From: Rhodothermales bacterium | Lineage (GTDB): Bacteria; Bacteroidota; Rhodothermia; Rhodothermales; Bin80 | Reading direction: 5' to 3' | Assembly: GCA_965218495.1 (NCBI GenBank) | Contig: OZ244626.1 | Location: 2,352,196-2,416,195, forward strand | DNA: 64,000 bases | In this document: in pieces, positions 1-64,000 of the stretch | Layout of the letters: the number at the start of each line of letters is the position of its first letter | How positions within the stretch are numbered: position 1 is the first letter of the stretch | Notes under the pieces: model-generated | What the model saw: the letters and a program-made list of their open reading frames with translations, nothing else | Databases searched by the model: none | What the model was told of the DNA's origin: nothing | Program-made: the position numbers and the translations under genes

Positions 1-1672
1 TGATGACATCTTCATACCCAGGCACAAAGGGAGCTGAAAGCGGACTCGTGGTGGTTTCGATCTTCTTGTGCGTCCACCAATTTATTCCAATCTGGTTCGC
101 GTCCATGAGCCTCGTGACTGCATGGAACCAGGGATTTGAGTTTTCCCCCGTTTCGCCAAGCCAAAGCGGAGTATTCTGGCGGGCACGGAGATCCAGAAGG
201 TACTGGATGGAATTTTGGCCGATGCCATTCCAGTATTTATGAAAGGCATAGACCGTCTTCTCGCCCAAGTGCGGCTCCAAATCGCCAAACGTGGTCGCGA
301 AGTAGTTGCCCTCAATAAAAAACAGGTGGTTGGGATCGATGGGACGCACCGCCGTAATGATCTCTTCGTACAGTCTTCGCAGATCCCTGGACTCTACCCT
401 CGGATCGGAGTCGGGCGTCACCGGCTCATTGATGAAGTCATAGCCGATGATTAGAGGGTCTGCGGCATAGCGACGCGCAATTTCCCGCCAGATCTTGATT
501 GCCTGCGGCCAGTATGTCTCTTTTTCCGTCCATAGGCGCGCTTCGCCGTCGCTATCAGCAATGCCACCGTCACTTTGGGCCCCTGGTGCCGCATGCATAT
601 CGAGGATGACCCGCACTTCATGCGTGCGACACCAACCCAAAAATGTGTCCAGAAAGTCAAACCCATCTTCGTTAAAGGAGTCCGTGTCGGGATCGTAGTA
701 GTCGCGATAGTGAAACGGCAGCCGTATGTGATCAAAGCCCCACTGCTTGATAGCCTCTATGTCTTTCTCCGCAACAAAGTTCTCTCTGAAGAGCCGGTAA
801 AACTCGATGGCGTTGCCTTCGCCGATGAGATCCACAATCTGGTCGCGAATTGCTGTGGGCCCGTCCGGCCGGCCGGGCGTCGCGATGTGGAACATGTAGC
901 CCTCGGGCACAAACCAGCCGCCAAGTCCGATACCCTTTATGGCAATGGGACTGCCGCCTTCGTCCAGAATGTCCGTGCCACTAGTGCTGTAGTAGCCTGC
1001 ACTGGGGATGTCAACGCTCACGAGCTCAAACTTAAACGTGCCGACGGGCTTTACCGCGCCGGCAACCAGAAATGGACCCGTTTCAATGCGTGCGATGTTT
1101 TCCGGCGGACTCGTTGGGCTGTTCGGTGAAGTAAAGGTCACGCCACTGTCGGTGCCGGCGTCGTAGACAAGGGCGTCGACTTCAAGCGTGTCCACCCAGT
1201 ACCCGTCTTGAATCAACGACAGACCGCGCGTACCCACAAACCAGTCAGGACTCGGCGCTATCATGCTCGTGATGGTTACCAGAGGCCAGAATGGATCCAT
1301 CCTTATCTCAATGGTCCTCACGCCAGGCGGACTTCCTATGCCACCCCCGTCGATAACGAGATTGGCGTGGCCGTCCGTTATGGCCTGGTTAACCTCGGCA
1401 CGTAGCGCGGCCTTCTGTCCCAACTCCGCCATGTTTTTGATTCCCTGCGAGGCGAGCTGTCCGGGCTCCCAGAACGTCACGTTGGTGTTGTGGGACCCGC
1501 CAATGAGGCCGGAAAAATGTGGATTTGGCGGAAAATCCTGTGGATGTGTCTGTGCGCTCCAGGTAGCGTTGAAGGTAACCCTATACGTCGCCGTGCCCTG
1601 TGCGACAGCAGATTCCGCACCTGCGACCACGGTGACAATTGCGAATAGAATCCAGCAGCTTCCTTTTCTCAT
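1..1672 (-). CDS. Secreted Spondin_N-like domain fused to a glycoside hydrolase family 5 (cellulase-type) domain. The 3' end runs off the window.
   Basis: Absent from the ORF track because it is open at the window edge. Manual minus-strand translation from the ATG at 1672-1670 stays open to position 1. It gives MRKGSCWILFAIVTVVAGAESAVAQG (signal peptide), then TYRVTFNATWSAQTHPQDFPPNPHFSGLIGGSHN (spondin-N-like), then GH5-like FDHIRLPFHY, VILDMHAAPG and GYDFINEP. Confidence 0.8.
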   Translation of the reverse strand, partial: MRKGSCWILFAIVTVVAGAESAVAQGTATYRVTFNATWSAQTHPQDFPPNPHFSGLIGGSHNTNVTFWEPGQLASQGIKNMAELGQKAALRAEVNQAITDGHANLVIDGGGIGSPPGVRTIEIRMDPFWPLVTITSMIAPSPDWFVGTRGLSLIQDGYWVDTLEVDALVYDAGTDSGVTFTSPNSPTSPPENIARIETGPFLVAGAVKPVGTFKFELVSVDIPSAGYYSTSGTDILDEGGSPIAIKGIGLGGWFVPEGYMFHIATPGRPDGPTAIRDQIVDLIGEGNAIEFYRLFRENFVAEKDIEAIKQWGFDHIRLPFHYRDYYDPDTDSFNEDGFDFLDTFLGWCRTHEVRVILDMHAAPGAQSDGGIADSDGEARLWTEKETYWPQAIKIWREIARRYAADPLIIGYDFINEPVTPDSDPRVESRDLRRLYEEIITAVRPIDPNHLFFIEGNYFATTFGDLEPHLGEKTVYAFHKYWNGIGQNSIQYLLDLRARQNTPLWLGETGENSNPWFHAVTRLMDANQIGINWWTHKKIETTTSPLSAPFVPGYEDVI

Positions 1673-1854
1673 GATCTTGAGATTTTGATTCCGGGCTCAG
1701 TCTGGTAAATGTAATAGCGTAAGGCATACCGTGCCGCACTCTGGGCAATGCACTGCAACCAGTCGTGCGCTCCGCGTGCGCCAATTCGGCACACCTCAGA
1801 CTACGCGCACCTTCCAACGGCCACGGCGAAACACCAAAACGCCGACTACGGCCA

Positions 1855-3179
1855 TCATACCTTGTTCCACCGCAATTGCAGCAAACACTCCGCCAACCCC
1901 CAATCGAGCGTGAAGGCGAGGGCGTACGCCAGAGGTAGTTGTACAATCCAAGCGCAGAAAAAGTTGATCCATGTCGGCGTCCACATGGCACCGGCCCCGT
2001 TGAAGGCCTGCGTGACAACCATGCCAAACGCAAACAACACGTACGTAAAGGAGATGATCCTAAGGCACGACGTACCTACTTTAACGACACCGAGCTCTCG
2101 GGTGAAGATGTGTACCAGATGTTCTGTGGAGCGTACAACACTAACGCCACTGCGCCCAGAAACACCATGTTGGCAAAGCCGCTCACCCATACCGCTCGCT
2201 CAGGCTGCTTGGCGCCGAGATTCTGACCGACCATGGTAGCGGCCGCATTGCCCACGCCCCAAGCCGGTAGCAGTGCAAATATCAGGATGCGTACCGCGAC
2301 CGTATAGCCAGCCACTGCGGCCTCACCAAGGACGCCAATGAAGGCAAAGATCGCCGTCCAGCTCGCAGTAGAGATAAACATCTGCAGCATCGCTGGAGCC
2401 GAAAGGCTGATGGAACGCCGCATGATCTGCCACAAGATCCGGGCCGTACACAGCCGCAGTCGAATTCGCCCGCCGCCGCCGAAGAGCAGGTAAAGCTGGT
2501 ATGCCACTCCAATGCCGCGGCCTATCGACGTTGCGACGGCAGCACCCGTAACCCCCATCGCCGGCACCGGTCCCCAGCCAAAAATCAGCAGCGGATCCAA
2601 GGCAATGTTCAGCACATTCGCCAGCGCCAGTGCCTTAAGTGCCAACACCGCGTCCCCAGCCCCGCGAAAGATGCCGTTGATCAAGAAGAGCAGCAGGATG
2701 ATACCGTTGGAGCCGAATAGGACTGCAGCGTACGACGAGCCCACTTCTACAACGCTTTCAGGTGCCTGAATTAGGCGCAGCATCTGCGGCGCAAACAAAA
2801 TACCGGCGACAGCGAGCGGGATGGAAATGACAAGGACTGCGACGATGGCCTGCATGGCCGCCGCGCTGGCGCCCTCGCTGTCTTATTCGCCGATGCGCCG
2901 GGCCACCATGGCTGTTACACCCATGGCGAGGCCAAATCCAATCGCAAAGACAAGAATGATCAGCGTTGCTCATGCCCCCAGGGCGGCAGCACCGAGCTGC
3001 CCGACGAAGTACGCGTCTGCAAGCTCGAACACACTCTGCATGAGCATCTCGAGCACCATGGGAATGGCGAAGAACTCGATATTCCTTGCCATGCTCCCGT
3101 GCGTGTAGTCCCGCAACTCGCCGCGAAGGACGCCAATTACCTCGGCCCACAGGGTGGGTTGCGTTTCCGTCACCGCCAA
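1855..3179 (-). pseudogene. MATE family efflux transporter, disrupted by two in-frame stops and a frameshift
   Basis: Three collinear MATE fragments: 2970-3179, 2076-2855 and 1855-2190. Reading through 2856-2972 in the same frame gives ...LGA*ATLIILVFAIGFGLAMGVTAMVARRIGE*DSEGASAAAMQAIV, with TGA at 2970-2972 and TAA near 2884-2886. The C-terminal fragment is in a different frame, with the shift near 2125. Confidence 0.8.
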
Positions 3180-3870
3180 TGGGTCCTGGCCTAGAACATG
3201 GTAGCTGCTAATACTCCTGCTTTGAGTCCAAATAGAAACGTCTCGTGCGGATCATGGCGGTTTATACACGCGCAGGGCCAGCGTCGTGTCACCGCGCACA
3301 TTCCTCACCTTTCCCAAAAAGGCTACTATGGACCTTGTGGCGGCAGACTTAACAGATCAAAATCAATATACGTCACGCCCCATGCTGCGCCGGCAACTCG
3401 GCACGTGGCATTCTCACCTCTCGCTAGAATCTCAGTTTAGCATGAATCTTCTTTAGGGTACGCCGCCGCCGCCTTCGCAATGGTCGCGATATCGTCGTCC
3501 GTACGCATTTAGCGCATGCCATCCCCGCCTGAAAGGCTTGCCTACCGTGCAGAAGCTATACACCCCTAGCAGGCCTTATTCCAGCACCACAACAGTTTGT
3601 CGCCGTATGCGCTGGCGGAGTGTCGGGCAGCCCGGGAGCTCTCTCCATTCGCGCTAACTTTTTGCTGGACTCGATTCCTGTGTGTTGCTTCCGTTTGCAT
3701 TGAGTCGTGGTTGATGGAAATACCGATGCCTCTTGCAGTAGACAAATCCGGACGAAAGGAAGCACGGAGGTTTGGCCACTTACCATCCTGTTCGCCCGTA
3801 GCTGAGAATGATGTAGCACGACTTCGTCGCTAAACGCTTGATGTCGGATTAAGGGGACCGTTATCAGAGC

Positions 3871-3966
3871 GCCGGATATCGAGGACTGGGGCCTGCTGGC
3901 GTCGTTCTTGCCTGCGAATTGGCAGCAACTGGCCGCGAACACCGGCGCATTGCGCGGGCTGCGTAT
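3871..3966 (+). mobile_element. Short remnant resembling the N-terminus of an IS4-family transposase
   Basis: Manual translation gives DIEDWGLLASFLPANWQQLAANTGALRGLR. From memory this resembles the LPEGW...GAL..R N-terminal motif of IS4-type transposases. No continuation follows. Confidence 0.25.
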
Positions 3967-4076
3967 GGACCACTTTCATCGGACTCGGTGGCCCGCTTCA
4001 GAGCGGATTCAGTGGCCACGTCACCGGAAAACGGTCGCCGTCAACACCCACAAGTGCTTTTCTTGCTGAGGCCCGA

Positions 4077-4572
4077 GTGATGACCGCGCCCTCCCGCGCC
4101 ACATACGTCGCCCTGCTTCGGGGTATCAACGTCGACGGCAAGAATCGCCTTCCGATGAAGGATCTAGCGACGATATCCGGATGCCGGATGCCGAAACTAC
4201 ATCCAGAGCGGCAACGTCGTGTTCACCGCCGCCCCCAAAGCGGCCGAACACATCCCGTCGCTGATTTCGGGGGCGATTCGGGACCGTTTCACGCTCGAAG
4301 TGCCCATCCTGACGCGAAGCAGTATCGAATGGAGAGCGTTGCTGGAAGCTAATCCGTTCTTGCGGAAAGGTGCAGATACAAAGTTCCTTCACGTCGCGTT
4401 TCTCGCCCGGCGTCCGAATAAGAAACGATTCGCCGAGCTCGACCCGGACCGTTCACTCCCGACAAGTTCGCGCTACGCGGACGCTTTCCCCTGGGGCTAT
4501 GAGGTGCGGGCGCATATCCAGCACATGGAGGAAAGTCAAATTCGCCCTAAACCAAGTCGTGCGGGCGATTGA
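4077..4572 (+). pseudogene. DUF1697 family protein, frameshifted
   Basis: ORF 4077-4352 starts YVALLRGINVDGKNRLPMKDLA (the DUF1697 N-terminus). Similarity continues in another frame in ORF 4219-4572 (FTAAPKAAEHIPSLISGAIRDRFTLEVPILTRS...). The shift is near 4200. Confidence 0.7.
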
Positions 4573-5071
4573 ACCGGGATGCACTCTGGCCGAGATTTCC
4601 CGGCAATGGCCCGTTGTCACCGGATTGCTGGCAGCACCTCCCAGAGCTCAAATCTGCCAAGTTGAGCGCTATTTCCCCTGCACTACAACAAGCTAGCGCT
4701 TATGGGGGCTCTCGCCCCCGCCCGGCCTCACATTACAGAACGTGCGCGGCTTCGCTCGGTCTATCACGCGGTTGCTGCCAACCCCTTCGACTTGTCGTCT
4801 CCAGGCTCCGCTCGCTAGCGGTTGCCCTGAACTCAGCAACAGACTTGGGTACCCCCCCTCGCTTCAGCCTCACAACTGGGCCCGCCTCAGAAAGAACACG
4901 TCTTGTTCCATCTGGAGCAAAAACGGCTGGCGCCTCCCTTCTCCTAGTGCGGGCGCTGTCAGAAAACTAGTTAAATCACCAGCCTCAGCCCATCGGCTGC
5001 AGCCACGGACCCAGTCTCGTCGGGCAGGCAGTCATCAAGACGAATCTGCAAAAAGCACTGAATCAAGACGC

Positions 5072-5398
5072 TCAACTGATCATTCGGTAAAAACAGGAGC
5101 GTTGCCCGGTGTGGCATGCCGCACTCCCGTGCTGAGTGACCGCAAAAAGCAACGCATCTCCGTCGCAATCGATACGCACGTCCTGTACCTCCTGCAAGTT
5201 GCCACTTGTTGCGCCTTTCACCCACACGCATTGGCGACTTCGGCTCCAGTACGTCATAATTCCGGTGTCCAAGGTCCGGTGCAACGTGTCGGCATTCATG
5301 TAGGCTACCATGAGCACCTCGCGGGTCTGGTAATCCTGCGCAATAGCCACGACGAGGCCCTCGCTGTCAAAGCGAACGCGGTCCAAACTGTATTCCAT
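5072..5398 (-). CDS. hisI: Phosphoribosyl-AMP cyclohydrolase (monofunctional HisI)
   Basis: 108-aa ORF with LVVAIAQDYQTREVLMVAYMNADTL, SRSRQCVWVKGATSGN and ACHTGQRSCFY, typical of HisI. Confidence 0.9.
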   Translation of the reverse strand: MEYSLDRVRFDSEGLVVAIAQDYQTREVLMVAYMNADTLHRTLDTGIMTYWSRSRQCVWVKGATSGNLQEVQDVRIDCDGDALLFAVTQHGSAACHTGQRSCFYRMIS

Positions 5399-5465
5399 CC
5401 AAGTCCACCCAGGCTGTTGGTTCCCCTAATGATAGTGACGCGTAACAAAGCACCCTGCAAATTGT

Positions 5466-5750
5466 ATGAGTATCATGCTGTCTTGGATCAAGAGTGCCCC
5501 GCGGCATGCCTGCGTCGCGCTGGTTCGTGCGTACCAATTTGCACTTTCGCCGCTTGCGCCAGGTACGTGCCGATTCGTGCCGTCTTGTTCACAGTATGCC
5601 ATAGAAGCACTCTCCCGCTATGGTGCCCTCAAGGGAGGTCTCCTCGCTGGATGGCGCCTGTTGCGATGCAACCCTTGGGGCTCATATGGCTACGATCCAC
5701 CGCGCTGGTTTTCCGAGCCGCGTGTCGAAGATGACCCCGGCGCTGTATGA
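5466..5750 (+). CDS. yidD: Membrane protein insertion efficiency factor YidD
   Basis: 94-aa ORF with [35 protein letters not shown] and [15 protein letters not shown]. Confidence 0.9.
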
Positions 5751-6262
5751 GCGTCCGTGAGCACAAGGAGCACGCTGGGGCCATTTCACGAATACGGTGT
5801 GTGGTTATCACGGTGAGCGACACTCGCAACCTAGATACGGATCTCAGTGGGCGAGCGATCCATGCGCTGCTTGATGAGGCTGGGTTGCCAGTTGCCGCGT
5901 ATCATATTGTACCTGACGAGCCGCAGGAGATTCGCCGGCAAGTTGAGCGTGCAGCCCAGCATGCCGATGCCATCCTGCTGAGCGGCGGCACCGGCATCAG
6001 CCATCGGGATAACACCGTTGACACGCTGGCCAGCCTCCTGGAGAAGGAGCTGGTAGGGTTTGGAGAGCTTTTTCGGATGCTGTCGTACGGCGAGGTTGGT
6101 TCCGCCGCGATGCTGTCACGCGCAACAGGCGGCGTGTTTAGTGACACACTGGTCTTTGCCATGCCCGGTTCACCCAAGGCTGTCTCACTTGCACTTAAGA
6201 AGCTGATTATTCCTGAGCTCCCTCACCTGTTAGGAGAGCTGAGAAAGGTGCCACCACGATGA
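5747..6262 (+). CDS. moaB: Molybdenum cofactor biosynthesis protein B (MoaB/MogA family)
   Basis: 171-aa ORF with [25 protein letters not shown] and MPGSPKA. It overlaps yidD by 4 nt. Confidence 0.85.
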
Positions 6263-6858
6263 GCCGCGTAACATCCTGCACGCTTCTTCTTGTGACGATT
6301 GGAGGCCTAATGCCTGCAATGGCTCAAGCACCTACGAACGTGGAGATTTACCAGGATCATGCCGTCGCGTGCCTTATTGCCGTGCCCGATACAGCTAGTG
6401 CCTTTGCGCTGCAGTCGCCGGGCGTGATGACGTTTCTGGAAACGGCCCTGGTTTCCCGTTGGACCACCGCAGGTGCAGCAGTCTTTAGGGCCGACTCGTT
6501 GCTGGCGCGCCCGCTCCCCAGCCTGGAATACAACGTGGAAGCGGCTAGCGTGACGTATGCTGCTGCGCGCCGAAGGCGGCTTGCGCGTACAGTCTCGCTG
6601 GCACTGCAATTCTCATGGACCTCCAGCAGCGGCCAGATTTTGCGCAGCGAGCGCTGTGCAAAGTCCGGCGAGGATTTCATCTTGCGGCGGGAAGTTCTTA
6701 CCCTTGAAACGCCGGCATATCCTGAAACTACGGGACACACGCCGCCCTCGGGCTGGACGCGGCGTTATCTTGAACCCATCGCATTGGGTGCCGCTACCGT
6801 TCTTACGGTCTTTCTCTTCTTCAACCTGCGCAGTAGCCGTGCCACGTCCGGCACCTAG
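6259..6858 (+). CDS. Hypothetical exported/membrane protein
   Basis: 199-aa ORF with an N-terminal signal-like segment (CTLLLVTIGGLMPAMAQA) and a C-terminal hydrophobic helix. It overlaps moaB by 4 nt. No family recognised. Confidence 0.5.
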   Translation: MSRVTSCTLLLVTIGGLMPAMAQAPTNVEIYQDHAVACLIAVPDTASAFALQSPGVMTFLETALVSRWTTAGAAVFRADSLLARPLPSLEYNVEAASVTYAAARRRRLARTVSLALQFSWTSSSGQILRSERCAKSGEDFILRREVLTLETPAYPETTGHTPPSGWTRRYLEPIALGAATVLTVFLFFNLRSSRATSGT

Positions 6859-6868
6859 GGGAGCACCT

Positions 6869-8512
6869 GTGGCAGGCTTGATCGTCGCTGCCCTGACGCT
6901 CGCCTGGCTAAGCGGTTGTGCCGAGCCCCGAGGCCCAAGCGGCGGGCCACGTGACACCACGCCGCCAGCTCTACTTGCATCGGAACCTGCCAACGAAGCA
7001 GTGAACTTCAGCGGCGAAATGATTCGGCTTGAATTCACGGAGTACGTCAATCAGGCCTCATTCACGCGTGCATTCTCCATTACGCCGGAACCCGAGGGCC
7101 AGCCCCGGTTCCGATGGCGGAAGAGGCGCGTAGACATCCGATTTCAGGCGCCGCTTCGAGACAGCACAACCTATGTCATTGCGCTTGACAATAACCTCCG
7201 CGACATGCGCAGCGTGGCCCTTAAGCGCCCAATCACACTCGCATTTTCTACGGGCAACATCATCGACCAAGGCCGGGTGAGCGGCCGCGCCGTAGAGTCG
7301 CTGATAGGCGTCCCTGCTGCGGGATTCGATGTGCTGGCATATGCAGTGCGCGGTGACACCGTAGCGGATACACCTTACTACCGCACCCAGACAGGCGACG
7401 ATGGATCTTTCGCGCTTGCATACCTGCGGGAGGGACCGTACTTCGTGGTGCTGGTGCAGGATCGCAACCGTGATTCGCGCCCTGGCCCTAACGAAGCATT
7501 TGCGACATCACCCGTGCCGGTGGTCACCGCAATGCCCGACACTTCGGGCGCCACCCTTCACTGGGTTATCAGTCGCCTCGACTCCATCCCGCCACAGATA
7601 GATCGCATTCGCAGCACGTCCAACAGCAGGCTCCTGGTACGCTTCTCGGAAGCCGTAGCTTTGCCAAACCTGGAGCCGGCTGCATGGACGCTGGAAGACT
7701 CCCTTACCGGTCAGCGCGTTGCGATTCGTGCACTATACATGACCAGAGGCGACGCCCGCAACGTCTACCTTCGCACCGATGCACTCCGGGAACGGGTCTA
7801 CCGTGTTCGCCCCGAAGCTGCGATTGCGGACTCCAGCGACAATCTCGTCTCGGCGGAAGCTTACTACCTTGCGGCAACGGCGCGTGTGGATACCGGAACA
7901 GTTCGGTTTACCGGATTTCTGCCAGCCGAATCAGCCGGTGCTGCAGACCTCGCGCCGTTCCTTGAGCCACGCATCACGTTTAGTGAAGCCTTGTTGGATG
8001 TTCAGCTTGCAGACCTTCTGACCGCAACGGACTCCGCCGGGACTGTTCGCGACGTGCAAGGTGCTACAAGCGATGGCACAACGTACACGCTCCAGTTCAT
8101 GCCCCCGTTGACCGCGGATGCCCCTGTGATTGTGTCTGTTCGGGATCCCGGGGGACGAGACACGGTGTATGTCCAGCAATTCGCGCGCCTTGGGAGCCGC
8201 GATTTGGGTAGCCTGAGCGGCGTCGCGCTCCCTGCAGATTCACTATTGGTGGTGGAGTTGCTCAGCCCCACCCGGCAGGTGCTTATGTCCATAGCAACCG
8301 ACACCAGTGGAGCCTTTGCTTTTGATGAACTGCCCCAGGGAAGCTACCATGTGCGTGCCTATCTTGACGCCAACGGCAACGGCCGCTGGGATGGAGGCCA
8401 GATTAGTCCGTACGTTGCGCCTGAGCCGATCACGTGGCTAGACGCCGCGCAGCAGGTCCGCCCCCGGTGGGACACGGCACTGCCGGACACCCTGCGCGCA
8501 GCTCTGTGGTAG
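6869..8512 (+). CDS. Ig-like (SbsA/Big_5-type) domain lipoprotein
   Basis: I moved the start from the track ORF 6557-8512 to the in-frame GTG at 6869, just after the upstream stop. This gives VAGLIVAALTLAWLSGC (lipobox), followed by DTTPPALLASEPANEAVNFSGEMIRLEFTEYV, typical of Ig-like surface domains. Confidence 0.7.
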   Translation: MAGLIVAALTLAWLSGCAEPRGPSGGPRDTTPPALLASEPANEAVNFSGEMIRLEFTEYVNQASFTRAFSITPEPEGQPRFRWRKRRVDIRFQAPLRDSTTYVIALDNNLRDMRSVALKRPITLAFSTGNIIDQGRVSGRAVESLIGVPAAGFDVLAYAVRGDTVADTPYYRTQTGDDGSFALAYLREGPYFVVLVQDRNRDSRPGPNEAFATSPVPVVTAMPDTSGATLHWVISRLDSIPPQIDRIRSTSNSRLLVRFSEAVALPNLEPAAWTLEDSLTGQRVAIRALYMTRGDARNVYLRTDALRERVYRVRPEAAIADSSDNLVSAEAYYLAATARVDTGTVRFTGFLPAESAGAADLAPFLEPRITFSEALLDVQLADLLTATDSAGTVRDVQGATSDGTTYTLQFMPPLTADAPVIVSVRDPGGRDTVYVQQFARLGSRDLGSLSGVALPADSLLVVELLSPTRQVLMSIATDTSGAFAFDELPQGSYHVRAYLDANGNGRWDGGQISPYVAPEPITWLDAAQQVRPRWDTALPDTLRAALW

Positions 8513-8582
8513 CCCCAGGCGGTTGATGTTGGCCGAAGGCGCCAAACCCATTTTGAGTTTAGGATTGATGGTTCTTCAAGGC

Positions 8583-10184
8583 ATGAAGCCTGTACTTACG
8601 GCCCAGGCACAGCGCGAAGCTGATCGCCTGACCATCGAGCAATTCGGCCTGCCCGGCCTGACGCTTATGGAAACGGCTGGACGAGCGGCCGCGATGCACA
8701 TCAGCGAAGCGCTGGACCCTATCAAAGACAAGCGCGTGGACATTGTGGCCGGCAAAGGCAACAACGGTGGGGACGGATACGTTGCCGCACGTGCACTCCA
8801 CGCACTGGGCGCACGAGTGCGTGTGTGGGAAGCAGGTGGCATGAATGAGATTTCGGAGGATGCAGCCTACCACCGGCGCCTGCTCGCAACCATCGCCGCC
8901 CGCGCCTTAGCAGACTCTCTTGCGTTGCTTCCTCTGGAAAGCGTGGTGCAATCGCACTCCGATGTCTACGTAGATGCCCTCCTGGGTACGGGGCTTTCGC
9001 GACCGCTTCGGCCTCGACTGGAGCGTGTGGTCCGGTTCCTCAACTCGCAGCCGGCCCCTGTCGTTTCCATAGACATTCCCACAGGGCTGCACGCAGACAC
9101 GGGCATGATACTTGGAGAAGCTGTCGAGGCAGGCTTGACCATTGCCATGGGGACGCTGAAGCCTGGTCACCTGTTAGACTATGGTCCCACCTGCGCTGGC
9201 AGAACCATCCCGGTTGACATTGGCATCCCGAAGCACATTGTGCAAGGCGTTCAGCAGGATTTCGGCAGCACGTGGCAAACCACAGACGCGGGCGTGCAAG
9301 CGCTGCTCCCGCATCGTTCGCACGATGTGCACAAATACAGTGTGGGCATGGTCTTGGTCGTAGGCGGATCTCCGGGCCTAACGGGGGCCGCTGTGATGGC
9401 TTCGCAGGCGGCTGCGCGCGCTGGTGCCGGTTACGTGACCTGTGCCACACATGCGTCCGTGCAGCCTGTGCTGGCCACCAAGCTTACGGCTATTGCTACG
9501 GTTGCCCTGCCGGAAAGTGCACCTGGCGACCTTGACGTAGCAGCAGCACGTGCCTTCCTTCGCGAACCGCTGCGCAAGGCCAAAGCGCTCCTTGTAGGTC
9601 CAGGGCTTGGGCGCGGGCACGGCACAAAGGCCTTTGCGCGCGCTCTCCTCAAAGATTCGGTTCTGCCAGCGGTCTTGGACGCCGATGGCCTCAATAGCTG
9701 GGTCGGACTTGAACATGAGATCGCGCAACATTCACAGGGTCGCTGGATTCTGACGCCACATGCAGGCGAGTTTGGCCGCTTGACAGGAGGCGCCGATACC
9801 TCTGATCGGACTAATGCTGCGCGGATCTGGGCCAAGCGATGGGACTCGGTTGTAGTCGCCAAGGGAATGCCCAGCGTCGTTGGGACGCCCAGTGGTGAAG
9901 TCTATATCTGCGGTGCGGGCAACAGCTCGCTGGCGACGGCCGGGACGGGCGACGTTCTTGCCGGGCTGTGTGCCGGACTGCTGGCCCAGGGACTTTCGCC
10001 TGCGGAATCCGCGGTCGCGGCGCTGCACCTGGGCGGGCTCTGCGCCGACCACTACGCGCGCCTGCATGCGCCCCAGTCCATGGCCGCTACGGACATGCTC
10101 ACCGCTGTGCCGCACGTCCTTAGGGAGCTGTCCACCTCGTTGCACAATAGCGGCAGTACCCAAATAGGCTCGCAAGGCCAGTAG
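8583..10184 (+). CDS. nnr: Bifunctional NAD(P)H-hydrate repair enzyme (epimerase + ADP-dependent dehydratase)
   Basis: The ORF contains YjeF_N (GKGNNGGDGYVAAR) and carbohydrate-kinase (GAGNSSLATAGTGDVLAG) motifs. I chose the ATG at 8583 (MKPVLTAQAQREADRLTIEQ). The track begins at an upstream TTG at 8523. Confidence 0.9.
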   Translation: MKPVLTAQAQREADRLTIEQFGLPGLTLMETAGRAAAMHISEALDPIKDKRVDIVAGKGNNGGDGYVAARALHALGARVRVWEAGGMNEISEDAAYHRRLLATIAARALADSLALLPLESVVQSHSDVYVDALLGTGLSRPLRPRLERVVRFLNSQPAPVVSIDIPTGLHADTGMILGEAVEAGLTIAMGTLKPGHLLDYGPTCAGRTIPVDIGIPKHIVQGVQQDFGSTWQTTDAGVQALLPHRSHDVHKYSVGMVLVVGGSPGLTGAAVMASQAAARAGAGYVTCATHASVQPVLATKLTAIATVALPESAPGDLDVAAARAFLREPLRKAKALLVGPGLGRGHGTKAFARALLKDSVLPAVLDADGLNSWVGLEHEIAQHSQGRWILTPHAGEFGRLTGGADTSDRTNAARIWAKRWDSVVVAKGMPSVVGTPSGEVYICGAGNSSLATAGTGDVLAGLCAGLLAQGLSPAESAVAALHLGGLCADHYARLHAPQSMAATDMLTAVPHVLRELSTSLHNSGSTQIGSQGQ

Positions 10185-10653
10185 AAGCAAGTCGCCAGAT
10201 ACGAGGACGCGCTGTTAGAGCAATTTGGTACCGCGTCATCCTGGAACTAATACTGAGATTGAGATACCCGAGTGACTGCGGGCGGCACGCGGGCCATGGC
10301 ACGGTGACTATCATATTTGCCGCGGAGGGGGAGGACAGCATCATTGCACCCGTGTTCATGCAAGGCATTGGCGGGACCAGTGACCGGAGGCCCTGACGCT
10401 TGGCAAGCCTCGCGCCGCCCAACCCTGATATAGGGACGGAATGGCGGCAAGGGGGGCGAAGGGGGCACCCGACTCAGTACTGGCTGTATCCATTCGAGCA
10501 GCAACGAATTGCGTGGCTACTAGCCCTAAGGCGGCAACTTTTCTTGGAGTTCGTCAACTAACGTCTAAAGGAAGACCTGCCGGGCGCGGCCGTCCTTTGG
10601 CTGTGTCCGCAGCCCTCCCCGGATAGCATCTAACCAATCTGAACACCAGCATC

Positions 10654-11193
10654 ATGACTGTTCGCAAAGTCCCGGAGCTCCCTAACGTCTCGAAGGCGAA
10701 TACTCGTCCCTACGCCCTGTTGTCTATCGCCGCCGTCCTGGCCTGTTTTCTGGCAGTTGCAACAGGGTAAGATAGCTTGGGAATGGAAGAATTCGTACAG
10801 ACCGAGCAGGACCGGAAGCCGCCGCCACCACCGAGCCCTGCAGCACCAGTTGAGATGTCCAATGACCTGGTTCTCGACGGCGAAGTGGGCTCGGAGGTCA
10901 TTTATGTGCGAGCAGAGGATTTGGCTCGGATTCTCGTCGTCGCTAGGGTGGTGACAAGCCAGCTCAGTGATGAAGACATTGAACGGGAGACCAGCGCTGA
11001 AGGTAATGTACCTGTGGGCTTCGTCTTTGACGATCATGTCAAAGTATTGGATGCCCATGAATCCCATGACATCACGGCTGACCTCGAAGAAGATTACCGG
11101 CGTGCGGCAAGCCAAGATTACATTCTTGCAAAAGAGTTACGTCATAGTTTCCAATTTGATGTGAGCCGACTGATTCAGTCAAAGAACGAGTAG
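10654..11193 (+). pseudogene. TonB-derived lipoprotein paralog 1, with the lipobox Cys codon replaced by TAA and a non-TonB_C C-terminal region
   Basis: Manual translation from the ATG at 10654 gives MTVRKVPELPNVSKANTRPYALLSIAAVLACFLAVATG*DSLG. The TAA is at 10768-10770, where the paralogs have TGC/TGT. The same frame continues as track ORF 10777-11193, whose proline-rich segment RKPPPPPSPAAPVEMSNDLVLDGE matches tonB (QKPPPPPRPPVPVEVPNDQVLEDD). Confidence 0.7.
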
Positions 11194-11451
11194 CTGGGAC
11201 GCCAGAAACTGCGCTGCGGCAAAAGGTGTTTGCCCTATTCGCTTCCCGCAGACGAAGGCGCGTCACTTTGGTTGCTGCTCCGGCATGCGCCGGGAGCGTC
11301 TCTACCTCTTCATGAGCATCGGTGTGGTTTTGCCGTTGGCACTGGCCCTAACTGAAGCAGGGGTTACCAGCCTGACCTGATGTTGACTCGCAGTGGCGCG
11401 ACACATCTACCCGGCGTTAGCAAGGTGGTAGTATAACGGCGGACGCGCATT

Positions 11452-11773
11452 CCGTTAATTGGCGGTCACCAAGTCCAGCGGCGCGCTGTACGGCTATTCG
11501 GTACCGTGCCCAACGTAAAAGAAAGCCTCGGATGCCGACATAGCCGCAGGGCGGCCGGTATTCACGAAACGGAAGCAGTCACCTTTTTCGGCTATGAATA
11601 GGATTGCATCGTTATGCCCCAGCCATGCGCCGAACAGCCAGTACCCGTGACCGAGAATCATTAAGTGTGGTGAGCCTCTCAAAGTCGAAATCTGAAAAGA
11701 GGACGGGGTGGCGTTAAATTGGCGAATGAGATTTCCGGCCCAATTCAAGCTCTCCTACCTGCAGTACAAGTAA
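11452..11773 (+). pseudogene. Decayed TonB_C domain remnant
   Basis: Plus-strand fragments in shifting frames: LIGGHQ..., SRRAAGIHETEAVTFFGYE*DCIVMP (compare ARRAGTEGEVLVSFVVDEQGNVVNP), and GVALNWRMRFPAQFKL (compare GEAVKVRMPLPIQFKL). It ends at the TAA at 11771-11773. Confidence 0.55.
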
Positions 11774-11916
11774 GCACATCGGCTGATTGCCGTTAGGCGG
11801 AACCTTTCGAGTCGTTAGTTATCAAATACCACATTGGGTGGCTCGCCGGACGCGGCTTTACTGGTGCACTACCTGGATTCCTAGACGGCAAGTGGTTAAC
11901 CAACCTTTGCAGTAGC

Positions 11917-12426
11917 ATGATGACTCCACGAAAAGACCCCGAGCTTGCTAACGTCTCAAGGGCTAATGCCCGTCCCTTCGTCCTCCTAACGATCGGTGTT
12001 GCCTTGGCTTGTATTCTGGCAGTTACAGCAGGGTGCGATAGCTTGGGAGTAGAAGACTACGTGGAATCCGAGCAGGTTCAGAAGCCGCCATCCCCGCTAA
12101 TACCGGTTGATGCGTCATATGTCCAGCGTCTCGAGGGCGACGTGGACTCGGAAATCTTTGAGGTTGTAGAGGAGATGCCTCAACTTGTCGGTGGCCTAAA
12201 CACGTTGGCAAACCAGATCAGGTATCCTGATGGCGCTGAAGGCACAGCGGTCGTAGTACCTGTCATTGACGAGCAGGACTCCGCGGCCGATGCGGATGTT
12301 TACCGTGAAATTACGGAAGAAATCCGGCTTGCGATTTTGGTACGAATAGCAGAGGCCAGGCTTGAGCAGAGTGCCAACGTGGAGGTAAGAGGTCTAACAA
12401 GCCCGGGCCAGTCTAAGATCGAATAG
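11917..12426 (+). CDS. TonB-derived lipoprotein paralog 2 (truncated/degenerate TonB_C)
   Basis: 169-aa ORF with MMTPRKDPELANVSRANARPFVLLTIGVALACILAVTAGCDSLG (signal + lipobox). EEMPQLVGGLNTLANQIRYPD marks the start of a TonB_C domain, after which the sequence diverges. Confidence 0.6.
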   Translation: MMTPRKDPELANVSRANARPFVLLTIGVALACILAVTAGCDSLGVEDYVESEQVQKPPSPLIPVDASYVQRLEGDVDSEIFEVVEEMPQLVGGLNTLANQIRYPDGAEGTAVVVPVIDEQDSAADADVYREITEEIRLAILVRIAEARLEQSANVEVRGLTSPGQSKIE

Positions 12427-12715
12427 CCCCGGTACCAGAAACCGCTCGACGGCATCAGGTGGTTGCCCTCATCGCATTCTGCAGACGATGGCACGCATCA
12501 TCCTGCCTATCGACTCGAGTCGGGAGCCCGCTTTCCTCTTCTTGATCAATTTCGCTGCAACCCTGCCGCTGGCAATCGTTCTAGTTGCAGCAAGACCCGG
12601 CGCGGGCCTGCACCGGGCGGCACATCTGCCCAGCATGTACAACGAACAAGTAGACCGATAGCCGCGCAGGGCCGGGAGGTAGGTAGCCTCCGAGTACGTT
12701 GGCGTGCATTGCAAA

Positions 12716-12994
12716 GCAGTCGGTGTCTGGCTCAACCTGCTAGCACAGATCAATTACCCAGGCGACTTTGGAACAACGCGTCTTGGGACACGGTAGGGAG
12801 GAGAGCAGTGCAACGGCGACGCTGTAATACGTGGCATTGCGGGTTTCTGCGAGCGGGAATCCGAACGCGTGGAAAGCCTCGCGCAGGCCAAGCCCGTGTA
12901 TCAAGGGAGGAAAGGCGGTAGAGGTTTCGAGTTTGCCTTCCGACCCAGTGCTGGCTCTATCATACGAACAGCAGTGAATTGCGGCACTGACTAA
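12716..12994 (+). pseudogene. Decayed TonB_C domain remnant (probably the former second domain of paralog 2)
   Basis: Manual translation gives AVGVWLNLLAQINYPGDFGTTRLGTR*GGEQCNGDAVIRGIAGFCERESERVESLAQAKPVYQGRKGG.... It is collinear with ...LIGGLRALSSQINYPEIARKAGIEGR...DEQGNV...VVRGIGGGCDEEALRVAQLAKFVPEQQEG of paralog 3. Confidence 0.55.
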
Positions 12995-13128
12995 TTGCCT
13001 CAAGGCGGCAACTTTTCTGGTAGTTCGTCATCTATCCTCTAAAGAAAGGGCTTGCCGGGCGCGGCTGTCCTGTGGCTGTGCCCGAATTCCTACGTGGCTA
13101 GCGCCTAACCAACCTGAACTGTATCATC

Positions 13129-13938
13129 ATGACTCTACGGAAAGATTCCGAGCTCTCTGACGCCTCGAAGGCGCATACCCGTCCCTACTTCCTGCTATCG
13201 GTCGCCGCCGTTCTAGTCTGTATTCTGGCAGTTAAGACAGGGTGTGATAGCTTGGGAGTCTCTGATAAAGAAGCTCAGGTAGACTCGAATATCTATATGG
13301 TTGCGGACGAGATGCCTCGGCTTGTCGGCGGCCTTAGCGCGGTGGCAAGCCAGATCAAGTATCCTGGAATCGCCCGTAAGGCTGGCGTTGAAGGCAGAGT
13401 AGTCGTAAACCTTGTCGTTGACGAGCAGGGCAACGTGTCCGATGCCAGTGTGAGCCGTGGCATCGGAGCTGGCCTCGACCAGGAAGCCTTGCGCGTGGCG
13501 AGCCAGGCTAAGTTCAAGCCTGGACGCCAAGATGGAGAAGCAGTTAAAGTCCGGATGCCTCTCCCGATTCAATTCAAGCTCGATGAGTCAAGTACGCCAG
13601 CAGCAGCGTCGGACGGTGGCGCTGGAAACACAGCCCTGCCGGTGTTTCGCGTTGTAGAATCGACGCCGGAATTAATCGGTGGCCTAAGGGCACTGTCAAG
13701 CCAGATCAACTACCCGGAAATCGCAAGAAAGGCTGGCATTGAAGGAAGGGTGTTTGTCTCATTCGTCGTAGACGAGCAAGGCAATGTCGAGAGTCCTGAG
13801 GTTGTGCGCGGCATTGGCGGTGGGTGTGACGAGGAAGCCCTGCGCGTGGCACAGTTGGCTAAATTCGTTCCAGAACAACAAGAAGGTGAGCCGGTCAGAC
13901 GTCGCATAACAATCCCGATCCAATTCAAGCTCGAATAG
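13129..13938 (+). CDS. Lipoprotein with two tandem TonB C-terminal (TonB_C) domains, paralog 3
   Basis: 269-aa ORF. The N-terminus is RPYFLLSVAAVLVCILAVKTGCDSLG (signal + lipobox Cys). It then carries two units of the form EMPRLVGGL...YP..ARKAGVEGRV.V..VVDEQGNV....V.RGIG.G.D.EALRVA..AKF.PG...G..V...PIQFKL. Confidence 0.85.
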   Translation: MTLRKDSELSDASKAHTRPYFLLSVAAVLVCILAVKTGCDSLGVSDKEAQVDSNIYMVADEMPRLVGGLSAVASQIKYPGIARKAGVEGRVVVNLVVDEQGNVSDASVSRGIGAGLDQEALRVASQAKFKPGRQDGEAVKVRMPLPIQFKLDESSTPAAASDGGAGNTALPVFRVVESTPELIGGLRALSSQINYPEIARKAGIEGRVFVSFVVDEQGNVESPEVVRGIGGGCDEEALRVAQLAKFVPEQQEGEPVRRRITIPIQFKLE

Positions 13939-14659
13939 CGCCGGCGCCAGGAACCGCGTCGTGGCAAAGGGTGGGCTGCCCTCTTCTCTTCGGGCAGAAG
14001 ACGGTGCGCATCACCTTGAGTTCGCACACCGACTCGCGCAATAAATCCCTCCAATGCCGCTTGATGTGAGATATTGTCGCGACCCTGCCGTCGGCATTGG
14101 TGGCAGCAGGGGCACTGGCCTGATGATGACCGGCAGCGCAGCGGCGCAACTGCCGAGCGGGCACACCGTGGCAGTAAGCAGATAGCCGCTCAAAGCCCGG
14201 AGTTGAGGACCGCCAGGGACGTGGACATGCTGCCCAGGCTAGTCGGTGGTGCGTGCCACCACGTGGATAGAAAAGATCAGATTGCTGTGTCGCTGCAAAG
14301 CGGCCCGCTTTCAAGCCAGGAAGGTGAGTATCGTCCTTGTTGTTCATGAGGAAGTCAGCGTCATCGCCCCCGTAGCAAAGGGAGGCATTGCGCATTCCTG
14401 CGAATGGGAACCTTCGAGCAGCTCAAGCCCGAATATTAGGACGAATTGGCAACTATGGCCAGAATCAGCCTTTCAACCCTTTTCAGTATTTTTGAATGGG
14501 CTGATCCGAATGGCGGCATGGCCTTTCGGCCGTAAGGCTGCAACTTTTCTGATCATTCGTTGTGAAACTTCCATAGAATGGCTTACCGGGCACGGCTATC
14601 CTGGGGCAGCGCCCGTAACCCTACCCGACCGGCGTCTACCCCACCTGTGCACTTGCATC
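13939..14659. repeat. Spacer repeat S3, homologous to S4. It contains a heavily decayed TonB_C gene copy plus the leader of paralog 4.
   Basis: It aligns by eye along its whole length with 15482-16121 plus 19960-20038. Plus-strand relics are DMLPRLVGG and AFKPGR. The promoter-like motif is at 14534-14550. Confidence 0.7.
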
Positions 14660-15481
14660 ATGACTCGACGCAAAGATCCCGTGCTCACTGGCGCCTCGAA
14701 GGCAAATTTCCGCCCGTACTTCCTGTTGCCAGTCGCCGCCGCCCTGGTCTGTATCCTGGCCATTGAAACAGGGTGTGATAGCCTTGGAATCGCCAAAGCC
14801 CAGGTGCTTAGCACGCAGAAAGGGGACTCGCTAGTCTATTTGGCCGTGCAGGAGATGCCTCAGCCTATCGGCGGCCTTAGCGCGGTGGCAAGCCAGATCA
14901 AGATTCCTGACACGGCTCGTAAGGAAGGCGTTGAAGGAAAAGTATTCGTAGACATTGTCGTTGACGCGCAGGGAAACGTGTCCGATGCCAAAGTATTACG
15001 TGGGCTCGGGGCAGGTCTTGACGAAGAAATTCTGCGCGTGGTGTTACAGGCCAAGTTCACGCCAGGCCGTCAGGATGGAAAAGCGGTAAAGGTCCGGATG
15101 ACTCTCCCGATATTGTTCAAGCTCAGCGAGTCAAGTGAGCCAGCAGAACCGTCGGATAGCGGTGCTGGAGACGCAGCCCCGCAGGAATTTCGCTTTGTGG
15201 ACCAGAAGCCGGAACTAGTCGGTGGCGCTCGTCAAATACAAGCCCTTATCCATTACCCGGAGAGCGCAAGAAAGGCTCGCATTCAAGGAGATGTGATCGT
15301 CACGTTCGAGGTAGATGAACAAGGCAATGTCGTGAATCCTAAAATTGCGCAGGGCATTGGTGGTGGGTGTGACGAGGAAGCCTTGCGCGTGGTAAGCTTG
15401 GCTAAGTTCGTCCCTGGACAGGACAAAGGAATGCCGGTCAGAACTAGTATGCGAATAACAATTAAGTTTAAGCTCAAATAG
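14660..15481 (+). CDS. Lipoprotein with two tandem TonB_C domains, paralog 4
   Basis: I placed the start at the in-frame ATG at 14660 within track ORF 14246-15481, by homology with paralogs 3 and 5. The N-terminus is MTRRKDPVLTGASKANFRPYFLLPVAAALVCILAIETGCDSLG, followed by two TonB_C units. Confidence 0.85.
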   Translation: MTRRKDPVLTGASKANFRPYFLLPVAAALVCILAIETGCDSLGIAKAQVLSTQKGDSLVYLAVQEMPQPIGGLSAVASQIKIPDTARKEGVEGKVFVDIVVDAQGNVSDAKVLRGLGAGLDEEILRVVLQAKFTPGRQDGKAVKVRMTLPILFKLSESSEPAEPSDSGAGDAAPQEFRFVDQKPELVGGARQIQALIHYPESARKARIQGDVIVTFEVDEQGNVVNPKIAQGIGGGCDEEALRVVSLAKFVPGQDKGMPVRTSMRITIKFKLK

Positions 15482-16121
15482 CGCCGGCACCAGGAACCGC
15501 ATCGTGGCAAAGGGTGGGCTGCCCTCTTCGCTTTGGGCAGCAGAAGGCGCCCATCACCTTGAGTACGCGCAGCGACTCGCGCAAGAAATCCCTCCACTGC
15601 CGCTTGATGCATATTATTGTCGCGACCCTGCCGTTGGAACTATTGGGAGCAGGATGCACGGGCTTCATGATGATCGGCAGCGCGGCGACACAACTGCCGA
15701 GCGTGTACGCGGTGGCGGTAGGCAGATAGCCGCTCAAGGCCGGGAGTTGAGAACCCCGCCAGGGACGTTGACATGCTGTACAGGATAGTCGGTGGCGGGC
15801 CCTACCATATGGGTAGAAAAGATCAGATAGCCGTGTCGCTGCAAAGCGGCCCGCTTTCAAGCCGAGGTGAGGATCACCCTTGCTGTCGATGAGAAAGTCA
15901 GCGTCAACGGCCCGTAGCTATGGGAGGCATTGGGCATTCCTGCGAATGGGAACTCTCGCACAGCTTAGGTCGGATGTTAGGACGAATTGGCAACAATGGC
16001 CAAATTGAGCCTTTCGACCCAGTTCGGTATTTTTGAATGCGCTGAACCGAATGGCGGCATGGCCTTTTGGCCGTAAGGCTGTAACTTTTCTGATCATTCG
16101 TTATAAAACTTCCATAGAATA
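15482..16121. repeat. Spacer repeat S4 (homolog of S3), truncated by the IS insertion at 16121/16122
   Basis: Collinear with 13939-14580. It resumes after the IS at 19960 (gcttaccgggcgcggctatcc..., compare ggcttaccgggcacggctatcc in S3). Confidence 0.7.
16115..16121. repeat. Target-site duplication TAGAATA (left copy) of the IS at 16122-19952
   Basis: TAGAATA immediately flanks both IS ends (16115-16121 and 19953-19959). The uninterrupted homologous site in S3 reads ccatagaatggcttacc. Confidence 0.75.
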
Positions 16122-16362
16122 GTGATTGCCCGAAAAAGGCCTATTGGGAGCAATTTGCGGGCAGATTGTGGGTGGGCGGTAAGCCTGTAGTCGCGGTCAG
16201 GGGTGTGCGCAAGGCGCGCAGCCCCCGAATATGAGTGGATTTGGCACAAAGCCGCGGCCTTCAGCCAGCTTTTCATGCCATTGCACTACAAACACGATAT
16301 AGGTTTGCGCTCTCCCCATTGCAAGGAGTCTGGCTTGCTCCGGTGGCGGCGCTGGTAGGGCC

Positions 16363-16851
16363 CTATTGCGCCCTACTGCGAGTCTGGCGCCACTTTCGTC
16401 GGCGCGCTTCCTTCTGCTTCAGAACCTGACCTATGCGGTGCACATTGGTGGCCACCACTACCAGTGCCAGCGTCCTGTCGAAGCCGGCCTTGCCGTGGGT
16501 GCGCACTAGTGACATGCCCCGGTGATGGAGGTTATTGATCGCCGACTCTACGGCCGGGTGTTGACGCCGGGCTGCCACGAAGTCCAGATGGGTCTCCCGT
16601 TCGCGGTCCGCTTTACGGTGCCGCCCCTTCCGGGGCATCACGTTCAGGTCCAACAACTTGTCAAGCTGCTCGCGATTCTCTGGCGTGTAAAACCCCTTGT
16701 CCATACTGCATGATGCCAGCGCCGGATAGCGCCGCTTCGCCTCTGCAAGGAACGGCACGATCATGTCCTGGTCACCGCCTTCGTGTTGCACGTAGTGGCG
16801 CAGAATGAATTGATGCTGATCCTCCAGCACGCAGACCGGTACCCCAGCACG
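16363..16851 (-). CDS. IS transposase, 3' exon (downstream of the group II intron)
   Basis: This is the in-frame part of track ORF 16363-16968, from RAGVPVCVLEDQHQFILRHYVQHEGGDQD... to the stop. It joins in frame to exon 1 at ...KGKAGVMAEL|RAGVPVCVLEDQ. Confidence 0.7.
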   Translation of the reverse strand, partial: RAGVPVCVLEDQHQFILRHYVQHEGGDQDMIVPFLAEAKRRYPALASCSMDKGFYTPENREQLDKLLDLNVMPRKGRHRKADRERETHLDFVAARRQHPAVESAINNLHHRGMSLVRTHGKAGFDRTLALVVVATNVHRIGQVLKQKEARRRKWRQTRSRAQ

Positions 16852-18768
16852 GTAGGGACCCGAGTCTCCCCGAGCCCCCCGTACAGATCCGGACGTGCGC
16901 GCTAACGCATCCGGCTCCTCCCTCGGGTTGCGCTGGCGCGCGTGACGGTAAACCGTGCATCCGGCCATGGGTGTCGAATTGCAAGCTTCGGCCAGTAAGT
17001 CGCAGTGAGCATGTCCATATCTTTCCGCGACGTACGATCCCTCTGAGATCGCCGCCGCAGGACGCGCATCCAGATCCAGTGGAGCCGCCTACAACAGCGC
17101 TGGAGGTAGGGGAAACTCGTCGGTACGGCATAGTAGTTCAGTCAACCATTAAGCACCTGCCCCAACCATTGGCCCGTTTCACGCACCTTTCGGTGCCTTC
17201 GCCGGATCAATTGCTCCTTCACCCGCTTCAGAAAGCGGACCATCCGTTTGGCAATCGGTTTACGACCCAAGCCAAAGCGTCCTTTTCGAGTTCTACGGCA
17301 ATAATGCGTGAAACCCAAGAAATCGAACGTCTCTGGTCGGCCTTCACCTCGTCTCTTGCGGTCTTCCTCGGCGAGACGCCCAAATGCTAACAGGCGTGTT
17401 TTGCCAGGATGCAAACTCAGCCCAAACTTCTCGAGTCGAGCTTGCAGTTCACGCATGAAACGCGTTGCCTCCCTTCTGTACTGGAAACACACCACGAAAT
17501 CGTCCGCATAGCGGACGATGTATACCTCCCCCTCACACCGACGTGATTGGCGCCACTTCTGAACCCACAGGTCTAGCACGTAATGGAGATAGATGTTGGC
17601 CAGAATCGGGGAGATGACCGCGCCTTGCGGCGTGCCCACTTCGCTGTCCTGCCGTACACCCTCTACCATCACTCCCGCATTCAACCATTTAATGATCAGC
17701 CGTATCACGCGCTTATCCCCGATACGATGCTCCAAGAAGCGGATTAACCACCCCTGGTCTACCGTGTCAAAGAACTTGCGTATGTCGGCGTCCACAGTGT
17801 AGTTGACCTTGCGACGCTCAATCACAAAGGCCAAGGCGTCCAGCGCGTTGTGCGCGCTGCGCTTCGGCCTGAACCCATAACTGAAACCGCGAAACTCCGC
17901 CTCGTAAATCGGCGTCAGGATGCATTTCACCACGGCCATCTGGACGATCTTGTCCTCCAATGCTGCAATGCCGAGCGGTCGTGTACCGCCGTCCGGCTTG
18001 GGTATCTCTACCCGCCTGGACGGGGTCGCCCGATACGCACCGCTATGTACGCGCCGGCAAAGATCTGCCAGACGGACTTCCAGTCCTTCCGCGTACGCCT
18101 TCCACGTCATGCCGTCCACGCCGGGGGCTGCATCGCGCTTAAGCGCGAGGAAAGCCGTCTGGAGTGACTCTACATTGATGTGGTGCAGTAGCGTCGTGAG
18201 ACGTTCCTGTGAGTTTCGCTTCACGAACTCCCGTAACCGCTCAGTCCCCTGGGACACGCGCGCCCATTTCTGCGCATGGTGCGTGTGAGGACCTCGCGGT
18301 TTCCCCTTGGGTGATCCCCTTCGCTCCCGCCACTCCGCCGGAGCGTTCGCTCCTTTGTTCGCAGCGCTCATCGCTCGTATGGGATCATCTGACTTCTTCA
18401 ACTCGTGCATCTCCGGTTACGGCGCAAGCGCCTTTCCTTTGCGGCCCCGCACGACCGCGGGGCGAGTTGAAGACCTCCCAGGTCCCAGCAGGATATGTAC
18501 ATGCGTCCATGGGTCCCGGACACCGTGGGCCTGTCCGCCGTCTCACCATAGCGATGACGAACATGTTGCCTTCGACCGAGCTGAAAGCCTCGGCGACCCA
18601 GATTACATGTTTTTCGGTGCTCAATAACCCTGGCCACACGCACCGCTACCGACGCTTCGCGCCCACCCTCACGGGTGGCCACGCACGGCTCGCGGAGATA
18701 TGTACCTGGTTTCAGTTTCATAACACGGGACTTTCACCCGCTATATCCGGCCAGTTAGCCTGGCGCAC
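16852..18768 (-). mobile_element. Bacterial group II intron (1917 nt) inserted in the IS transposase gene
   Basis: The minus strand starts GTGCGCC at 18768. A domain V-like sequence GAGCCGGATGCGTTAGCGCGCACGTCCGGATC lies near 16885-16920. The intron ends ...GGGTCCCTAC at 16852 and encodes an RT/maturase. Removing it restores the transposase frame. Confidence 0.8.
17142..18410 (-). CDS. Group II intron reverse transcriptase/maturase, ending at a premature TGA (probably a pseudogene)
   Basis: 422-aa ORF with RT motifs (GTPQGAVISPILANIYL, VRYADDFVVCF). It stops at ...GQVLNG*, and the same frame continues LNYYAVPTSFPYL... to a TAG at 16902-16904. The TGA therefore replaces the conserved Trp of the G-W-x-N-Y-Y maturase motif. 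Confidence 0.85.
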   Translation of the reverse strand: MHELKKSDDPIRAMSAANKGANAPAEWRERRGSPKGKPRGPHTHHAQKWARVSQGTERLREFVKRNSQERLTTLLHHINVESLQTAFLALKRDAAPGVDGMTWKAYAEGLEVRLADLCRRVHSGAYRATPSRRVEIPKPDGGTRPLGIAALEDKIVQMAVVKCILTPIYEAEFRGFSYGFRPKRSAHNALDALAFVIERRKVNYTVDADIRKFFDTVDQGWLIRFLEHRIGDKRVIRLIIKWLNAGVMVEGVRQDSEVGTPQGAVISPILANIYLHYVLDLWVQKWRQSRRCEGEVYIVRYADDFVVCFQYRREATRFMRELQARLEKFGLSLHPGKTRLLAFGRLAEEDRKRRGEGRPETFDFLGFTHYCRRTRKGRFGLGRKPIAKRMVRFLKRVKEQLIRRRHRKVRETGQWLGQVLNG

Positions 18769-19710
18769 CAACTCTGCCATCACGCCCGCTTTCCCTTTGT
18801 TGATCCAGCGCGTGTGGGGCTCGTGCACGGAGAAAAGCTTCTGGCCGTGCGGAATCTTCTCGCCCTGGATCAAACGGCGCGACACCTGGTCTATCAGTTG
18901 CTCTCCAGTCCGCAAATACCACGACACCTCCGCGCTTTCAACATCGTTTTGCCTCAATATCGCCTGCGTGGCCGCTGCCTTCGACACGATAGTGCGGCAA
19001 AGTGCCAGGTAGTTTGCCACTTTCGACATGCTGCGCCACTGCCGGGAAGTGCGCACGCGATAAAAGGCGCGCTCCATTTTCTTGATCCAGGCCTGCGACT
19101 TGCACCAGCCCGCTATCGCATGCTTTTGGCACAGACGTGCCAGCTTCCTGATCAGACGGCGCAGCGCATCCCACAGCAAACGTGCATCGGTGGGCCACTC
19201 CACATGGGTCTTTGCAACCGCTGAGTCGGCCCGGCAGTGAAGCGGATCCGATGACCTGTGCTTCAACAGCTGATGCCCACGGGCCACCACCACCGCATTG
19301 ATCTGCCGCAGCGCTTCCTCGGTAAGCAGACTCACGTTGTCAATAACGGTCTGCAGGCGATACTGGTGCTTATCTCCAAAATCTGCATGCCCCAGCATCT
19401 GGCGCAGCGCCGTGTGAAAGTTCGCCAATTCCACCAGACGGTCGAAGTCGCAGTCAAGCGCCTTCTGCAGCGTGCCCAGCACGAAGATCCGCCACAGACA
19501 CAGCCCGGGGCAACCACGCCGCAAATTGACCTTCGCGCCTAACTGCTCCCGCAGAATCGCGAACACCCGCTCGCGGGTCTCGCGGTGCGTGAAGATGTCC
19601 TGCAGTCCACGGAGCACGGCCGGAATATCGTCTCTGGACCGAGCGTCAAAGCTGATCTCTCCAATGGGCGTGTGCCCAAGCTCAAACTGTGGCTCAAAGA
19701 TCGCGCGCAT
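18769..19710 (-). CDS. IS transposase, 5' exon (upstream of the group II intron)
   Basis: This is the first 314 codons of track ORF 18718-19710, ending ...FSVHEPHTRWINKGKAGVMAEL. The remaining 16 codons of that ORF are intron read-through. Confidence 0.7.
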
Positions 19711-19952
19711 GGCAGTAAATCGGGCGAATGTTGGGGCAGAAGCGTACTAATCACGCCAATAACGGTACTAAGATCGGAAAACGGCGCAACATTCGCTAAA
19801 ACAACGCAGGCAGCCGTTGGGGAAACTGCCCCGAAAACAGCCGCTCGACACTCCAAAATGCCCGATTTTCCGCCGCACGCGCCCGTACATCCGCCCTATG
19901 CGCCCAAGACTGCCGGTCTGCAGAGCCGATCAGGCATTTTTCGGGCAAGCAC

Positions 19953-19959
19953 TAGAATA
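19953..19959. repeat. Target-site duplication TAGAATA (right copy)
   Basis: See 16115-16121. Confidence 0.75.
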
Positions 19960-20038
19960 GCTTACCGGGCGCGGCTATCCTGAGGCAGCGCCCGTAACCC
20001 TACCCGACCGGCGTCAACCCCACCTGTGCACTTGCATC

Positions 20039-20884
20039 ATGACTCGACGCAAAGATCCCGTGCTCACTGGCGCCTCGAAGGCAAATTTCCGCCCGTACTT
20101 CCTGTTGTCGGTCGTCGCCGCCCTGGTCTGTATCCTGGCCCTTGAAACTGGGTGCGGTAGCCTTGGAATCGCCGAAACCCAGGTGCTCAGCATGCAGAAA
20201 GGGGACTCGCTAGTCTATTTGGCCGTGGAGGAGCTGCCTCAGCCTATCGGCGGCCTGGGCGCGCTGGCAGGCCAAATCAAGATTCCTGATACGGCATGGG
20301 AGGCTGGCGTTGAAGGAAAAGTGTTACTGGACATTGTCGTTGACCAGCAGGGCAACGTGTCCGATGCCAAAGTATCACTTGGGCTCGGGGCAGGGCTTGA
20401 CGCAGAAGCCCTACGGGTGGTGTTACAGGCCTAGTTCACGCCTGGCCGTCAGGATGGAAAAGCAGTCAAGGTCCGGATGACTCTCCCGATACCGTTCAAG
20501 CTCAGCGAGTCAAGTGAGCCAGCAGAACCGTCGGATAGCGGAGCTGGTGACGCAGCCCCGCAGGAATTTCGCATACTTGACCAGCTGCCAAGACTAGTTG
20601 GTGGCCTCCGCGCACTGTCTCGCCAAATCAATTACCCGGAAAGCGCACGAAGGGCTGGCACTGAAGGGGAGGTACTTGTCTCATTCGTCGTAGACGAGCA
20701 AGGCAATGTCGTGAATCCTAAGATTGAGCAGGGCATTGGCGGTGGGTGTGACGAGGAAGCACTGCGTGTAATACGCTTGGCTAGGTTCATTCCTGGACAA
20801 CAAAAGGATGGTGTGCCGGTAAAGGTTAGAATTGCTATCCCGATCCAGTTTAAGCTTGGGCGCGGATATGGGCTCCGTTTCTAA
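20039..20884 (+). pseudogene. Dual TonB_C lipoprotein paralog 5, with an in-frame TAG and separated from its upstream motif by the IS
   Basis: Track ORFs 20039-20434 and 20477-20884 share one frame. The TAG at 20432-20434 sits where paralogs 3 and 4 have AAG (caggccTAGttcacgcc versus caggccAAGttcacgcc in paralog 4; LQA*FTPGRQDGKAVKV). Confidence 0.8.
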
Positions 20885-21544
20885 ATGAGAATGGTGCAAT
20901 AGCCTCGCCTTCCCTTGGCTGCGCGACCAGTCCACCGCGATCGGTCCTGAGATGTCATAGCTAGTCAGCGGATCTCCCCCGCAAGACCTCAAATGCCGGT
21001 CCCTACCTTAGGATGAGGATTGCTGCAGGCCTGCTCTTCACATCGTTGCATAAGCCGGAATGTGCCAGCCCGGATGCATCGGCTGGGCAAACACGCAGAA
21101 TAGGCCAACGGGCGCAAGCTAAGAGCAAAGCTAGCGTCAAAGCCTACCCGGCAATCATGTTCGAAAAAGCCGATCCCCTCCCCAGCGAGTGGCCGGTAGC
21201 AGACAGCAAGCGAACAGAGTTCGCCCACGCCCTTGCCACAGAGTATGGAAGGACTCCGAAACCAGTCGGTGGATGGCATCAGCGGCAACTCGGTAGCGCA
21301 GCCAGCGCTGATTCGCGCCAGCTTGGACTCACGCTTGGATGTGCAGCTGGACAACCCAGCCCTACAAGAGTGTAGATGTCATCGCTCGCAACGCAACGGC
21401 TACGCCGCAATTTTTGGATGGGGCGCAACTTTTCTGTGCGAACGTGTTCTAATGATAGTAGAGAGCGCACAAAACCTTCCCACCGTGTCGTCTAGTGCAC
21501 TATCTTCTACACGTTAGCGTCTAACCAACCTATTGTGAACCATC

Positions 21545-22207
21545 ATGGCATTGCGTAAATCTCCTATGGCTGACCTTCGGCAGTGGTACGGCATGTCCGT
21601 TCAGGTCGGCATGGCTATCGCTCTTTTGCTCCTCGTCTTCGCCTTTAGCGCCAATCTCGATCGTGGCGACACGATGAATCTCGAGCAGCTCGACCAAGAG
21701 GTGGTGCAGATGGAAGAGATCCTGCAAACTAAGCAGATCCAGAAGCCGCCGCCACCGCCGCGCCCGCCCGTACCTGTTGAGGTGCCCAATGACCAGGTCC
21801 TAGAAGACGACGATCTGGACCTTGACGCTTCGCTAGACATTGATGAGCCGCTTTCGGCCCTGCCGCCTCCGCCACTAGCCGAGGAAGAGGAAGAAGAGCC
21901 GGAGCCTGAGATCTTCACGGTCGTAGAGGAGCAACCCGCGCTCATCGGCGGGCCCGCTGCGTTGCAGACCAATCTCAAGTACCCTGAAATCGCCCGTAAG
22001 GCTGGCGTTGAAGGCAGAGTATTCGTCCAGTTTGTCGTTGACAAGCAGGGCAACGTGTCCGATGCCGCGGTGGTCCGCGGCATCGGGGCAGGCTGTGACC
22101 AAGAAGCCCTCCGCGTGATTAGCCAGGCTAAATTCACACCCGGACGTCAGCGGGGCAAAGCGGTAAAGGTCCAGATGACCGTTTTTATTCAGTTTAGGCT
22201 GCGATAG
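21545..22207 (+). CDS. tonB: Energy transducer TonB (canonical architecture)
   Basis: 220-aa ORF with an N-terminal TM anchor (VQVGMAIALLLLVFAF), a proline-rich spacer (QKPPPPPRPPVPVEVP), an acidic linker and one TonB_C domain. Confidence 0.85.
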   Translation: MALRKSPMADLRQWYGMSVQVGMAIALLLLVFAFSANLDRGDTMNLEQLDQEVVQMEEILQTKQIQKPPPPPRPPVPVEVPNDQVLEDDDLDLDASLDIDEPLSALPPPPLAEEEEEEPEPEIFTVVEEQPALIGGPAALQTNLKYPEIARKAGVEGRVFVQFVVDKQGNVSDAAVVRGIGAGCDQEALRVISQAKFTPGRQRGKAVKVQMTVFIQFRLR

Positions 22208-22286
22208 CGCGCACCAACTGCGCAAAATCGCCCTGTAGCCACATGGCTGCAGGGCGCTTTTTCTTGTGGCTAACCGGCCGGGTCAG

Positions 22287-22976
22287 CTACCACGCGTGGT
22301 GCTCGCAGCCGCCATCCATCGTTCCCATGAGCACATCGGTGGCCATACCTACAAAGAGGCCATGGTCAAGCACACCCGGGGTGCGCAGCAGTGCCACATC
22401 CAGTGCAGACGGGTCACTGATCTGCTGGAAGAAAGCATCAACAATCCAGAGTCCCTGATCCGTCACCACCGGTCCGTCTTTGCGTACACCCATGCGCAAT
22501 TCCGGGCGTCCACCGAGCCCGGAAAGCGCACGCATGACCGGGCCCACGGCCATCGGCAAGACCTCCACTGGCACGGGCATGTGGATGCCAAGCCTTGAAA
22601 CGCGCTTGGAGGCATCAATTAGCACGACGAAACGTGTGGCTAGGGCCGCGACAACCTTTTCGCGCGTGTGTGCTGCGCCGCGCCCTTTGATGAGATTGCC
22701 CTCCGGGTCAACCTCATCAGCCCCATCCAAGGCAATGTCAAGACGCTGAATGTCTTCCAGCCCGATAAGGGGAATATGATGCTCGCGCGCCAGTCGCTCC
22801 GCAGCACTGGACGTCGGTGTCCCTACGATCTGAAGCCCTTCGTCGCGAATCCTTCGCCCGAGTGCTGCTACAGCGAATGCCGTAGTAGAACCGGTCCCCA
22901 GTCCGATGCGCTGTCCGTCCTCGACCAGCATCGCCGCAGCCTCACCCGCGGCTTTTTTGGCAGCATCCTGTCCCAT
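22287..22976 (-). CDS. rpiA: Ribose-5-phosphate isomerase A
   Basis: 229-aa ORF with GLGTGSTTAFAV, DGADEVDPEGNLIKGRGAAHTREK. Confidence 0.9.
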   Translation of the reverse strand: MGQDAAKKAAGEAAAMLVEDGQRIGLGTGSTTAFAVAALGRRIRDEGLQIVGTPTSSAAERLAREHHIPLIGLEDIQRLDIALDGADEVDPEGNLIKGRGAAHTREKVVAALATRFVVLIDASKRVSRLGIHMPVPVEVLPMAVGPVMRALSGLGGRPELRMGVRKDGPVVTDQGLWIVDAFFQQISDPSALDVALLRTPGVLDHGLFVGMATDVLMGTMDGGCEHHAW

Positions 22977-22981
22977 GGGCG

Positions 22982-24202
22982 CTATTCGTGCCGTAGCGCC
23001 TCAATAGGATCAAGCCCTGCTGCCTTGTAGGCTGGGTACACTCCGAAGATCAGCGCGATGCCAGTTACGCCACCTACGGCCACAAGAGCCCAAAGCCACG
23101 GAAAGACAAATGGTGTCTTGGCAAAATACCCCACCAAGTTGCCACCTCCGGCACCCGCCAGGATTCCGATGATCCCCCCAATCTGGCACAGAAACATCGC
23201 CTCGTAGAGAAACTGGCGCAAGACGTCTCGCCTGCGGGCACCTACTGCCTTTCGTATGCCAATTTCGCGTGTGCGCTCCGTCACAGAAACCAGCATAATA
23301 TTCATGATTCCAATGCCAGCGGCCAAGAGCGTGATCAGGCCTATTGCAGCCCCGCCCTTGGCAATGCTGTTGGTAAACTTGGTAATCTCGCCGACAATGC
23401 CTTCGTTGCTGACGATTTCGAAATTATTTTCTTCACCCGGTTTGACGCGCCGGATGACGCGCAACAGGCCAATGGATTCCTCCATGGTTGCATCCAGCAT
23501 TTGCATGTTGACAGCGCGGACTTTGATTTGCACGTCCCAATTGGAGCCGCCATACAGCATGATCATGCGCGTAATTGGCACGATTGACAGCATGTCAAAG
23601 TTCTGGCCAAACACCTCTCCCTTTTCTTCAAGCACACCTACAACCTGGTATCGGTTGCCACTCAGGATGACATCCTTGCCGATGGGCGTTTCGGTCGGAA
23701 ACAGCTCGTCAGCCAAGTCATAGCCTATCACGGCCACAGGGCGCGAGAGATGAACATCCTGTTCCGTCAGAAACCGCCCCTGAGACATTTCGAAGCCATT
23801 GTTGCCCAGAAAATGCTGGTTTGATCCGATGAAAATCACTACCGGATCAGTCTCCTTGTTACGATACCGTGCCTCAACCATCCATCCTCCCATGGAAGCA
23901 CTCACGGCCGCAGGCAATACGCTGCGCTGGGCAAGCTGCTCCATCTGCCTGTAGGTAAGCCGCTGGCGGCCACGGACGCCGGTGCCGCTTCGCGAAAAAG
24001 TATCCCTGCGTTCAACCGAATAGGTCGTTGACCCAAAGGATTCTACCGCAGTGGTGGCACTGGATTTGATGACCTCAACAGCGGTTACCGCCACTATGAT
24101 GGCAAAGACCCCAATTACCATGCCCAGCAGCGTGAGCGCCGAACGGAGCTTGTGACTGCGCACGGTTTCCCATGCCAACCGAATGAATTCAAATTTGATC
24201 AT
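22982..24202 (-). CDS. ABC transporter permease, MacB-like (periplasmic domain + FtsX), copy A1
   Basis: 406-aa ORF with an N-terminal TM helix (LRSALTLLGMVIGVFAIIVAV) and C-terminal FtsX motifs (SVTERTREIGIRKAVGARRRDV). Confidence 0.85.
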   Translation of the reverse strand: MIKFEFIRLAWETVRSHKLRSALTLLGMVIGVFAIIVAVTAVEVIKSSATTAVESFGSTTYSVERRDTFSRSGTGVRGRQRLTYRQMEQLAQRSVLPAAVSASMGGWMVEARYRNKETDPVVIFIGSNQHFLGNNGFEMSQGRFLTEQDVHLSRPVAVIGYDLADELFPTETPIGKDVILSGNRYQVVGVLEEKGEVFGQNFDMLSIVPITRMIMLYGGSNWDVQIKVRAVNMQMLDATMEESIGLLRVIRRVKPGEENNFEIVSNEGIVGEITKFTNSIAKGGAAIGLITLLAAGIGIMNIMLVSVTERTREIGIRKAVGARRRDVLRQFLYEAMFLCQIGGIIGILAGAGGGNLVGYFAKTPFVFPWLWALVAVGGVTGIALIFGVYPAYKAAGLDPIEALRHE

Positions 24203-24207
24203 GGCCT

Positions 24208-25437
24208 CTAGCCGTAGCGGAGTGCATCAATAGGACTCTGACGGGCAGCATTCCACGCGGGCACAAGGCCAAAGATGATCCCGACGCCGACGCAGATGCC
24301 AAAGGCCAGCCCGATGGTTCCGGGTGCCAGTACCGCCGGTATGTAGCGAGCAATAAGCTCTGTCACACCTGCAGCAACCCCTACGCCGATCAGGCCCGCA
24401 AAGAGGCAGACACCCACGGCCTCCAGCAGAAACTGGGTCATAATTGCGCGCCGCTTCGCGCCGACTGCCTTACGGATGCCAATCTCTTTCGTGCGCTCCT
24501 TCACCGATACAAACATGATGTTCATCACACCAATGCCCCCTACTAGGAGCGCGAGACTTGTAAGAAAGATGCCGATGGCGTATGTGATGCCTTTGATCTG
24601 CCCGACGACTTCTTCGAACATCTGTGTTCGGTTGATAGCAAAATTGCTTTCCTCCATGGCGTCAACGCCGCGCGCTGCACGAACAATGCCAGTTACCTCA
24701 TCCTCTGCCTTATCAAGCACTTCGGCAGACGCTGCCCTGATTTCTATCCTTGCGCTTCGGAAGCGGCCAAAGAATTTCGTGAAGGTTCTCAGCGGCAACT
24801 GAACCTGATCGTCAAACGAAAACATGCCCATGAACTTGCCTTGCTGCGCCATAACACCTATGACCTCAAAGCGGTTGCCTCCTATGCGAACTCGCTTGCC
24901 AAGCGGCTGCTCATTGGGAAAGAGTTCTTCGGCAACATGGGCCCCAATGACGACCACGGGCTTACCCGTCTGGTTTTCAAGCTCCGTGTACCAGCGGCCC
25001 GAATCCAGATCGACATCCATAACGCGGGTGATCTCCGCGGTGGAGCCCTGCGTGTAAATGCCGTATAACGTCCTACTGCGGTACTTGACGGGCCGGACCG
25101 TCTGTACGGTGGGCGCCACTGCAGCTACGTATTTGGCCTGGCTTCTGATGTCGTCGGCCAGTCCCAATTCAATTCTGGGCCGGTTCCGCTGCTTCCTTTC
25201 CTCGCTGGGGGACTTAAACCAAGATTCCTTTTCGACATAAAGGACATTGGTACCCAACATCGCAAGCGAGTCCTCAAACTCCTGCTCCAACCCGGTTATG
25301 ATCGTAAACATCGCGGTCACGGTAACAATGCCTATGACGATGCCCAGCATCGTCAGTAGACTGCGCAACTTCTGCGACATAAGTGATCGGACCGCAATAT
25401 GAAGGGCTTCCGAGAGCTCTACAAGAAACCGCGTCAC
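24208..25437 (-). CDS. ABC transporter permease, MacB-like, copy B1
   Basis: Track ORF 24208-25500. I placed the start at the GTG at 25437 by alignment with copy B2 (TRFLVELSEALHIAVRSL versus VAKVFVEFWEGLAIAGRSM). FtsX motif: SVKERTKEIGIRKAVGAKRRAI. Confidence 0.8.
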   Translation of the reverse strand: MTRFLVELSEALHIAVRSLMSQKLRSLLTMLGIVIGIVTVTAMFTIITGLEQEFEDSLAMLGTNVLYVEKESWFKSPSEERKQRNRPRIELGLADDIRSQAKYVAAVAPTVQTVRPVKYRSRTLYGIYTQGSTAEITRVMDVDLDSGRWYTELENQTGKPVVVIGAHVAEELFPNEQPLGKRVRIGGNRFEVIGVMAQQGKFMGMFSFDDQVQLPLRTFTKFFGRFRSARIEIRAASAEVLDKAEDEVTGIVRAARGVDAMEESNFAINRTQMFEEVVGQIKGITYAIGIFLTSLALLVGGIGVMNIMFVSVKERTKEIGIRKAVGAKRRAIMTQFLLEAVGVCLFAGLIGVGVAAGVTELIARYIPAVLAPGTIGLAFGICVGVGIIFGLVPAWNAARQSPIDALRYG

Positions 25438-25760
25438 GACTAGGCTGGCTAATTCTCGGTGATAAAGCGCCGGGGCTATGGCTACAGGACCGCTGCACAA
25501 CGCATGATCCTCGCCTGAAACGCAGCTTCCAAGCTAATGATCGCGAAATATAGGAAAGAACGACAGCCTGTTCACGAGGCCATGCATGCAGGACTCAGGA
25601 GCAACGACTCCCATGGGATCAGCGCACTTGAATTAGCCTCTCGGGCTCGCCTGACTGCAAATGCCACGCGGCCCGCATCCGTGACAGCCTACTTCGGGCC
25701 TACTTATGTGCTCGCTGCTTTATCGTTCTGGGAAAGGCGGGTCACCGGTAGCTTTGCGTC

Positions 25761-26984
25761 CTATTCGTGACGCAACGCCTCAATAGGGTCAAGCCGCGCC
25801 GCCTTGGAAGCAGGGTATACGCCAAAGACGATAGCGATCCCGGTAACCGCCAGCGTTGCCCCAATTGCCCACATCCACGGGAAAACAAACGAGGTCTTAA
25901 ACACGAAGCCCAGGAGGTTGCCCCCCGCAGCGCCCGCCATGATCCCGATGATCCCGCCAATCTGGCATAGAAAGATGGCTTCATACAGAAACTGTTGCAG
26001 CACATCGCGGCGGCGCGCGCCTACCGCCTTGCGAACCCCAATTTCACGCGTGCGCTCGGTCACCGATACCAACATGATGTTCATGATACCGATGCCGGCC
26101 GCAAAGAGCGTGATCAGACCTACCGCCGCGCCGCCCAGCGCAATCTTGCCGGTAAACTGACCAATCTGTTCAACAATGCTTTGGTTGCTTTCGGCCTCGA
26201 AGTCGTTTTCTTCGCCCGGCCCAACGCCTCGGATCACACGCAGGATGCCTATGGTCTCATCCATGGTTGCCTCCAGGTCCTGCATGCTGGGCGCGCGCAC
26301 GGCGATATCGATGTCGCGCCGAGCCGCGCTGTACAGGTTGATCATGCGCGTGATAGGCACCAGCGCAATCATATCGACATTTTGACCGAACGCGTCACCT
26401 TTTTCCGCCATCACCCCGATGACGCTGTATCGGTAGCCATCAATGACAATGTCCTTGCCGATGGCCTTCTCGTTGGGAAAGAGCTCATCTTCCACATCGG
26501 CGCCGATGACCGCTACCGGCCTGGCCAAATGCACATCCTGTTCTCCCAGAAACCGGCCCTCGGACATGTCAAACCCGTAGCTGCCAAGCCAGAATTCATT
26601 CGATCCCAGGAACATCACAGATGGCTCGGTCTTCAGGCCAGCGGCGCGTGCCTCGACCCCAGAACCCCTCCTCATTTCCGGGCTGATCCCAATTGGAAGC
26701 TCGGCTAACTTGGCCAGCCGTTCGGCCTCGTCATAGGTCAGGTTTCGCCTCGGACGCCATCTACCTCCACGCTGCTGAAATCCGTGCCTGCTGGAGACAG
26801 TAAAGGTGGTAGCACCGAACGACTCTACGGTGCCGGTGGCACTGGATTTGATGACCTCAACGGCCGTCACCGCGACGATAATTGCGAACACGCCGATTAC
26901 CATCCCCAAGAGTGTCAGCGCGCTCCGCAACTTGTGGCTGCGCACCGACTCCCAGGCCAGTCGTACAAACTCCAGGTTTATCAT
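25761..26984 (-). CDS. ABC transporter permease, MacB-like, copy A2 (paralog of A1)
   Basis: 407-aa ORF, collinear with 22982-24202. The first TM segment is identical at protein level (LRSALTLLGMVIGVFAIIVAVTAVEVIKSSAT). Confidence 0.85.
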   Translation of the reverse strand: MINLEFVRLAWESVRSHKLRSALTLLGMVIGVFAIIVAVTAVEVIKSSATGTVESFGATTFTVSSRHGFQQRGGRWRPRRNLTYDEAERLAKLAELPIGISPEMRRGSGVEARAAGLKTEPSVMFLGSNEFWLGSYGFDMSEGRFLGEQDVHLARPVAVIGADVEDELFPNEKAIGKDIVIDGYRYSVIGVMAEKGDAFGQNVDMIALVPITRMINLYSAARRDIDIAVRAPSMQDLEATMDETIGILRVIRGVGPGEENDFEAESNQSIVEQIGQFTGKIALGGAAVGLITLFAAGIGIMNIMLVSVTERTREIGVRKAVGARRRDVLQQFLYEAIFLCQIGGIIGIMAGAAGGNLLGFVFKTSFVFPWMWAIGATLAVTGIAIVFGVYPASKAARLDPIEALRHE

Positions 26985-26987
26985 GGC

Positions 26988-28223
26988 TCAGCTGTATCGC
27001 AGCGCGTCAATGGGATTGAGTCGCGCTGCATTCCATGCGGGCACGATGCCGAAGGTGATGCCGACACCGACGCATATGCCAAATGCCAGAATCACTGTTC
27101 CCGGTGCCAGGTAGGCCGGTACAAACTGGCTGATGACCAATGTGGCACCGGCGGAGATGGCTACGCCGATGATGCCTGCTCCGACGCATACGCCAATGGC
27201 CTCAGTCAGGAACTGCATCAGGATGGCACGACGAGGTGCCCCAACAGCTTTCCTGATACCTATCTCCCTGGTTCGCTCCTTCACCGATACGAACATGATG
27301 TTCATAACACCAATGCCACCGACGACCAGTGCCAGGCCAGTCAGAAAGATGCCAATGGCGTAAATGGTGGCCTTCACGTCGCCTATCTGGTCCCTAAACG
27401 CTTGAGATTTGTTGATGGAAAAGTTGTTCTCTTCTGTGGCATCAACGCCACGGGCCGCGCGCAAGATGCCGGTGAGCTCGTCTTCCGCCAGGTGCACTAC
27501 ATTGGCGGATGCGGCCTTGACCTCTATGGTGACGCTCCGGTACCGCCCAAAGATGCGCTCAAATGTGCTCAGCGGAATCTGTACCTGGTCATCAAAGGAG
27601 AAAAGGCCCATGAACTTGCCCTGCCGCTTCAGAACCCCAATCACCTCGAATCGCGTGTGCCCGATTCGAATTCGCTTGCCCAACGCTCGCTCGCTGGGAA
27701 ACAATTCTTCCGCGACCTCCGCGCCTAGGACCGCCACCGGCCGTGCCGCATGAAGCTCGGCTTCGGAATACCAACGCCCTGCCTCGAGATCTATTTCGTC
27801 AATCCTGGTGACTTCGGGCGTAGAGCCCTCAATTCTGATGCCATACAGCGCCCGGTCACGGTAGCGAACCGGTCGACTTGAGCTCACAGTCGGTGCTACC
27901 GCGCTCGCGTACTTGGCTTGGGCCCGGATATCGTTCACCAGGTCCTTCGTGATTCTAGGGCGATTGCGTGCCTTGATCCAGTCTGCTTCCGACATAAACC
28001 ACCCGGACCTTTGCACGTACAGGACATTTGTGCCCAGCATGGAGAGCGAATTCTCGAAACTGCGCTCCAGCCCATTGATGATCGTGAACATGCTGGTTAC
28101 GGTGACGATGCCGATGACAATGCCCAGCATCGTCAGGGAGCTACGCAGCTTGTGCGCGAACATCGACCGACCGGCAATTGCCAGTCCCTCCCAGAACTCT
28201 ACGAATACCTTAGCTACGTGCAA
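26988..28223 (-). CDS. ABC transporter permease, MacB-like, copy B2 (paralog of B1)
   Basis: 411-aa ORF, collinear with 24208-25437. Confidence 0.85.
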   Translation of the reverse strand: MHVAKVFVEFWEGLAIAGRSMFAHKLRSSLTMLGIVIGIVTVTSMFTIINGLERSFENSLSMLGTNVLYVQRSGWFMSEADWIKARNRPRITKDLVNDIRAQAKYASAVAPTVSSSRPVRYRDRALYGIRIEGSTPEVTRIDEIDLEAGRWYSEAELHAARPVAVLGAEVAEELFPSERALGKRIRIGHTRFEVIGVLKRQGKFMGLFSFDDQVQIPLSTFERIFGRYRSVTIEVKAASANVVHLAEDELTGILRAARGVDATEENNFSINKSQAFRDQIGDVKATIYAIGIFLTGLALVVGGIGVMNIMFVSVKERTREIGIRKAVGAPRRAILMQFLTEAIGVCVGAGIIGVAISAGATLVISQFVPAYLAPGTVILAFGICVGVGITFGIVPAWNAARLNPIDALRYS

Positions 28224-28362
28224 TTGGAACAGACCCGTCAGTTGTGCCTAATGAGTTGCTACGAAAAGGTGTCCGACGGGTTACAGCGCGCACAACGTTG
28301 TAGACGCGCGGAACATAATCTGGATAGCGAGCGTAAAAACCGGAAAGCCGGTAGCATGCGCT

Positions 28363-28548
28363 GTGAGCAAGCTGGATATCCTTATCGAGTTCTTGCGATT
28401 CTTGCGCGTGCGGAAGAAGTACTGGTTGATTCCGATTGCGTTCGTGCTCCTGTTCTTGAGCCTGCTCATCGTCGCAACGCAAGGCTCCGCCCTTGCGCCA
28501 TTCATTTACGCTTTCTTTTTGGGAAACTTGATGGTTTGTTCGCAGTGA
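28363..28548 (+). CDS. Small membrane protein, DUF5989-like
   Basis: 61-aa ORF MSKLDILIEFLRFLRVRKKYWLIPIAFVLLFLSLLIVATQGSALAPFIYAF. This matches the family pattern as I recall it. Confidence 0.55.
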   Translation: MSKLDILIEFLRFLRVRKKYWLIPIAFVLLFLSLLIVATQGSALAPFIYAFFLGNLMVCSQ

Positions 28549-28603
28549 GCTATGCGGCTACACGCTGCATGCGTCCGCGTAAGTGGCCTGAGACCCTTCG
28601 CTT

Positions 28604-29485
28604 ATGGCAAAGACAATTGCGATAGCCAACCAGAAGGGTGGTGTGGGAAAGACCACCACAGCCATCAATCTTGCCGCATCATTGGCGGTGATGGAGCACC
28701 CCATCCTAGTGGTAGACATGGATCCCCAGGCCAACTGCACCTCGGGACTCGGCTTTGATCCACGAACTTTGGCCCACTCCAGCTATGAGGTCGTCATAGG
28801 CAAGATACCGGCCCGGGACGCCATCCGCCAAACGGCGGTCCCCAACCTGCACCTGTTGCCGGGTAGCATGAACCTGGTTGGTGCTGAAATCGAACTTCTC
28901 AATCTGACTTCCCGCGAGCGCAGGCTTGCGCGTGCCCTTGGCGACACCAAAAGCCGGTATGACTTCGTCATCATTGATTGCCCCCCTTCCCTGGGCCTTT
29001 TGACGCTGAATGCCTTGACCGCCGCGGACTCCGTTCTGATCCCAGTGCAAGCCGAGTACTTCGCCCTCGAAGGGCTGGGACAGCTCCTCAGCACGGTAAA
29101 GAAGCTGAGAAGGAGCTTCAATCCCAACTTGGACATCGAGGGTGTACTGCTGACGCTGTACGATGCCCGCCTACGGCTGTCCAAACAGGTAGCGGCCGAG
29201 GTTAAGCGCTACTTTGATCCGTACGTATTTAGGACTATTGCACAGCGCAATGTGCGCGTAGCAGAGGCACCAAGCTTTGGACAGCCCGTGCTGATGTTTG
29301 ACGGCACCTGCGCTGGCGCCAAGAACCACTTCGCGTTGGCCAAGGAGGTCTTGGCCAAGAATGCGGCTTACCTTCGGCGTCGGCCGACCAAACTTGAGTC
29401 ACCGCCGACCACGGTCTCCAGTAGCGGCGTGCTTCATAAATTCTCCGCGTCATCGACTCGGGGTGGCACTTCGTATAGCGGATAG
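28604..29485 (+). CDS. parA: Chromosome partitioning ATPase ParA/Soj
   Basis: 293-aa ORF with the deviant Walker A NQKGGVGKTTT and DCPPSLG. Confidence 0.9.
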   Translation: MAKTIAIANQKGGVGKTTTAINLAASLAVMEHPILVVDMDPQANCTSGLGFDPRTLAHSSYEVVIGKIPARDAIRQTAVPNLHLLPGSMNLVGAEIELLNLTSRERRLARALGDTKSRYDFVIIDCPPSLGLLTLNALTAADSVLIPVQAEYFALEGLGQLLSTVKKLRRSFNPNLDIEGVLLTLYDARLRLSKQVAAEVKRYFDPYVFRTIAQRNVRVAEAPSFGQPVLMFDGTCAGAKNHFALAKEVLAKNAAYLRRRPTKLESPPTTVSSSGVLHKFSASSTRGGTSYSG

Positions 29486-29516
29486 CTATCCTTCGTGGGC
29501 AGTATAGGAAGGCGCT

Positions 29517-30410
29517 ATGGCACGAAAAAAGGTTGCCCTTGGCCGCGGGCTGGACTCGCTGTTGCCTTCCGACGATCCCCTTGATGTGCAGGCTGGCCTG
29601 CGCCAGGTAGCCGGGGGAATCTTTGAGGTTCGGATTGACAGAATCACCCCTAACCCGTATCAGCCTCGCCAGACCTTCGATGACGACGCGCTCAATGGGC
29701 TGGCCCAATCCATTGAGGAGCTTGGCATCATCCAGCCCATCACAGTCAGGGCAGTAGGGAACGACCGCTTCGAAGTCATCGCCGGTGAACGTCGCCTCCG
29801 GGCGGCGCGCCGGGTGGGACTGCGCACCGTGCCGGCTTTCGTACGCGTGACCAGTGCAGAGGAGATGCTGGAGATGGCGCTTGTTGAAAACGTTCAGCGT
29901 GAGCAGCTCAACCCGATTGAATTGGCGCTCGGCTATCAGCGACTGATCGAGGAGTGCGGGTTGCAGCAGGCACAGGTAGCCAGACGGGTCGGCAAGACCC
30001 GGTCAACGGTGACAAATTTCCTTCGCCTGCTTCGACTTCCCCCGCGCATTCAGATTGCGCTGCGCGAGCGCACCCTCTCTGTCGGCCACGCTCGGGCCTT
30101 ATTGGGACTGAGCGATGCGGAATCGCAGCTGCGGCTCTTTGAGAATATCCTGCGCAAGAATCTGTCTGTGCGCCAGGTGGAATCGCACGTACAGCAGCTT
30201 ACGCAACGAATCAGAAAGCCGCGTGAGCCTGTGCTGCCCACACGGCAGTCACTGCAGGTACAGGAGTTCGAGAAATCTTTGCGATCGCGTTACGGTACAA
30301 AGGTGAAACTTACGTGCGACGCGTCTGGCAAAGGCAAGGTTGAACTCCACTACTACTCTACCGACGATCTCGCGCGGATGCTGGATCTTCTCATGGGGAC
30401 GCGAGGCTAG
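29517..30410 (+). CDS. parB: Chromosome partitioning protein ParB/Spo0J
   Basis: 297-aa ORF with the ParB box (IQPITVR, IAGERRLRAA) and an HTH (QAQVARRVGKTRSTVTNFLRLL). Confidence 0.9.
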   Translation: MARKKVALGRGLDSLLPSDDPLDVQAGLRQVAGGIFEVRIDRITPNPYQPRQTFDDDALNGLAQSIEELGIIQPITVRAVGNDRFEVIAGERRLRAARRVGLRTVPAFVRVTSAEEMLEMALVENVQREQLNPIELALGYQRLIEECGLQQAQVARRVGKTRSTVTNFLRLLRLPPRIQIALRERTLSVGHARALLGLSDAESQLRLFENILRKNLSVRQVESHVQQLTQRIRKPREPVLPTRQSLQVQEFEKSLRSRYGTKVKLTCDASGKGKVELHYYSTDDLARMLDLLMGTRG

Positions 30411-30996
30411 CCTCAGGCACCGCCTGCTAGCGTGTATCCTGATTTTGCTCGCTGTCTCTGATACACTTGCCCAAGTGGATTCCACGGCGACCGACCGTCC
30501 GGCCCAATCTTTGCGGCGCGCTGTGATACCTGGCATGGGACAGCTTTATAATCGGCACTACCTCAAACTCCCGCTTGTTTACGCCGGTTTGGGCGCGTTT
30601 GCCGGCGGTGCCATTTTGGTGAACCGACGCTACTTGCTGTACAGGCACGCGTATCTGTATACGGCGCGAAAGAATGGCGATGGTACACACGTATTTCCAG
30701 AATACGCAGCTGAATACTCGAAGCTACTTGGCCGCCTTGGCCTGGCGCTGGAAGAGAATCTGTCGTCACAGGAAGTCGCATCCCGCCGGGCGCGGCTTGA
30801 GCCGCAGATCCGTGCCCAACGGGACAACCTGCGCCGCAACCGTGACCTTTTGTACTTTGGCGTCGTCTTTTGGTATGGACTGTCCATCCTTGACGCATTC
30901 GTCAGTGCCCACCTGCTCGACTTTGACGTGAGCGATGATTTGGCACTTTCGTTGCTGGGCCCGCCGGGCACCATGACAATGCGCTGGACCTTTTGA
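30340..30996 (+). CDS. DUF5683-like membrane protein (the usual parB-downstream gene in Bacteroidota)
   Basis: 218-aa ORF with RRAVIPGMGQLYNRHYLKLPLVYAGLGAF. The ATG at 30340 overlaps parB by 71 nt, so the true start is uncertain. Confidence 0.7.
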   Translation: MNSTTTLPTISRGCWIFSWGREASLRHRLLACILILLAVSDTLAQVDSTATDRPAQSLRRAVIPGMGQLYNRHYLKLPLVYAGLGAFAGGAILVNRRYLLYRHAYLYTARKNGDGTHVFPEYAAEYSKLLGRLGLALEENLSSQEVASRRARLEPQIRAQRDNLRRNRDLLYFGVVFWYGLSILDAFVSAHLLDFDVSDDLALSLLGPPGTMTMRWTF

Positions 30997-31011
30997 GGCA
31001 AGTGGGGTAAT

Positions 31012-32157
31012 ATGGCACGAATAGTCTATGCCTTAAGTGGTCAGGGACGCGGACATTCTTCGCGCAGCCTTGCGATTTCAGCGGCGCTCCGCGCCCGCGG
31101 TCATGAGATTCTATTCTGCTGCGGTGGTACGGCCAAGGAGATCCTGGAGGCCAGGGGGGAGTCTGTGGTTGAAGTACCCCAGCTCAAGACTGTTTTGCGC
31201 AATAACACTGTTCTGGCGGCCCCGACGTTGATCGCCAACTGGCCTTCAATCGCCAACTTGGATCGGATTGTTTCGAAGTTAGCAGGAAGACTGCGGGCGA
31301 TTTCCCCTGAGCTAGTCATTACCGACTTTGAAGCCTTTTCATGGCGGGCCGCCGACCGGCTTAAAGTGCCTACAATTTCGTTCAACCACCAGCAGATCGT
31401 CACAGAAACGGTTTACGAGCTACCGCCAGAGCACTGGCTTGACGCGCAAGTCGCTAAGGCGATTATCAACATAATTGCGCCGAAGAGCCCTGCGCAGCTG
31501 TTGCTGACATCATTCTTCTTCCCGCCGGTTAGGCGACCATGGCGCACGCACTTGGTCCCCCCCATCATCCGCAAGGAAGTCGAGGGACTCACTCCAACGC
31601 GTGGCGACCACACCCTGGTTTACTACAACCAACCCGAGGGTAACAAAACACTCCCTGGCCTGCTGCGCGAGGACGGACGCAGCTACATCGTCTACAACTT
31701 CCCGTTGCCGGCGGACCCGGAGCAGTTTCCGAATATTGTGTTCAAGCGCACCTCCATCACGGAATTCCTGAAGGATTTAGCCACCAGCCGGGCCGTGCTG
31801 TGCACTGCGGGATTTACGCTCATCAGTGAAGCGCTCTACCTTAGAAAGCCGCTCCTCGCTGTCCCAAATCGTGGCATCTTTGAGCAAACCATCAACGGGC
31901 TTTTCCTGGAGCGGGAGGGTTTGGGCAAAGCAATCATCGGCCGTAGACTGACTGCGGCCGACCTTAATGACTTCCACCGGCAATTGGGCAGCTATGCTGC
32001 CAGACTGCAAACGCGGCAGGTCAGCGGGAACATGGAGGCAGTTTCGCTGATTGAAGCTGTTCTGTCCCGTGCGGGGCCATCCGTCCATGCGTTTTCTTCA
32101 CCCGTCCAGCACCCTTCCGCAGCGAACGGCGCCCATAAAGTGGCATCGTCCAAGTAG
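31012..32157 (+). CDS. Glycosyltransferase (GT-B fold, MurG/MGT-like)
   Basis: 381-aa ORF with MARIVYALSGQGRGHSSRSLAISAALRARGHEI and C-terminal CTAGFTLISEALYLRKPLLAVP. Confidence 0.7.
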   Translation: MARIVYALSGQGRGHSSRSLAISAALRARGHEILFCCGGTAKEILEARGESVVEVPQLKTVLRNNTVLAAPTLIANWPSIANLDRIVSKLAGRLRAISPELVITDFEAFSWRAADRLKVPTISFNHQQIVTETVYELPPEHWLDAQVAKAIINIIAPKSPAQLLLTSFFFPPVRRPWRTHLVPPIIRKEVEGLTPTRGDHTLVYYNQPEGNKTLPGLLREDGRSYIVYNFPLPADPEQFPNIVFKRTSITEFLKDLATSRAVLCTAGFTLISEALYLRKPLLAVPNRGIFEQTINGLFLEREGLGKAIIGRRLTAADLNDFHRQLGSYAARLQTRQVSGNMEAVSLIEAVLSRAGPSVHAFSSPVQHPSAANGAHKVASSK

Positions 32158-32247
32158 TCTCAAACTGTACTTGAATGAACTCTCGTCACCGTATTGTTTC
32201 TTTGGGCCGATTTGGCTAATCTATCTAAGCTAGGACGATTGCGTTTG

Positions 32248-33534
32248 ATGACTAGCTCCCAGGAGGCGATGCCGATCATGCCAAATGAATCTCTCACATC
32301 GCGGGAGCCGTCCATCTTTGCCAAGACGCATGCCTTCTTGCAACCTGGCAGCTTCGTGGGCGATGTGATCGCATCGGGCCTGTACCCCTATTTTCGCGCC
32401 ATCGAGCGCAATGAGGGAACACGGGCCATCGTGGATGGTCGGGAAGTCATCATGGCAGGCTCGAATAATTACCTCGGCCTGACGTCGGACCCAAGGGTAA
32501 AGGAGGCCGCCGAGTTAGCTATCAAGCAGTACGGCACCGGATGTACGGGAAGCCGCTTCCTGAATGGTACGCTGGACCTCCACCTTGAACTCGAAGAGCG
32601 TTTGGCCACCTTTATGGGGAAGCAGGCTTGCGTACTGTTCTCTACGGGCTACATGACCAACATGGGGGTCATCCAGGGGATCACGTCCAAAAACGACCTC
32701 ATCTTTTCCGACAAGGACAACCACGCATGCATAGTCGCCGGCACGCAGGTCAGCCCTGCGGATACGTGGCGCTTTCGCCATGACGACATCAATCACTTGC
32801 GCCGCCTGTTGGAAAAGGCCGGGCAGGAGCGGCCTGAAGCCGACAAGCTGATTGTTACCGACGGCGTCTTTTCCATGAGCGGCTGCATTGCGCGCGTGCC
32901 CGAGCTGGTTGCGGTAGCAGCCGAGTTTAATGCGGCGCTTATGTTGGACGATGCGCATGCAGTGGGCGTGATTGGCCCTGGCGGGCGGGGATCTGCAGCC
33001 TACTTTGGCCTCTCGGACGAGGTACCGCTTACCACGGGCACGTTTTCAAAAAGCTTTTCGTCACTAGGCGGCTTCGCTGTAGGGGACCGCGATATCATTG
33101 AGTATATCCGCCACATGGCGAGCGTGCACATCTTTAGCGCTTCGATGCCACCATCTTGCGTGGCCGCGGTCCTGAAGTGCCTGGACATCCTGCAGGAAGA
33201 ACCCTGGCGCTTGGAGCGGCTGTGGGAAATCTCTCACTACATGCGGGAAGGATTCAAGAATGCCGGCTTCAACGTGTGGACCAGCCAGGCACCCATAATC
33301 CCGGTGGTTATAGGCAATGAGATGAATACGGCCTTCCAATTCTGGAACGACCTGTTGGAAGAAGGCATCTTTGTTAATCCTGTCGTTCCGTGGCGTGGCG
33401 CCGTTGCTGGTGGACGCGCCATCATGCGCACCTCGTATATGGCCACCCATACCGACGAAGATCTGGATCATATTCTCGAGGCCTTTCGACGTGTAGGCCG
33501 GCGGCACGGGGTGAACAGCAATGGCATGGTGTAA
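32248..33534 (+). CDS. Alpha-oxoamine synthase family PLP enzyme (serine palmitoyltransferase / KBL / cysteate-acyltransferase-like)
   Basis: The ORF has SNNYLGL, FSTGYMTN, DDAHAVG and the PLP-lysine context GTFSKSFSSLGG. I chose the ATG at 32248. The track starts at a TTG at 32194. Confidence 0.85.
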   Translation: MTSSQEAMPIMPNESLTSREPSIFAKTHAFLQPGSFVGDVIASGLYPYFRAIERNEGTRAIVDGREVIMAGSNNYLGLTSDPRVKEAAELAIKQYGTGCTGSRFLNGTLDLHLELEERLATFMGKQACVLFSTGYMTNMGVIQGITSKNDLIFSDKDNHACIVAGTQVSPADTWRFRHDDINHLRRLLEKAGQERPEADKLIVTDGVFSMSGCIARVPELVAVAAEFNAALMLDDAHAVGVIGPGGRGSAAYFGLSDEVPLTTGTFSKSFSSLGGFAVGDRDIIEYIRHMASVHIFSASMPPSCVAAVLKCLDILQEEPWRLERLWEISHYMREGFKNAGFNVWTSQAPIIPVVIGNEMNTAFQFWNDLLEEGIFVNPVVPWRGAVAGGRAIMRTSYMATHTDEDLDHILEAFRRVGRRHGVNSNGMV

Positions 33535-33560
33535 CACCAATCCTATGCAGTCGCTCCGAA

Positions 33561-34706
33561 ATGGCTCTTATCTGTGAAGTAAAGAGTCGCCGCCATCTGC
33601 GACGCTTTGTTGACTTTCCCTACTCCTTCTATAAGGACCATCCGTATTGGGTGCCGCAGCTCCGCTCGGAGATTCGTCACACCCTAAACCGGAAGCAGAA
33701 TGCCTTCTTCGAACACGGAGAGATGGCCTTGTTCCTTGCATTTGATGATGCCGGTCAGGTAGTCGGGCGTATCGCCAGCATTCGCAATGGAATGCACCTC
33801 AAGACGCACGAGGACGGCGTGGGCTTCTTTGGGTTTTTCGAGTGTGAAGAGCGCTATGAAACCGCAGCGGCTCTATTTGAGGCGGCAGCAACCTGGGCAA
33901 GAGCTAAAGGCCTGCGTGCGTTGCGCGGGCCCACAAACCCCACGCTTAATGACCTCTCCGCGCTGCTGACAGGCGGATTCGACCGGATGCCGGCAATTCT
34001 TATGCCCTACAACCCTCCGTACTACGAGGAATTCCTGACGCGGTGGGGGTTTAAGCGGGTCATGAAGATCTGGGCCTACTACATCCATCACAAGCACGTC
34101 AGGGCTGATCGCATGGTTCGGGGCGCCGAGATCGTAAACCGACGCAACCCCGGGCTGAAACTTCGCCCCATGGACATGTCCAGGTACTACGAGGACGTCG
34201 AGATCATGCGCTCAATCTGGAATGATGGATGGCAGCATAACTGGGGCTTTGTGCCGATCACCCAGAATGAGTTCCGGCAACTCGCAAAGAAGTTCAAGGA
34301 TATCGTGGACCCGCGAATATGCTTTATCCTTGAAAAAGACGGAGAACCGGTAGCGTTTTCCGTCTCGCTGCCCAACATCAACCCGGCCCTCAAGAAGGTG
34401 CCGGATGGTCGCTTATTTCCTTTCGGGCTTGCAAAGATCCTGTTGCACGACAAGTTCGGTGGCTTTAATGAGATCCGCATGCCGCTGATGGGCGTGAAGA
34501 AGGCTTACCATGGCCGCGCCTTCGACGTACTGCCAGTAATTGAAACCATACTGAAGGGCCCGGCCTACGGGTATGCGGCATGCGAAACAAGCTGGGTATT
34601 GGACTCCAATCATGTCTTGAAGAACCTTCTCACCTCCATAGGCACTATCGTTGACAAGCAGTACGCACTCTTCGAGAAGGACATCTCAAAGCAGGAGGCG
34701 GTTTAG
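33561..34706 (+). CDS. GNAT-like acyl-CoA N-acyltransferase family protein
   Basis: I placed the start at the ATG at 33561 within track ORF 33390-34706. MALICEVKSRRHLRRFVDFPYSFYKDHPYWVPQLRSEI... is the N-terminal pattern of a widespread Bacteroidota GNAT-fold family, as I recall it. Confidence 0.65.
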   Translation: MALICEVKSRRHLRRFVDFPYSFYKDHPYWVPQLRSEIRHTLNRKQNAFFEHGEMALFLAFDDAGQVVGRIASIRNGMHLKTHEDGVGFFGFFECEERYETAAALFEAAATWARAKGLRALRGPTNPTLNDLSALLTGGFDRMPAILMPYNPPYYEEFLTRWGFKRVMKIWAYYIHHKHVRADRMVRGAEIVNRRNPGLKLRPMDMSRYYEDVEIMRSIWNDGWQHNWGFVPITQNEFRQLAKKFKDIVDPRICFILEKDGEPVAFSVSLPNINPALKKVPDGRLFPFGLAKILLHDKFGGFNEIRMPLMGVKKAYHGRAFDVLPVIETILKGPAYGYAACETSWVLDSNHVLKNLLTSIGTIVDKQYALFEKDISKQEAV

Positions 34707-34764
34707 GCACTCACCCCGCAGCCGGTAACGAGTCGCCCCGGGTTGTGGGCCGAGTCCGGTGCCG

Positions 34765-35367
34765 CTACAACCCCAACTGGCGAAGAAAGCTGGACAACAC
34801 CTCCGGCTCAAGTAGTATCGTCAGAATAACGCCGCCTAGCGCGCCGCCTAGGTGTCCTGTATGTGCAATGCCTGGCAGCTTGCCCTTGTTTATGGCCCAC
34901 AGCGAGCCGGTAACAAAGAGCGCAGCAAATGCGATCGAGGGCAGGGGCAACACACCGAAAAAATAGATCAGCTCGAAGGGCCTGAAAAGGCAAAACCCAA
35001 AGACAACTCCCACGATGGCACCCGAAGCACCGACCGCAGCGTATCCCGTGTCGTCACGGTGGCACAAATACGTAACGGCGCTGCACGCAACCAGTGAACC
35101 GCCGTACAAACCCAAAAAATCGGCGCCCCCCATCCAAGATTCCAAGGGAGGGCCGAAGAAATAGAGCGTAAAGAGATTAACAAAAAGATGCCAGAACCCG
35201 TTGTGCACGAAGGCACTGGACACCCACCGGTACAGCTGTGACCGCTGAGCTGGGATGAATTTCAACCGATCCACCAAGGAGCGGTCAACCCACAACGCAG
35301 TGATGCTCACCAGGGCAATGGTGACCAAGAGGATCAGCGTAATGGGCGCAGCCAAAAAATCAATCAT
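34765..35367 (-). CDS. Rhomboid family intramembrane serine protease
   Basis: 200-aa polytopic ORF with GASGAIVGV (catalytic Ser context) and [11 protein letters not shown] (catalytic His context). Confidence 0.85.
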
Positions 35368-36077
35368 TCGACTGGAATAGCAAGCTGTCGCATGGAATGC
35401 GCCATCAGGCTACGGAAGATGAGTAGCCCATCCGCACCGCCAACCTCCGATTCAGCGCAACGCTCTGGATGGGGCATCATGCCCAGAACATTGCCCTCAA
35501 GGTTGATGATGCCTGCGATGTGGCGGGCCGAGCCATTCGGATTGGCCCCTTGACTTGGCGTGCCCTTTTCGTCGCAGTAGCGAAATACGACCCGCTCTTC
35601 AGCTTCCAGTGCATCCAGCGTGTCTGCCGAAGCAAAATAGCTGCCTTCACCATGCGCTATGGGGACGCGGATCACCTGTCCGCGGCGCAGCGCGTTCGTG
35701 AACGCTGTATCACTGCTCTCCACGCGAAGATATACCCACTTGCAGACAAAGCGCAGACTCGCGTTTCGCAACAGGGCCCCGGGCAGCAGTCCGGCTTCGC
35801 ACAACACCTGGAAACCGTTGCAGATGCCCAACACGAGGCCGCCGCCATGGGCAAACGTTACAATGCGCTCCATGATGGGTGAAAACCGTGCCACGGCCCC
35901 GGCGCGCAAGTAGTCGCCGTACGAAAACCCGCCAGGCACAATGACCAGATCTACGTCTCCGAGCTCCGTCTCCTTGTGCCAGATAAAACGCGCATTGAGC
36001 CCAAGGACGTGACGGACTACGTGATAAGCGTCATGGTCGCAGTTAGAACCCGGAAAGACGATGACGCCTACGTTCAC
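35364..36077 (-). CDS. purQ: Phosphoribosylformylglycinamidine synthase, glutamine amidotransferase subunit
   Basis: 237-aa ORF with [30 protein letters not shown] and MMPHPER. Confidence 0.9.
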
Positions 36078-36081
36078 CGAC

Positions 36082-36672
36082 CTAGGAGTCTTTGATGATC
36101 TCGAGCTCCAGAATAACCTCTATGTCGTGGCCCACTACAGCCCCGCCGGCTTCGGTAAGCCGGTTCCACATGAGGCCGAAATCTATCCGGTTGACTTTGG
36201 TACGCGCCTCAAAGCCGGCGCGCTCGGAATCGCCCATCGTCGCGGACCCGAGGTACTCAGCACTGAGCACGACCTCCTTGGTGACGTCGCGAATGGTCAG
36301 GTTTCCTACTATGTCAAACGTAGAACCTTCCAAATTCGTGACGCCCGTGCTTTCAAAGGTCATGGTTGGAAACGTCTCCGCAGAGAAAAAGTCGTCCGAC
36401 CGCAAGTGATTGTCGCGACGGTCATTCCCGGTGTCAATGCTGACAACCTGGATCGTGACCGACGCTTGCAGCGACTGCAAGTCTTCCGGGTCCATGGTGA
36501 TCGTGGCATCATATTCGCCAAATTCGCCACGCACGTTTGAGATGCCAAGGTGCCGCACCTTGAATCCTATCTTGGAGTGCGCCGAATCAATGGACCACGT
36601 GGCCGGCGCGTCGCCGCTGAAACCTGCAAGAAACAGTACTAACGCAATGGGAAGAACGAAACGGGACTTCAT
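36082..36672 (-). CDS. YceI family periplasmic protein
   Basis: I placed the start at the ATG at 36672 ([17 protein letters not shown] signal) within track ORF 36082-36756. [19 protein letters not shown] is typical of YceI. Confidence 0.8.
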
Positions 36673-37121
36673 GTCTTCAGGTAGGCTGGTGAATGGCGCA
36701 CTGTACCCGCTAGAGACCATTCTGTTCGACGTGGACTGTGGGCTACACAAGCGCAATGGATGCCGTCATTTCCGGGTCATCATCTGCGCGTCTTGCCTGG
36801 CGCTGGTGCGTCACAAGACTGTTGCTGCCGGCGCAGGCTAGCTGGTCTAGGCCAGTTTCACCGCCGTAACTCCCGCGCCACCGCACCCGACTAAACTCTT
36901 GTATGCTTGTGGAGGCCTCACGAGCAACAAGTGCAGGCATTGCCTGCCCTGCAAACGTACGATCGAGCGCATTGAAATTACCCGGGCAGACCTCACAGAT
37001 GAGGTCACCCGGGGGGTGCCGATTCCCGCGGTCCAATAAGCTCAATGCCCAACGCCAGAAACAGAGCTAAGGCAATGATCGCTGTTACCTCCGCGCCTAT
37101 AGGAGATACCACGGCCTTTAC

Positions 37122-38237
37122 CTACTCCGGCGCAACAAACCGGTAGACCTCGAGGTAGAGATTGGGCAACTGGCTCGATTCGTCCAGCTCCGGCTGTACC
37201 ACGCGGTAAACCAATCCATACTTGCCGTAGTGGAATATATGTTTCACACCCAATTCCTCCGCGACAAAAAGCCCGTCCTTGGTGAATACCTGGTAGCCCC
37301 AACCTCTGTCCGAATCTTTGTACTGGATCATAAAGGTCTGGTCAGTGAGTTCAAAAATATCAGTCGTAAGCGTGCTGCTCCCGTGCAGATTGCCAAAGGC
37401 TTTCATTAACGCCGCAGGATGAGTCGACTTCGGGTCTGGAAGATCCCTCGAGAGATCACGGAACCAGGAAGTTCGGTGTGAGATTCTGGCTACGATGGCG
37501 CCGTTTAGCGTCATCTTCAGCACGTGGGGTTCCACAGCTCCTGCGTAGAATATGTGCTCCTCATCAACAATTAGGCCACCCATAGCAAGCCTGCGGGCTG
37601 CTTTGGGATAATCGCTGGATGGCAAATCGATCTCATGGAGGGTCTTGCCACTGGAGCTCATGTATCTAAGGACCTGTTTATCTGGGTACCTATATATGCC
37701 AAAGAGATTGCCTTGGGCGTCGACATCCAGGAACCCCCGTTGCGCAATAAGGGAATAGTCCGGGTCGACATTTCCCAGGCATCTCCCTTCGGGCGTGAAC
37801 CGGTATCCCCAAGGACCCGCGTTGCTAAGGAAGATGGACTGATCCCCGACAAATACGGCGTGCACAGGCCGGACCTCAAACCCTGGATGGCAAAGAGATG
37901 GGTCAAGCAAGGCCAGGAGTTTCCCATCTGGATCAAACAGAAGGGCTTGACTCCCGAGCATATCGCCGACGAGCATACGTCCATCGGGAGCCACGTCCAG
38001 GCCCCATATCCCTGCCATCAGCAAGCTATCCGGATGCACCGCATCCGGGTCGGCAAGTGTAATCGTCCTCACCCTCTGGAAGTGCGCCAGTTGGAGGGGA
38101 TCATTGCGTTGAGCGCTTGCGGGATCTGCGAATGTGAGGCAGGAAACAAATGCCACGACAAGAGACACGAAACACCCGATTCCCGGCCAAGATGCCATGC
38201 GTTCGTGTGATTCAGTCAAGGTCAGTCGTACCTTCAT
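37122..38237 (-). CDS. Hypothetical secreted protein (possible beta-propeller)
   Basis: Track ORF 37122-38330. I chose the internal ATG at 38237, which is followed by a signal-like CFVSLVVAFVSCLTFADPASAQ. No confident family assignment. Confidence 0.55.
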   Translation of the reverse strand: MKVRLTLTESHERMASWPGIGCFVSLVVAFVSCLTFADPASAQRNDPLQLAHFQRVRTITLADPDAVHPDSLLMAGIWGLDVAPDGRMLVGDMLGSQALLFDPDGKLLALLDPSLCHPGFEVRPVHAVFVGDQSIFLSNAGPWGYRFTPEGRCLGNVDPDYSLIAQRGFLDVDAQGNLFGIYRYPDKQVLRYMSSSGKTLHEIDLPSSDYPKAARRLAMGGLIVDEEHIFYAGAVEPHVLKMTLNGAIVARISHRTSWFRDLSRDLPDPKSTHPAALMKAFGNLHGSSTLTTDIFELTDQTFMIQYKDSDRGWGYQVFTKDGLFVAEELGVKHIFHYGKYGLVYRVVQPELDESSQLPNLYLEVYRFVAPE

Positions 38238-38449
38238 GGCGCGCGAGGTTACTGGTCGCAATAGCCACCCTCCAGGTAAAAGCAGGCCCCTTCCTATGGA
38301 GAGCACATGCTTCCCAGTCCCGTGCAACAAGCGTAGATACAGTCAGGATGTCCCTTTGGGCAGGCCGTCCAGGACGATCGTCGATCCTGATCATCGTCCT
38401 TCAGACTGGCTTCTGTCGGGTGAAGGACTGGTACAAGCAGCTCCACGAT

Positions 38450-38457
38450 CTGGTTCT
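38450..38457. repeat. Target-site duplication CTGGTTCT (left) of the IS256-like element
   Basis: CTGGTTCT abuts both ends of the element (38450-38457 and 40794-40801). Confidence 0.65.
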
Positions 38458-38472
38458 GGGATTGACCCATAT

Positions 38473-39741
38473 TTAGTTGGGAGGGGGATGTGCATAGGCG
38501 AATACGGTCTGCTGCCTGCGGCGTTCCACCTCACGTGTAAGGGCTGCTTCCATCGCTCTCAGATGCACAGGCTCCAATATGCGACTTAGCCTGGACTCGT
38601 AGTGCTTGAAGATGGCAGCGAACCAGCGGTGCCGTTGGTTCGTGGAGCGCCATCGTTTTACGTTGCGCGTGCGATGAGTAATGACGCTATTGAGGTTCTC
38701 GATGAGGTTACTGGTCTTGAAGCTGCGCTGGAGGGTCTCATGCAGTGGTAGTCGGAGCACCGTAAGCGTTTCGTGCAGTCCTTCGCGCAGGCTGGCGGCC
38801 GCGCGCGGTTGCCCAGGCTGCAGGTCGTCGTGGATAGCAACAAGCGCTTTGCGCGCACGCTCATAGTCCGGCTGATCGTAGGCATCTTGAAGCCGGCCTT
38901 TTGCGCGCTCGGCTGTGCCCTTCTGCTTGGTGTGCTGCACCACGTTCTCGCGCTTGTGCCACTGACACCGCTGGATGACCGCGTGATCGCCAAACACATG
39001 CTGCACCGCCTTGCGCAGCCCCTTGCTGCCGTCGATGATCACCAGGATCCCGCCGGCATAGGAGAACCCGCGCTGCACCAGGTTCTCCAGCAAAGCGGTC
39101 GCTTTGTCACTGTTCTCGGTGGTGCTTTCGATGTAGCCTAACACGTGCTTCTTGCCTGTACGGGTGACCCCCAGAGCGAGGATCATCTGCACACCCTTCA
39201 GGCACTTGCCATCTATCAACAAGGCCACATACTTCTCCTGATCCAGCCGGCTGGACTCAAACTCCTCTAGTGCCTGCGTGGTAGTGGTCTCGAACATGCG
39301 AGCAACGCTGCTCTGGCTCAGTCCCATACAGTCGGCAAACTCGCCGGCCACGTCCTTGTAGTCGCGCTGCGAGACCCCCGAGAGCAACAGTGCCGTGAGC
39401 TTCTCAAGCTGCTTGGGATCCCGCTGGTGCAGCAACTGGTAGGTCTTCAGCGGCACTTCCTTGCCCGTGTTGGTGTCACGCACCCGAGGAACCGATATCT
39501 GAATACGCCCCGTACCGTAGACAATAGAGCCTGGATTGGTGCCCCAGCGCTGATAGCCGTTCTTGTTGACGGTGCCCCGCTTGCCACACAGCTGCGTCAC
39601 TTCGGCCTCTATAGCCTGCATAGCCATCGCTTCATACCGCTCTGGGAGCTCGCGCAGGAGCTGGGCCAAGGCAAGCGGGTCGGTCGCAGCCAGACGCTGG
39701 CAGAGTGCGGCAATGGGTTCGTCGGAGGTCTGTGCTTTCAT
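38473..39741 (-). CDS. IS256 family (Mutator-type) transposase
   Basis: 422-aa ORF with DDE contexts LLIDG, VIIDGSKGLRKAV, QRCQWHK and TSNLIENLNS. Confidence 0.85.
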   Translation of the reverse strand: MKAQTSDEPIAALCQRLAATDPLALAQLLRELPERYEAMAMQAIEAEVTQLCGKRGTVNKNGYQRWGTNPGSIVYGTGRIQISVPRVRDTNTGKEVPLKTYQLLHQRDPKQLEKLTALLLSGVSQRDYKDVAGEFADCMGLSQSSVARMFETTTTQALEEFESSRLDQEKYVALLIDGKCLKGVQMILALGVTRTGKKHVLGYIESTTENSDKATALLENLVQRGFSYAGGILVIIDGSKGLRKAVQHVFGDHAVIQRCQWHKRENVVQHTKQKGTAERAKGRLQDAYDQPDYERARKALVAIHDDLQPGQPRAAASLREGLHETLTVLRLPLHETLQRSFKTSNLIENLNSVITHRTRNVKRWRSTNQRHRWFAAIFKHYESRLSRILEPVHLRAMEAALTREVERRRQQTVFAYAHPPPN

Positions 39742-40727
39742 GAGGGTAGGCGGCTGGATAGGGCTTCACGAAGATCTGGAAGATACGAGGCAAAGGCCAT
39801 GCGCCGCAGGCCCACCTCGAGTTCCAACAACGCCAGGGCAATGCGCCCCAGGCGCTGACGTACGCTCCCTGGGGGTACGCACGATTGCAGCTTCTGACCC
39901 AGGGTGTCCACGCTGTGCAGCACGCGCAAGCCGCGGTCTACCGTCAGTAGCAGCCCCGTCCGCTGAATGGTGAGCGTCTCCTGAAGACCCTCCAGAAGCA
40001 CGTGGGCGGCCGAACGGTTCACACGCTGCAAGTCTGCGTGAATCTCCAGGAGCGCAGTCTCGGCCCGCCTCGCGTCCAACAGTTGCCACGCTTGCCGCAA
40101 TCGGCTGCGAAAGACGGCCTGCGATGCCTCCGGCAAGCCGTTGATCACCTGGCGAAGCTTCGTGCTCAAGCAGCGCTGTATGGCTACGCGCGGACCCAAA
40201 GTGGTCTCTACAGCCCCTTGCATACCTGTGCCACTAGCTAAAATGCAGAGCAAGCCCGCATCCACACAGAGTCCACGCGTTACCAGACTCTGCAGAAACT
40301 CCTGCAAACGGGCGACATCCTCCGGTGCGCAGGCCACCAGGCCCAGGATGCGACGATGGCCGCTCAACGTAACGCCCACGCAAAGAGTCAGACGTACACC
40401 AATGACGTACAAGCTCTTCAGCCATAGCGCTACCACAGCCTCATCAGATAAACTGCGCGTCTGCAAGTATTCCCATGCTTCATCGAAGCGAACGCCATCG
40501 TCCGGGGCAGCCTCCGCTCGTTCGGGTGCAGCCATGGACGCTGGCTCACTGCGGCCAGGCTGCGCAGCAGCTGCGTTCTCCTGTGGCAGCAACTCGCCAG
40601 CCAGCATCTGCAGAATGCTGGCATAGTGTCGCATCAGGTGCAAACGTACCGCTTGGCCTGTGCTCTGCGAGCCGCCTGATGGCGCGTCAGAGCACGCTTC
40701 AGGCGGCAACGACAAGTGGGTATTCAT
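39738..40727 (-). CDS. Divergent IS256-transposase paralog lacking the DDE residues
   Basis: 329-aa ORF, collinear with the downstream transposase core. The catalytic contexts instead read LWLKS, CILASGTGMQGAV, QRCLSTK and VLHSVDTLGQ. Confidence 0.65.
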   Translation of the reverse strand: MNTHLSLPPEACSDAPSGGSQSTGQAVRLHLMRHYASILQMLAGELLPQENAAAAQPGRSEPASMAAPERAEAAPDDGVRFDEAWEYLQTRSLSDEAVVALWLKSLYVIGVRLTLCVGVTLSGHRRILGLVACAPEDVARLQEFLQSLVTRGLCVDAGLLCILASGTGMQGAVETTLGPRVAIQRCLSTKLRQVINGLPEASQAVFRSRLRQAWQLLDARRAETALLEIHADLQRVNRSAAHVLLEGLQETLTIQRTGLLLTVDRGLRVLHSVDTLGQKLQSCVPPGSVRQRLGRIALALLELEVGLRRMAFASYLPDLREALSSRLPS

Positions 40728-40793
40728 TGCTGGGTTGGGTTAGTGACCGGGGATGTTCAATTATCCCTCCCCAACTAGCTATGAATCAATCTC

Positions 40794-40801
40794 CTGGTTC
40801 T
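40794..40801. repeat. Target-site duplication CTGGTTCT (right)
   Basis: See 38450-38457. Confidence 0.65.
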
Positions 40802-41428
40802 GGACGACTCTAGTCCACCTTGGGGGAATTCCTGCCACTGTTTGCTCAGCGTTATGGCACCCTCACCCGGAGCAGTGTTGGGCAAGAGTCAAAACCCCGA
40901 GGACCTATCCTTCGTGCTGAAGGGAAGTAATTCAGGTACAGCGGTCAACGCAGGAGTAAACCGCGGAGTAGAGACGGTCTGCAAAAAAGCTACGGGGACC
41001 TAATCGCAGTAGAAGCTCGCCCAGCGAACCGGCGGGAATATCCGGGCCACCCGGACGGTACCGGTCACGCGCTTGAAACGTGCGCCTTAGCGACATGCAC
41101 ATGCGTCCGGCACGGCTACGCCGAGTCACATGGCCGGATAGGCATCAGGCGGGCATTCGGATCGCGCCTGCGGTGCGGGCACTTGGCCCTCCGTCACTTA
41201 TTCCCGAATTCGGAGGGTGCAGAGCTACTCCATTGCAATGGTACGGTGCAGCATGCCGATTTAGAGATGCATACGGTTTGGTCATGGACGCCTTGGCTGG
41301 CAGGCATGCGCTACTGCTGCGACTCAAAAGGCCGATCAATTGTTGCAGGCTGCTTGTTCCGCCGGGCAGGGCTCAACTTTTTTGCGCGCGATTCGTTATC
41401 TGCGTCTTCCTTCCGATCACACCAGTCT

Positions 41429-42304
41429 ATGATTCCCAAGGAGCTTTTCGCCAAAATCCGACGGATTGAGATACGTACTAAAGGGCTCGTGAATGACGTT
41501 TTTGGGGGCGAGTACAACTCGGCCTTCAAGGGTAGAGGTATCTCGTTTGCCGAAGTCAGGCCCTACCAGGTGGGCGATGACATTCGGTCAATCGACTGGA
41601 ATGTTACGGCTCGAACCGGCGATGCATACGTCAAGGTATTCGAGGAAGAGCGTGAGCAGACCGTGGTGCTAGTAGTTGACATCTCCGGCTCAGGTGATTT
41701 CGCTTCGCAGAGCAAATTCAAGCGCGAAATCGCGGCAGAGATCTGTGCAATCCTGGGCTTTAGCGCCATCAAGAACAATGACAAGGTGGGCCTGGTACTG
41801 TTTTCTGACGAGGTAGAACTGTTCGTACCACCCAAGAGCGGGCGACGCCACGTGCTACGGCTTATCCGAGATTTGTTTGCGCACGCGCCAACCTCATCCA
41901 AGACTGACATTGGTCGGGCCCTTGAGTTCGTCTTGCACATGCTGCGTCGTCGGTCTATCGTGCTTGTCGTTAGTGACTTTTTCGACAAAGGCTATGAGCG
42001 GTCCCTGCGGCTGGTCTCTCGCAAGCACGACACAGTCGCGATCCACCTTCAGGACTCACGTGATCACGCTCTGCCGGCCATGGGACTTCTTGACCTGACT
42101 GACCCGGAAACCGGCCATACGACCACGCTGGATACCGGAAGCCGTCGCGTGCGGCGCGCCTTCGAACAGCGAGCACACGCCATGCGGGAAGCCACTGCGC
42201 AAGGCCTACGCCGCGCCAGGGTGGACCAGGTGCCCATAGTCTGTGGCGAAGACTATGTGGAGCCTCTCATTCGATTCTTCCGCCAACGGGCAAGCGTAGC
42301 GTGA
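41429..42304 (+). CDS. DUF58 domain protein (MoxR-associated, first gene of the Bat-type operon here)
   Basis: I placed the start at the ATG at 41429 within track ORF 41183-42304. The ORF has RRIEIRTKGLVNDVFGGEYNSAFKGRGISFAEVRPYQVGDDIRSIDWNVTAR. Confidence 0.85.
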   Translation: MIPKELFAKIRRIEIRTKGLVNDVFGGEYNSAFKGRGISFAEVRPYQVGDDIRSIDWNVTARTGDAYVKVFEEEREQTVVLVVDISGSGDFASQSKFKREIAAEICAILGFSAIKNNDKVGLVLFSDEVELFVPPKSGRRHVLRLIRDLFAHAPTSSKTDIGRALEFVLHMLRRRSIVLVVSDFFDKGYERSLRLVSRKHDTVAIHLQDSRDHALPAMGLLDLTDPETGHTTTLDTGSRRVRRAFEQRAHAMREATAQGLRRARVDQVPIVCGEDYVEPLIRFFRQRASVA

Positions 42305-43281
42305 TGTACCGGGTACTGGCAATAGCCCTTGCGCTTGGCGCCGGGCTGTGTGGAATTGCGGACGCGCAACGCTTAGAGGCAACGGTATCTGTGGATAGCG
42401 CGCGAGTGGGAGAGCGCTTCCTGCTGACAGTGAGTGTTCTGCACGGCTCCATGGAAGCGCCAGAGTTCCCGAGTCCGGGCTCGGGGAAAGAATCGTTCGG
42501 TGACCTGGACGGTATTCGGGTAGTCTCCAGTGGACGCGCCATACTCGGGCCCTCTGTACGGCTCGACAGCGTCGTGTACGATGTCACGACATTTGCCTTG
42601 GACAGTGCAGTGGTGCCACCCCTATCTGTCACACTAAACGGCGGAAGCCGTCAGGACAGTACGCGCCGCATCGTGATACCGGTGATTTCGGTGGTGCCTG
42701 CGGATGCGGATACCATCCACGGCATGGCTGAAGCCGTTCACTTTCTGCAGCCCGGCAGCAGCGGCACACCGCCATGGCCTTGGGTGCTTCTGGCATTGGC
42801 CGCCTTTTTTGTCATTGGTTCACTTTGGTGGTGGTACACACGCAGAAGAACCGAGGTGATCCTGGACGATGCCCCGCAGGACCCGCAGTTGTCACCATAT
42901 GAGTTGGCCATGGCGAGGCTGGGCGAACTTGAGAAGGTCAATGTGTCAGCGGAAGGGAGCGAAGTTCCTTTTTTCGTCGAGTTGTCCGAGGTCCTCAGAA
43001 TGTACCTTGAGCTCAGGATCGGGGTACCCGCGCTTGAGCTGGCTACAAACGAGATTTTGGAAGAGTTTACTCTCGTACGCTTCAAAATCCCTGGTGGTGT
43101 GCCGGATGAGGTCCAACGCGTTCTGGGACTAAGCGATTTGGTGAAGTTCGCTGAGTATGTACCACCGGTTGCTGACAGCGTACAATCCCTTGCACAGACC
43201 AGGCACATTATTGAACGCATGGAAGACAAGCAGCGTCAGCTGGCACTGGACGCAGCTCGTCAAAAAGAGATTCAGGAGTAG
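42301..43281 (+). CDS. Hypothetical membrane protein of the Bat operon (signal peptide, mid TM helix, DUF4381-like tail)
   Basis: 326-aa ORF that overlaps the DUF58 gene by 4 nt. It has the signal MMYRVLAIALALGAGLCGIADA and the TM segment WPWVLLALAAFFVIGSLWWWY. Confidence 0.6.
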   Translation: MMYRVLAIALALGAGLCGIADAQRLEATVSVDSARVGERFLLTVSVLHGSMEAPEFPSPGSGKESFGDLDGIRVVSSGRAILGPSVRLDSVVYDVTTFALDSAVVPPLSVTLNGGSRQDSTRRIVIPVISVVPADADTIHGMAEAVHFLQPGSSGTPPWPWVLLALAAFFVIGSLWWWYTRRRTEVILDDAPQDPQLSPYELAMARLGELEKVNVSAEGSEVPFFVELSEVLRMYLELRIGVPALELATNEILEEFTLVRFKIPGGVPDEVQRVLGLSDLVKFAEYVPPVADSVQSLAQTRHIIERMEDKQRQLALDAARQKEIQE

Positions 43282-43291
43282 CCCCGCACCA

Positions 43292-44275
43292 ATGGAATTT
43301 GCCGCACCACTTTGGCTTGTGCTTCTTGCTCTGCTACCCGTTTGGGGCGGCTGGCACTGGTGGCGCTCAAGCCGTGCAGGCGGCTTGCGCTACAGCAACA
43401 GCGGCGTCGCATTCAACACGCCCAGGGGCTGGCGTTCGTATATCGCGGCAACGCCCTTGGTACTTCGCATAGCGGCTTTGGCCCTATTCATCCTGGCGTT
43501 AGCGCGTCCCCAGGAACGTGACGTGACACAGCAGCGATATGCTGAAGGGGTAGAAATCATGTTGGTACTTGATACGTCAACTTCGATGCTTGCCGAGGAC
43601 TTTCGACCCAACAGGCTCGAGGCGGCACGAGAAGTGGCTGCAGAGTTCATTCGCGGGCGCGTCTCGGACCGGATCGGCCTTATAGTCTTCGCAGGCAAAG
43701 CCTATACCCAGACGCCCCTGACCCTGGACTATACGTTCCTCCTGAATATGCTGGACGAGGTAAATGCAGGCATAATAGAAGACGGAACCGCCATAGGGAC
43801 GGCCCTTGCTACGGCCGTCAATCGCCTCAAATACACCGAGGCGGAAAGCAAGGTGATTGTCCTTCTGACCGATGGACAAAACAACCGCGGCGAGGTCGAC
43901 CCCGTGACGGCCGCCGATGTTGCTGCTACGCTCGGGGTGCGCATATACGCGGTTGGTGTAGGCACTTATGGAGAGGCCCCCTACGTGGTTGACACCCCGT
44001 TCGGTGGCTCCCGGCGCCAGATGATACCCGTAGAGATCGACGAGGACATGCTGCGAAGCGTAGCAGCAAACACAGGCGGGCAGTTCTTCCGGGCCACCAA
44101 CAAGAATGCGCTACGCGACATCTATGCCCGGATTGGCGAGCTGGAAACGACCAAGATCGAGACCCTTACCTACACCGACTACGAAGAGCGCTATGAACGT
44201 TACCTGTGGCCTGCGTTGGTCTTGATTTTGCTTGAGGTACTCATCTCCACTACGCTGTTGCGCCGCTTTCCCTGA
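43292..44275 (+). CDS. batA: VWA domain protein BatA
   Basis: I placed the start at the ATG at 43292 (MEFAAPLWLVLLALLPVW). The VWA MIDAS context is VLDTSTSM, and there is a C-terminal TM helix. Confidence 0.85.
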   Translation: MEFAAPLWLVLLALLPVWGGWHWWRSSRAGGLRYSNSGVAFNTPRGWRSYIAATPLVLRIAALALFILALARPQERDVTQQRYAEGVEIMLVLDTSTSMLAEDFRPNRLEAAREVAAEFIRGRVSDRIGLIVFAGKAYTQTPLTLDYTFLLNMLDEVNAGIIEDGTAIGTALATAVNRLKYTEAESKVIVLLTDGQNNRGEVDPVTAADVAATLGVRIYAVGVGTYGEAPYVVDTPFGGSRRQMIPVEIDEDMLRSVAANTGGQFFRATNKNALRDIYARIGELETTKIETLTYTDYEERYERYLWPALVLILLEVLISTTLLRRFP

Positions 44276-44280
44276 CGTCT

Positions 44281-45297
44281 ATGGCCTGGCTTTATCCCGA
44301 ATACCTTTGGACGCTTGCGTCCATACCGGCAGCTGTCCTGCTGTTTGTCTATGCATGGTGGCGGCGCGGCATGCTTCGGCGGCGATTTGGAGACGAGTCA
44401 CTGATCAAGCGCCTTTCATCTCTGGTAAGCGGCAGACGGCGACGGTGGAAGTCAGCTTTCTTTGTGGCCGGCCTGGCGCTGCTGTCTCTGGCATTGGCCG
44501 GACCCAAGATTGGAACAAAGCTGAAAGAGGCCACACGGGAAGGCGTGGACATGGTGATCGCGCTGGATGTTTCCCTGTCGATGGAGGCCGAAGATGTGGC
44601 GCCCAACCGGCTCAGTCGAGCAAAGAATGAGATCAAGAAGCTGCTGAGCGAGCTGCGCGGCGACCGTGTGGGCCTAGTGATTTTTGCCGGTGACGCTTTT
44701 TTGCAGTGCCCGCTGACTACAGACTATAGTGCGCTACGCCTGTTTCTGGATGTGGCCAGCCGCAGCCTTCTCCCGACTCCCGGCACGGACTTCGAGAAAG
44801 CTTTAAGTGAGGCCGTCGGGGCCTTGGAAGGCGCTTCGCAAGATCCGCAGGTGGAAGGTCGCTCGCGCGCATTGGTGATAGTCTCTGATGGCGAAAACCA
44901 TGTAGCCAACCTGGAGGGCATCCTGACTCGCGCCAGGCAATCGGACATCGTTATCTACACAGTCGGCGTGGGTGAGACCAGCGGAGCACCAATTCCGTTG
45001 TATGAGGGAGATCGGCGCACTTTCCACAGGGATCTCGAGGGTGAGATCGTGCAAACAAGACTCGAAGAAGAGGAGTTGAAGCGCCTCGCGGAAGACGGGT
45101 CGTACTTTCGCATCGCCCGCACCTCCAGCAGCGTCATGCAGATTATCCCCGCACTGGAACGGCTGGAGCGAACGGAGTTGGCGAGCGAACAGTTTGAAGA
45201 GTACGACATTAAGTACCAGGTGCCCCTGCTGTTGGCACTGGTTCTCTTCCTGGTGGAAGGGTTGATCTCAGCGCGGAAAAAACCGCCGGTTACCTAA
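44281..45297 (+). CDS. batB: VWA domain protein BatB
   Basis: 338-aa ORF with the N-terminal MAWLYPEYLW, the VWA context ALDVSLSM and a C-terminal TM helix. Confidence 0.85.
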   Translation: MAWLYPEYLWTLASIPAAVLLFVYAWWRRGMLRRRFGDESLIKRLSSLVSGRRRRWKSAFFVAGLALLSLALAGPKIGTKLKEATREGVDMVIALDVSLSMEAEDVAPNRLSRAKNEIKKLLSELRGDRVGLVIFAGDAFLQCPLTTDYSALRLFLDVASRSLLPTPGTDFEKALSEAVGALEGASQDPQVEGRSRALVIVSDGENHVANLEGILTRARQSDIVIYTVGVGETSGAPIPLYEGDRRTFHRDLEGEIVQTRLEEEELKRLAEDGSYFRIARTSSSVMQIIPALERLERTELASEQFEEYDIKYQVPLLLALVLFLVEGLISARKKPPVT

Positions 45298-45300
45298 TAC

Positions 45301-46056
45301 ATGTTGACTATGCAAGTGTTGTCATTACTTCTGGTCATGCTGCAGGCAGCACCTGACTCTAGCGCTCAGGGTCAGGGATGGCAAGGAAACCTTTTCCTGC
45401 AGAACAATCAGCTTCAGGAAGCTCAAGATGCTTACGAGCGCGGGCTGAACCTGTACCGGGACAGGCGTTCGATGGACAACATCTACTATGGCCTGCAAAA
45501 CAATCTAGGACTCGCACTTCATGGACAGAGTAACTTCGAAAAGGCCCAGTCAGCATTCGGGGAAGCCGTGAATACAGCGTCTGGGCCCACTGATGCTACC
45601 AGGACTCTTTACAATGCAGGCAACAACGCATTCAGTATGCAGGCAAATGAGGCAGCGCTGGAGCACTACCGCGAGGCACTTCTGGCAGATCCGACGAATG
45701 AGGATGCAAGATTTAACTACGAATATGTAAAGCGCCTGCAACAGCAGCAGCAGGACCAACAGCAAAACGACGACAATCAGGATCAGCAGCAGGGTGATCA
45801 AGATCAGGAGCAGAACCAAGATCAGCAGGATCAGGAACAACAAAACCAAGAGCAGCAGCAGAACCAGGAACAGCAGAATCAGACGCAGGGGGAAGAGGAG
45901 CAATCAAACTCCGAGCAGCAACAACCCCGGGAGACCCCGATGAGCCGAGCGGAGGCAGAGCGCATCTTGCAGGCCTTGGAGAATGAAGAAAAGGAGCTTT
46001 TGCGTGAGATTCAGAAGGCCGAAGGCCGCCCGCGACGTGTAACAAAGGACTGGTAA
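45301..46056 (+). CDS. batC: TPR protein BatC with a Q/D/E/N-rich low-complexity tail
   Basis: 251-aa ORF with TPR-like repeats followed by QQQQDQQQNDDNQDQQQGDQDQEQNQDQQDQEQQNQEQQQNQEQQNQ. Confidence 0.75.
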   Translation: MLTMQVLSLLLVMLQAAPDSSAQGQGWQGNLFLQNNQLQEAQDAYERGLNLYRDRRSMDNIYYGLQNNLGLALHGQSNFEKAQSAFGEAVNTASGPTDATRTLYNAGNNAFSMQANEAALEHYREALLADPTNEDARFNYEYVKRLQQQQQDQQQNDDNQDQQQGDQDQEQNQDQQDQEQQNQEQQQNQEQQNQTQGEEEQSNSEQQQPRETPMSRAEAERILQALENEEKELLREIQKAEGRPRRVTKDW

Positions 46057-46062
46057 TACCGC

Positions 46063-47895
46063 GTGCGTACGTATTTCTCTTTAGGACTTGGACTGGCGCT
46101 TCTTTTCGTGTGCCGCATGGCGCATGCTCAATCTGTTCAGGCGCTGGTCAATTCATCCACCATTGGGACCCAGGAGGCAGTCACCTATTCCATTGAGGTC
46201 ACAGGTGCCGACATCGTCGATGTCTCCACTCCCATGCCGCCGGCAGCACCTGGCTTGCAGCTAGTGTCACCATCCCCTTCGCGTGGTACCAGTGTCTCGT
46301 GGGTCAACGGCAACGTAACAAGAACCGTAACCTATTCCTGGCAGTACCAGCCGCTGGCAGAGGGGCAGGCGCACATAGAACCCACCACGGTAGACATCGC
46401 GGACACCACATACACGACCAGTGCCATCACAATTTCGGTCGTGCCACAGTCCCAGCGTCCGTCTCGTACGCCTGGCAGGCGCAGCATTTTTGACCCGTTT
46501 CCGATCCCGGCTCCGGGCGGCCCTGTGGGTGAGATCGCTGAGCGCGATGTCTTCATACGCGTCATTCCCAGCAGCACCACGCCGTTTGTAAATGAACAGG
46601 TCACCATCAGCTACGAGCTGTTTTTCCGTGAAGGCATGCAGCCCCAAAATAGCAGGTTGGCCGACTCTTGGGATGCTGAAGGATTCTGGCGCGAAGACTT
46701 GCCCGTTGAAGGACGCCCCATGCCACGAACGAGCATCCAAGACGGGCTGCGATACAGTTCCATAGTGGTCAAGCGAGTGGCGGTCTTTCCTACCCGCCCG
46801 GGGTCGCTGACCATTGATCCGCTGCGTATCGCCACAAAAGTGGTTGCTCCAGGAACGGTTGGGTTCGGGGGCTCATTGTTCTCCCGGCGGGCTTCCTATC
46901 AGGAGATCGAGCGCAGCTCGCCGCCGGTCGCCATGGAGGTTAAGCCACTTCCCTCACACGCGCCAGACGGGTACCGGGATGCTGTAGGAAAGTACACGTT
47001 GGAGGCTCGGCTCAGTCGGACCCAGGTTGATGTAGGCGAGCCGCTGGAGCTTGTGATACGCATCACGGGCGAGGGCAACATCTCCACACTAGACGGGCCG
47101 GAAGTCCAACTGCCTGGTGTCTTCGAGTCGTACGACCCGGAAATCAACACCGTAAGTCGGGTAGCGAGCAACCTCGCTGGTGGCACCAAGACGTTCACCT
47201 ACCTCATGATCCCGCGGGCCAACGGGACCTTCAACATACCTGCGCTCCGTTTCAGCTACCTGGACCCTGCGGCAGCAGCGTACCAGACGATTGAGCGCAT
47301 GCTGCCAGCGATCCGGGTCAGTGGCACTGCCGCGGCGGCGGTGCCCACAAGTACGCTGGCAACGGGATTTCCGGTTGACGATATCGCAGGTCCGCGCGCA
47401 GCTGAGCGCTGGGTAACTTACCCACCGGTGCCGCTGCACAGACGCTGGTGGATATTTGTGGTGATAGCCATGCCGCTTCTCGTGTTGACTACCCTGGCGG
47501 CTTGGCGCCGCCGTGCTACGCGGCTGCAAACCGATGTAGCGTGGGCTCGCGGCCGACAAGCGCACCCGCTGGCACGGCGCCACCTCAAGCGGGCCATGCA
47601 GCTCAGCGAGAGGGATGCACCGCGCCCATTCTTCGTTGAGCTGGAGAATGCCGTGCTGGGCTTTATTGGCAACCGCATGAATGTAGCAGAGCTCGGAATG
47701 ACTCGTCCGCAACTGTATGCCGCGTTAGCAGTAGCTGGTGTGTCCGAATCAACGCGTAACAGGCTCCACAATTTCCTCATGGCCTGTGATGCAGCCCGGT
47801 TTGCGCCCGATAGGCCGGATCGCGTCCGGATGGACAGTGCTATGCAGGCCGCCATTGAACTTATCGTGCTCATCGACCAAAGCGCGCACCCATGA
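46063..47895 (+). CDS. batD: BatD (oxygen-tolerance) family protein
   Basis: 610-aa ORF with a GTG start, a signal peptide, repeated beta-rich domains and a late TM helix (WWIFVVIAMPLLVLTTLAAW). It sits after batC. Confidence 0.8.
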   Translation: MRTYFSLGLGLALLFVCRMAHAQSVQALVNSSTIGTQEAVTYSIEVTGADIVDVSTPMPPAAPGLQLVSPSPSRGTSVSWVNGNVTRTVTYSWQYQPLAEGQAHIEPTTVDIADTTYTTSAITISVVPQSQRPSRTPGRRSIFDPFPIPAPGGPVGEIAERDVFIRVIPSSTTPFVNEQVTISYELFFREGMQPQNSRLADSWDAEGFWREDLPVEGRPMPRTSIQDGLRYSSIVVKRVAVFPTRPGSLTIDPLRIATKVVAPGTVGFGGSLFSRRASYQEIERSSPPVAMEVKPLPSHAPDGYRDAVGKYTLEARLSRTQVDVGEPLELVIRITGEGNISTLDGPEVQLPGVFESYDPEINTVSRVASNLAGGTKTFTYLMIPRANGTFNIPALRFSYLDPAAAAYQTIERMLPAIRVSGTAAAAVPTSTLATGFPVDDIAGPRAAERWVTYPPVPLHRRWWIFVVIAMPLLVLTTLAAWRRRATRLQTDVAWARGRQAHPLARRHLKRAMQLSERDAPRPFFVELENAVLGFIGNRMNVAELGMTRPQLYAALAVAGVSESTRNRLHNFLMACDAARFAPDRPDRVRMDSAMQAAIELIVLIDQSAHP

Positions 47896-48662
47896 GCATT
47901 CGACGTGCCCTAATACGCTTGTTTGCCTGCGCGGCTGTAGCGTGGACTAGTGCCGACCTGGCGCATAGTCAGCTCCGAGAGGCCGTTCAACGATTCGATG
48001 AGGCCACTGAGCACTATGCCGCCGGCAACTATCGAGATGCTGTTGCAGCATTCGAAGACGTGCTTGCCGCGGGCTATGCCACGGGTGCTGTGTACTACAA
48101 CGCAGGCAATGCGTATTTTCGAATCGATGAGTATGGGCAGGCACTGCGACACTGGGAAAAAGCCAGACGCGTTATGGGCGACGACCCTGCCTTGGTACAC
48201 AACATGGATATCGTACGGGCCCGTATTGGGGCGCCATTCTCGTCGGTGCCGCCACCGTTTTGGGTTATTTGGTGGCAACGCGTCGTAGTGCCTATAGGTA
48301 CCCTGTCCTACCTGGTGCTCGGGCTGCTGCTGTACGTGGCGGCGGCCGTGCTCTACGGAATACGCATTTGGACCAATACGCGCAGCGCCTGGCAGCGCAG
48401 GGCACGTCTGGGCTCGCTGGTGTTGGGATTGATGCTGCTCATGGCCGCCTTCGGTACCTCTGCCAGCAGGACAAGTGTCACTGCGGGCGTAGTCATCGCA
48501 AAGTCGGCGAAGCTGGCCGACACCTTGGGCGATCCCGGCGCCCTTGATGTCCCTGAGGGGGTCTTGGTAGGAATTCTGGGCCGGGAAAGTACGCATTTCA
48601 GGGTAAAGCTACCCAATGGCGTCGTGGGCTATTTGCCTGAGATGTCGGTCGGGGAAATCTAG
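47892..48662 (+). CDS. batE: BatE-like TPR + TM + SH3-like protein
   Basis: 256-aa ORF with a TPR segment (YNAGNAYFRIDEYGQALRHWEKA), two TM helices and a C-terminal SH3-like FRVKLPNGVVGYLP. Confidence 0.7.
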   Translation: MSIRRALIRLFACAAVAWTSADLAHSQLREAVQRFDEATEHYAAGNYRDAVAAFEDVLAAGYATGAVYYNAGNAYFRIDEYGQALRHWEKARRVMGDDPALVHNMDIVRARIGAPFSSVPPPFWVIWWQRVVVPIGTLSYLVLGLLLYVAAAVLYGIRIWTNTRSAWQRRARLGSLVLGLMLLMAAFGTSASRTSVTAGVVIAKSAKLADTLGDPGALDVPEGVLVGILGRESTHFRVKLPNGVVGYLPEMSVGEI

Positions 48663-48913
48663 CGGCCGCGCCGTTGGGCACCACTTGTAGAGAAAGGAGT
48701 TAATGGAGGCCTTGCACCTATGACTATTAGCCGCGTATGTGCTTATCTTACAGCCCGCTTGTGGCGGGCATCACTTGGCTGCACACCGTTCATGGGGCTG
48801 TACTTCAGCCCTCTTGCGAAGCAGCGATAGAGCTTGCCAGTGAAAAGGCGAAGCTGCATCAGCAAACCAACTAACCGTTTTCTCACTATTCTGAAGATCC
48901 CAAGGTACCTGCT

Positions 48914-49264
48914 ATGGGTAGCAATAAGACGTTTTCACTAGCACTTGAGCGCAACGGTAGCACCGTAACAGCACACGTTGGCGGGCGGATCGACAGCTCG
49001 AATGCGTGGGACTTCGACCGCGAACTGCACAGTGGTCTCATGAGCACCGACATGGTGCTTGTCATGGATTGTGGTAGCCTTAGATACATCAGCAGCGCTG
49101 GTCTCCGCGTGGCCTTGAAGCTGGCCAAGCAATTCAGACCGCCGCAGAGACGATTCGCGATGTCGTCGCTTTCCGATGACATCGGGGAAATCGTACGCAT
49201 CAGCGGCTTTGACCGGATCATCGAGATCCACGACTCAGTCGAATCCGCGCTAGGCAACGGTTGA
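48914..49264 (+). CDS. STAS domain protein (anti-sigma-factor antagonist-like)
   Basis: 116-aa ORF with LVMDCGSLRYISSAGLRVAL and IVRISGFDRIIEIHDS. Confidence 0.8.
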   Translation: MGSNKTFSLALERNGSTVTAHVGGRIDSSNAWDFDRELHSGLMSTDMVLVMDCGSLRYISSAGLRVALKLAKQFRPPQRRFAMSSLSDDIGEIVRISGFDRIIEIHDSVESALGNG

Positions 49265-49534
49265 TTGGCACGTTGTGAGTAGACGCTGTCTACCCGCTGC
49301 CATCATCACTAGGAGCTGGAGCCGCCTACATCACTGCACACGGCATCTGTGCATTGCCGTTGCTGCGGGCAATTAGACGCGCTCTCGGGGGGGCAAGCCG
49401 AGGAACGCCTGCCCTCCCCCTCCGGTGGTATGTACCTCCCGGGCAAGGCAGTAGCATTGCCATTTGGTAAACCGGCTTTTACCCGTTGATCAAGCTTTGC
49501 AGCCACACATGGTGCGGCCCCGTATAGCTGGGCA

Positions 49535-49795
49535 CTACCCGACTACTTGGGCCAGGGAGGATTCAGCGGTATCGAACATCGACTTCAATACTTCTCCTCT
49601 CCCCTTCTCCAGCGCTAACAAGCGCAACTCGAGCGCCTGTCTAGCAGCGTTCACTGCGGCTGTGCGCTTATCGTGAGGTAGTGGGCCATGTGCTTCCTCG
49701 TAGCGAGAAACCGCATTCTCTGCTATTGTTCGAACGTTCTCTAACCAAATGCTGCGGCTGATCGCTGATCGCAAACTGGGGGCTGACTGCTTCAT
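49535..49795 (-). CDS. Hypothetical small helical protein
   Basis: 86-aa ORF with no recognised family. Its composition is protein-like. Confidence 0.35.
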   Translation of the reverse strand: MKQSAPSLRSAISRSIWLENVRTIAENAVSRYEEAHGPLPHDKRTAAVNAARQALELRLLALEKGRGEVLKSMFDTAESSLAQVVG

Positions 49796-49977
49796 GGAAA
49801 GAGCGTAACGCTTGTTGTTATACCTACGTGACCTATGCTGGATGACAAATCATTGCCGCCAGCGTCGGAATCGGCAGACGCCACGCACCGCTAAGACGGA
49901 CGCAGTGTACGCAAGATTGTGGCGACTTCACAGCAATTGCTTTGCGCCATCTCGTGGGACCAGGTGCCATGGGACCA

Positions 49978-50259
49978 CTACTTCTTGGCGGCCTCGGCGA
50001 CCACCGCATCGGCGATATCGAATAACTCCCGAACAGATTTCCTGCGCAGCACTCGGAGTCGGTCCATCGACTCCCACAGTGCGCGCTTGATCTCCGCAAT
50101 CGCGGTATCCCGGAGGGTATTCGAAATCGGCTCACCACGGGTGAATTCATACTTCTCGACAACGAAGTCCGCTACGTGGATTATGTTGTCGGCAACAATG
50201 CTGAAATCCACCGGGTTCCTGATGGATTCCAATTCTGCATCGGTTACGTCTCTGATCAT
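49978..50259 (-). CDS. Hypothetical small acidic protein
   Basis: 93-aa ORF MIRDVTDAELESIRNPVDFSIVADNIIHVADFVVEKYEF.... The composition is protein-like and there is an ATG start. No recognised family. Confidence 0.45.
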   Translation of the reverse strand: MIRDVTDAELESIRNPVDFSIVADNIIHVADFVVEKYEFTRGEPISNTLRDTAIAEIKRALWESMDRLRVLRRKSVRELFDIADAVVAEAAKK

Positions 50260-50784
50260 GATCGTGGCTGTATTTGGTAGCTGTTACGCACGCTTGATAG
50301 AGCGCGGACACGGGCAACCCCGGTCCGCACTACGACGCCATGCTATGACACACAAAGGGCGAGGCAGCAAGTAACCCTACAGCGACCATGCCCAATGGTC
50401 GAACATCGCAGGCCAACTGCAATGGTGCGAAAGGTACGCAAAAACCATGACGTTGTTGCCGAGCATTTGGCTTCGCGTCGGTTAGCGTCCGGCGAAGTAC
50501 ATCTTGCGGGAAGGCCCTGCCTGGTCGGACCTGTGGTCCAACTTTAAGGACTTAAGCACGACCTCTGCATAAAAGGTGACGCGCGTGCATACTCCGACCC
50601 AAGTCGTCTACCCATTCCGACGCATTTCGTCCACACGCCTCGATCGAATTCGTCCGATTTGACCGGTCTGCCAAAATGGCAGACGTGCCTGGGTGTGGCA
50701 CGCTCCACCGGGTCATTGCGCGGCGGAGCGTTTTCTTTTCGACTGGTAAAGTGCCCTCTTCTTTCACTAGTCGAGAGGCGCCAA

Positions 50785-51531
50785 ATGCCAAAGAGACGAA
50801 CCTCAATGCCTGTACTGTCGGACGTGCTTCGCCTGTCCATAGAGTCCAAGCTGAGTGCGCGGGCTGTCGCCCGGTGCTTACAACTGGCTCATAGCACGGT
50901 CAACGACTACCTTCGCCGTGCCAGGAAGGCGGGTCTGACCTGGCCGCTTCCAGAGAGCATGACCGACGGTGAGCTGAAGGCGTTACTATACAACAGGCCT
51001 ACCCGGGATGCACCCGTGCGGCCGCAACCGGATTGGCAGATCATTGACCTGGAGCTCAAGCGTAAAGGCGTTACGCTGGTGCTGCTGTAGGACGAATACA
51101 AACAACAGCTTCTGGACGGGTATGGGTATAGCCGCTTTTGCGACAATTATCGTAGCTGGAGCAAGCAGCGGGAGGTGGCCGTGCCCATGGAGCATCCTGC
51201 TCGCCACTCCCTCTTCGTGGACTATGCCGGGCAGCAGATGCAAGTGATTGACCCTGCTTCCGGCAAGGAGCGTAAGGGGGAGGTCTTCGTCGCGGCGCTC
51301 GGCTTCTCCAGACACCTCTATGCCGAGGCCATGTGGTCGCAGAAGATCGCGGACTGGATTGGGTCTCATCGTCGCGCGTTCGAGTTCTTCGCACAGTATC
51401 TGGTCTGCGAAAACCTGAAGAGTGCGGTTCGCAAGGCGCATCGATACGATCCGGACCCCAATTTGCCAGGACTTTGCCACCCATTACGAGCTGGCGGCAG
51501 TGCCTACCCGGGCGGGTCAACCTCGGGATAA
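50785..51531 (+). pseudogene. istA: IS21 family transposase IstA, with a nonsense mutation, a frameshift and a 3' truncation
   Basis: MPKRRTSMPVLSDVLRLSIESKLSARAVARCLQLAHSTVNDYLRRA (HTH) ... VTLVLL*DEYK, with TAG at 51088-51090 where Trp is expected. The integrase core follows (FVDYAGQQMQVIDPASG...). A frameshift lies near 51465, and the sequence ends ...TRAGQPRDK. Confidence 0.8.
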
Positions 51532-51650
51532 GCTCTTTGTTTGGGACCGCAGCGGATTCGCGCTCTACTATAAGCGTGCGGAGCCGGGGACATTTGAAGC
51601 TCCGACGGCACCTGCGCCCGCACGGGTGCAGAAGGTATTCCTAGTGGCAG
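51532..51650 (+). pseudogene. IS66 accessory TnpB (orf2) C-terminal fragment, fused directly to the truncated istA
   Basis: The same frame continues LFVWDRSGFALYYKRAEPGTFEAP. This matches the conserved ...WDRNGF.LWYKRLE.G.F..P motif of IS66 orf2. Confidence 0.55.
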
Positions 51651-51759
51651 AGGTACCGCTCGCGTCGGTGAGATGTCGCAGTCGCATTGCTCATCTGTAC
51701 TTACGAGGCAATACTTGTTATTTGCTACATAAAACGTGGGAATCATCTGTCTGACTTGC

Positions 51760-52304
51760 ACGCTTCCTGAGACGGTACCTCTTAATGCCCCTATGCCGGA
51801 GCTTACCAGCTCCCGTGCAGGAAACGGCCGCCTCCGTCTGGAGAGCGATGGTCTGCGTGAAGAAGTGGCTGCCCTCAAACACGAAGTGGACAAGCTCAGG
51901 CGCCTGATCTTTGGTGCGAAGATCGAGCGCCTCTTGCCGACCACCGACGTCAACCGGCCTGCGTTGTTTGGCGAGGAAAAGGGGTCCGCCAAGACTCCTG
52001 AACAGCACACGACTTACACTCTTGTGCGGAAAGACTCGCTTCGAATTATGTCGCTTCACGTCAGCCTCTGCCGCCCCGTCTGCCCCGCAAAGTGATTACG
52101 ATCGAGCCCGAGGGAGACGTGTCTCGCTTGAAGTGGGTCTGCGAAGAAGTGACGGAGGTGCTGGAATGGGTACCGGGCAGCTTCGGGGTGATTCGATACG
52201 TGCGGCCCAAATACGTGGATTTCGCCCATGAGGACGGCGGCGTTATCATTGCAGCGCGGCCGATCAAGAATCCGTGGCCAGTTCCGCCCGCCGGATGGAT
52301 CTGA
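51760..52304 (+). pseudogene. IS66 family transposase N-terminal fragment, frameshifted and truncated
   Basis: LREEVAALKHEVDKLRRLIFGAKIERL (coiled-coil N-terminus). Then, in another frame, ITIEPEGDVSRLKWVCEEVTEVLEWVPGSFGVIRYVRPKY. No DDE core follows. Confidence 0.7.
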
Positions 52305-52451
52305 AAACACTGCACGCCGCCTCAAACTGCCTTTGCCAGCAAAGTTGCTCCGAACAGCGCCGCGAACAAAGGTGACCTCTGAGTGCTTCAGCACAAGCAG
52401 ACCGCCTCCTACAGCGGGTGCATCCCTAGCGAAGATTAGTGCAGAACAGCG

Positions 52452-53057
52452 CTAAACCTCCTCGCCTGCGTATGCCACCGTCTCCTGCGGAGGGGGCCCG
52501 AGGGCGGCATTGGACGCCGCAAGCATCTGGCTGTGAAATCGCTTCTGAAACACCAGAATTCCTACCACGCCCCCGCAGATTGCAATGTCGGCGACGTTGA
52601 AGATGGGGAACAATGCCAGGAATTGCCCGCCAATGAGGGGCACGCTTTCAGGTACGAGACCGCTCCAGAGGTTGAAGTGGATAAAGTCCACCACACGCCC
52701 CTGAAAGAAAGGCGCGTAGTCGAATATCATGCCGTAAAACAGGCGGTCCACAATGTTGCCTACAGCGCCACCCAAGATAAGCGCCAGACACGTGGTATAG
52801 GGCGCGTATCCAGACCGCACGCGTAGCAGATAGATGACGATGAGTATAGTCGCCGTGATAGAGCAGGCAGTGACCACAGCCGTAGACCCTGGCATGATAC
52901 CGAATGCCATGCCAGGATTCTCGGTGAAGGTGAACTTGAGCCAGTCACCGATCACCCCGAACGACTGTCGGGGCGTCGCGCTCATATTCAGGCGCACGGC
53001 AACCTTAGTGGCCTGATCAACAACCAGCACTCCCAGCGCAATCCACAAAAGCCGCAT
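52452..53057 (-). CDS. lspA: Lipoprotein signal peptidase (signal peptidase II)
   Basis: 201-aa polytopic ORF with VVDQATK, GGAVGNIVDR and FPIFNVADI. Confidence 0.9.
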   Translation of the reverse strand: MRLLWIALGVLVVDQATKVAVRLNMSATPRQSFGVIGDWLKFTFTENPGMAFGIMPGSTAVVTACSITATILIVIYLLRVRSGYAPYTTCLALILGGAVGNIVDRLFYGMIFDYAPFFQGRVVDFIHFNLWSGLVPESVPLIGGQFLALFPIFNVADIAICGGVVGILVFQKRFHSQMLAASNAALGPPPQETVAYAGEEV

Positions 53058-53077
53058 AGAGACGTAAGGTCTGGTGC

Positions 53078-53494
53078 CTACCTGTTCTGCCGCTGCTTGG
53101 CTTCTATGGATAGTTCCGTGTGCGGGACCGCAATGAGGCGCTCTTTGGCGATGGCCTTACCGGTAACTTTACAGATGCCGTAGGACTTGTTATCGATGCG
53201 CTCCAGTGCCCGGTCCAAGTAGTTAATGAATTTCTGCTGGCGGGCGATCATCAGGTACAGCTTCTCGCGCTCCATTGCATCCGTACCAGCATCCGCCATA
53301 TGATGGCTATAAGCCGAGTCATTGGCGGCCTGTTCACGAGAATCTTGGATCTGTAGCTGCATCCGCTGCTTATCGTTGTGTGCAGCCTGTCGCTTCTTTA
53401 GGATTATCTGCCGGAAAAACTCCAGTTCATCATCGCTGAAAAACGTTTTCCGCGTCTCCATTTCTGGCATATTAGGTTTGTCTTTCGCTGCCAT
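53078..53494 (-). CDS. DksA/TraR family regulator (single-Cys Bacteroidota type)
   Basis: 138-aa ORF with a coiled-coil region and the C-terminal SYGICKVTGKAIAKERLIAVPHTELSIEAK. Confidence 0.8.
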   Translation of the reverse strand: MAAKDKPNMPEMETRKTFFSDDELEFFRQIILKKRQAAHNDKQRMQLQIQDSREQAANDSAYSHHMADAGTDAMEREKLYLMIARQQKFINYLDRALERIDNKSYGICKVTGKAIAKERLIAVPHTELSIEAKQRQNR

Positions 53495-53514
53495 GGCTCA
53501 TACGTATCCAAATG

Positions 53515-56500
53515 CTACTCCCCGCCGCATGTGGGCGCGCTCCTTCGCACGCCCAGCGTCAACTCCTCACCACTAAATTTGAACTTCTCAACAGCCTCCC
53601 CACCGGGCTCACTGGCTCGCTCCAACGTCAATGCGAGCACCTCGTTCCGTAGCCACTGGTCATGGCGTGTCAGTGCGGCGGCCAGATCAGGCGTGGCGTG
53701 GTACTCTACCATGATGCGGTCGGTGATGCCAAAGCCGGCACGTTTGCGCAGGTTCTGGAGTCGGTTGATGGATTCCCTGGCAAGCCCTTCATTCCGTAGG
53801 TCCTCCGTGAGCCTTGTATCAAGCGCTACCGTCACACCCTCCTCGCTGCCTACCAGCCAGCCTTCAATGCCTTCCGTAATGATCTGCACGTCGCCCGGCC
53901 CCAGGGTAATTGTCCGAGCATCCACCGTGATGTCTATCGTTCCTTCTCGCTCATATCCCAGGAGCGCCTCCTGGTCCAACCGCGACACGGCCACCTTCAC
54001 TTTGGGCATTTGCCTACCGACCCGGCACCCTAGCTGCCGAAAATTGGGGCGTGCTGTACGCCGCACCAGACTGCTATCGCTGGTGAGATAGTCAATACTT
54101 TTGACATTGACTTCGCTCAGGATAATGGACTCCACCTGCTCAATCGCCTCTTGCTCAATTCCTGCGCTCGTTACTACCAAAACGCGCGAAAGCGGCTGGC
54201 GAATGTTGATGCTGGCCTTGTTGCGCAGTCCGAGCACCAGCGACGCGATCGTCTGTGCAAGCTTCATGCGGTGCTCCAACGCACTGTCAATAGAATCCGC
54301 ATTAGGCTCCGGAAAGTGGGCCAAGTGCACCGATTCAGCATACCCTGTGCCTGCCACCCGGAGTCGCTGAAAGAGCCACTCTGAGAAAAACGGTGCGAGC
54401 GGCGCCATCATGCGCGCCAAAGTCTCTAGACACGTGTGGACCGTCTGGTAGGCTGCCCACTTGTCAACTTCCTCCTGCGTGTTTTTAGCGGACCAGAATC
54501 GTCGCCTGGAGCGTCGGATGTACCAGTTGGAGAGCTCATGTACAAAGCGCTCTATGGCGCGCGCAGCCCGGGTTGGATGAAAATCGGCATTGGCAGCATT
54601 GGCCTCAGCCGCGGTGGTATGGAGCCTGCTCACTATCCAGCGGTCAAGCTCCGGCCGGCAGAATACCGGCACCACGGCTTCCTGCCCTGTATACCCATCA
54701 ATATTGGCGTACGTAGCAAAGAAGCTGTACACGTTACCCAGCGTGCTGAAAAGCTTGCTTTCCGCCTCCCTGATGCCCTTTTCGGAAAACCTGATGTCTT
54801 CCCATGGCGGCGAATTGCTCATTAGGTACCAGCGAACCCGATCTGCGCCCCACTTTCGGATTACCGCAAAAGGGTCCACGGCGTTGCCTTTGGTCTTTGA
54901 CATCTTTTCTCCCTTTTCGTCCAGCACCAGGCCGCCGACTACGCAGTTCTTGAAAGAGACCTCATCCATTACCAGGGCAGCAATGGCATGGAGCGTATAA
55001 AACCATCCGCGGGTCTGATCAACCCCTTCAGAGATAAAGTCTGCAGGAAAGCTGCGCGCAAAGGCCTCACGGTTTTCGAAGGGATAGTGCCACTGCGCAA
55101 ACGGCATGGCGCCGGAGTCAAACCATACGTCGATGGTTTCTGGCACGCGGTGCATGGTTCCACCGTCAGGTGCTGGCCACGTAAGTTCATCTACGTGGGG
55201 GCGATGAAGGTCCAGTTCCTCGTCACGCTCTGGCAGCTGGTCGCCGCACTTGGCACGCAGCTCCGCAATCGAGCCGATGGCTTCAACATGCGAAGGATCC
55301 TTGTCCGACACCCACACAGGCAGCGGCGTGCCCCAGAAACGCCGTCGGCCGAGGGCCCAATCCACGTTGTTTTCCAACCACTCCCCGAAGCGCCGTGTGC
55401 CGATGACCTTCGGCTGCCACGCAATGTTGCTGTTCAGGGCCACGAGCCGATCGCGTATTGCGGTCGTTCGAATAAACCAGCTCTTGACCGGGTAGCTCAT
55501 CAGCGGCGTACCCTTGCGCCAGTCGTGGGGATAGTTGTGCAGGCATGTTTCGTGTCGATACAGAAGACCACGATCCCGCAGGTCACGAATCAGAGGCTTA
55601 TCCGCGTCCTTGAACCACAGTCCACCAGCGATGCCCACGTCCGGCAGGAAGCGGCCATCCGCTTCAATAGGGTTAAGCACGGGCAGACCCTCTTGCTGAC
55701 CAGTTGCATAGTCATCCGCACCGAATGCTGGCGCAATGTGCACGATACCTGTACCATTGCCGGTGGAAACAAATGCCGCGGACACGACGCACCACGTGTC
55801 ATGGCCTTGCGCCCGAAAATGATCAAACACTGGCGCGTATCGAGTGCCTTCTAGGTCTCGACCTTTCATGGTGGAGACGACCTCATAGTCGTCCTGGAGA
55901 ACCTCCAAGCGGGCCGCAGCCAACAAGAAATGCTTACCTGGGTGTCCCTTTACGCGAACCTTGGCATAGTCGATATCTGGCCCGACGGCTAACGCCGCAT
56001 TGGACACCAGCGTCCACGGCGTAGTAGTCCAAGCCAGGAAGAATGTGCCATTCTCCTCTTCCGACGGAAACTGCACGTATACGCTGGGATCCTGCACCTC
56101 CTGGTAACCCAGGCTTACCTCATGCGAACTGAGTACCGTGCCCGACCCAGGACTGTACCACTGGATCTTGTGGCCCTGGTAAAGCAGACCCTTGTCAAAA
56201 ATCTGCTTTAGCAACCACCAGACGCTCTCTATATAGTTGTTTTCAAACGTTATGTACGGGCGATCCAGGTCAACCCAGTATCCCATCAGGCGCGTAAGCT
56301 CATCCCATTCCTCCTTGTATTCGAGTACGCTCTGCCGGCAAGCCGCGTTAAAGCGCTCCATGCCATAGGCCAAGATATCCTCATGCCCATCGAGTCCGAG
56401 CTTCTTTTCGACTTCGATCTCTACCGGCAAACCGTGTGTGTCCCACCCGGCTTTTCGCTCTACGCGATAGCCTTTCATGGTTTGATACCGACAGAATACA

Positions 56501-56700
56501 TCCTTGATGGTTCGTGCAAGCACGTGATGGATGCCTGGACGGCCGTTGGCTGTCGGCGGCCCTTCGTAGAAGGTGTAGGTCCGAGCCGGGTCCCTCTGGT
56601 CTACGCTCTTGGCAAAGATGTCATGCTTGTGCCACCAGGCAAGCACTTCGCGTTCCAGCATAGCTGGCCCTTGCTTCTGGACCTCCTCGAATCGCGGCAT
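53515..56700 (-). CDS. ileS: Isoleucine--tRNA ligase
   Basis: The ORF has PPTANGRPGIHH (HIGH) and KMSKTKGN (KMSKS). I chose the ATG at 56700 (MPRFEEVQKQG...). The track starts at a TTG at 56715. Confidence 0.95.
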   Translation of the reverse strand: MPRFEEVQKQGPAMLEREVLAWWHKHDIFAKSVDQRDPARTYTFYEGPPTANGRPGIHHVLARTIKDVFCRYQTMKGYRVERKAGWDTHGLPVEIEVEKKLGLDGHEDILAYGMERFNAACRQSVLEYKEEWDELTRLMGYWVDLDRPYITFENNYIESVWWLLKQIFDKGLLYQGHKIQWYSPGSGTVLSSHEVSLGYQEVQDPSVYVQFPSEEENGTFFLAWTTTPWTLVSNAALAVGPDIDYAKVRVKGHPGKHFLLAAARLEVLQDDYEVVSTMKGRDLEGTRYAPVFDHFRAQGHDTWCVVSAAFVSTGNGTGIVHIAPAFGADDYATGQQEGLPVLNPIEADGRFLPDVGIAGGLWFKDADKPLIRDLRDRGLLYRHETCLHNYPHDWRKGTPLMSYPVKSWFIRTTAIRDRLVALNSNIAWQPKVIGTRRFGEWLENNVDWALGRRRFWGTPLPVWVSDKDPSHVEAIGSIAELRAKCGDQLPERDEELDLHRPHVDELTWPAPDGGTMHRVPETIDVWFDSGAMPFAQWHYPFENREAFARSFPADFISEGVDQTRGWFYTLHAIAALVMDEVSFKNCVVGGLVLDEKGEKMSKTKGNAVDPFAVIRKWGADRVRWYLMSNSPPWEDIRFSEKGIREAESKLFSTLGNVYSFFATYANIDGYTGQEAVVPVFCRPELDRWIVSRLHTTAAEANAANADFHPTRAARAIERFVHELSNWYIRRSRRRFWSAKNTQEEVDKWAAYQTVHTCLETLARMMAPLAPFFSEWLFQRLRVAGTGYAESVHLAHFPEPNADSIDSALEHRMKLAQTIASLVLGLRNKASINIRQPLSRVLVVTSAGIEQEAIEQVESIILSEVNVKSIDYLTSDSSLVRRTARPNFRQLGCRVGRQMPKVKVAVSRLDQEALLGYEREGTIDITVDARTITLGPGDVQIITEGIEGWLVGSEEGVTVALDTRLTEDLRNEGLARESINRLQNLRKRAGFGITDRIMVEYHATPDLAAALTRHDQWLRNEVLALTLERASEPGGEAVEKFKFSGEELTLGVRRSAPTCGGE

Positions 56701-56801
56701 GAACGGCAGCAACAAAAGAAAAACTGTGACTACGAAAAACTGCTACCGTTGTTCGTTGCCGGCTGCCCTGCGTCATCCACTGGGCGCCTGCACGATGCCA
56801 G

Positions 56802-57656
56802 TCACGCACCGCGCCCAATGGCTTCAACGACACCCGCCATGACAGCAGTTAGCTTTGGCTCCGCTCCAGCGGCCGCCGACAGTACTAGTTCCAGGGTGAC
56901 CTCTTCCAAGGCGTCGGGAAAGCACTCATCGGTGATGACGCCAATTGCCATTACCCTCAAGCCCATATGGCGGGCGACAATGACCTCTGGAACGGTACTC
57001 ATTCCAACCACATCCGCCCCAATGCCGCGCAGGAAGCGGTACTCGGCCTTGGTTTCCAGGCACGGTCCCACAACCGCAACGTACACGCCTCGCTCCAGAC
57101 GAATGCCCTCGCCCATGGCGACGCGCAACGCAGTGTGCCGGAGTGCCACGTCATAAGGTTCGCTCATATCCGGAAACCTCGGTCCCCAGGCATCAACGTT
57201 GGGTCCTACGAGCGGGTTGACGCCTTGCAGATTGATGTGATCGGTCAGCAGCATAAGGTCGCCACGTCTGAAGAGCGGGTTCATGCCGCCGCAGGCAGTC
57301 GAAATGCAAATCGCCTCAATTCCAAGCGATCCCACTGTGCGAACGGGTACGGTCACCTCGCGGGCGCTGTAACCCTCGTAGACATGCATGCGCCCCTGCA
57401 AAGCCACCACGGGCACACCACGCAGCATGCCGAAGAGCAAGCGCCCCTTGTGTGACTCGACAGTGGATACGGGAAAATGCGGCAATTCGCCATATTCTAT
57501 CGTATCCACGACATCAATCTCCTGGGCGAGCCGACCTAGACCCGTTCCGAGTATGAGACCAACCCGGGGCCGTATGGATGTCTTGCCGCGGATTACGGCA
57601 ACGGCCTCTTCGACTTGTGCCATCTGCGTGGCTGCATCGGGATAATTTACGTCCAT
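56802..57656 (-). CDS. punA: Purine nucleoside phosphorylase (PunA/trimeric type)
   Basis: 284-aa ORF with LILGTGLG, HKGRLLFG, QGRMHVYEGY and GMSTVPE. Confidence 0.85.
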   Translation of the reverse strand: MDVNYPDAATQMAQVEEAVAVIRGKTSIRPRVGLILGTGLGRLAQEIDVVDTIEYGELPHFPVSTVESHKGRLLFGMLRGVPVVALQGRMHVYEGYSAREVTVPVRTVGSLGIEAICISTACGGMNPLFRRGDLMLLTDHINLQGVNPLVGPNVDAWGPRFPDMSEPYDVALRHTALRVAMGEGIRLERGVYVAVVGPCLETKAEYRFLRGIGADVVGMSTVPEVIVARHMGLRVMAIGVITDECFPDALEEVTLELVLSAAAGAEPKLTAVMAGVVEAIGRGA

Positions 57657-57671
57657 CAGCTTGTACGGGTC

Positions 57672-58346
57672 TTATCGGTTTCGTGGCCCGAAGATGGCCG
57701 AGCCCACCCTGATATGCGTCGCGCCTTCTTCTATAGCCACCTCAAAGTCGCCGCTCATGCCCATTGAGAGCATGGTCATCGCGGGGAGTTCATCATCAAA
57801 TAAGCGGCGCATCTGGCGAAACTGCGGCCTTACGGCTTCTGGATCCACCGCCGGCGAAGCCAGCGTCATGAGGCCCTGGATATGCAGATGCGTACGCGTT
57901 GAAAGCGCCCTAAGCACGGCCCCGACTTCGGCGGGTTCAAGCCCGAATTTGCTGGCCTCCTTCGAAATGTTCACCTGTACGAGACATGGAAGAACTCGCC
58001 CTTCCTCCCGTGCGCACCGCTCCAGGCTGTCGGCCAGGCGCAAGCTGTCCAGCGCATGAAACACGTGCGCCAGCTGCGCTACAATCCGCGCCTTGTTGCG
58101 CTGCAGGTGGCCAATCATATGCCAACGACATATGCCTTGCGGCGTTGCGGTGGCTTTTGCGCTCAGCTCCTGAACCTTGTTTTCGCCAAAGTCTTTGAGA
58201 CCTGCTTCGAGGCCAGCCGCGATCATCTCCAGGGGAAAAGACTTTGTCACGCCCACCAGCGTCACTTCCCCTTCCCGACGCCCCGCACGCTGGCAGGCCC
58301 GGGCGATGCGCTCGTGGACCTGTTCCAGACGACTGGCAATCGCCAT
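57672..58346 (-). CDS. yggS: YggS family pyridoxal-phosphate homeostasis protein
   Basis: The ORF has VTLVGVTKSFP (PLP lysine) and HMIGHLQRNK. I chose the ATG at 58346 (MAIASRLEQVHERI). The track extends to 58433. Confidence 0.85.
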   Translation of the reverse strand: MAIASRLEQVHERIARACQRAGRREGEVTLVGVTKSFPLEMIAAGLEAGLKDFGENKVQELSAKATATPQGICRWHMIGHLQRNKARIVAQLAHVFHALDSLRLADSLERCAREEGRVLPCLVQVNISKEASKFGLEPAEVGAVLRALSTRTHLHIQGLMTLASPAVDPEAVRPQFRQMRRLFDDELPAMTMLSMGMSGDFEVAIEEGATHIRVGSAIFGPRNR

Positions 58347-58651
58347 GACTTCCGCCTCTCTGGCGTCCGGCAGCGGCATGCTCTTACGGAATAAAGCGCA
58401 CCACTGACCCTGACACCGGGGCAATGACAGCACGCATAGTGGTAAATGTGGTAGTTAAAGGCACCAGGCTTAACCCTTGCAAAGCACTCGTCCCCAGCGG
58501 CAAAGCGTGCAATAATACGACCAACGTGGCAGCGCCCTGTAGTTTTCCTTGAATTGCATCATTGCATAATCAAAGCCTGAAGATAGATAGAACGTGCCAC
58601 TAATCAGCACTCTGAAGGTGGATGCACACACTATGGGGTGCCGCCAAACTG

Positions 58652-59157
58652 CTATAGCTCCGCGCGTAGCACCACAAGTGAACGGCGCCTATTGATTTCG
58701 AGGCAATTCACCAGGCCTACCACTATGATAAGGCCAGTCATCGCCGCAATAGCCAGCTCCAAAGAAGCCAAGAGGTTTACGAAGAAGGCTTCAAAGGCGA
58801 GTGCGCCAGCACTCACCCGGCTACAATGGCAAGTCCGACTCTTCCCACGGGAGTAAGGATGCCTTGGCACGGATATCCTCAGAACATGGCTGTTGAGACC
58901 TGTCTTAGTAAAGAATGTGCCTAGACCTGTGAATCCGCCGTTCAAACCATGATACCAGACTGTGCCCAAGCGAGGTGACTGCCACCATCGCAGCGACGTC
59001 ATTCACCATGGACGGCAAGAACAGGAGCACAGGTACCTACGAGCGCCTGAATTGTCTTGCCATATCATCGATTCTGTTCACGGTCCAGAACATCAGAAGC
59101 CAACGGTTGCCTGTTGCATTCAAATCCGCGCAAATGCATGGCACCAGACGGGCGAAC
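58652..59157 (-). pseudogene. Possible decayed C-terminal remnant of a second FtsX-type permease
   Basis: Track ORF 58652-59002 ends ...AFEAFFVNLLASLELAIAAMTGLIIVVGLVNCLEINRRRSLVVLRAEL. This resembles the final TM helix and the ...[10 protein letters not shown] terminus of the adjacent 837-aa permease. The upstream part is broken by stops. Confidence 0.3.
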
Positions 59158-61671
59158 TCAAACTTCGGCGCGTAATACCTCCAGCGGCGGCCGCGCGTAG
59201 ATGCCGCGGCTGTTGAGCAACCCAACGGTCAGAGTAAGAACCATGAGTACTACCGCCGCCACCGCGAGGGGGACCTTTGGTATGATCAATACTACGTTGA
59301 GCTGGAAACCAGTGAGTGCCCAGGCTGCCGCCATTGCCAGCCCCAAGCCCGTAGCTGTTGCCAAGAAACCCAAGCACAAGTACTCTGCGCACATTATCGT
59401 GTAGACCTGCTTCTTAGAGGCCCCCAGCGTCTTTAGCAACACTGTCTGTTCCACACGCGCCTGACGGCTTACCATGACCGCACCGGCAAGTACCATGATG
59501 CCGGCAATGATGCTGAATAGGGACATGAAGCGAATCATGTAGGTGACCCGGCTAAACACTTCTTGCACGACGCCAAGAATCAAGGGTACGTTGATCACGA
59601 ACAGGTCGGGATACCGATCTGTCACTGAACCATAAAACGCCGACAGCGACTGCGAGTCGTCGGCCTTCACTAATATCGAGCGGGAATGTGGCAGCGACTC
59701 AAGAACGCCTCTTGGCAGAATTATTCCACTTGGAGGCATTGGGACAAAGCTGCTTTGCAAGGCGGCACCTGTATAGATGCTTCCGATCCGCGCAAGAATG
59801 GTTTCGTCAAGCACCCTAAATACGACGGTATCTCCTACGGCCACGTGCAATTCCTCCTGAGCCAACAAGGAGCTCACCGCCACGGGCGCAGCCCCTACAG
59901 CATCGTGCCATTCCGGTACGAAGGCGCCCTCCAAAACCGTGAGGGAGTCCAGGCGTGCATCTGCAAATGTTGCCATATGGCTCGGCCTGTATGCGGTGTC
60001 CGCCTTTACTGAGTCGGCGATAGTACGTCCATAGATAGAGTCGACAGCCATCGGAAGCATGACCACCTCACTCACGATGTCCAAGCTGTGCTCCCTGACC
60101 AGGCTTCGGACGTCCTCTAGTTCCTCGGAGGAAACCGCCGGCAGGACCAGATCAGGCACCTCCACGGCTTTGAAGTTCATGGCTTCAAATGCTCCGACGA
60201 CAGTGCCCTGAATCAACACCTGCGTCATAATCATCACGGTGCCCAAGCCCAGCGCCAGTACCATTAGCAGCGTCTGGTTGTTGGGACGGTACAAGTTTGC
60301 CATACCCTGACGAATGGCGTAGTTGCGAATTCGTGGTGTAATGGCACGCGCCAGCTTGATGAACCCCAAGGCGGCCAGCGCCAGCAGGCCAAAGCAGATA
60401 CCAATGGCGACGGTATAGATGATGGCGATCACAATGCCACCGCTTTGTGCCCAGGCACAAAGGCCGATACCAAGTGCTATGAGTGCATAGATCCCAAGGC
60501 GAGACTTGCGAATGCGCCGACGCCCATACGCTGTTCTCAGCGCTTCCAGCGCCGAGACCTGCCTCAGCCCGGACAGTGGCAAGAGCGCAAACAAAAGGGT
60601 GGCACCAATGCCTAGGCCCAGGCCGGAGAGCAGTCCCTTAGGGGAAACGCGGTAGCTGATGTCTACCGGGAGCAGGTCGGCAATTCCCAGCGGCAGCAGT
60701 ACTTGCCCCAGCGTCCCCACCGCGCCTGCAGCCACACCGACGATCACACCCATCGCTATCGCCTGCGCAACGTAGACGCTAGTTGCGCGGCCTGATGACG
60801 CTCCCAAGCAGCGCATCACGGCGACGGTATCATGTCGCTCCTTACAATGTACCTGGAGCACACTCCCAACGCCGAGGCCGCCAAGGATCAGCGCAAAGAA
60901 CCCCACAATTCCCAAGAAGCCCTCCAATAGAGCCAGAAATTGCTGCCAATCCTCTTTTTCGTCTTCAACGATTCTAGTGCGCACCGCATGACTTTCCTGG
61001 ATATCGGACTCCAGCGCCGCAAGGTCCACGTCACGGTCGAACCTGAAGAACACATCATATGTAGCTGAGCTGCCTTGCAGTGAATCCAGGTCTGCCAGCG
61101 ACATGTACACCGGCGGTTGGAACAGCATCTGAAGAGCATTTTCTACCCGTGCCCCCAGTAGGATACCGGCAATCAGAAAACGGCGGCCCCGAATCGTCAC
61201 GGAATCTCCTGGCTCCACGCGGGTGGCAGACAAAGTTCGTCGCGGCACAAGCACGCCGCCCCCGCTGTGCATCTCCGCTTCCGCCCCTGGAGGACTGACG
61301 GCTATTTCCCCGTAAAGCGGAAATTGCTGCTCCATCGCCCGCACTTGCACGGTCTGCGTCGCGCCCTGCCCGGAAAATTGCGCAGAAGCCACAAACGACA
61401 CGCGACGCGCCTGCATGCCGCCCAAAGAGTCGAAGAGCGATTCCACCGCCGGCGTGAAGGGGCTACCGCTCGAAATTCGCAGATCTCCGCCCAGCAACGA
61501 ACCGGCGTCCCTGTCTATGGTGCGTTCCAGGCTGTGGCCAAAGGAAAGAATTGCAACCAGGGCAGCGACCCCGACGACCATCGCCGACAAGAAAAGCAGC
61601 AGTCGCCGTCGGCTGCCCTTGCTGTCTCGCTTGGCCATCTGCCATGTCCACTTGTCCAGCATAGCAAACAC
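59158..61671 (-). CDS. ABC transporter permease with duplicated FtsX domains (YbbP-like)
   Basis: 837-aa polytopic ORF. Its start abuts the stop of the ATPase gene. Confidence 0.85.
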
Positions 61672-62385
61672 CTACTCGGCAAGAGCGTCCGCAACCGCAG
61701 CCGCTTTGTATTCGGACACGATTTCTCCACCCTTTAACGCAAGGATCCTGTCCGCACGGGCTGCTAAGTGCATGTCATGTGTCACAATGACGAGCGTAGT
61801 GCCTGCACTGCGGTTAAGCTCAAGCAGCAAATGCTCAATGGTCTCGCTGGTATCCGCATCCAGGTTACCCGTAGGCTCGTCAGCAAAGAGTATCCCCGGG
61901 CGATTAATGAATGCGCGAGCCAGACCTACGCGCTGCTGTTCACCCCCGCTAAGCTGCGCAGGATAGTGATGGCCGCGGTCGCCCAGGCCTACATCCTCCA
62001 AGAGTGCCAATGCCCGTGAACGTGCCTTTCGATTTCGGCGCAACTCAGCGGGCACCATCACGTTTTCCAGAGCCGTGAGCGTAGGAATCAGCTTGAAGGT
62101 CTGGAAGACGAAGCCCACCATTTCATTGCGCAGGGCTGCTCGGGCGTTTTCGGTAAGGCGCGCCAAGTTGGTATCCCCGAGCTCAACAGTACCGCTCGTC
62201 GGCGTATCAAGCCCGGCACAGAGACCCAAAAGAGTAGTCTTGCCGCTTCCGGAGGGTCCGACGATGGCGATTGTTTCCCCCTCCCTAGCCTCGAACGATA
62301 CCTCACTGAGGACCGTCAGGCGCCTAGATCCGCTTTTGTACGTCTTTGTAAGCCGATCTACGCGCAGGATGACTGTATCTGGCAT
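61672..62385 (-). CDS. ABC transporter ATP-binding protein (LolD/YbbA-like)
   Basis: Walker [10 protein letters not shown], signature LSGGEQQR and Walker [14 protein letters not shown] chose the ATG at 62385 ([12 protein letters not shown]). The track extends to 62427. Confidence 0.9.
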
Positions 62386-62769
62386 GGTACTTAGATGCGC
62401 TGTTCTCTCTTGTGTTGCTCTCCTCACGCGGGCGGGTTAACCTATTGTTCCTTGGTCTTGTTCTAGAGACCAACGGCCGCTAGCTCTTCTCTGGCTAACC
62501 TAAGGTCCTCCCTGTCGAAGTGGAACGCTAGTGACGGCGGACCCACGCACCTGCCCGGCGCCATCGCGGCAGCTTAGGGAAGACGGGTCTCACCAATGGC
62601 GGTCAATCCAGCACCATTGTCCTAAGCTGCGATGGCCTTTGTTGGCGGAGCGCTGCTGACCGCACCAATGTCTATAGGTGCTCGCTGCAACCAGGCTGCC
62701 GTTGTGACGTTGCCGTGCGCTGGGGTACCCAGTGTACCTGTCGTAGCAGTCGACATTGTCGCAAAACAG

Positions 62770-62798
62770 AAAAGGCCGCAGCAGAGCCACGGCCTTTT
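62770..62798 (-). terminator. Rho-independent terminator-like hairpin downstream of the tRNA gene
   Basis: The minus strand reads AAAAGGCCG-tggctctgctg-CGGCCTTTT followed by CTGTTTTGC. Confidence 0.55.
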
Positions 62799-62804
62799 CC
62801 CGGG

Positions 62805-63188
62805 TAGCGGGGGCAGGATTCGAACCTGCGACCTTCGGGTTATGCGTACCACTACAGCTTTCGCTGCCGGCCTACGACCGTTTGTGGTCTGGACTTTCTC
62901 TTCACCCTCGGCCAAGCCGTTAGGGTGCCTGCCATCAAGTCTCTACACCTTCCCTGGCGTATCGCCAAGGCTTGGCTCGGGATCACCCCGCCAAAGGCTT
63001 CCCCGAATTTGACAGGAGTTCACGCGAGAGTTTCCCCATCGCGCAGCCCATTGCAGACCTCAGGGCCAAAACACGAGAGCCGCGGCGGACCTGCTCCCAC
63101 ATTTGCGACCAGCCGCCATCCTGGCAGATGAGCGCGAACCCTGACCTGCAGCTTGAGCCCGATGAGCTACCTGCTGCTCCACCCCGCG
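62805..63188 (-). tRNA. Initiator tRNA-Met (anticodon CAU) interrupted by a group I intron
   Basis: Exon 1 is 63188-63156, CGCGGGGTGGAGCAGCAGGTAGCTCATCGGGCT. Exon 2 is 62844-62805, CATAACCCGAAGGTCGCAGGTTCGAATCCTGCCCCCGCTA. Joined, they give a full cloverleaf with a C1xU72 mismatch, A11:U24 and three G-C pairs at the anticodon stem end. Confidence 0.85.
62845..63155 (-). ncRNA. Group I intron (IC3-like, 311 nt, no ORF) between U33 and C34 of tRNA-fMet
   Basis: U precedes the 5' splice site and the intron ends in G. The intron contains GUCAAAUUCGG, CCGAGCCAAGC, GAAGGUGUAGAGACU, CCCUAACG, AGAAAGUCC and GCAGCGAAAGCUG. I recognise these from the Azoarcus tRNA-Ile and cyanobacterial tRNA-Leu/fMet introns. 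Confidence 0.8.
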
Positions 63189-63383
63189 AAGTCTGGTCCT
63201 AATCTACGGGAAACGAGGGATAAGTTGCAAACCCTGTTTCCGCATTTGTTGAACCTTTCGCGAAGTCTCTCCCGTTGGCACACAGTCCACCACAATTAGT
63301 TCAACGCTTGCGATTGCCTGCATGCGACTCAGGCGGGCTACTGCGTCCTTCTAAATTCCACTAACAATTATCGTCCAAGACCA

Positions 63384-64000
63384 ATGGCGACCCTTCGTCC
63401 CTTCCGTGCACTGCGACCCGTGCCAGCGGTATGCAGTGCCGTAGCCTCAGTGCCGTACGATGTCGTGAGTATACCTGAGGCACGAGCCTTGGCTGCCGGT
63501 AATCCGCTCAGCTTTCTGCACGTGGTGCGCCCGGAAATTGACCTCCCCGCTGGCACCGACGAGCACGCGTACGCAGTCTACCAAACTGGCGCGGCCAATC
63601 TGCAGCGCTATATCGGCAGCGTCCACAGCATCCGAGACGAAGCACCCACCCTGTACGTGAATCGGCTGGAAGCAGCGGCACATGTGCAAACGGGAATCTT
63701 CGGCTGCGTCAGCGTTACAGAATACCTGGATGGCACCATCAAAAAGCACGAAAACACGCGCCCACCCAAGGTCGCTGACCGCACACGCCACTTCGTCACA
63801 CAACGTGCACATGCCGAGCCCGTGATACTCGCGTATCGCGACAGCGCGGCGGTGGAATCGCAGGTCGAAGCAATTCAGCAGGATTACCCGCTCTACGACT
63901 TTGTTGCCAGCGACGGCGTGCGCCATACTGTCTGGCAGGTATCCGGGTACGAGCCCCTGGTGAATGCTCTTGCTGACGTTCCGTACCTGTACATCGCGGA
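63384..64000 (+). CDS. DUF1015 family protein. The 3' end runs off the window.
   Basis: Absent from the ORF track because it is open at the window edge. Manual translation from the ATG at 63384 gives MATLRPFRALRPVPAVCSAVASVPYDVVSIPEARALAAGNPLSFLHVVRPEIDLP...KKHENTRPPKVADR..., typical of DUF1015. Confidence 0.75.
   Translation, partial: MATLRPFRALRPVPAVCSAVASVPYDVVSIPEARALAAGNPLSFLHVVRPEIDLPAGTDEHAYAVYQTGAANLQRYIGSVHSIRDEAPTLYVNRLEAAAHVQTGIFGCVSVTEYLDGTIKKHENTRPPKVADRTRHFVTQRAHAEPVILAYRDSAAVESQVEAIQQDYPLYDFVASDGVRHTVWQVSGYEPLVNALADVPYLYIA

Follow-up and report, generated by a model that had tools for sequence, protein, structure and literature searches.

A tandem array of tonB-derived paralogs, two of them intact with doubled TonB_C domains, upstream of tonB in a Rhodothermales bacterium

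Organisation of the array and descent from tonB

The window is a stretch of 64,000 nucleotides from a Rhodothermales bacterium. The canonical tonB gene (21545-22207, + strand) encodes a protein of 220 aa with one TonB_C domain (Pfam, 78.3 bits). Its N-terminal anchor carries the clade signature KADLR..Y...VQVGM..ALLLL..AF and is followed by a Pro-rich spacer. The gene is 95% identical to tonB of the sister genome L001, with a dN/dS of 0.17. Five tonB paralogs (par1 to par5) are located upstream of it. All six co-oriented tonB-related genes listed in an earlier note on this DNA were found on the + strand, and homology to tonB shows at the DNA level. In tonB, the C-terminal domain (CTD) exhibits 80% identity to domain 1 of par3 over 203 bp, and tonB 21710-21810 exhibits 76% identity to the Pro-rich piece of par1 at 10783-10883. 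This identity indicates common descent with tonB, and the paralogs are locally derived from the neighbouring tonB. Neither a transporter gene nor exbB or exbD was found in the vicinity of the array.

The copies par1, par2, and par5 are relics in this window. The pseudogene par1 (10654-11193, + strand) consists of a signal/anchor region, a Pro-rich piece, and a strongly degenerate TonB_C-derived domain. Its start had been placed at 10528, which belongs to a conserved leader. An in-frame TAA (10768-10770) takes the place of the Cys codon. The domain was matched by the local domain HMM at 10912-11118 (E=2e-5), and the Pfam search of par1 gave no match. The Pro-rich piece (QDRKPPPPPSP) is TonB-like, and the 76% identity given above bears out that par1 keeps the TonB-type proline-rich stretch. 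The L001 ortholog of par1 is intact, with LAVATGC. The truncated par2 (11917-12426, + strand) is an ORF of 169 aa with a lone degenerate, truncated TonB_C domain (local HMM, E=2e-10 at 12157-12357; no Pfam match at 0.01 and no NCBIfam match). It keeps a short Pro remnant (QKPPSP) and a PROSITE-compatible lipobox (AVTAGC). The copy par5 (20039-20884, + strand) has two TonB_C domains and one nucleotide substitution, AAG>TAG (20432-20434), that inactivates it. The L001 positional ortholog of par5 carries a different, independent nonsense codon. Both the TAA of par1 and the TAG of par5 recur in the independent assembly L079 (99.7% identity).

The spacers are about 720 bp long, and every spacer harbours a decayed TonB_C remnant on the + strand. 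These remnants are located upstream of par1 (10253-10387; local domain HMM E=0.042, tblastn E=9e-5), between par1 and par2 (11640-11755; a C-terminal remnant, local HMM E=0.027 for ...RMRFPAQFKLS), between par2 and par3 (12710-12904; local HMM E=0.005), between par3 and par4 (14221-14404; …MLPRLVGG…, weak single matches that are colinear and on one strand), and after par4 (15782-15952; decayed). The spacers after par3 and after par4 are 78% identical. A terminator-like hairpin followed by CAACTTTTCT is present at 14519-14549 (+ strand). This hairpin with CAACTTTTCT repeats about 130 bp upstream of paralog ATGs (also at 12995-13020 and 16059-16092), where it marks the start of each conserved leader, and a sequence related to it is present near 10528-10550. 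Hairpins in the region are not in excess (12 versus a shuffled expectation of 11.2), and only their recurrent position is notable.

The spacer upstream of par5 contains an IS element on the - strand (approximately 16126-19944) with imperfect terminal inverted repeats of about 20 bp, flanked by an 8-bp target duplication (TAGAATAG). The transposase gene of this IS is interrupted by a group II intron (about 16810-18734). An IS-disrupted paralog had been claimed, but no paralog ORF is interrupted; the IS is located upstream of par5, at about 90 bp from its ATG, and cuts par5 off from its own leader.

Intact two-domain copies

The intact par3 (13129-13938, + strand) encodes 269 aa with two TonB_C domains (Pfam 157.7 bits, E=1e-46; TIGR01352 124.6 bits). 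It consists of a hydrophobic helix (residues 20-38), KTGC39-DSLG, a first TonB_C domain (56-152), a 20-residue linker, and a second TonB_C domain (173-269). The intact par4 (14660-15481, + strand) encodes 273 aa with the same layout, ETGC-DSLG, and two TonB_C domains (Pfam 136.2 bits); its domain 1 has IP where the YP motif is expected. The tandem pair previously reported in both genes thus consists of full domains according to the HMM scores. Both intact copies lack the Pro-rich spacer. Cys39 and domain 1 are about 16 residues apart and the two domains about 20, versus about 90 in the Pro-rich spacer of tonB.

In the AlphaFold2 model of par3, both domains have pLDDT >93 and the linkers are disordered (pTM 0.45). 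The model predicts beads on a string, with two independent TonB-CTD folds on flexible linkers. TonB CTDs lead the Foldseek matches, among them CTDs in complex with FoxA, BtuB, and FhuA; the FoxA complex (6i97_D, TM 0.82) is the best PDB match. The TolA C-terminal domain is also among the matches (ranks 18-23). The final strand is kept, and the model and the structural search both show a TonB CTD fold. Among 71 canonical CTDs, 34 positions reach at least 90% conservation, and the paralog domains keep 26-31 of these. However, the near-invariant Arg of canonical CTDs (PGxQRG) is replaced by D, E, or K in all paralog domains, and domain 1 of par4 and par5 is without the Tyr of the YP motif. Owing to these changes, TonB-box binding by the paralog domains may be altered or lost.

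Distribution of multi-domain TonB_C proteins

Two-domain and three-domain TonB_C proteins with varied N-termini (signal-peptide, lipobox, or TonB-like) are common in Bacteroidota and Rhodothermota. In the database survey, 80 of the 120 best relatives have at least two domains and a classifiable N-terminus. An ordinary signal peptide is present in about 23 of these 80, a canonical lipobox in 13, a lipobox-like motif in 9, and a TonB-like or long hydrophobic anchor in about 30. The architecture recurs beside tonB in distant lineages; in Draconibacterium, one relative of the signal-peptide/lipobox type is located 28 bp downstream of tonB. Both domains of one protein are mutual closest relatives in most lineages, so the doubling may have arisen repeatedly.

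The layout had been described as one of no known function. It is not rare, and the dual TonB_C domain has already been noted, without known function, in B. thetaiotaomicron TonB9 and TonB10; in the literature we found no tested function for the multi-TonB_C layout. TonB9 (BT3896, 285 aa) and TonB10 (BT3898) have two PF03544 domains, as par3 and par4 do, and TonB9 is also similar to them in size; the likeness is one of domain content and size. The tonB9 and tonB10 genes adjoin a BlaI/M56-TonB_C pair, as does the gene of a Draconibacterium two-domain protein. The par genes differ in their arrangement, a tandem array next to tonB, and in their lipobox-like motif.

The N-terminus of the paralogs

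An anchor profile was built from 32 canonical TonBs. The tonB of the window scored 62.6 bits and held-out tonB genes scored 62-66 bits, whereas the paralogs of the window scored only -3 to +3 bits. The paralogs lack the polar Q/E-x-G that is nearly invariant in the TonB anchor of the clade, and their hydrophobic stretch has 16 residues versus 21 in tonB. The clade-specific anchor signature is lost from the paralogs. Signature loss is by itself no proof of lost ExbBD coupling.

The sequences ILAVKTGC, AIETGC, and AVTAGC, with DSLG after them, were confirmed. The earlier note had read them as signal peptides ending in a Cys lipobox that replaces the anchor in five paralogs. The loss of the anchor signature stands, but Cys is present in four of the five, the stop of par1 occupying its place. 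The lipobox itself is non-canonical in the intact copies, with K or E at position -3 and failure of PROSITE PS51257. W stands in place of Cys in two copies of L001, and one of these is an intact two-domain gene. Orthologs from three genomes keep the Cys context, as does a relative with 52% identity (KMGC). In L003, the positional ortholog immediately upstream of tonB carries a canonical lipobox (LIGC), and in L028 a TonB_C lipoprotein with VSGC is encoded upstream of tonB. Lipidation of the paralogs is likely but unproven because of the residue at -3 and the Cys to W change in L001. The N-terminus may also be an uncleaved signal anchor of 16-19 residues, since the hydrophobic stretch of par3 is modelled as a 19-residue helix.

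Such an anchor, together with the irregular lipobox, would suit alternative energised TonBs in which it docks to ExbB/ExbD or a TolQR-like motor. The extra TonB_C would then be a spacer in place of the Pro-rich rod or a second receptor-binding site, and the outcome would be specialised TonBs that serve subsets of transporters. Several TonB paralogs with differing transporter preferences do operate in Bacteroides species (PMC10350073). The closest multi-domain relatives are three-domain proteins of 379 aa in the matching Nnr...rpiA locus of another Rhodothermaceae contig. They are about 50% identical to par3 and also have tandem TonB_C without a Pro-rich spacer. They differ from par3 in a TonB-like anchor of 21-23 residues (9-30 bits, as in TM-anchored multi-domain relatives) and in having no Cys motif. 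With three domains, it is plausible that they reach across the periplasm and are energised. We regard energisation of the window paralogs as quite improbable. Their anchor score is near zero and their hydrophobic stretch is short, and two domains with linkers of 16 and 20 residues reach far less than a spacer of about 90 residues. The conserved Cys context and the canonical lipobox in L003 also argue against it, and the ordinary cleavable signal peptides of many relatives are incompatible with motor coupling.

Selection and turnover

The dN/dS of par1 is 0.72 (CI spans 1) and that of par2 is 0.91 (CI 0.59-1.75), and both evolve nearly neutrally. The dN/dS of par3 is 0.48 overall, with residues 1-55 as its most constrained part (0.17), and that of par4 is 0.35. 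Both CIs exclude 1, and purifying selection acts on these intact copies. Relative to synonymous change, the nonsynonymous evolution of the paralogs is two to three times faster than that of canonical TonB. One L001 copy has collapsed to a single domain. The array is fast-evolving, with turnover through tandem duplication, loss of domains, nonsense mutations, and decay. The birth-and-death dynamics that had been claimed are real, and the spacer remnants, the stops, and the L001 differences make them wider than first described.

Repeated tandem duplicates of tonB that drift to loss, none of them functional now, would be an alternative reading of the array. The stops of par1 and par5, the nearly neutral rates of par1 and par2, the fragment in each spacer, the IS between par5 and its leader, the independent nonsense codon of the L001 par5 ortholog, and the one-domain L001 copy are all consistent with evolutionary debris. 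As an account of the whole array it is very unlikely. Intact par3 and par4 occur in two to three genomes under constraint that in par3 is strongest at the N-terminus, their domains have high HMM scores and a confident fold, and the architecture has been kept throughout Bacteroidota and Rhodothermota and recurs beside tonB in distant lineages.

Proposed function and comparison with known systems

We propose, at slightly less than an even chance, that the paralogs are TonB-box binders, tethered to a membrane and not energisable, which modulate TonB-dependent transport. Par3, par4, and relatives elsewhere would be exported, with the N-terminus holding the protein at a membrane, most likely by a lipid on Cys39 or else by an uncleaved short signal anchor. 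Each protein would display two independent TonB CTDs through short flexible linkers. As the TM signature that couples TonB to ExbB/ExbD and the periplasm-spanning Pro-rich spacer are lost, the paralogs would be unable to transmit proton-motive force. The anchor and spacer are lost and the receptor-binding domains are kept, so these proteins probably bind outer-membrane transporters without powering them. Because the TonB-box-binding fold and most invariant residues are retained, the most likely activity would be non-productive binding of transporter TonB boxes or of TonB/ExbD periplasmic partners. Such binding would modulate or block TonB-dependent uptake, together with the entry routes that rely on this uptake. 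We infer export, lipidation, the choice of membrane, TonB-box binding, and the inhibitory or modulatory effect, as well as any decoy or competitor function, from sequence and models.

The same two domains on flexible linkers would also fit bivalent bridging, and the fold is common to the TolA C-terminal domain. A TonB/TolA-type domain with an envelope-organising or chaperone-like role, not in competition with TonB, could tether the outer membrane to transporters or peptidoglycan, cluster transporters bivalently, or hold TonB boxes ready for TonB. The pal genes are not detected in Bacteroidetes, where other tethering systems have been proposed (PMC12204202), and the family-specific changes at invariant CTD positions suggest a modified partner. 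We nevertheless consider this role unlikely. It would be unusual for a structural envelope component to show such high turnover, variable copy number, and frequent pseudogenisation, and the paralogs adjoin tonB, not envelope-biogenesis genes.

The paralogs resemble canonical TonB in homology, in CTD fold and most invariant residues, and in their shared locus and orientation. They differ from it in the absent anchor signature, the absent Pro-rich spacer of the intact copies, the doubled CTD, and the Cys motif after a short hydrophobic stretch. In E. coli, iron import by TonB-dependent transporters is inhibited when a periplasmic TonB domain is overexpressed (Howard 2001, as cited in PMC9841981). 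By analogy, such engineered dominant-negative fragments would be a functional model for the proposed mechanism, as they too are CTDs without an energised anchor, exported as par3 and par4 presumably are. The fragments are soluble one-domain laboratory constructs, whereas par3 and par4 are natural two-domain proteins, putatively tethered and under selection. Llp of phage T5 is a small lipoprotein of the outer-membrane inner leaflet that binds FhuA and blocks this entry route (PMC9586334; bioRxiv 10.64898/2026.03.26.714494). Llp and Cor-type lipoproteins inactivate FhuA from the periplasmic side and offer a precedent for a decoy or protective role. Close relatives of the paralogs were not found in the viral contig collection. 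Llp is phage-encoded and shares no sequence or fold kinship with the paralogs, which are chromosomal.

Organisation of the TonB-family array

The Nnr (YjeF) gene ends at 10184 and rpiA occupies 22287-22976 on the minus strand; six co-oriented TonB-family genes are located in the interval between them. The earlier note had claimed the six co-oriented genes, and gene calls and domain matches confirm them. Canonical tonB (21545-22207, plus strand; 78.3 bits) is preceded by five tonB-derived paralogs on the same strand (par1 to par5). The intact paralogs par3 (13129-13938) and par4 (14660-15481) each contain the two full TonB C-terminal domains (TonB_C, or CTD) that had been proposed for them, with scores of 157.7 and 136.2 bits, and their TIGR01352 scores are 124.6 and 110.6 bits (cut-off 27.1 bits). 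par5 (20039-20884) is a two-domain copy with one AAG to TAG change (20432-20434), and its halves score 31.3 and 74.3 bits with Pfam PF03544 (cut-off 24.6 bits). par2 (11917-12426) exhibits AVTAGC and a brief Pro remnant, and its one domain is degenerate and truncated. par1 (10654-11193) has a TAA in frame exactly at the Cys codon of the other copies. Its suspected resemblance to the Pro-rich spacer of TonB is upheld by 76% DNA identity to the tonB spacer, and its strongly degenerate C-terminal domain was detected by a local HMM alone (E = 2e-5).

The HMM check that had been suggested for every copy placed par3, par4, par5, and tonB above 24.6 bits, but neither par1 nor par2 reached the library thresholds of Pfam or NCBIfam. 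The TonB-family identity of the array genes is no chance resemblance. The tonB CTD and par3 domain 1 are 80% identical in DNA over 203 bp. The window derives from a metagenome-assembled genome of Rhodothermales; the par3 protein is 100% identical to a database protein, and the related loci are all from Rhodothermales. Assembly errors were rejected as the origin of the stop codons, since both stops recur in L079, an independent assembly that is 99.7% identical.

Repeat unit and copy turnover

The duplicated unit of about 1.53 kb consists of a gene and a spacer of about 720 bp, and the interval 12976-14579 matches 14508-16120 at 78% identity over 1.6 kb. The spacers contain frameshifted, colinear, same-strand remnants of a further TonB_C domain (10253-10387, 11640-11755, 12710-12904, 14221-14404, and 15782-15952, plus strand; best E 0.005-0.04 in the region), and the array must therefore once have held more copies than the five that can be recognised today. 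A hairpin, with CAACTTTTCT and then a conserved leader after it, lies about 130 bp ahead of the paralog starts. The terminator-like hairpins number 12 against a shuffled expectation of 11.2, and only their repeated position is noteworthy. The promoter scan of the region gave 5 against 5.0 expected after shuffling. The Rfam scan of 9500-23000 (E <= 0.1) returned a group II intron alone, with no riboswitch or known RNA in the leaders or spacers.

An IS element (about 16126-19944, minus strand) with imperfect terminal inverted repeats of about 20 bp and an 8-bp target duplication (TAGAATAG) is inserted in the spacer between par4 and par5, about 90 bp upstream of the par5 ATG. A paralog ORF split by this element was considered and rejected; the IS flanks, with their 8-bp duplication, rejoin seamlessly into spacer sequence. 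The birth-and-death pattern that had been described for the family is thus retained for intact, truncated, and nonsense-disrupted copies but not for IS-disrupted ones.

Fold and conserved residues of the TonB_C domains

The AlphaFold2 model of par3 was built on a 43-sequence alignment. Its mean pLDDT is 83 and its pTM is 0.45; both domains exceed a pLDDT of 93, and residues 39-50 and 154-175 are disordered. The model thus shows two well-folded domains that hold no set orientation to each other. Structure prediction, which the earlier note had recommended, gave both domains a confident TonB CTD fold, with a three-stranded sheet, helices, and a C-terminal strand predicted to be free to pair. TonB CTDs were on top in the Foldseek search against the PDB, with 6i97_D (TM 0.82) followed by 1u07, 2gsk_B, and 2grx_C, and the matches include TonB CTDs solved in complex with FoxA, BtuB, and FhuA.

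Among 71 canonical CTDs, 34 positions are conserved to at least 90%; the paralog domains keep 26-31 of them, together with the last strand. The near-invariant Arg of PGxQRG, located before the TonB-box-pairing strand (e.g. 13540-13550 and 13891-13901), is D, E, or K in all six paralog domains. The YP motif is changed to IP in domain 1 of par4, par5, and their orthologs in the sister genome L001. The paralog domains also match the N-terminal residues (about 90) of NCBIfam NF038079, a model of the myxochelin receptor MxcH, which implies that some TonB-dependent receptors carry an N-terminal TonB_C-like domain, another anchor-free context.

N-termini of the paralogs

The anchor profile was built from 32 canonical Rhodothermales TonBs and has the consensus MALRKTDKADLRKRYPLYVQVGLILALLLLILAFR. 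Held-out tonB genes score 62-66 bits, TM-anchored multi-domain relatives 9-30 bits, and the paralogs -3.1 to +2.9 bits. These scores near zero, a shorter hydrophobic stretch (16 residues versus 21 in tonB), and the missing near-invariant Q/E-x-G motif indicate that the paralog anchor is not equivalent to that of TonB; the AF[RK] anchor motif is likewise absent from the paralogs. The distance from the Cys to domain 1 is about 16-20 residues in par3, par4, and par5, without a Pro run, and a short Pro piece is kept only in the relics par1 (QKPPPPP) and par2 (QKPPSP). The called genes within 10 kb on either side and the checked large ORFs of the window include neither ExbB nor ExbD. The paralogs are quite unlikely to be alternative TonBs energised through an uncleaved anchor. 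On the side of such an anchor, residues 20-38 of par3 form a helix in the AlphaFold2 model.

The lipobox pattern used, of the PROSITE PS51257 type, is {DERK}(6)-[LIVMFWSTAG](2)-[LIVMFYSTAGCQ]-[AGS]-C after a hydrophobic region. It is matched by par2 (AVTAGC), L001 par1 (AVATGC), the positional ortholog in the related locus L003 (MLIGC), and the tonB neighbour in L028 (MVSGC), and it is mismatched at -3 by par3 (K) and by par4 and par5 (E). The Cys position is occupied by Trp in two L001 copies, one of them intact, and by the stop in par1 of the window. Three genomes and a 52%-identical relative retain the G-C-D-S-L-G context, which includes Cys39 of par3. Cleavage and lipidation are less clear. 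Lipidation is favoured by the conserved GCDSLG, the lipobox-passing copies and relatives, and the strong constraint on the region, but disfavoured by K or E at -3, the Trp, and the modelled helix. The proposal that a lipoprotein signal peptide with a Cys lipobox has replaced the anchor in five paralogs therefore survives in part; the TonB anchor signature is gone and the GCDSLG context is real, but the intact copies break the pattern and par1 has no Cys. Asp at +2 after Cys, as in CDSLG, is an inner-membrane retention signal in E. coli, a rule that may not be that of Rhodothermota. Either way, an N-terminal tether with the domains in the periplasm is expected.

Selection on the array genes

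The dN/dS values were calculated against L001 by the Nei-Gojobori method, with 95% confidence intervals from a codon bootstrap. The value is 0.17 for tonB (0.06-0.34), 0.48 for par3 (0.32-0.73), 0.35 for par4 (0.24-0.52), 0.72 for par1 (0.43-1.28), and 0.91 for par2 (0.59-1.75). Within par3, the N-terminal 55 codons exhibit the strongest constraint (0.17), and domain 2 is near-neutral (0.87, from few sites). Both par3 and par4 are constrained yet evolve fast; par1 and par2 have the appearance of relics. Non-functional debris already describes par1, par2, and par5 correctly. For par3 and par4, purifying selection and cross-genome conservation contradict it, and we consider it a very unlikely explanation.

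Descent and related arrays

L001 (tonB 95% identical) exhibits an equivalent array of six paralogs. The par1 of L001 is intact and its LAVATGC looks canonical, one paralog has collapsed into a single hybrid domain, and ETAW replaces ETGC in two copies. The L001 copy adjoining tonB (14213-15055) shares the C-terminal extension G[RS]G[YF]GLRF with par5 of the window, and its nonsense codon differs from the TAG of par5. Comparison of these sequences suggests that the tonB-adjacent copy was lost independently in the two sister genomes. L003 (tonB 80% identical) has a lone two-domain gene with a canonical MLIGC lipobox directly upstream of tonB. In the genome of the related locus L002, the par3 ortholog is located elsewhere, beside a transposase fragment; the TonB_C protein upstream of tonB in that genome has one domain and the motif MVSGC.

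In the neighbour-joining domain tree, domain 1 of the window, L001, and L002 forms one clade (78% bootstrap) and domain 2 forms another (90%), so the internal doubling is older than the gene duplications in this lineage. In most other lineages (database relatives P0037, P0040, P0043, P0045, P0060, and P0089), the two domains of a protein are mutual nearest relatives with 77-100% bootstrap. Such sister domains would imply either repeated independent doublings or homogenisation by concerted evolution.

The syntenic Nnr...rpiA-MacB locus of another Rhodothermaceae contig (L080, 2553-8857) carries genes for a TonB of 221 aa, an amine oxidase, a protein of 379 aa in which a TonB-like anchor is combined with three TonB_C domains, and a second TonB of 228 aa. 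The tandem domains of L080 may replace the Pro-rich rod as periplasmic spacer, and the locus appears to be a hotspot of TonB-family diversification. Canonical tonB is often multiplied in tandem in genomes of Rhodothermales and Bacteroidia; two or three full-length Pro-rich copies stand side by side in L014, L039, L050, L051, L056, L057, L069, L076, and L078. Around four distant relatives (P0037, P0045, P0049, and L002), no conserved partner genes were found.

Relation to described TonB_C proteins

The multi-TonB_C layout is common among the best 120 database relatives, as the survey suggested in the earlier note reveals, and their N-termini are TonB-like anchors, ordinary signal peptides, or lipoboxes. 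The window genes thus belong to a widespread uncharacterised class and are not a one-off. Two-domain or three-domain relatives occur in Rhodothermales, Draconibacterium, Ignavibacteria, and Chitinophaga. PMC10350073 already records the dual TonB_C architecture for TonB9 (285 aa) and TonB10 of B. thetaiotaomicron. The intact paralogs, with two PF03544 domains in one polypeptide, fall in this TonB9-like class of Bacteroidota and allied phyla; the likeness is one of domain content, and judging by the domain tree, the doubling probably recurred or was homogenised in different lineages. In Draconibacterium (L085/L086, 4284-7666; L004, 5962-7446), a 28-bp gap separates tonB from a downstream two-domain TonB_C protein with an ordinary signal peptide, beyond which are a BlaI-like repressor gene and then an M56 peptidase-TonB_C sensor gene. 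This neighbourhood resembles that of tonB9/tonB10.

No described function for lipidated or tandem TonB_C proteins was found in the literature searched, where only the B. thetaiotaomicron TonB-homolog paper and a myxobacterial Glt preprint surfaced. The view that the architecture is without a described function holds to this extent, but the architecture itself is on record. Within that literature, three points appear to be new, namely that many such proteins have neither TonB anchor nor spacer and would thus be unable to transduce energy, that they recur beside tonB, and that tonB paralogs form a birth-and-death array.

Proposed function

Nutrient uptake in Bacteroidota and Rhodothermota is dominated by TonB-dependent transporters, and the array touches the question of how many TonB paralogs are shared among many transporters. 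TonB function depends on three parts (PMC7014051 and PMC10350073): an anchor for engagement with ExbB/ExbD, a spacer long enough to extend to the outer membrane, and a CTD for pairing with the TonB box. The intact paralogs share only the CTD with canonical TonB, in duplicate, whereas the anchor signature and the periplasm-spanning Pro-rich spacer are absent. In E. coli, TonB-dependent iron import is reported to be inhibited when a periplasmic TonB domain is overproduced (Howard 2001, cited in PMC9841981). Llp of phage T5, an outer-membrane lipoprotein, acts from the periplasmic side to inactivate FhuA (PMC9586334).

With tether and domain 1 about 16 residues apart and the two domains about 20 apart, a copy fixed to the inner membrane could hardly extend as far as the outer membrane. 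A copy fixed to the outer membrane would be placed right at the point where TonB boxes emerge. The paralogs would bind TonB boxes, or the periplasmic partners TonB/ExbD, non-productively, and such binding would modulate or block TonB-dependent processes. Non-productive binding is the best-supported mechanism because of the lost anchor and spacer, the short linkers, the dominant-negative TonB domain, and the Llp precedent, and we give it, for par3 and par4, slightly less than an even chance. We infer all four of export, membrane destination, binding, and effect of the paralogs. Rapid evolution and the turnover of copies would suit a part in tuning specificity or in conflict. A bridging, tethering, or positive accessory role of the two domains is considered unlikely.

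Non-productive binding could take a more specific form, possible but rather doubtful, in which the paralogs are natural 'anti-TonB' lipoproteins on the periplasmic face of the outer membrane. Their two CTDs would occupy TonB boxes and gate energising or bar phage or bacteriocin entry, and the array would be the footprint of conflict. The likeness to Llp/Cor is in mechanism alone; those proteins are small and phage-encoded, whereas the window paralogs have a TonB CTD fold and lie among chromosomal housekeeping genes. A phage origin of the paralogs was rejected, with no close relatives in the viral contig collection.

If TonB boxes are bound by exported TonB-domain proteins that are non-energisable, these proteins would act on uptake as endogenous regulators or as protective decoys, and would be a natural counterpart to dominant-negative TonB fragments that are otherwise laboratory constructs only. 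Should the 'anti-TonB' reading be true, exported multi-TonB_C proteins would form a widespread unrecognised layer of control in Bacteroidota and Rhodothermota. The array is a good, testable lead to a putative function. The locus is a compact test case with an intact tonB, two intact two-domain paralogs, and graded relics, and the orthologous arrays in sister genomes permit evolutionary analysis. Caution is advised with the TonB_C-based annotation "energy transducer TonB", which covers many proteins without energy-transducing features.

Mobile elements and neighbouring genes

The DDE transposase ORF of the IS element (18718-19710 and 16363-16968) is interrupted by a group II intron, and the element is thus a mobile element nested in a mobile element. 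Rfam domains D1-D4 of the intron are located at 18511-18734 (159 bits), D5 at 16847-16919, and the RT ORF at 17142-18410. L079 is from the same population, and its interval 15642-16486, compared with 16864-18768 of the window, has about 0.85-1.3 kb of additional sequence made up of duplicated intron segments; the RT ORF encodes 499 aa in L079 versus 422 aa in the window. The discrepancy in the intron region stems either from assembly or from a difference between strains. Directly downstream of rpiA are four consecutive MacB_PCD/FtsX permease genes (22982-28223, minus strand). Two adjoining Mutator-family transposase ORFs of 422 and 329 aa are located at 38473-40727 on the minus strand.

Follow-up and report, generated by a model that had tools for sequence, protein, structure and literature searches.

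An insertion sequence (IS) of the ISNCY family very probably transposed into one of the spacers within a tandem array of TonB_C genes in the 64,000-nt window (i.e., the whole stretch of DNA that was analysed), after which a group II intron homed into its transposase gene and most likely silenced this copy. The three-level nesting of an intron in a transposase gene, within an IS that itself occupies an array spacer, had been proposed in a first-pass annotation of the DNA and is confirmed here.

The IS extends from 16122 to 19952, with its transposase on the minus strand, and measures 3831 bp, or 1908 bp without the intron. It is flanked by a left and a right copy (16115..16121 and 19953..19959) of the 7-bp target-site duplication TAGAATA. 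Its 27-bp terminal inverted repeats, located at the transposase 3′ end (16122..16148; GTGATTGCCCGAAAAAGGCC...) and the transposase 5′ end (19926..19952; reverse complement GTGCTTGCCCGAAAAATGCC...), are imperfect and match at 22 of 27 positions, while a repeat search gives 23 nt at 91%. The GTGMTTGCCCGAAAAA ends are common to 13 complete copies in the genome (12 besides the window copy), so that the length, span, repeats and duplication recorded in the first annotation hold and are not chance matches. The other copies have their own 6-bp TANNTN duplications at different sites, as opposed to the 7 bp of the window copy, and 10 intron-less copies with the same ends measured 1906–1908 bp each.

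The transposases of these intron-less copies matched the NF033593 profile with 410–414 bits (cut-off of 325), and in the window copy profile positions 1–300 correspond to exon 1 (247.9 bits) and 301–444 to exon 2 (134.6 bits), in agreement with the earlier assignment to ISNCY. Exon 2 additionally gave a weak DDE_Tnp_1 match (19.8 bits). Among the ISfinder subgroups of ISNCY, the ISPlu15 group is presumably a poor fit to a 1.9-kb IS with inverted repeats and 6–7-bp duplications, and the ISDol1-like elements would fit better. A search of a plasmid collection with the IS returned a sole match, which was 36% identical and unannotated. The nearest relative of the window IS differs from it at 43 of 1908 positions, and the transposase substitutions private to the window copy (7 synonymous and 5 non-synonymous) reveal no clear decay.

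With regard to the insertion site, the IS starts 30 bp past position 16091 of a conserved spacer motif and ends 86 bp before the ATG (20039) of the fifth TonB_C paralog; both distances were re-measured and agree with those first given. The paralogous spacer without insertion reads CCATAGAATGGCTTACC, and empty sites were found in a sister-species genome (G001), whose spacers run contiguous across the insertion point, as well as in the uninterrupted spacers of the window itself. The paralog directly downstream of the IS (20039..20884, plus strand) is broken by an in-frame TAG at approximately 20435, where paralog 4 has AAG. Separately, inspection by eye revealed in the window a tRNA-fMet that is interrupted by a group I intron; ARAGORN reported no tRNA there.

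The transposase gene consists of exon 1 (18769..19710; codons 1–314) and exon 2 (16363..16845; 160 codons and the stop), separated by the intron (16846..18768), all on the minus strand. As noted before, the split follows codon 314 and the intron opens with GTGCGCC at 18768, its GUGCG at 18768–18764 fitting the GUGYG start conserved in group II introns. Its 3′ end, previously placed at ...CUAC (16852) for an intron of 1917 nt, had to be moved by 6 nt to 16846 (...CUACCGUGCU), since CGTGCT is absent from the intron-less copies but present in a sibling intron at genome position 1.868 Mb; the intron is thus 1923 nt long and runs from GUGCG to CCGUGCU. Moreover, the identity between both introns extends exactly as far as GTGCG at the 5′ end and CCGTGCT at the 3′ end. 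The deduced ligated junction (18769/16845) reads ...GCAGAGTTG/GGGGTACC..., and conceptual ligation yields a protein of 474 aa (...KGKAGVMAEL/GVPVCVLEDQ...), the MAEL/GVPV join of which recurs exactly in the 10 intron-less copies of this genome and in 10 copies of the Rhodothermales MAG OZ253559.1. Comparison with intron-less copies thereby upheld the original split point and frame but not the original 3′ end: since both 3′ ends are in frame, the conclusion that splicing restores a single frame survives the 6-nt error, whereas the product of about 476 aa with MAEL/RAGVPV does not. By our reading, the intron divides the putative catalytic residues, with the first Asp encoded in exon 1 and both the second Asp and the Glu in exon 2.

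The intron RNA is IIB-like and complete. An Rfam search identified the domain D1–D4 core at 18511..18734 (minus strand; RF02005, 159.4 bits vs. a gathering score of 49), with the match covering the full model (positions 1–225). The domain V-like hairpin mentioned in the first annotation indeed folds, although the RF00029 (D5/D6) match of 35.5 bits (E=1.7e-4) remained below the gathering score of 40. Specifically, the minimum-free-energy fold shows domain V (16885..16918, minus strand) as a hairpin of 34 nt that has a bulge of 2 nt and the AGC triad, and domain VI (16846..16884, minus strand) with a bulged UA and the branch-point A 8 nt from the 3′ end, so that both domains fold as expected. 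The latter distance is obtained only with the 3′ end at 16846, as a 3′ end at 16852 would leave the branch-point A 1 nt from the splice site. Comparison with the copy at 1.222 Mb also reveals a compensatory change in the basal helix of domain VI, from A-U to G-C. In domain V, the triad G stands opposite an A where a G-U pair is present in most group II introns, and this G-A is found in all intron subfamilies of the genome, i.e., it is family-wide and evidently compatible with spread. Finally, a C-run near 18514 is one C short, the base being present in all 10 aligned relatives from all subfamilies.

Exon recognition could be followed on the minus strand as well. EBS1 (CAGCUC, 18583–18578) and the EBS2 core (CAU, 18609–18607), both in the D1–D4 core, face IBS1 (GAGUUG, 18774–18769) at the end of exon 1 and the IBS2 core (AUG, 18780–18778) within exon 1, respectively. 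EBS1 pairs with IBS1 including one G-U, and the IBS2 pairing amounts to only about 3 bp at the window site, making the exon pairing weaker than at the site of the sibling. Across four intron subfamilies, EBS1 and EBS2 co-vary with the flanking exons.

The intron carries a reverse transcriptase/maturase frame (16902..18410, minus strand; TIGR04416) with RVT_1 and GIIM domains, in which a domain profile search found no endonuclease domain. The protein ends after 422 codons at an in-frame TGA (17142–17144), a TGG-to-TGA change that removes most of the maturase domain, while the frame past this codon runs on to a TAG (16902–16904) in the domain V loop; the TIGR04416 match of 367 bits is reached only with the TGA read through. 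The best matches among solved structures, which assign no class, were the 7uim-series reverse transcriptase/maturase (E=1e-51) and the GsI-IIC RT (6ar1; 5e-46). W423 to stop is the sole protein difference from the sibling, and 15 of the 17 intron-encoded proteins above cut-off are without an internal stop. A programmed or recoded TGA was considered and rejected as unsupported: the other TGA-bearing intron protein has an R-to-stop change elsewhere, and the sibling has TGG. As far as its assembled sequence tells, the window intron is not autonomous, and since its maturase in cis is truncated, any splicing here would need maturase in trans.

The sibling, 99.8% identical to the window intron and with an intact protein, is hosted next to an upstream 311-aa ORF that had no Pfam match. 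It belongs to approximately 63 related introns in the genome, 37 of which are ORF-less (ca. 670 nt), and a search of 24 genomes from the same bacterial family recovered this intron family in 16. An intron at the very same codon is also present in four other ISNCY copies, which represent two IS subfamilies. The 668-nt ORF-less introns differ by 0–5 nt, and the two IS copies of the window subfamily that host them by 85 nt; such near-identical introns in diverged hosts suggest independent, recent homing events. Some introns end in ...CCGGTGT before GCCAGGCATGG, and a twintron reading of these ends was discarded: the same downstream exon follows GAU or UGU, indicating 3′-end variation.

We propose that an ISNCY-family IS transposed into the TonB_C spacer, creating the 7-bp duplication, and that a mobile group II intron abundant in this genome would later have retrohomed into the transposase gene, at what appears to be the preferred site of its family (between transposase profile positions 300 and 301). 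Since the intron lies in sense orientation, it would in principle be excisable from the transposase mRNA, and its splicing could in principle restore the 474-aa transposase. Both splicing and further mobility would, however, need to be complemented in trans by the identical protein of the sibling at 1.868 Mb or by other intact intron-encoded proteins. The net effect would most likely be an IS copy that is silenced, with low or absent transposase output, rather than finely regulated, by analogy with the block that the RmInt1 intron imposes on a transposase (PMC3035460).

The idea that intron splicing layers control of one mobile element over another has already been published for RmInt1 in ISRm2011-2 (PMC3035460), and was also raised for the present locus in the first-pass annotation. 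The sense orientation and the frame restored upon excision are compatible with efficient splicing that tunes transposase output, as are the presence of every ribozyme domain, the identical maturase available in trans, and the near-identical ORF-less relatives that were clearly mobilised in trans. Nevertheless, the maturase in cis is truncated and group II maturases generally work best on their own encoding RNA, while the intron-bearing IS is without near-identical siblings, as opposed to an intron-less IS clone of five copies that are 0–1 nt apart. Exon ligation moreover proceeds at only about 0.07% in the only measured precedent, RmInt1 in ISRm2011-2, where the intron blocks the transposase (PMC3035460). 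Regulated control via splicing thus appears optimistic, and we consider it unlikely.

Another reading takes the TGA and the 1-nt deletion for assembly errors, which would leave the intron intact and fully autonomous. This is a single-contig MAG-like genome with long-read MAGs as relatives, and the missing C indeed lies within a homopolymer run. The TGA, on the other hand, stems from a G-to-A substitution rather than a homopolymer indel, and an independent CGA-to-TGA nonsense change in another intron protein of the genome implies that real decay of copies occurs here, which renders such errors very unlikely as an explanation. The order of events could also be reversed, with the intron already residing in the IS before insertion into the TonB_C array and the 3.8-kb composite moving as a unit. 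That introns may hitch-hike on mobile DNA has been suggested before, the target duplication is perfect, and the locus gives no direct order of the two events. Yet only 3 of 1923 positions separate the intron from its sibling (99.84% identity), whereas every other IS copy is at least 2.2% different from the window IS, and a genome search found no second IS copy carrying the full-length window-type intron. Such a joint move, which would also have required either a trans-supplied transposase or splicing, is therefore distinctly unlikely, and we favor later homing of the intron into a resident IS.

The unspliced mRNA would encode a product of 330 aa (exon 1 plus 16 intron codons) that retains the N-terminal portion with the putative first catalytic Asp, without the second Asp and the Glu. 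There is a slim chance that this product binds IS ends and inhibits the ca. 13 intact copies of the same IS in a trans-dominant manner. If so, the intron family would slow ISNCY transposition throughout the genome, and the amount of full-length transposase would be set by a few "driver" maturases.

While a single locus of this kind is by itself ordinary, it constitutes a clean and well-bounded case of group II intron homing with a transposase gene as the target. This arrangement is known, and no report was found for the present phylum and IS family: a literature search combining group II introns with Rhodothermales yielded, as only joint mention, a wide-ranging phylogeny of ribosomal proteins that names each of the two a single time. 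IStrons, in which a group I intron is combined with an IS605-type element (PMC4227781), likewise physically join a ribozyme and an IS. There, however, the ribozyme flanks the IS and the whole element splices from host transcripts, whereas here a group II intron breaks the transposase gene of the IS itself, and identity with an IStron was dismissed on account of this different architecture.

The locus more closely resembles RmInt1 of Sinorhizobium meliloti, which homes naturally in the ISRm2011-2 transposase gene (PMC3035460, PMC4615759). Both introns naturally home, in sense orientation, to the transposase gene of an IS, encode reverse transcriptase and maturase domains in the absence of an endonuclease domain, occur in many copies per genome, and are proposed to block the transposase. 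They differ in host IS (ISNCY here vs. an IS630/IS3-superfamily element there) and in bacterial lineage (Rhodothermales vs. Alphaproteobacteria), and also in the nonsense codon in the maturase and the dozens of ORF-less derivatives that are seen in the present genome.

At the genome level, the TeI3/TeI4 introns of Thermosynechococcus elongatus, with their trans-acting "driver" intron proteins (Mohr, Ghanem and Lambowitz 2010, PMC2882425), offer a parallel. Both genomes hold many closely related introns, mostly ORF-less deletion derivatives, in subfamilies with diverged exon-binding sites that match their own flanks, and splicing and mobility depend on a few "driver" proteins there and presumably also here. 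The present genome belongs to another phylum, its recurrent homing sites are two ISNCY subfamilies, and its approximately 63 copies (37 ORF-less) compare with 28 (17 ORF-less) in Thermosynechococcus. With an intron load above that of Thermosynechococcus and a presence in 16 of 24 genomes, this lineage could serve as a second natural system in which to study both the proliferation of ORF-less introns on shared maturases and the restraint of insertion sequences by introns.

The insertion sequence (IS; 3831 bp, 16122–19952, transposase on the minus strand) was flanked by TAGAATA duplications (16115–16121 and 19953–19959, plus-strand reading) exactly where the first-pass annotation had placed them. 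Searching the 4.61-Mb single-contig genome to which the window belongs (G000, contig C1) retrieved 10 complete intron-less copies (each 1906–1908 bp), two copies with a 668-nt intron, and several fragments, and the ends GTGMTTGCCCGAAAAA...TTTTTCGGGCAATCAC were common to all IS copies. The terminal inverted repeats, described earlier as ca. 27 bp, were present but imperfect, agreeing at 22 of 27 positions. Since the base preceding GTG, where variable, reappeared after the opposite IS end when these copies were compared, the duplication measures 6 bp (TANNTN) in other copies versus 7 bp here. The paralogous spacer at 14430–14728, which is uninterrupted and reads CCATAGAATGGCTTACC, aligned at 93% with the rejoined IS flanks, right through the junction. 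Because the same TonB_C array in a sister-species genome has contiguous, IS-free spacers, the insertion is, as judged by this comparison, lineage-specific. Both distances claimed for the IS also held, i.e., it begins 30 bp past position 16091 of the spacer motif (which recurs at 14534–14562) and lies 86 bp from the ATG at 20039.

The TonB_C paralog directly downstream of the IS (20039–20884, plus strand) has an in-frame TAG at ~20435, where paralog 4 has AAG, which leaves two ORFs (131 and 135 aa); the gene, severed from the region upstream of it, may be decaying, or an assembly error could account for the stop. Elsewhere, a further IS copy (G000:C1:2897073–2904921) was split by a ~5.9-kb insertion with a 9-bp overlap (IS positions 366–374), which suggests that another element inserted into it. 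Short IS derivatives in two Rhodothermales MAGs (OZ253559.1 and CATQHT010000002.1), in which positions 1–387 of the exon 1 part are joined to the exon 2 part from ~242, look like internally deleted, non-autonomous copies.

Reading of both strands of 15900–20200 yielded three minus-strand ORFs of 330 aa (18718–19710, transposase exon 1 side), 422 aa (17142–18410, group II reverse transcriptase/maturase), and 201 aa (16363–16968, transposase exon 2 side). The outer ORFs are two halves of one ISNCY transposase, as first assigned, with exon 1 covering positions 1–300 and exon 2 positions 301–444 of the NF033593 profile, without overlap or gap. The middle ORF matched RVT_1 (E=2.4e-36), GIIM (weakly), and TIGR04416 (367 bits with the TGA read through; cut-off 300), while domain profile searches found no endonuclease domain in the intron-encoded protein. 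Covariance models for both intron ends supported a group II intron: RF02005 (group-II-D1D4-6) matched over its full length at 18511–18734 on the minus strand (159.4 bits; Rfam gathering score 49), and the D5/D6 model RF00029 matched at 16847–16919 (35.5 bits, E=1.7e-4, permissive filters), which is below the Rfam gathering score of 40 and above the 24-bit threshold of a published genome survey (PMC8919778). Separately, an initiator tRNA-Met gene at 62805–63190 (minus strand) has its anticodon loop interrupted by a group I intron (RF00028, 61 bits), and was missed by ARAGORN run on the window.

The intron 5′ end (...GAGTTG/GTGCGCC, with intron base 1 at 18768) agreed with the earlier proposal, but the 3′ splice site had been set 6 nt too early (16852). 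The six bases thereby assigned to exon 2 (CGTGCT) are missing from all 10 intron-less copies in the same genome, whose exon join reads ...GGCAGAGTTG/GGCGTACCGG..., and are included in a near-identical sibling intron at a different host site (genome 1867878–1869801), which is identical through ...CCCTACCGTGCT and diverges directly after. Ten more intron-less copies (nine loci of MAG OZ253559.1) are unbroken across the junction if the intron spans 16846–18768, and every intron-less copy translates as KGKAGVMAEL/GVPVCVLEDQ. The intron therefore occupies 16846–18768 on the minus strand and measures 1923 nt instead of 1917 nt, with a spliced transposase of 474 aa instead of ~476 aa; since 6 nt equal two codons, the conclusion that splicing restores a single frame survives. 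In a fold of the last 80 nt, domain V comprises 34 nt with a 2-nt bulge, and in domain VI a UA bulges out, placing the A 8 nt away from the 3′ end as corrected; under the former boundary this branch A would sit 1 nt from the splice site. In a copy at 1.222 Mb, an A-U pair of the domain VI basal helix is replaced by G-C, a compensatory change. Domain V (16885–16918, minus strand) is identical in all subfamilies, the G of its AGC catalytic triad facing an A (G-A, not the usual G-U), and the last three intron bases differ among copies (GAU, UGU, GCU).

Target recognition was examined by aligning the 5′-terminal 300 nt of introns representing the subfamilies in this genome, together with their 5′ flanks. 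A hairpin loop (EBS1) co-varied with the final exon bases (IBS1) across subfamilies, i.e., CAGCUC with GAGYUG in the window intron's subfamily, CCUCU with AGAGG, CCGUA with UACGG, and CACA with UGUG. A second site co-varied alike (CAU/AUG, GAC/GUC, GCU/AGC, AUC/GAU), so that at least four subfamilies have EBS1/EBS2 co-varying with their insertion sites. In the window intron, EBS1 (18583–18578) pairs with IBS1 (18774–18769) with one G-U pair, and the EBS2 core (18609–18607) with AUG at 18780–18778; the sibling's site (GAGCUG and ACAUG) pairs better than that of the window.

The 422-aa ORF stops at a TGA (17142–17144), past which the frame stays open for 79 further codons until a TAG located in the loop of domain V, the 502-aa read-through product being a complete maturase match. 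Over its 1923 nt, the intron departs from the sibling, whose maturase is intact, at only three places: a C-run near 18514 is one C short, a C/T change is synonymous, and a G-to-A change turns TGG into TGA. The sole protein-level difference is thus W423 to stop, and the maturase is, on this comparison, broken in this copy as assembled. Genome-wide, 17 intron proteins scored over the TIGR04416 cut-off, 15 of them without internal stop and two, including the window copy, with a single TGA. The second case (G000:C1:3104585–3105673, minus strand; intact sibling at 4147288–4148376) belongs to a 507-aa lineage. Its TGA replaces an R, and since it falls at a different codon nothing suggests recoding, a reading set aside as unsupported.

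Sequence identity between the window intron and its sibling is 99.84%, while 43 of 1908 positions separate the IS from its nearest relative; five intron-less copies forming a separate IS clone are 0–1 nt apart. The simplest reading of these divergences is that the intron arrived in an IS that already occupied this position or had at least diverged by then.

From IS4/IS5-type DDE motifs, we take the catalytic residues to be the Asp of RADSAV (exon 1), and the Asp of SMDKGF and Glu of AVESAI (exon 2, weakly matched by DDE_Tnp_1). The intron would then separate the putative first catalytic Asp from the putative second Asp and the Glu. By its ORF, unspliced mRNA would encode a 330-aa truncated product; full-length transposase would need splicing, and splicing of the window copy would need maturase from elsewhere. 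The RmInt1 precedent in ISRm2011-2 gave ~0.07% exon ligation in vivo, and the authors concluded that introns of this type may keep their host IS from spreading (PMC3035460); in Thermosynechococcus, ORF-less introns have been shown to use 'driver' proteins acting in trans (PMC2882425). Given this low ligation and the need for a trans-acting maturase, with the 'driver' precedent, the window IS copy would most likely be effectively silenced, with rare splicing possible. The earlier proposal that transposase output depends on splicing stands as far as the dependence goes, but regulated, efficient splicing of this copy is the less likely reading, the truncated maturase and the RmInt1 yield favouring silencing.

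RF02005 gave 68 matches above gathering score in the genome (63 of them >100 bits), and BLAST with the window intron's ends found 63 related 5′ ends (example introns at G000:C1:1250514–1251181, 2615385–2616052, and 3474228–3474895). Among these 63, 37 are ORF-less (~670 nt), with full-length positions ~650–1830 deleted. Since the 12 668-nt copies of the window intron's subfamily differ mutually by 0–5 nt, whereas the two same-subfamily IS copies hosting 668-nt introns differ by 85 nt, these sequences point to recent homing events that were independent of one another and relied on trans-acting proteins. Beyond the window copy, the same codon is interrupted by an intron in four ISNCY copies, two of the same IS subfamily (~1.250 and 1.296 Mb) and two (1.219 and 2.615 Mb) of a second subfamily with ~78% identity around the site. 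In one second-subfamily copy (G000:C1:1218452–1224159), an insertion of 4.4 kb occupies the intron site; a 5′ intron part lies at 1219349, and an intron 3′ end at ~1221818 abuts a full-length intron (1221819–1223742) with an intact protein gene; the two introns appear tandem or nested. Across 40 relatives, with up to 19 candidates scored per genome, the IS-intron junction as a joined sequence occurred, among the matches listed, in the window's own genome only, and the intron half alone matched in at least 16 of 24 same-family genomes, often many times per genome. Fork-dependent retrohoming is known for endonuclease-less introns, and 52 of the 63 introns share the direction of replication-fork movement deduced from GC skew; this bias fits such retrohoming, but carries little weight given clustered copies and unequal inferred replichores.

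An intron in an IS transposase gene is a published arrangement, as is the idea linked to it; the points to retain from this locus are the corrected splice site, the maturase nonsense codon, and the intron family size in this Rhodothermales lineage. With ~63 introns in 4.6 Mb, this family is larger than that of Thermosynechococcus elongatus (28 copies).

Follow-up and report, generated by a model that had tools for sequence, protein, structure and literature searches.

Our main finding is that an insertion sequence (IS) lying in the 64,000-nucleotide window analyzed here is an active member of a separate, two-gene IS256 subgroup. As the first-pass annotation had proposed, the analysis supports an IS256-type element predicted to encode a catalytic transposase (Tnp) and, upstream of it, a collinear DDE-less paralog (OrfA). 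This pairing suggests that the active enzyme works together with its own inactive copy or is under the control of that copy. The features of the element, in window coordinates, are:

38450..38457: target-site duplication CTGGTTCT, copy 1, 8 bp
38458..40793, minus strand (both genes): whole element, lineage L1, 2336 bp, delimited by inverted repeats (IRs) and the 8-bp duplication
38458..38486: terminal IR, tnp-distal end, GGGATTGACCCATATTTAGTTGGGAGGGG reading inward
38473..39741, minus strand: tnp, 422-aa IS256/Mutator-type DDE transposase (ORF call, family models, motifs)
39738..39741, minus strand: ATGA, 4-nt overlap of orfA stop and tnp start (ORF calls, junction sequence)
39738..40727, minus strand: orfA, 329-aa DDE-less, NDB/HTH-less transposase paralog (ORF call, alignment, models)
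40760..40789, minus strand: match to a sigma-70-like promoter, TTGATT-18-GATAAT, lying within the IR and directed towards orfA
40765..40793: terminal IR upstream of orfA, GAGATTGATTCATAGCTAGTTGGGGAGGG reading inward, minus strand
40794..40801: target-site duplication CTGGTTCT, copy 2, 8 bp

The mobile unit runs in the order IR, orfA, tnp, IR, and other L1 copies in the same genome terminate on identical bases. Its IRs are imperfect, with 22 of 29 nt matching in a manual count (27 nt and 78% with a repeat-finding tool). In a sister genome of the same genus (G160) the flanks are joined around a single CTGGTTCT, that is, the site is empty; the duplication is therefore not a chance repeat, and the element is recently inserted. 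The one IR pair and the 8-bp duplication announced in the first-pass annotation are thus both present. The possibility of two nested or adjacent ISs was ruled out by the single IR pair, the single duplication and the clean empty site, and also by the copying of the whole two-gene unit about 50 times in a sister lineage. The promoter match agrees at 9 of 12 positions (2 sites against 0.5 expected) with the sigma-70 consensus, which may not be of the host's type.

The downstream protein scores above the cut-offs of both Pfam Transposase_mut (PF00872; E 7.9e-40, 137 bits, cut-off 21) and the NCBIfam IS256 family transposase model (NF033543; E 4e-65, 220 bits, cut-off 150). It carries the catalytic triad D177, D237 and E348 and a CxxH motif (C259/H262). 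Its predicted model places helices at residues 10-20 and 22-52, a beta-hairpin at 63-89 and helices at 99-162 ahead of the core, and the helices at 260-342, between D2 and E, form the helical insertion. On these features tnp encodes a complete IS256-type DDE transposase, in keeping with its initial description as a normal member of the IS256/Mutator type.

OrfA is 33% identical to Tnp residues 156-351 by pairwise alignment (E 2e-28) and matches the same models over the core only (Transposase_mut, 3.2e-11; NCBIfam IS256, 2.2e-21). At the DDE positions it has K104, A164 and D274, and at the CxxH positions C186/T189. The four catalytic contexts compare as follows:

First D: LLIDG in Tnp (39208-39222), LWLKS in OrfA (40413-40427); D177 to K104
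Second D: IIDGSKG in Tnp (39019-39039), ILASGTG in OrfA (40224-40244); D237 to A164
CxxH histidine: QRCQWHK in Tnp (38953-38973), QRCLSTK in OrfA (40158-40178); H262 to T189
Catalytic E: NLIENLN in Tnp (38689-38709), HSVDTLG in OrfA (39897-39917); E348 to D274

Alignment and translations confirm that these substitutions had been quoted exactly at first reading, and the accompanying claims that the protein is collinear with the Tnp core and lacks the N-terminal DNA-binding region are borne out as well. Indeed, the beta-hairpin DNA-binding domain and most of the helix-turn-helix domain are missing, as is the basic (R/K)VK(R/Y)W loop that follows the catalytic E. Still present in OrfA are the RNase H fold, a helical insertion domain that is well conserved and, judging from alignment and model, probably helix 2 of the dimerization domain at the N-terminus. 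Its AF2 model (pLDDT 84) has a helix at residues 22-46 and a disordered stretch at 47-73, followed by the RNase H core and the helical insertion domain. The N-terminal helix has 11 of 21 residues in common with the helix that precedes the DNA-binding domain of P0006, the nearest canonical transposase, which belongs to a single-gene element with similar ends. A fold search returned ISCth4 TnpA as the best PDB folds (6xgx/6xg8/6xgw, E 2e-9); a PDB sequence search with the OrfA profile gave no meaningful match, ISCth4 being recovered by the fold search only. The similarity of OrfA to Mutator-type transposases, on which the reading had been made to depend beforehand, is significant by both models and fold search.

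These properties extend to the DDE-less proteins as a group. D2 and E are missing in all aligned representatives, motifs specific to the family are invariant, and the median pI and net charge are 8.0 and +2, versus 9.5 and +14 for the transposases. OrfA itself has neither the DDE triad nor the CxxH histidine, and its net positive charge is largely gone.

In this genome the ATGA overlap seen at first reading recurs in all L1 and L2 pairs of orfA and tnp ORFs, the sole exception among the genome's lineages being a decayed third-lineage copy with a 9-nt gap. The overlap is also found in L095 and L100/L101, but in other lineages orfA and tnp are separated by 9-66 nt, so not every part of the family has it. 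The conserved feature would be co-transcription as a gene pair, with coupling of the overlap type limited to some lineages. An OrfA-Tnp fusion made by programmed frameshifting was ruled out, since the junction ranges between lineages from 4 nt of overlap to 66 nt of separation; no slippery run was seen at the orfA-tnp junction. Moreover, OrfA and Tnp each contain a complete homolog of the catalytic core, and are therefore paralogs rather than halves.

A copy count in the same genome revealed a sister lineage of 2665 bp with about 50 copies, 35 of them intact. All 35 keep both frames and the ATGA overlap, and exact 8-bp duplications of varied sequence flank at least 15. Secondary insertions within copies of this lineage were too few for hits in orfA and tnp to be compared. 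A third lineage in the genome carries the same gene pair, making three related lineages that coexist here, and at least two coexist in the sister genome. A DDE-less gene followed by a full transposase gene was also found in L078, L083, L087, L089, L093/094, L095, L096, L097, L099 and L100/101. The two-ORF arrangement is thus a family trait, and orfA, whose open frame in other copies had been set in advance as a point on which the interpretation could fail, is open in other copies, lineages and genomes. In all 13 members of the partner-transposase clade the DDE-less gene lies directly upstream wherever the contig extends far enough, and within that reach no member without orfA was seen. The elements are among the most successful ISs of their genomes: they reach about 50 copies in the present one, and in seven further genomes the scored copies number at least 5 to 11. 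Relatives were gathered by exhaustive profile search, a word-indexed protein search having given only eight. One Rhodothermales family was the only source of full-length DDE-less genes; the plasmid collection held no full-length OrfA relative, only core matches to ordinary IS256 transposases at no more than 35% identity.

In a tree built by quick search, with SH-aLRT support only, the DDE-less proteins form one clade (support 100) and the partner transposases group in one clade (95). The branching orders of the two sets match and their path lengths are similar, the two genes having co-diverged down to about 35-50% identity. On this tree orfA had a single origin, in a transposase of the same type, and has since diverged together with its partner tnp. 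Codon-aware estimates of dN/dS in the sister lineage are 0.43 for orfA and 0.31 for tnp; a value of 0.9 first obtained for orfA from ungapped sequences was discarded as an artefact of in-frame indels that shift the register. Polymorphisms in this lineage number 63 nonsynonymous (N) and 53 synonymous (S) in orfA (binomial p 3e-6 versus neutral), and 66 N and 67 S in tnp, with no difference between the genes (Fisher p 0.65); these counts and the dN/dS estimates cover only copies with both frames intact, an ascertainment bias, and come from copies that are non-independent within one genome, where gene conversion could mimic constraint. Comparison of the L1 orfA with the sister genome gave 4 N/18 S and 14 N/15 S. 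The check on the upstream ORF thus indicates purifying selection, and orfA appears to be constrained about as strongly as tnp (omega about 0.4 versus about 0.3).

What, then, does OrfA do? We tentatively propose, at a confidence just short of even, that in this two-gene subgroup it is a non-catalytic, non-DNA-binding subunit needed effectively in cis. OrfA and Tnp would be translated from a shared mRNA, OrfA immediately before Tnp, and in L1 translation probably proceeds by termination-reinitiation at ATGA. OrfA would bind Tnp through the retained dimerization helix, the insertion domain or both, and would be needed, effectively in cis, for productive transposition rather than act as a mere brake; it may aid assembly, stabilize Tnp or bridge Tnp units. 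A need in cis is proposed because constraint on orfA equals that on tnp and because no member of the partner clade was seen without it. We are somewhat more reserved about the stronger form of this proposal, in which the subgroup has an obligately heteromeric transposase, composed of a catalytic protein and of a pseudo-enzyme paralog that the same element encodes. If true, the asymmetry that two identical chains create in single-gene IS256 elements would be partly hard-wired into two genes; to our knowledge, no mobile bacterial IS has so far provided such a case.

The most serious competitor is a dominant-negative inhibitor like Inh of Tn5/IS50, which we rate as possible though rather unlikely. 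OrfA would titrate Tnp into dead heterodimers through the dimerization helix and, being upstream, coupled and made in amounts at least equal to Tnp, would keep transposition low and self-limiting as copy number rises. A poison subunit would be expected to have lost exactly the domains that OrfA lacks, and the upstream position of orfA with ATGA coupling sets an OrfA:Tnp ratio of at least 1. Tn5 offers a precedent, in that its inhibitor forms an inactive complex by dimerizing with the transposase and has the higher expression level (PMC4265352). In the asymmetric ISCth4 dimer, one protomer gives the DNA-binding domains and non-catalytic DNA-shaping loops and the other the active site (PMC7780238). 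OrfA lacks the parts that either role requires, so a 1:1 OrfA-Tnp dimer on this model should be inactive, which is counter-evidence to a required partner and points towards inhibition. Against this stands the selection on orfA, whose missense constraint among some 35 copies equals that of tnp: for an inhibitor acting in trans, the loss of one gene of about 50 is cheap, and with so many copies per genome the gene in any one of them should drift neutrally as to missense changes. An inhibitor acting in cis would run contrary to element-level selection, and its loss would therefore be expected, yet loss of orfA was never found in the partner clade. The high copy numbers reported above also sit poorly with a brake. 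On balance the sequence comparisons favor a required non-catalytic partner over an inhibitor, without settling the choice.

Two further explanations deserve less weight. It is conceivable, but improbable, that OrfA serves in specificity or competition among co-resident related elements (by poisoning the transposases of rival lineages, by immunity or by target choice) rather than as a core part of its own transpososome. Related lineages coexist in both genomes, and the lineage-by-lineage co-divergence of OrfA and Tnp is as expected of lineage-specific recognition, but the scenario is more complicated than either a partner or an inhibitor. It is more improbable still that orfA is the decaying remnant of another IS copy, in tandem or nested, with a frame kept open only for the translation of tnp and a protein without function. 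The ATGA overlap would indeed make orfA nonsense mutations polar on tnp; polarity, however, guards against stops and not against missense changes, which are nonetheless constrained, as the omega of about 0.4 and the 4 N against 18 S changes between genomes indicate. The gene is kept, too, in many lineages where gaps of 9-66 nt replace the overlap, its protein has family-specific invariant motifs and a confidently predicted fold, and orfA has diverged in step with tnp. A mere remnant is therefore strongly disfavored.

Whatever the role of OrfA, a natural and highly successful subgroup has carried a dead, DNA-binding-less transposase copy over long evolutionary time. The pair offers a direct experimental handle for asking what parts of the second chain are important, and how the transpososome is controlled or assembled. 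Because orfA and tnp match the same transposase models, pipelines are likely to annotate the two as transposase genes or pseudogenes; such labels would overcount transposases and miss the two-gene family. In the literature searched (ISfinder being outside its scope) we found no description of a two-gene IS256 element with an inactive paralog, and no source searched gives the DDE-less proteins a name.

Members of the IS256 family typically have a single transposase ORF in about 1.2-1.5 kb, generate 8-9-bp target duplications and transpose by a copy-out/paste-in route through a circular intermediate. Like IS256 and ISCth4, the present element has a Mutator-type DDE transposase with the C/DxxH motif and helical insertion domain, an OrfA fold matching ISCth4 TnpA, terminal IRs that are imperfect and about 29 bp long, and target duplications of 8 bp. 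It departs from them in having two ORFs, in 2336 bp for L1 and 2665 bp for the sister lineage, the additional conserved gene being a catalytically dead, DNA-binding-less transposase paralog. ISCth4, by comparison, has a single ORF in 1503 bp (PMC7780238), and two-ORF cases in surveys of prokaryotic Mutator-like transposases are limited to the ISMich2 group, where the ORFs are frameshift halves of one transposase (PMC3942029).

The predicted OrfA resembles Tn5/IS50 Inh in lacking DNA-binding domains, and it probably keeps a dimerization-type helix. Inh, which is without the N-terminal DNA-binding end, is translated from inside the tnp gene and keeps the catalytic residues, whereas OrfA comes from a gene of its own that diverged long ago (33% identity to the partner protein) and no longer encodes the active site. 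Other two-gene ISs encode an extra product that modulates or assists the transposase, namely the OrfA regulators of IS3/IS1 and the IstB helper of IS21. However, the former are the DNA-binding N-terminal part of the transposase, made without frameshift, and IstB is an unrelated AAA+ ATPase, while the OrfA described here is a full-length dead paralog of the catalytic core without the DNA-binding part. A parallel for such a paralog is found in Paramecium, where the PgmL proteins, DDE/DDD transposase paralogs without a catalytic site, bind PiggyMac and are needed for its function, an architectural role having been proposed (PMC6143343). OrfA is likewise paralogous to the catalytic Tnp and has lost the catalytic residues (K104/A164/D274); unlike the PgmLs, which are domesticated eukaryotic host genes of the piggyBac superfamily, the OrfA/Tnp pair, as read from its sequence, resides inside a still-mobile bacterial IS.

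The IS256-type element of the window carries two genes: orfA, whose product is a transposase paralog devoid of the DDE residues, and tnp, which encodes a catalytic transposase. Its features are the following.

38458-40793, genes on the minus strand: whole element, 2336 bp
38458-38486 and 40765-40793: terminal inverted repeats, 29 nt, imperfect, 22 of 29 positions matching
38450-38457 and 40794-40801: direct repeat CTGGTTCT, 8 bp, flanking the element
39738-40727, minus strand: orfA, 329 aa
38473-39741, minus strand: tnp, 422 aa

The orfA stop and the tnp start have ATGA in common. A sigma-70-like sequence (TTGATT-18-GATAAT, a consensus match only) lies within the inverted repeat upstream of orfA, and the same consensus scan found no such match between the two genes. 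The first-pass annotation had described the overlapping ORF pair, the inverted repeats and the 8-bp duplication; all were found, together with an empty site in G160, a genome of the same genus (flanks 97-98% identical), in which both flanks are contiguous and CTGGTTCT is present once. The insertion is therefore recent and real. It is placed in a divergent intergenic region (38331-41182), a spacer uninterrupted at the same place in the sister genome, 127 bp from a minus-strand gene ending at 38330 (402-aa ORF) and about 390 bp from a DUF58 gene, the first of a Bat-type operon (ORF from 41183). The element may change the expression of either neighbor.

The downstream protein had been called a normal IS256/Mutator-type transposase, and Tnp is indeed a canonical one: it matches PF00872 at 7.9e-40 and NF033543 with 220 bits (cut-off 150), and has catalytic residues D177, D237 and E348 as well as C259/H262. 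Its AlphaFold model (pLDDT 84) displays N-terminal helices 10-20 and 22-52, a beta-hairpin (63-89) and helices 99-162, followed by an RNase H core that carries a helical insertion. Matches of OrfA to the same profiles (3.2e-11 and 2.2e-21, respectively) are confined to the core, and 33% of residues are identical where it aligns with Tnp 156-351 (E 2e-28), in agreement with the collinearity reported earlier. The four motif substitutions claimed between the two proteins are exact on alignment; K104, A164 and D274 occupy the DDE positions of OrfA, and T189 replaces the CxxH histidine.

The OrfA model (pLDDT 84) consists of a long helix (22-46), a disordered Ala/Pro-rich linker (47-73), a helix (77-90) and, beyond residue 90, RNase H strands and a helical insertion domain. 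Structural comparison of OrfA ranks first the transposase chains of the IS256-family element ISCth4 (6xgx, 6xg8 and 6xgw; E ~2e-9, TM ~0.55). Judging by alignment, helix 22-46 is probably the counterpart of the second helix of the dimerization domain; it has 11 of 21 residues in common with the same helix of P0006, the nearest canonical transposase, which belongs to a single-gene element with similar ends. The N-terminal DNA-binding region is missing, as had been noticed: the beta-hairpin domain is gone, and of the HTH region only the last helix remains. OrfA's subgroup has also had a deletion of the basic loop that transposases carry after the catalytic E, of the form (R/K)VK(R/Y)W. Median pI and net charge are 8.0 and +2 for DDE-less proteins versus 9.5 and +14 for transposases, and the insertion domain is well conserved among the former. 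With these losses of residues, domains, loop and charge, OrfA has given up catalysis and the known DNA-contacting parts; it has retained putative protein-protein parts and the insertion domain.

We searched 1.84 billion representative proteins exhaustively with a profile, and about 30 of the best 157 matches are DDE-less representatives (320-360 aa). The subgroup containing OrfA lacks D1, D2, H and E altogether; in the other subgroup, D1 and often CxxH are kept, and D2 and E are lost. On all contigs that extend far enough to show it, the gene immediately downstream of the DDE-less one, in the same orientation, encodes a full transposase (4-nt overlap or 10-66-nt gap); contigs L093 and L094 are exceptions, with a disturbed junction and a downstream gene that looks broken or is located ~400 nt away. 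The two-ORF arrangement, which the first-pass annotation had proposed to seek elsewhere, thus exists in other lineages and on contigs of other genomes. Two partner transposases first labelled solo were rejected as such, a DDE-less gene being found upstream of both, as was a third, identical to a known partner. Other mobile-element genes (AAA_16/AAA_22 protein, DDE_Tnp_1 transposases) often neighbor two-gene elements on metagenome contigs (L089 2944-4155, L096 5119-6927, L100 4572-6275), which suggests that these elements reside in IS-rich regions. Of the 25 genomes of the window's own family, 14 have full-length DDE-less matches. The search found none in the 176 remaining genomes of the order sample, nor in the rest of a 400-genome phylum sample; matches there start at profile position 77-80 and are therefore ordinary transposases. 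In each of seven genomes, the scored copies number at least 5 to 11. The database members of the DDE-less group are all from metagenomes or MAGs, none carries a name, and a plasmid collection contained no full-length OrfA relative.

An unrooted tree was computed for 62 proteins with IQ-TREE (LG+C20, quick search, SH-aLRT as the sole support measure). One of its clades unites the 18 DDE-less proteins (support 100), and the partner transposases fall within another, of 13 (support 95). Matched elements branch alike in both: the window's element groups with L095 and with a sister lineage of its own genome, L096 goes with L078/L083, and L087 stands apart from L094, L097 and L089. The two clades also have similar path lengths between matched pairs. 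Monophyly of both groups, with the same branching and similar path lengths, indicates that a single ancient duplication was followed by long co-inheritance at similar rates of change.

The own genome (4.61 Mb, one contig, 58.6% GC) was searched for copies, as had been proposed. The window's element has one intact copy, two copies interrupted by other insertions and several end fragments. The interrupted copies (G000:C1:1646845-1651861 and 1770001-1775107) are each split by a ~2.7-kb insert, one near the tnp 3' end, the other within orfA. A ~330-bp deletion derivative (G000:C1:4099299-4099629) keeps both ends, ~70 bp on the orfA side and ~224 bp on the tnp side, and looks like a MITE-type non-autonomous copy. 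The sister lineage (2665 bp, similar ends, OrfA and Tnp each ~50% identical to their counterparts) has 35 full-length and ~14 interrupted copies (example at G000:C1 3912685-3915349, locus L025); its ~50 places make up close to 3% of the 4.6-Mb genome, with a similar load in the same-genus genome. Exact 8-bp duplications accompany at least 15 copies, several more being hidden by alignment offsets. At least four copies are interrupted at one position within tnp, ~1501-1504 (G000:C1:640887-644310, 707509-713125, 979144-984772, 2946320-2954006, 3886915-3888077), by an insert of ~2.95 kb in two of them; either a nested composite was itself copied, or the site is a strong insertion hot spot. A third lineage, with the same gene order, is decayed in this genome and intact in the sister genome.

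All 35 intact sister-lineage copies have orfA (322 aa) and tnp (434-442 aa) with the same ATGA overlap, and coding indels are in-frame except one near the tnp C-terminus, which produces 434- and 438-aa variants. Codon-aware dN/dS, suggested earlier for the upstream ORF and run on these copies, was 0.43 for orfA, its frame being open in every copy, and 0.31 for tnp; non-coding ends diverge by 6-7% versus 2.4-3.0% for coding parts. Counted against the consensus, with 74% non-synonymous changes expected under neutrality, polymorphisms number 63 non-synonymous and 53 synonymous in orfA (binomial p 3e-6) and 66 and 67 in tnp (p 8e-11), the copies being non-independent and possibly subject to gene conversion. 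The two ratios do not differ (Fisher p 0.65; intact pairs only). Non-synonymous and synonymous differences between the window's orfA and two sister-genome copies are 4 and 18, and 14 and 15. That orfA is a functionless relic is very improbable.

Because the constraint on orfA equals that on tnp, no loss of orfA was seen and the elements are very successful, we tentatively favor OrfA as a non-catalytic partner, acting effectively in cis, that would assemble with Tnp from the same mRNA and be required for productive transposition; we infer their interaction and its stoichiometry, as well as the direction of the effect. In ISCth4, the N-terminal domains of one protomer bind the end, two loops of its catalytic domain shape the tip, and the active site comes from the other protomer (PMC7780238). 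By comparison, OrfA lacks what either role needs, and a 1:1 OrfA-Tnp dimer on this pattern would be dead since OrfA fits neither, which favors an inhibitor like Tn5 Inh (PMC4265352). However, the constraint on orfA, its persistence and the success of the elements argue against inhibition, and so does either mode of action: where a genome holds ~50 copies, a single copy's gene for a trans-acting inhibitor should drift at the missense level, and a cis-acting one should be removed by element-level selection. We therefore hold inhibition to be possible but doubtful, and a role in competition or specificity between lineages to be improbable.

In a survey of Mutator-like transposases of prokaryotes, the only two-ORF cases mentioned are frameshift halves (PMC3942029), and our search of the literature, ISfinder lying outside it, found no published account of an IS256-type element that has a second gene for a dead paralog. 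The likeness of the favored partner to the PgmL partners of PiggyMac (PMC6143343) is conceptual, that of a non-catalytic partner of a transposase.

Follow-up and report, generated by a model that had tools for sequence, protein, structure and literature searches.

A group I intron of the fMet.2Ug class in the initiator tRNA gene of a Rhodothermales bacterium

The fMet.2Ug intron has been known from cyanobacteria since the 1990s. Its founding example, the tRNA-fMet intron of Synechocystis PCC 6803 (GenBank U10482), is 655 nt long and encodes I-Ssp6803I, a PD-(D/E)XK homing endonuclease of 150 aa. Insertion after U33, with U at position -1 and a terminal omega-G, characterizes fMet.2Ug, which is given as one of the four classical IC3 settings in the survey of Williams (2020; bioRxiv 10.1101/2020.01.27.920355), a work that reports 5,292 tRNA genes with group I introns among about 80,000 bacterial genomes.

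We describe here an intron from the window, that is, the whole 64-kb stretch of DNA that was analysed. It shares with the Synechocystis intron the host gene, the insertion site between U33 and C34, the U at -1, the omega-G, the IC3 core and the position of the guide sequence; the host of the former belongs to the Rhodothermales and that of the latter is a cyanobacterium. Its core is 84 % identical to that of the seed Tpc1.fMet.2Ug, and the two share exact blocks of up to 17 nt. In the window intron and in that of Synechocystis alike, variation or inserts are located in the P1 loop, and Tpc1.fMet.2Ug also contains a large insert in this loop. However, unlike the Synechocystis intron, that of the window spans only 311 nt, and its P1 hairpin of 103 nt is non-coding and without any remnant of an ORF. 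The introns of Azoarcus tRNA-Ile(CAU) and of Anabaena/Nostoc tRNA-Leu(UAA) are also similar to it in the GAAA loop of P2, the lack of P5abc and the sequences of J3/4, P7 and J8/7, with identities over the aligned core of 79 % to the Azoarcus type and 87 % to Leu.3Ug. They differ in that they interrupt other tRNAs at other positions (after U36 in Azoarcus tRNA-Ile and after U34 in Anabaena/Nostoc tRNA-Leu), and in the Azoarcus-type intron, unlike that of the window, P9 is simpler and P1 is short. The introns from eight metagenome-assembled genomes (MAGs) of Rhodothermales have cores 80–85 % identical to that of the window intron, nearly identical exons, the same DUF1015 neighbour and, in most cases, a terminator directly 3′ of the tRNA.

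Exons, junctions and class of the intron

The interrupted gene consists of the following parts:
62805–62844, minus strand: 3′ exon, initiator tRNA positions C34 to A73 (40 nt; CCA not encoded)
62845–63155, minus strand: group I intron of IC3 type, class fMet.2Ug, ORF-less (311 nt; assigned from Rfam RF00028, structure and covariation)
63156–63188, minus strand: 5′ exon, initiator tRNA positions 1–33 (33 nt; 3′ end GGGCU, with U33 as the -1 nucleotide)

The 5′ exon, CGCGGGGUGGAGCAGCAGGUAGCUCAUCGGGCU (63188–63156), and the 3′ exon, CAUAACCCGAAGGUCGCAGGUUCGAAUCCUGCCCCCGCUA (62844–62805), are separated by 311 nt on the minus strand, and the limits of both tRNA halves given in a first-pass annotation of this DNA were exact to the base. 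Joining the exons produces a 73-nt sequence that ARAGORN identifies as tRNA-Met(CAU) and that, in agreement with the same annotation, shows the hallmarks of a bacterial initiator: a CAU anticodon, a mismatch at 1:72 (C1xU72), A11:U24 and G29-31:C39-41. The repeated CA at the exon ends permits three junctions, and only that between U33 and C34, which had been proposed from group I rules, leaves a U at -1 and a terminal G in the intron. The same insertion site, U at -1 and omega-G were found in the 114 loci of the family with complete exons. Among the matches listed, 112 of these 114 contain A11:U24 and G29-31, and the pair at 1:72 of the intron-bearing initiator tRNA genes is C:U in 59/114, U:U in 18/114, C:C in 16/114 and the E. 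coli-type C:A in 8/114. A mismatch at 1:72 is kept across the exons of the family, and the identity of its bases varies.

The intron starts with CAAGC and ends with GGUACG. The Rfam group I model, a check suggested in the first-pass annotation, gave a positive result, with a match of RF00028 to positions 63071–62874 (score 61.2 bits, gathering score 50, E = 4.5e-13). As is characteristic of group I introns, U33 at position -1 forms a U.G wobble with a G of the guide in P1, and the omega-G, at 62845, is invariant in the 104 aligned introns (104/104). The presence of P2, the absence of a P5abc extension and the similarity of the core to known members place the intron in the IC3 type. Compared with sequences published by Williams (2020) as seeds of the Azoarcus, Leu.3Ug and fMet.2Ug types, the core is 79–87 % identical and has identical blocks of 11–28 nt; the exact IC3 matches that the first-pass annotation had reported are therefore real. 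The window intron also agrees with the family consensus in 99 of the 100 columns that are conserved in at least 85 % of the family. These results suggest, with a probability of around 0.9, that the locus is an ordinary ORF-less member of the classical fMet.2Ug IC3 group I introns and that it would be spliced. Two ORFs called mechanically over the intron (62622–62915, minus strand; 62632–63012, plus strand) lack any Pfam match, and we took them as spurious.

Ribozyme core, guide sequence and P1

The elements of the ribozyme, all on the minus strand, are:
62845–62888, minus strand: three-way junction of P9, P9a and P9b (GAAA loop), with the terminal omega-G at 62845; P9, P9a and P9b covary
62891–62927, minus strand: P8 (62927–62903), J8/7 and the 3′ strand of P7, AGUCC (62895–62891)
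62928–62943, minus strand: 5′ strand of P7, G[A]GACU with a bulged A (62943–62938), and 3′ strand of P3, GGCAGG (62933–62928)
62947–62976, minus strand: P6 and P6a; P6a covaries at 8/8 pairs
62977–63016, minus strand: 5′ strand of P3 (63016–63011), J3/4 AAA(U) and P4-P5-P4′; P3 covaries at 6/6 pairs and is 99.2 % paired
63022–63044, minus strand: P2 hairpin with a GAAA tetraloop; compensatory changes in 9/9 pairs, 91.9 % of cells paired
63045–63050, minus strand: internal guide sequence UGGGCU, directly 5′ of P2, conserved in the family and in the seeds
63051–63153, minus strand: P1 extension, an irregular hairpin of 103 nt in the P1 loop, containing GGCCC (63067–63063)
63154–63159, minus strand: 5′ strand of P1, GGCU/CA (the stroke marks the splice site), formed by exon positions G30–U33 and intron positions +1 and +2, from an unconstrained minimum free energy (MFE) fold

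The secondary structure was evaluated on alignment A1, which contains 104 cores from the guide sequence to the omega-G and onto which the IC3 structure was mapped from the window sequence, with a published seed as guide; the modelled helices were P2, P3, P4, P5, P6, P6a, P8, P9, P9a and P9b, together with the P7 pseudoknot. The window intron is able to form each of the 64 modelled pairs, although the structure was read from this very sequence, so that its zero mismatches are partly by construction and the independent evidence is the covariation in the family. Over the 104 homologues, 92.0 % of the cells are standard-paired, versus 30–42 % when the partners are slid by 1–3 columns, and 46 of the 64 pairs show compensatory changes on both sides; the observed values were reached by 0/500 shuffles. 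Every pair covaries in P2, P3, P6a and both P8 helices (5/5 pairs and 96.7 % paired in the outer one). P4 and P7, in the catalytic core, show practically no variation and are 100 % paired, with positions 62943–62938 and 62895–62891 of P7 joined as a pseudoknot. Folding against an IC3 template, which had also been suggested as a check, allows all the pairs to form, including P3-P8 and the P7 pseudoknot. We judge the motif CCUAA...GAGGG of P8 to be receptor-like. The only exception among the conserved columns is a G instead of A at 62984, in J5/4, where A is conserved in 97 % of the family; among the 104 aligned introns, this variant appears elsewhere only in those of an Oculatellaceae cyanobacterium (L028) and of a member of the Chitinophagales (L110). 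In other group I introns, J5/4 contacts the wobble pair of the splice site.

The unconstrained MFE fold pairs GGCUCA (63159–63154) with UGGGCU, closing a single long irregular hairpin with the pairs G.U, G-C, C-G, U.G (at the splice site), C-G and A-U, and the same closure of P1 is found in all eight Rhodothermales relatives. In most homologues, the sequence TGGGCTGC, comprising the guide and the start of P2, is situated about 38 nt 5′ of J3/4. Across the family, no variation is seen at G2, G3 and G4 of the (N)GGGCU guide, and C5 is conserved to at least 90 %; the guide occupies the same position in the seeds Tpc1.fMet.2Ug and Sba135.Met.2Ug. The 5′ UG of the guide, with the preceding A, may form P10 by pairing with C34-A35(-U36) of the 3′ exon. 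The CA repeated at the junctions suggests that the intron CA and then the exon CA would pair in turn with the UG of the guide, as an extension of P1 and later as P10.

The P1 insert, expression context and alternative readings

The P1 hairpins of the eight Rhodothermales relatives are of 38–67 nt and have mutually unrelated sequences, that of the window being the longest (105 nt from splice site to guide). The first-pass annotation, which counted ca. 95 nt from the splice site to GGCCC, considered this stretch unusually long; yet the distances from splice site to guide in the family are 6, ca. 43, ca. 62, 85–95, 105 (the window), 108, 140, 294 and ca. 440 nt, an almost continuous series, and the long 5′ region is therefore within the norm of the class. 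The hairpin is not more stable than shuffled sequence (z = -0.84), and the insert occurs only once in the window and resembles neither the other P1 loops nor the endonuclease gene. A metagenome scan for relatives with a long hairpin returned a single match, L121, with 80 % identity and a P1 loop of ca. 52 nt. The insert is idiosyncratic, with no counterpart in any of the genome or metagenome loci recovered. We also considered that it could be a repeated or mobile mini-element, which was rejected because a second copy was found neither in the window nor in other introns.

In introns of ca. 650 nt, the P1 loop holds a homologue of I-Ssp6803I (PDB 2OST, E = 1.9e-62). Each P1 loop was translated in three frames and scored with a profile of 25 endonucleases encoded in introns; 300 dinucleotide shuffles of every loop served as controls, and the positive controls gave clear scores. 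Seven loci (L001, L018, L052, L079, L063, L003 and L047) scored between 10 and 103 bits, with 0/300 shuffles as high, whereas the loop of the window intron reached only -1.1 bits, a value equalled or exceeded by 40/300 shuffles; the statement in the first-pass annotation that the intron has no homing-endonuclease ORF is thereby supported. The seven loci (loops of 76–291 nt) are decaying endonuclease genes in a graded series, an illustration of how endonucleases are gained and lost in turn in a single family of introns. The ORF of ca. 150 aa, of the I-Ssp6803I type, that would mark a mobile intron is not present in the window intron, which is probably immobile since it lacks a homing endonuclease gene.

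Introns of ca. 600–695 nt are found in many loci of the family (L004, L008, L013, L015, L017, L021, L029, L031, L033, L037, L043, L051, L057, L062, L065, L070–L074, L076, L077, L082, L085, L089–L092, L096, L106, L110, L112, L113 and L118), and an I-Ssp6803I-type ORF was recovered from most of them. The non-cyanobacterial hosts of tRNA-fMet introns of this size are from Nitrospirota, Omnitrophota, Chloroflexota, Planctomycetota, CPR, Chlamydiota, Bacteroidota and Rhodothermales. In many of the long introns, the guide and P2 are part of the coding sequence for the C-terminal end of the endonuclease (...QWAA...), which in some of them extends to P3 and J3/4 (...PVKxGEA...).

Downstream of the tRNA there is one further element:
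62763–62800, minus strand: hairpin plus U-run resembling an intrinsic terminator (-27.2 kcal/mol; starts 4 nt after the tRNA)

This terminator-like hairpin was missed by a consensus scanner and found by folding, and most of the eight Rhodothermales relatives have a hairpin with a U-run at the same position. A scan for sigma-70-like promoters yielded none, and the Rhodothermales relatives have upstream regions that do not align. The neighbouring genes in the window are of housekeeping type, coding for IleRS, a purine nucleoside phosphorylase, a protein with an alanine racemase N-terminal domain, a MacB/FtsX-type ABC transporter and a DUF1015 protein.

From the structure, conservation, covariation and distribution of the intron we infer the following course of transcription, catalysis and P10 formation. 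A precursor of ca. 384 nt would be transcribed, ending at the intrinsic terminator. In P1, G30–U33 and the first two intron nucleotides would pair with UGGGCU (63050–63045), with the U33.G wobble at the splice site and the non-coding hairpin of 103 nt as a cap. The core (P2, P3-P8, the P7 pseudoknot and the P9 three-way junction) would then bind free guanosine, which would attack after U33. The CA(U) of the 3′ exon would displace the intron CA on the UG of the guide, forming P10, and the terminal G at 62845 would enter the G-site, leading to ligation of the exons into a 73-nt initiator tRNA.

Two other readings concern the P1 insert. In the layout of the first-pass annotation, GGCCC (63067–63063) acted as the guide, preceded by a leader of ca. 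95 nt, and the GGGCU downstream of it was a competitor. GGCCC is indeed complementary to the exon GGGCU, counting a U.G wobble, and the RF00028 alignment also took GGCCC...GGGCU as the first hairpin. However, GGCCC has no counterpart in the homologues, whereas both the family and the published seeds keep (N)GGGCU immediately 5′ of P2; the MFE fold buries GGCCC in the P1 extension, where its partner is GGG(UU), close to the 5′ end of the loop; and its use as guide would leave a J1/2 of 18 nt, which is seen in no relative. This layout is thus extremely improbable. Because the conserved guide is that at 63050–63045 and GGCCC is inside the P1 hairpin, both the earlier guide assignment and the first hairpin of the Rfam alignment are wrong, and the supposed competitor is the conserved guide itself. 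As to its origin, the insert might be a fully decayed I-Ssp6803I-type endonuclease gene instead of a hairpin grown in place, a possibility that we consider less likely than not. The endonuclease ORF of the family is always situated in the P1 loop, seven loci have loops of intermediate size with clear ORF remnants, and one member of the Rhodothermales, L113, has a long intron (ca. 690 nt). Additionally, tblastn showed a weak ungapped likeness of the insert to the C-terminal end of the endonuclease (9/22 residues, E ca. 0.5), although the QWAA part of this match is forced by the guide and P2 sequences. Also against decay from such a gene are the profile score, no better than that of many shuffles, and the P1 loops of the other Rhodothermales, in which no remnant was found either and whose sequences bear no relation to each other.

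The remaining readings concern what the intron does. It is very unlikely that the P1 hairpin is a functional addition, either as a folding or regulatory element gating splicing or as part of a stable excised RNA with a role of its own; if it were, translation initiation would be tied to the folding of an intron, possibly through the only initiator tRNA gene of the cell. The hairpin could also slow folding or allow mispairing, for instance of GGCCC with either GGGCU, and impaired folding due to this long and unique insert is one of the points in favour of a decaying or silent copy, that is, an intron that no longer splices, with an intron-less initiator tRNA gene elsewhere doing the work. The change of a near-invariant core nucleotide at 62984, the lack of a promoter match in the sigma-70-like scan and the fact that ARAGORN detects no other tRNA in the 64-kb window would also fit with this. 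Nevertheless, every helix is intact and 99/100 conserved positions are retained; the exons keep all the initiator identity elements, and the terminator is retained as well. Different species of Rhodothermales share the locus and its neighbour, each with the intron, and none of the 122 loci fetched, as 8-kb pieces, has an intron-less copy nearby. We therefore regard a silent copy as improbable and favour an intron that would still be spliced.

Distribution of the family and annotation of the locus

Species-representative genomes were scanned with a pattern comprising P9/P9b, the omega-G and the first part of the 3′ exon, which retrieved at least 120 loci, and phylum counts are our own grouping of the record titles. 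These fMet.2Ug loci span at least about 14 bacterial phyla. Among the matches listed, 34 are from Bacteroidota outside the Rhodothermales (mostly Saprospiraceae and Lewinella), ca. 10 from Rhodothermales (including two records labelled as Bacteroidota that cluster with them), 16 from Cyanobacteria, 14 from Chloroflexota, 13 from Omnitrophota, 7 from Planctomycetota, 6 from Eremiobacterota/Vulcanimicrobiota, 5 from Nitrospirota, 3 each from Armatimonadota and CPR, 2 each from Bdellovibrionota and Pseudomonadota, and 1 each from Desulfobacterota and Chlamydiota, with 3 unclassified. The first-pass annotation had considered an intron of this kind notable in this lineage, which does not hold with some ten Rhodothermales, 34 other Bacteroidota and about a dozen further phyla among the at least 120 loci; public genomes of the order already contain the fMet.2Ug intron, and the window is one more instance.

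The closest introns among the matches listed are all from Rhodothermales, with identities of 85 % (L050), 84 % (L094) and ca. 80 % (L016, L012, L116, L041, L108 and L097) to that of the window. The DUF1015 neighbour, divergent from the tRNA and upstream of it, is common to the window and these relatives, with 55–64 % amino acid identity. On the basis of these comparisons, the host is Rhodothermales-like and the intron is common to related Rhodothermales at a single syntenic locus. In the window, the DUF1015 gene (63384–64000, plus strand) is divergent from the tRNA gene and runs past the end of the sequence. Among the loci fetched, nine, all from Rhodothermales, have DUF1015 and tRNA-fMet in this arrangement, which no other phylum showed.

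Annotation of this locus with standard tools is problematic. With default settings, ARAGORN found no tRNA anywhere in the 64-kb window. The intron-aware search suggested in the first-pass annotation did recover the same 311-nt intron, but it placed the junction wrongly and called a tRNA-Leu(CAA). Since the default search misses the gene, the intron-aware search miscalls it and Rfam misassigns P1, such a genome would appear to be devoid of an initiator tRNA. The practical value of the locus is therefore in annotation, for which exon-aware tools such as tFind are needed, and its biological weight is small.

The window also contains an apparently complete bacterial group II intron on the minus strand (16847–18734), with these parts:
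16847–16919, minus strand: domains D5/D6 (RF00029, 35.5 bits, slightly below the gathering score, which is 40)
17142–18410, minus strand: reverse-transcriptase ORF of 422 aa (RVT_1, E = 1.6e-36)
18511–18734, minus strand: domains D1–D4 (RF02005, 159 bits)
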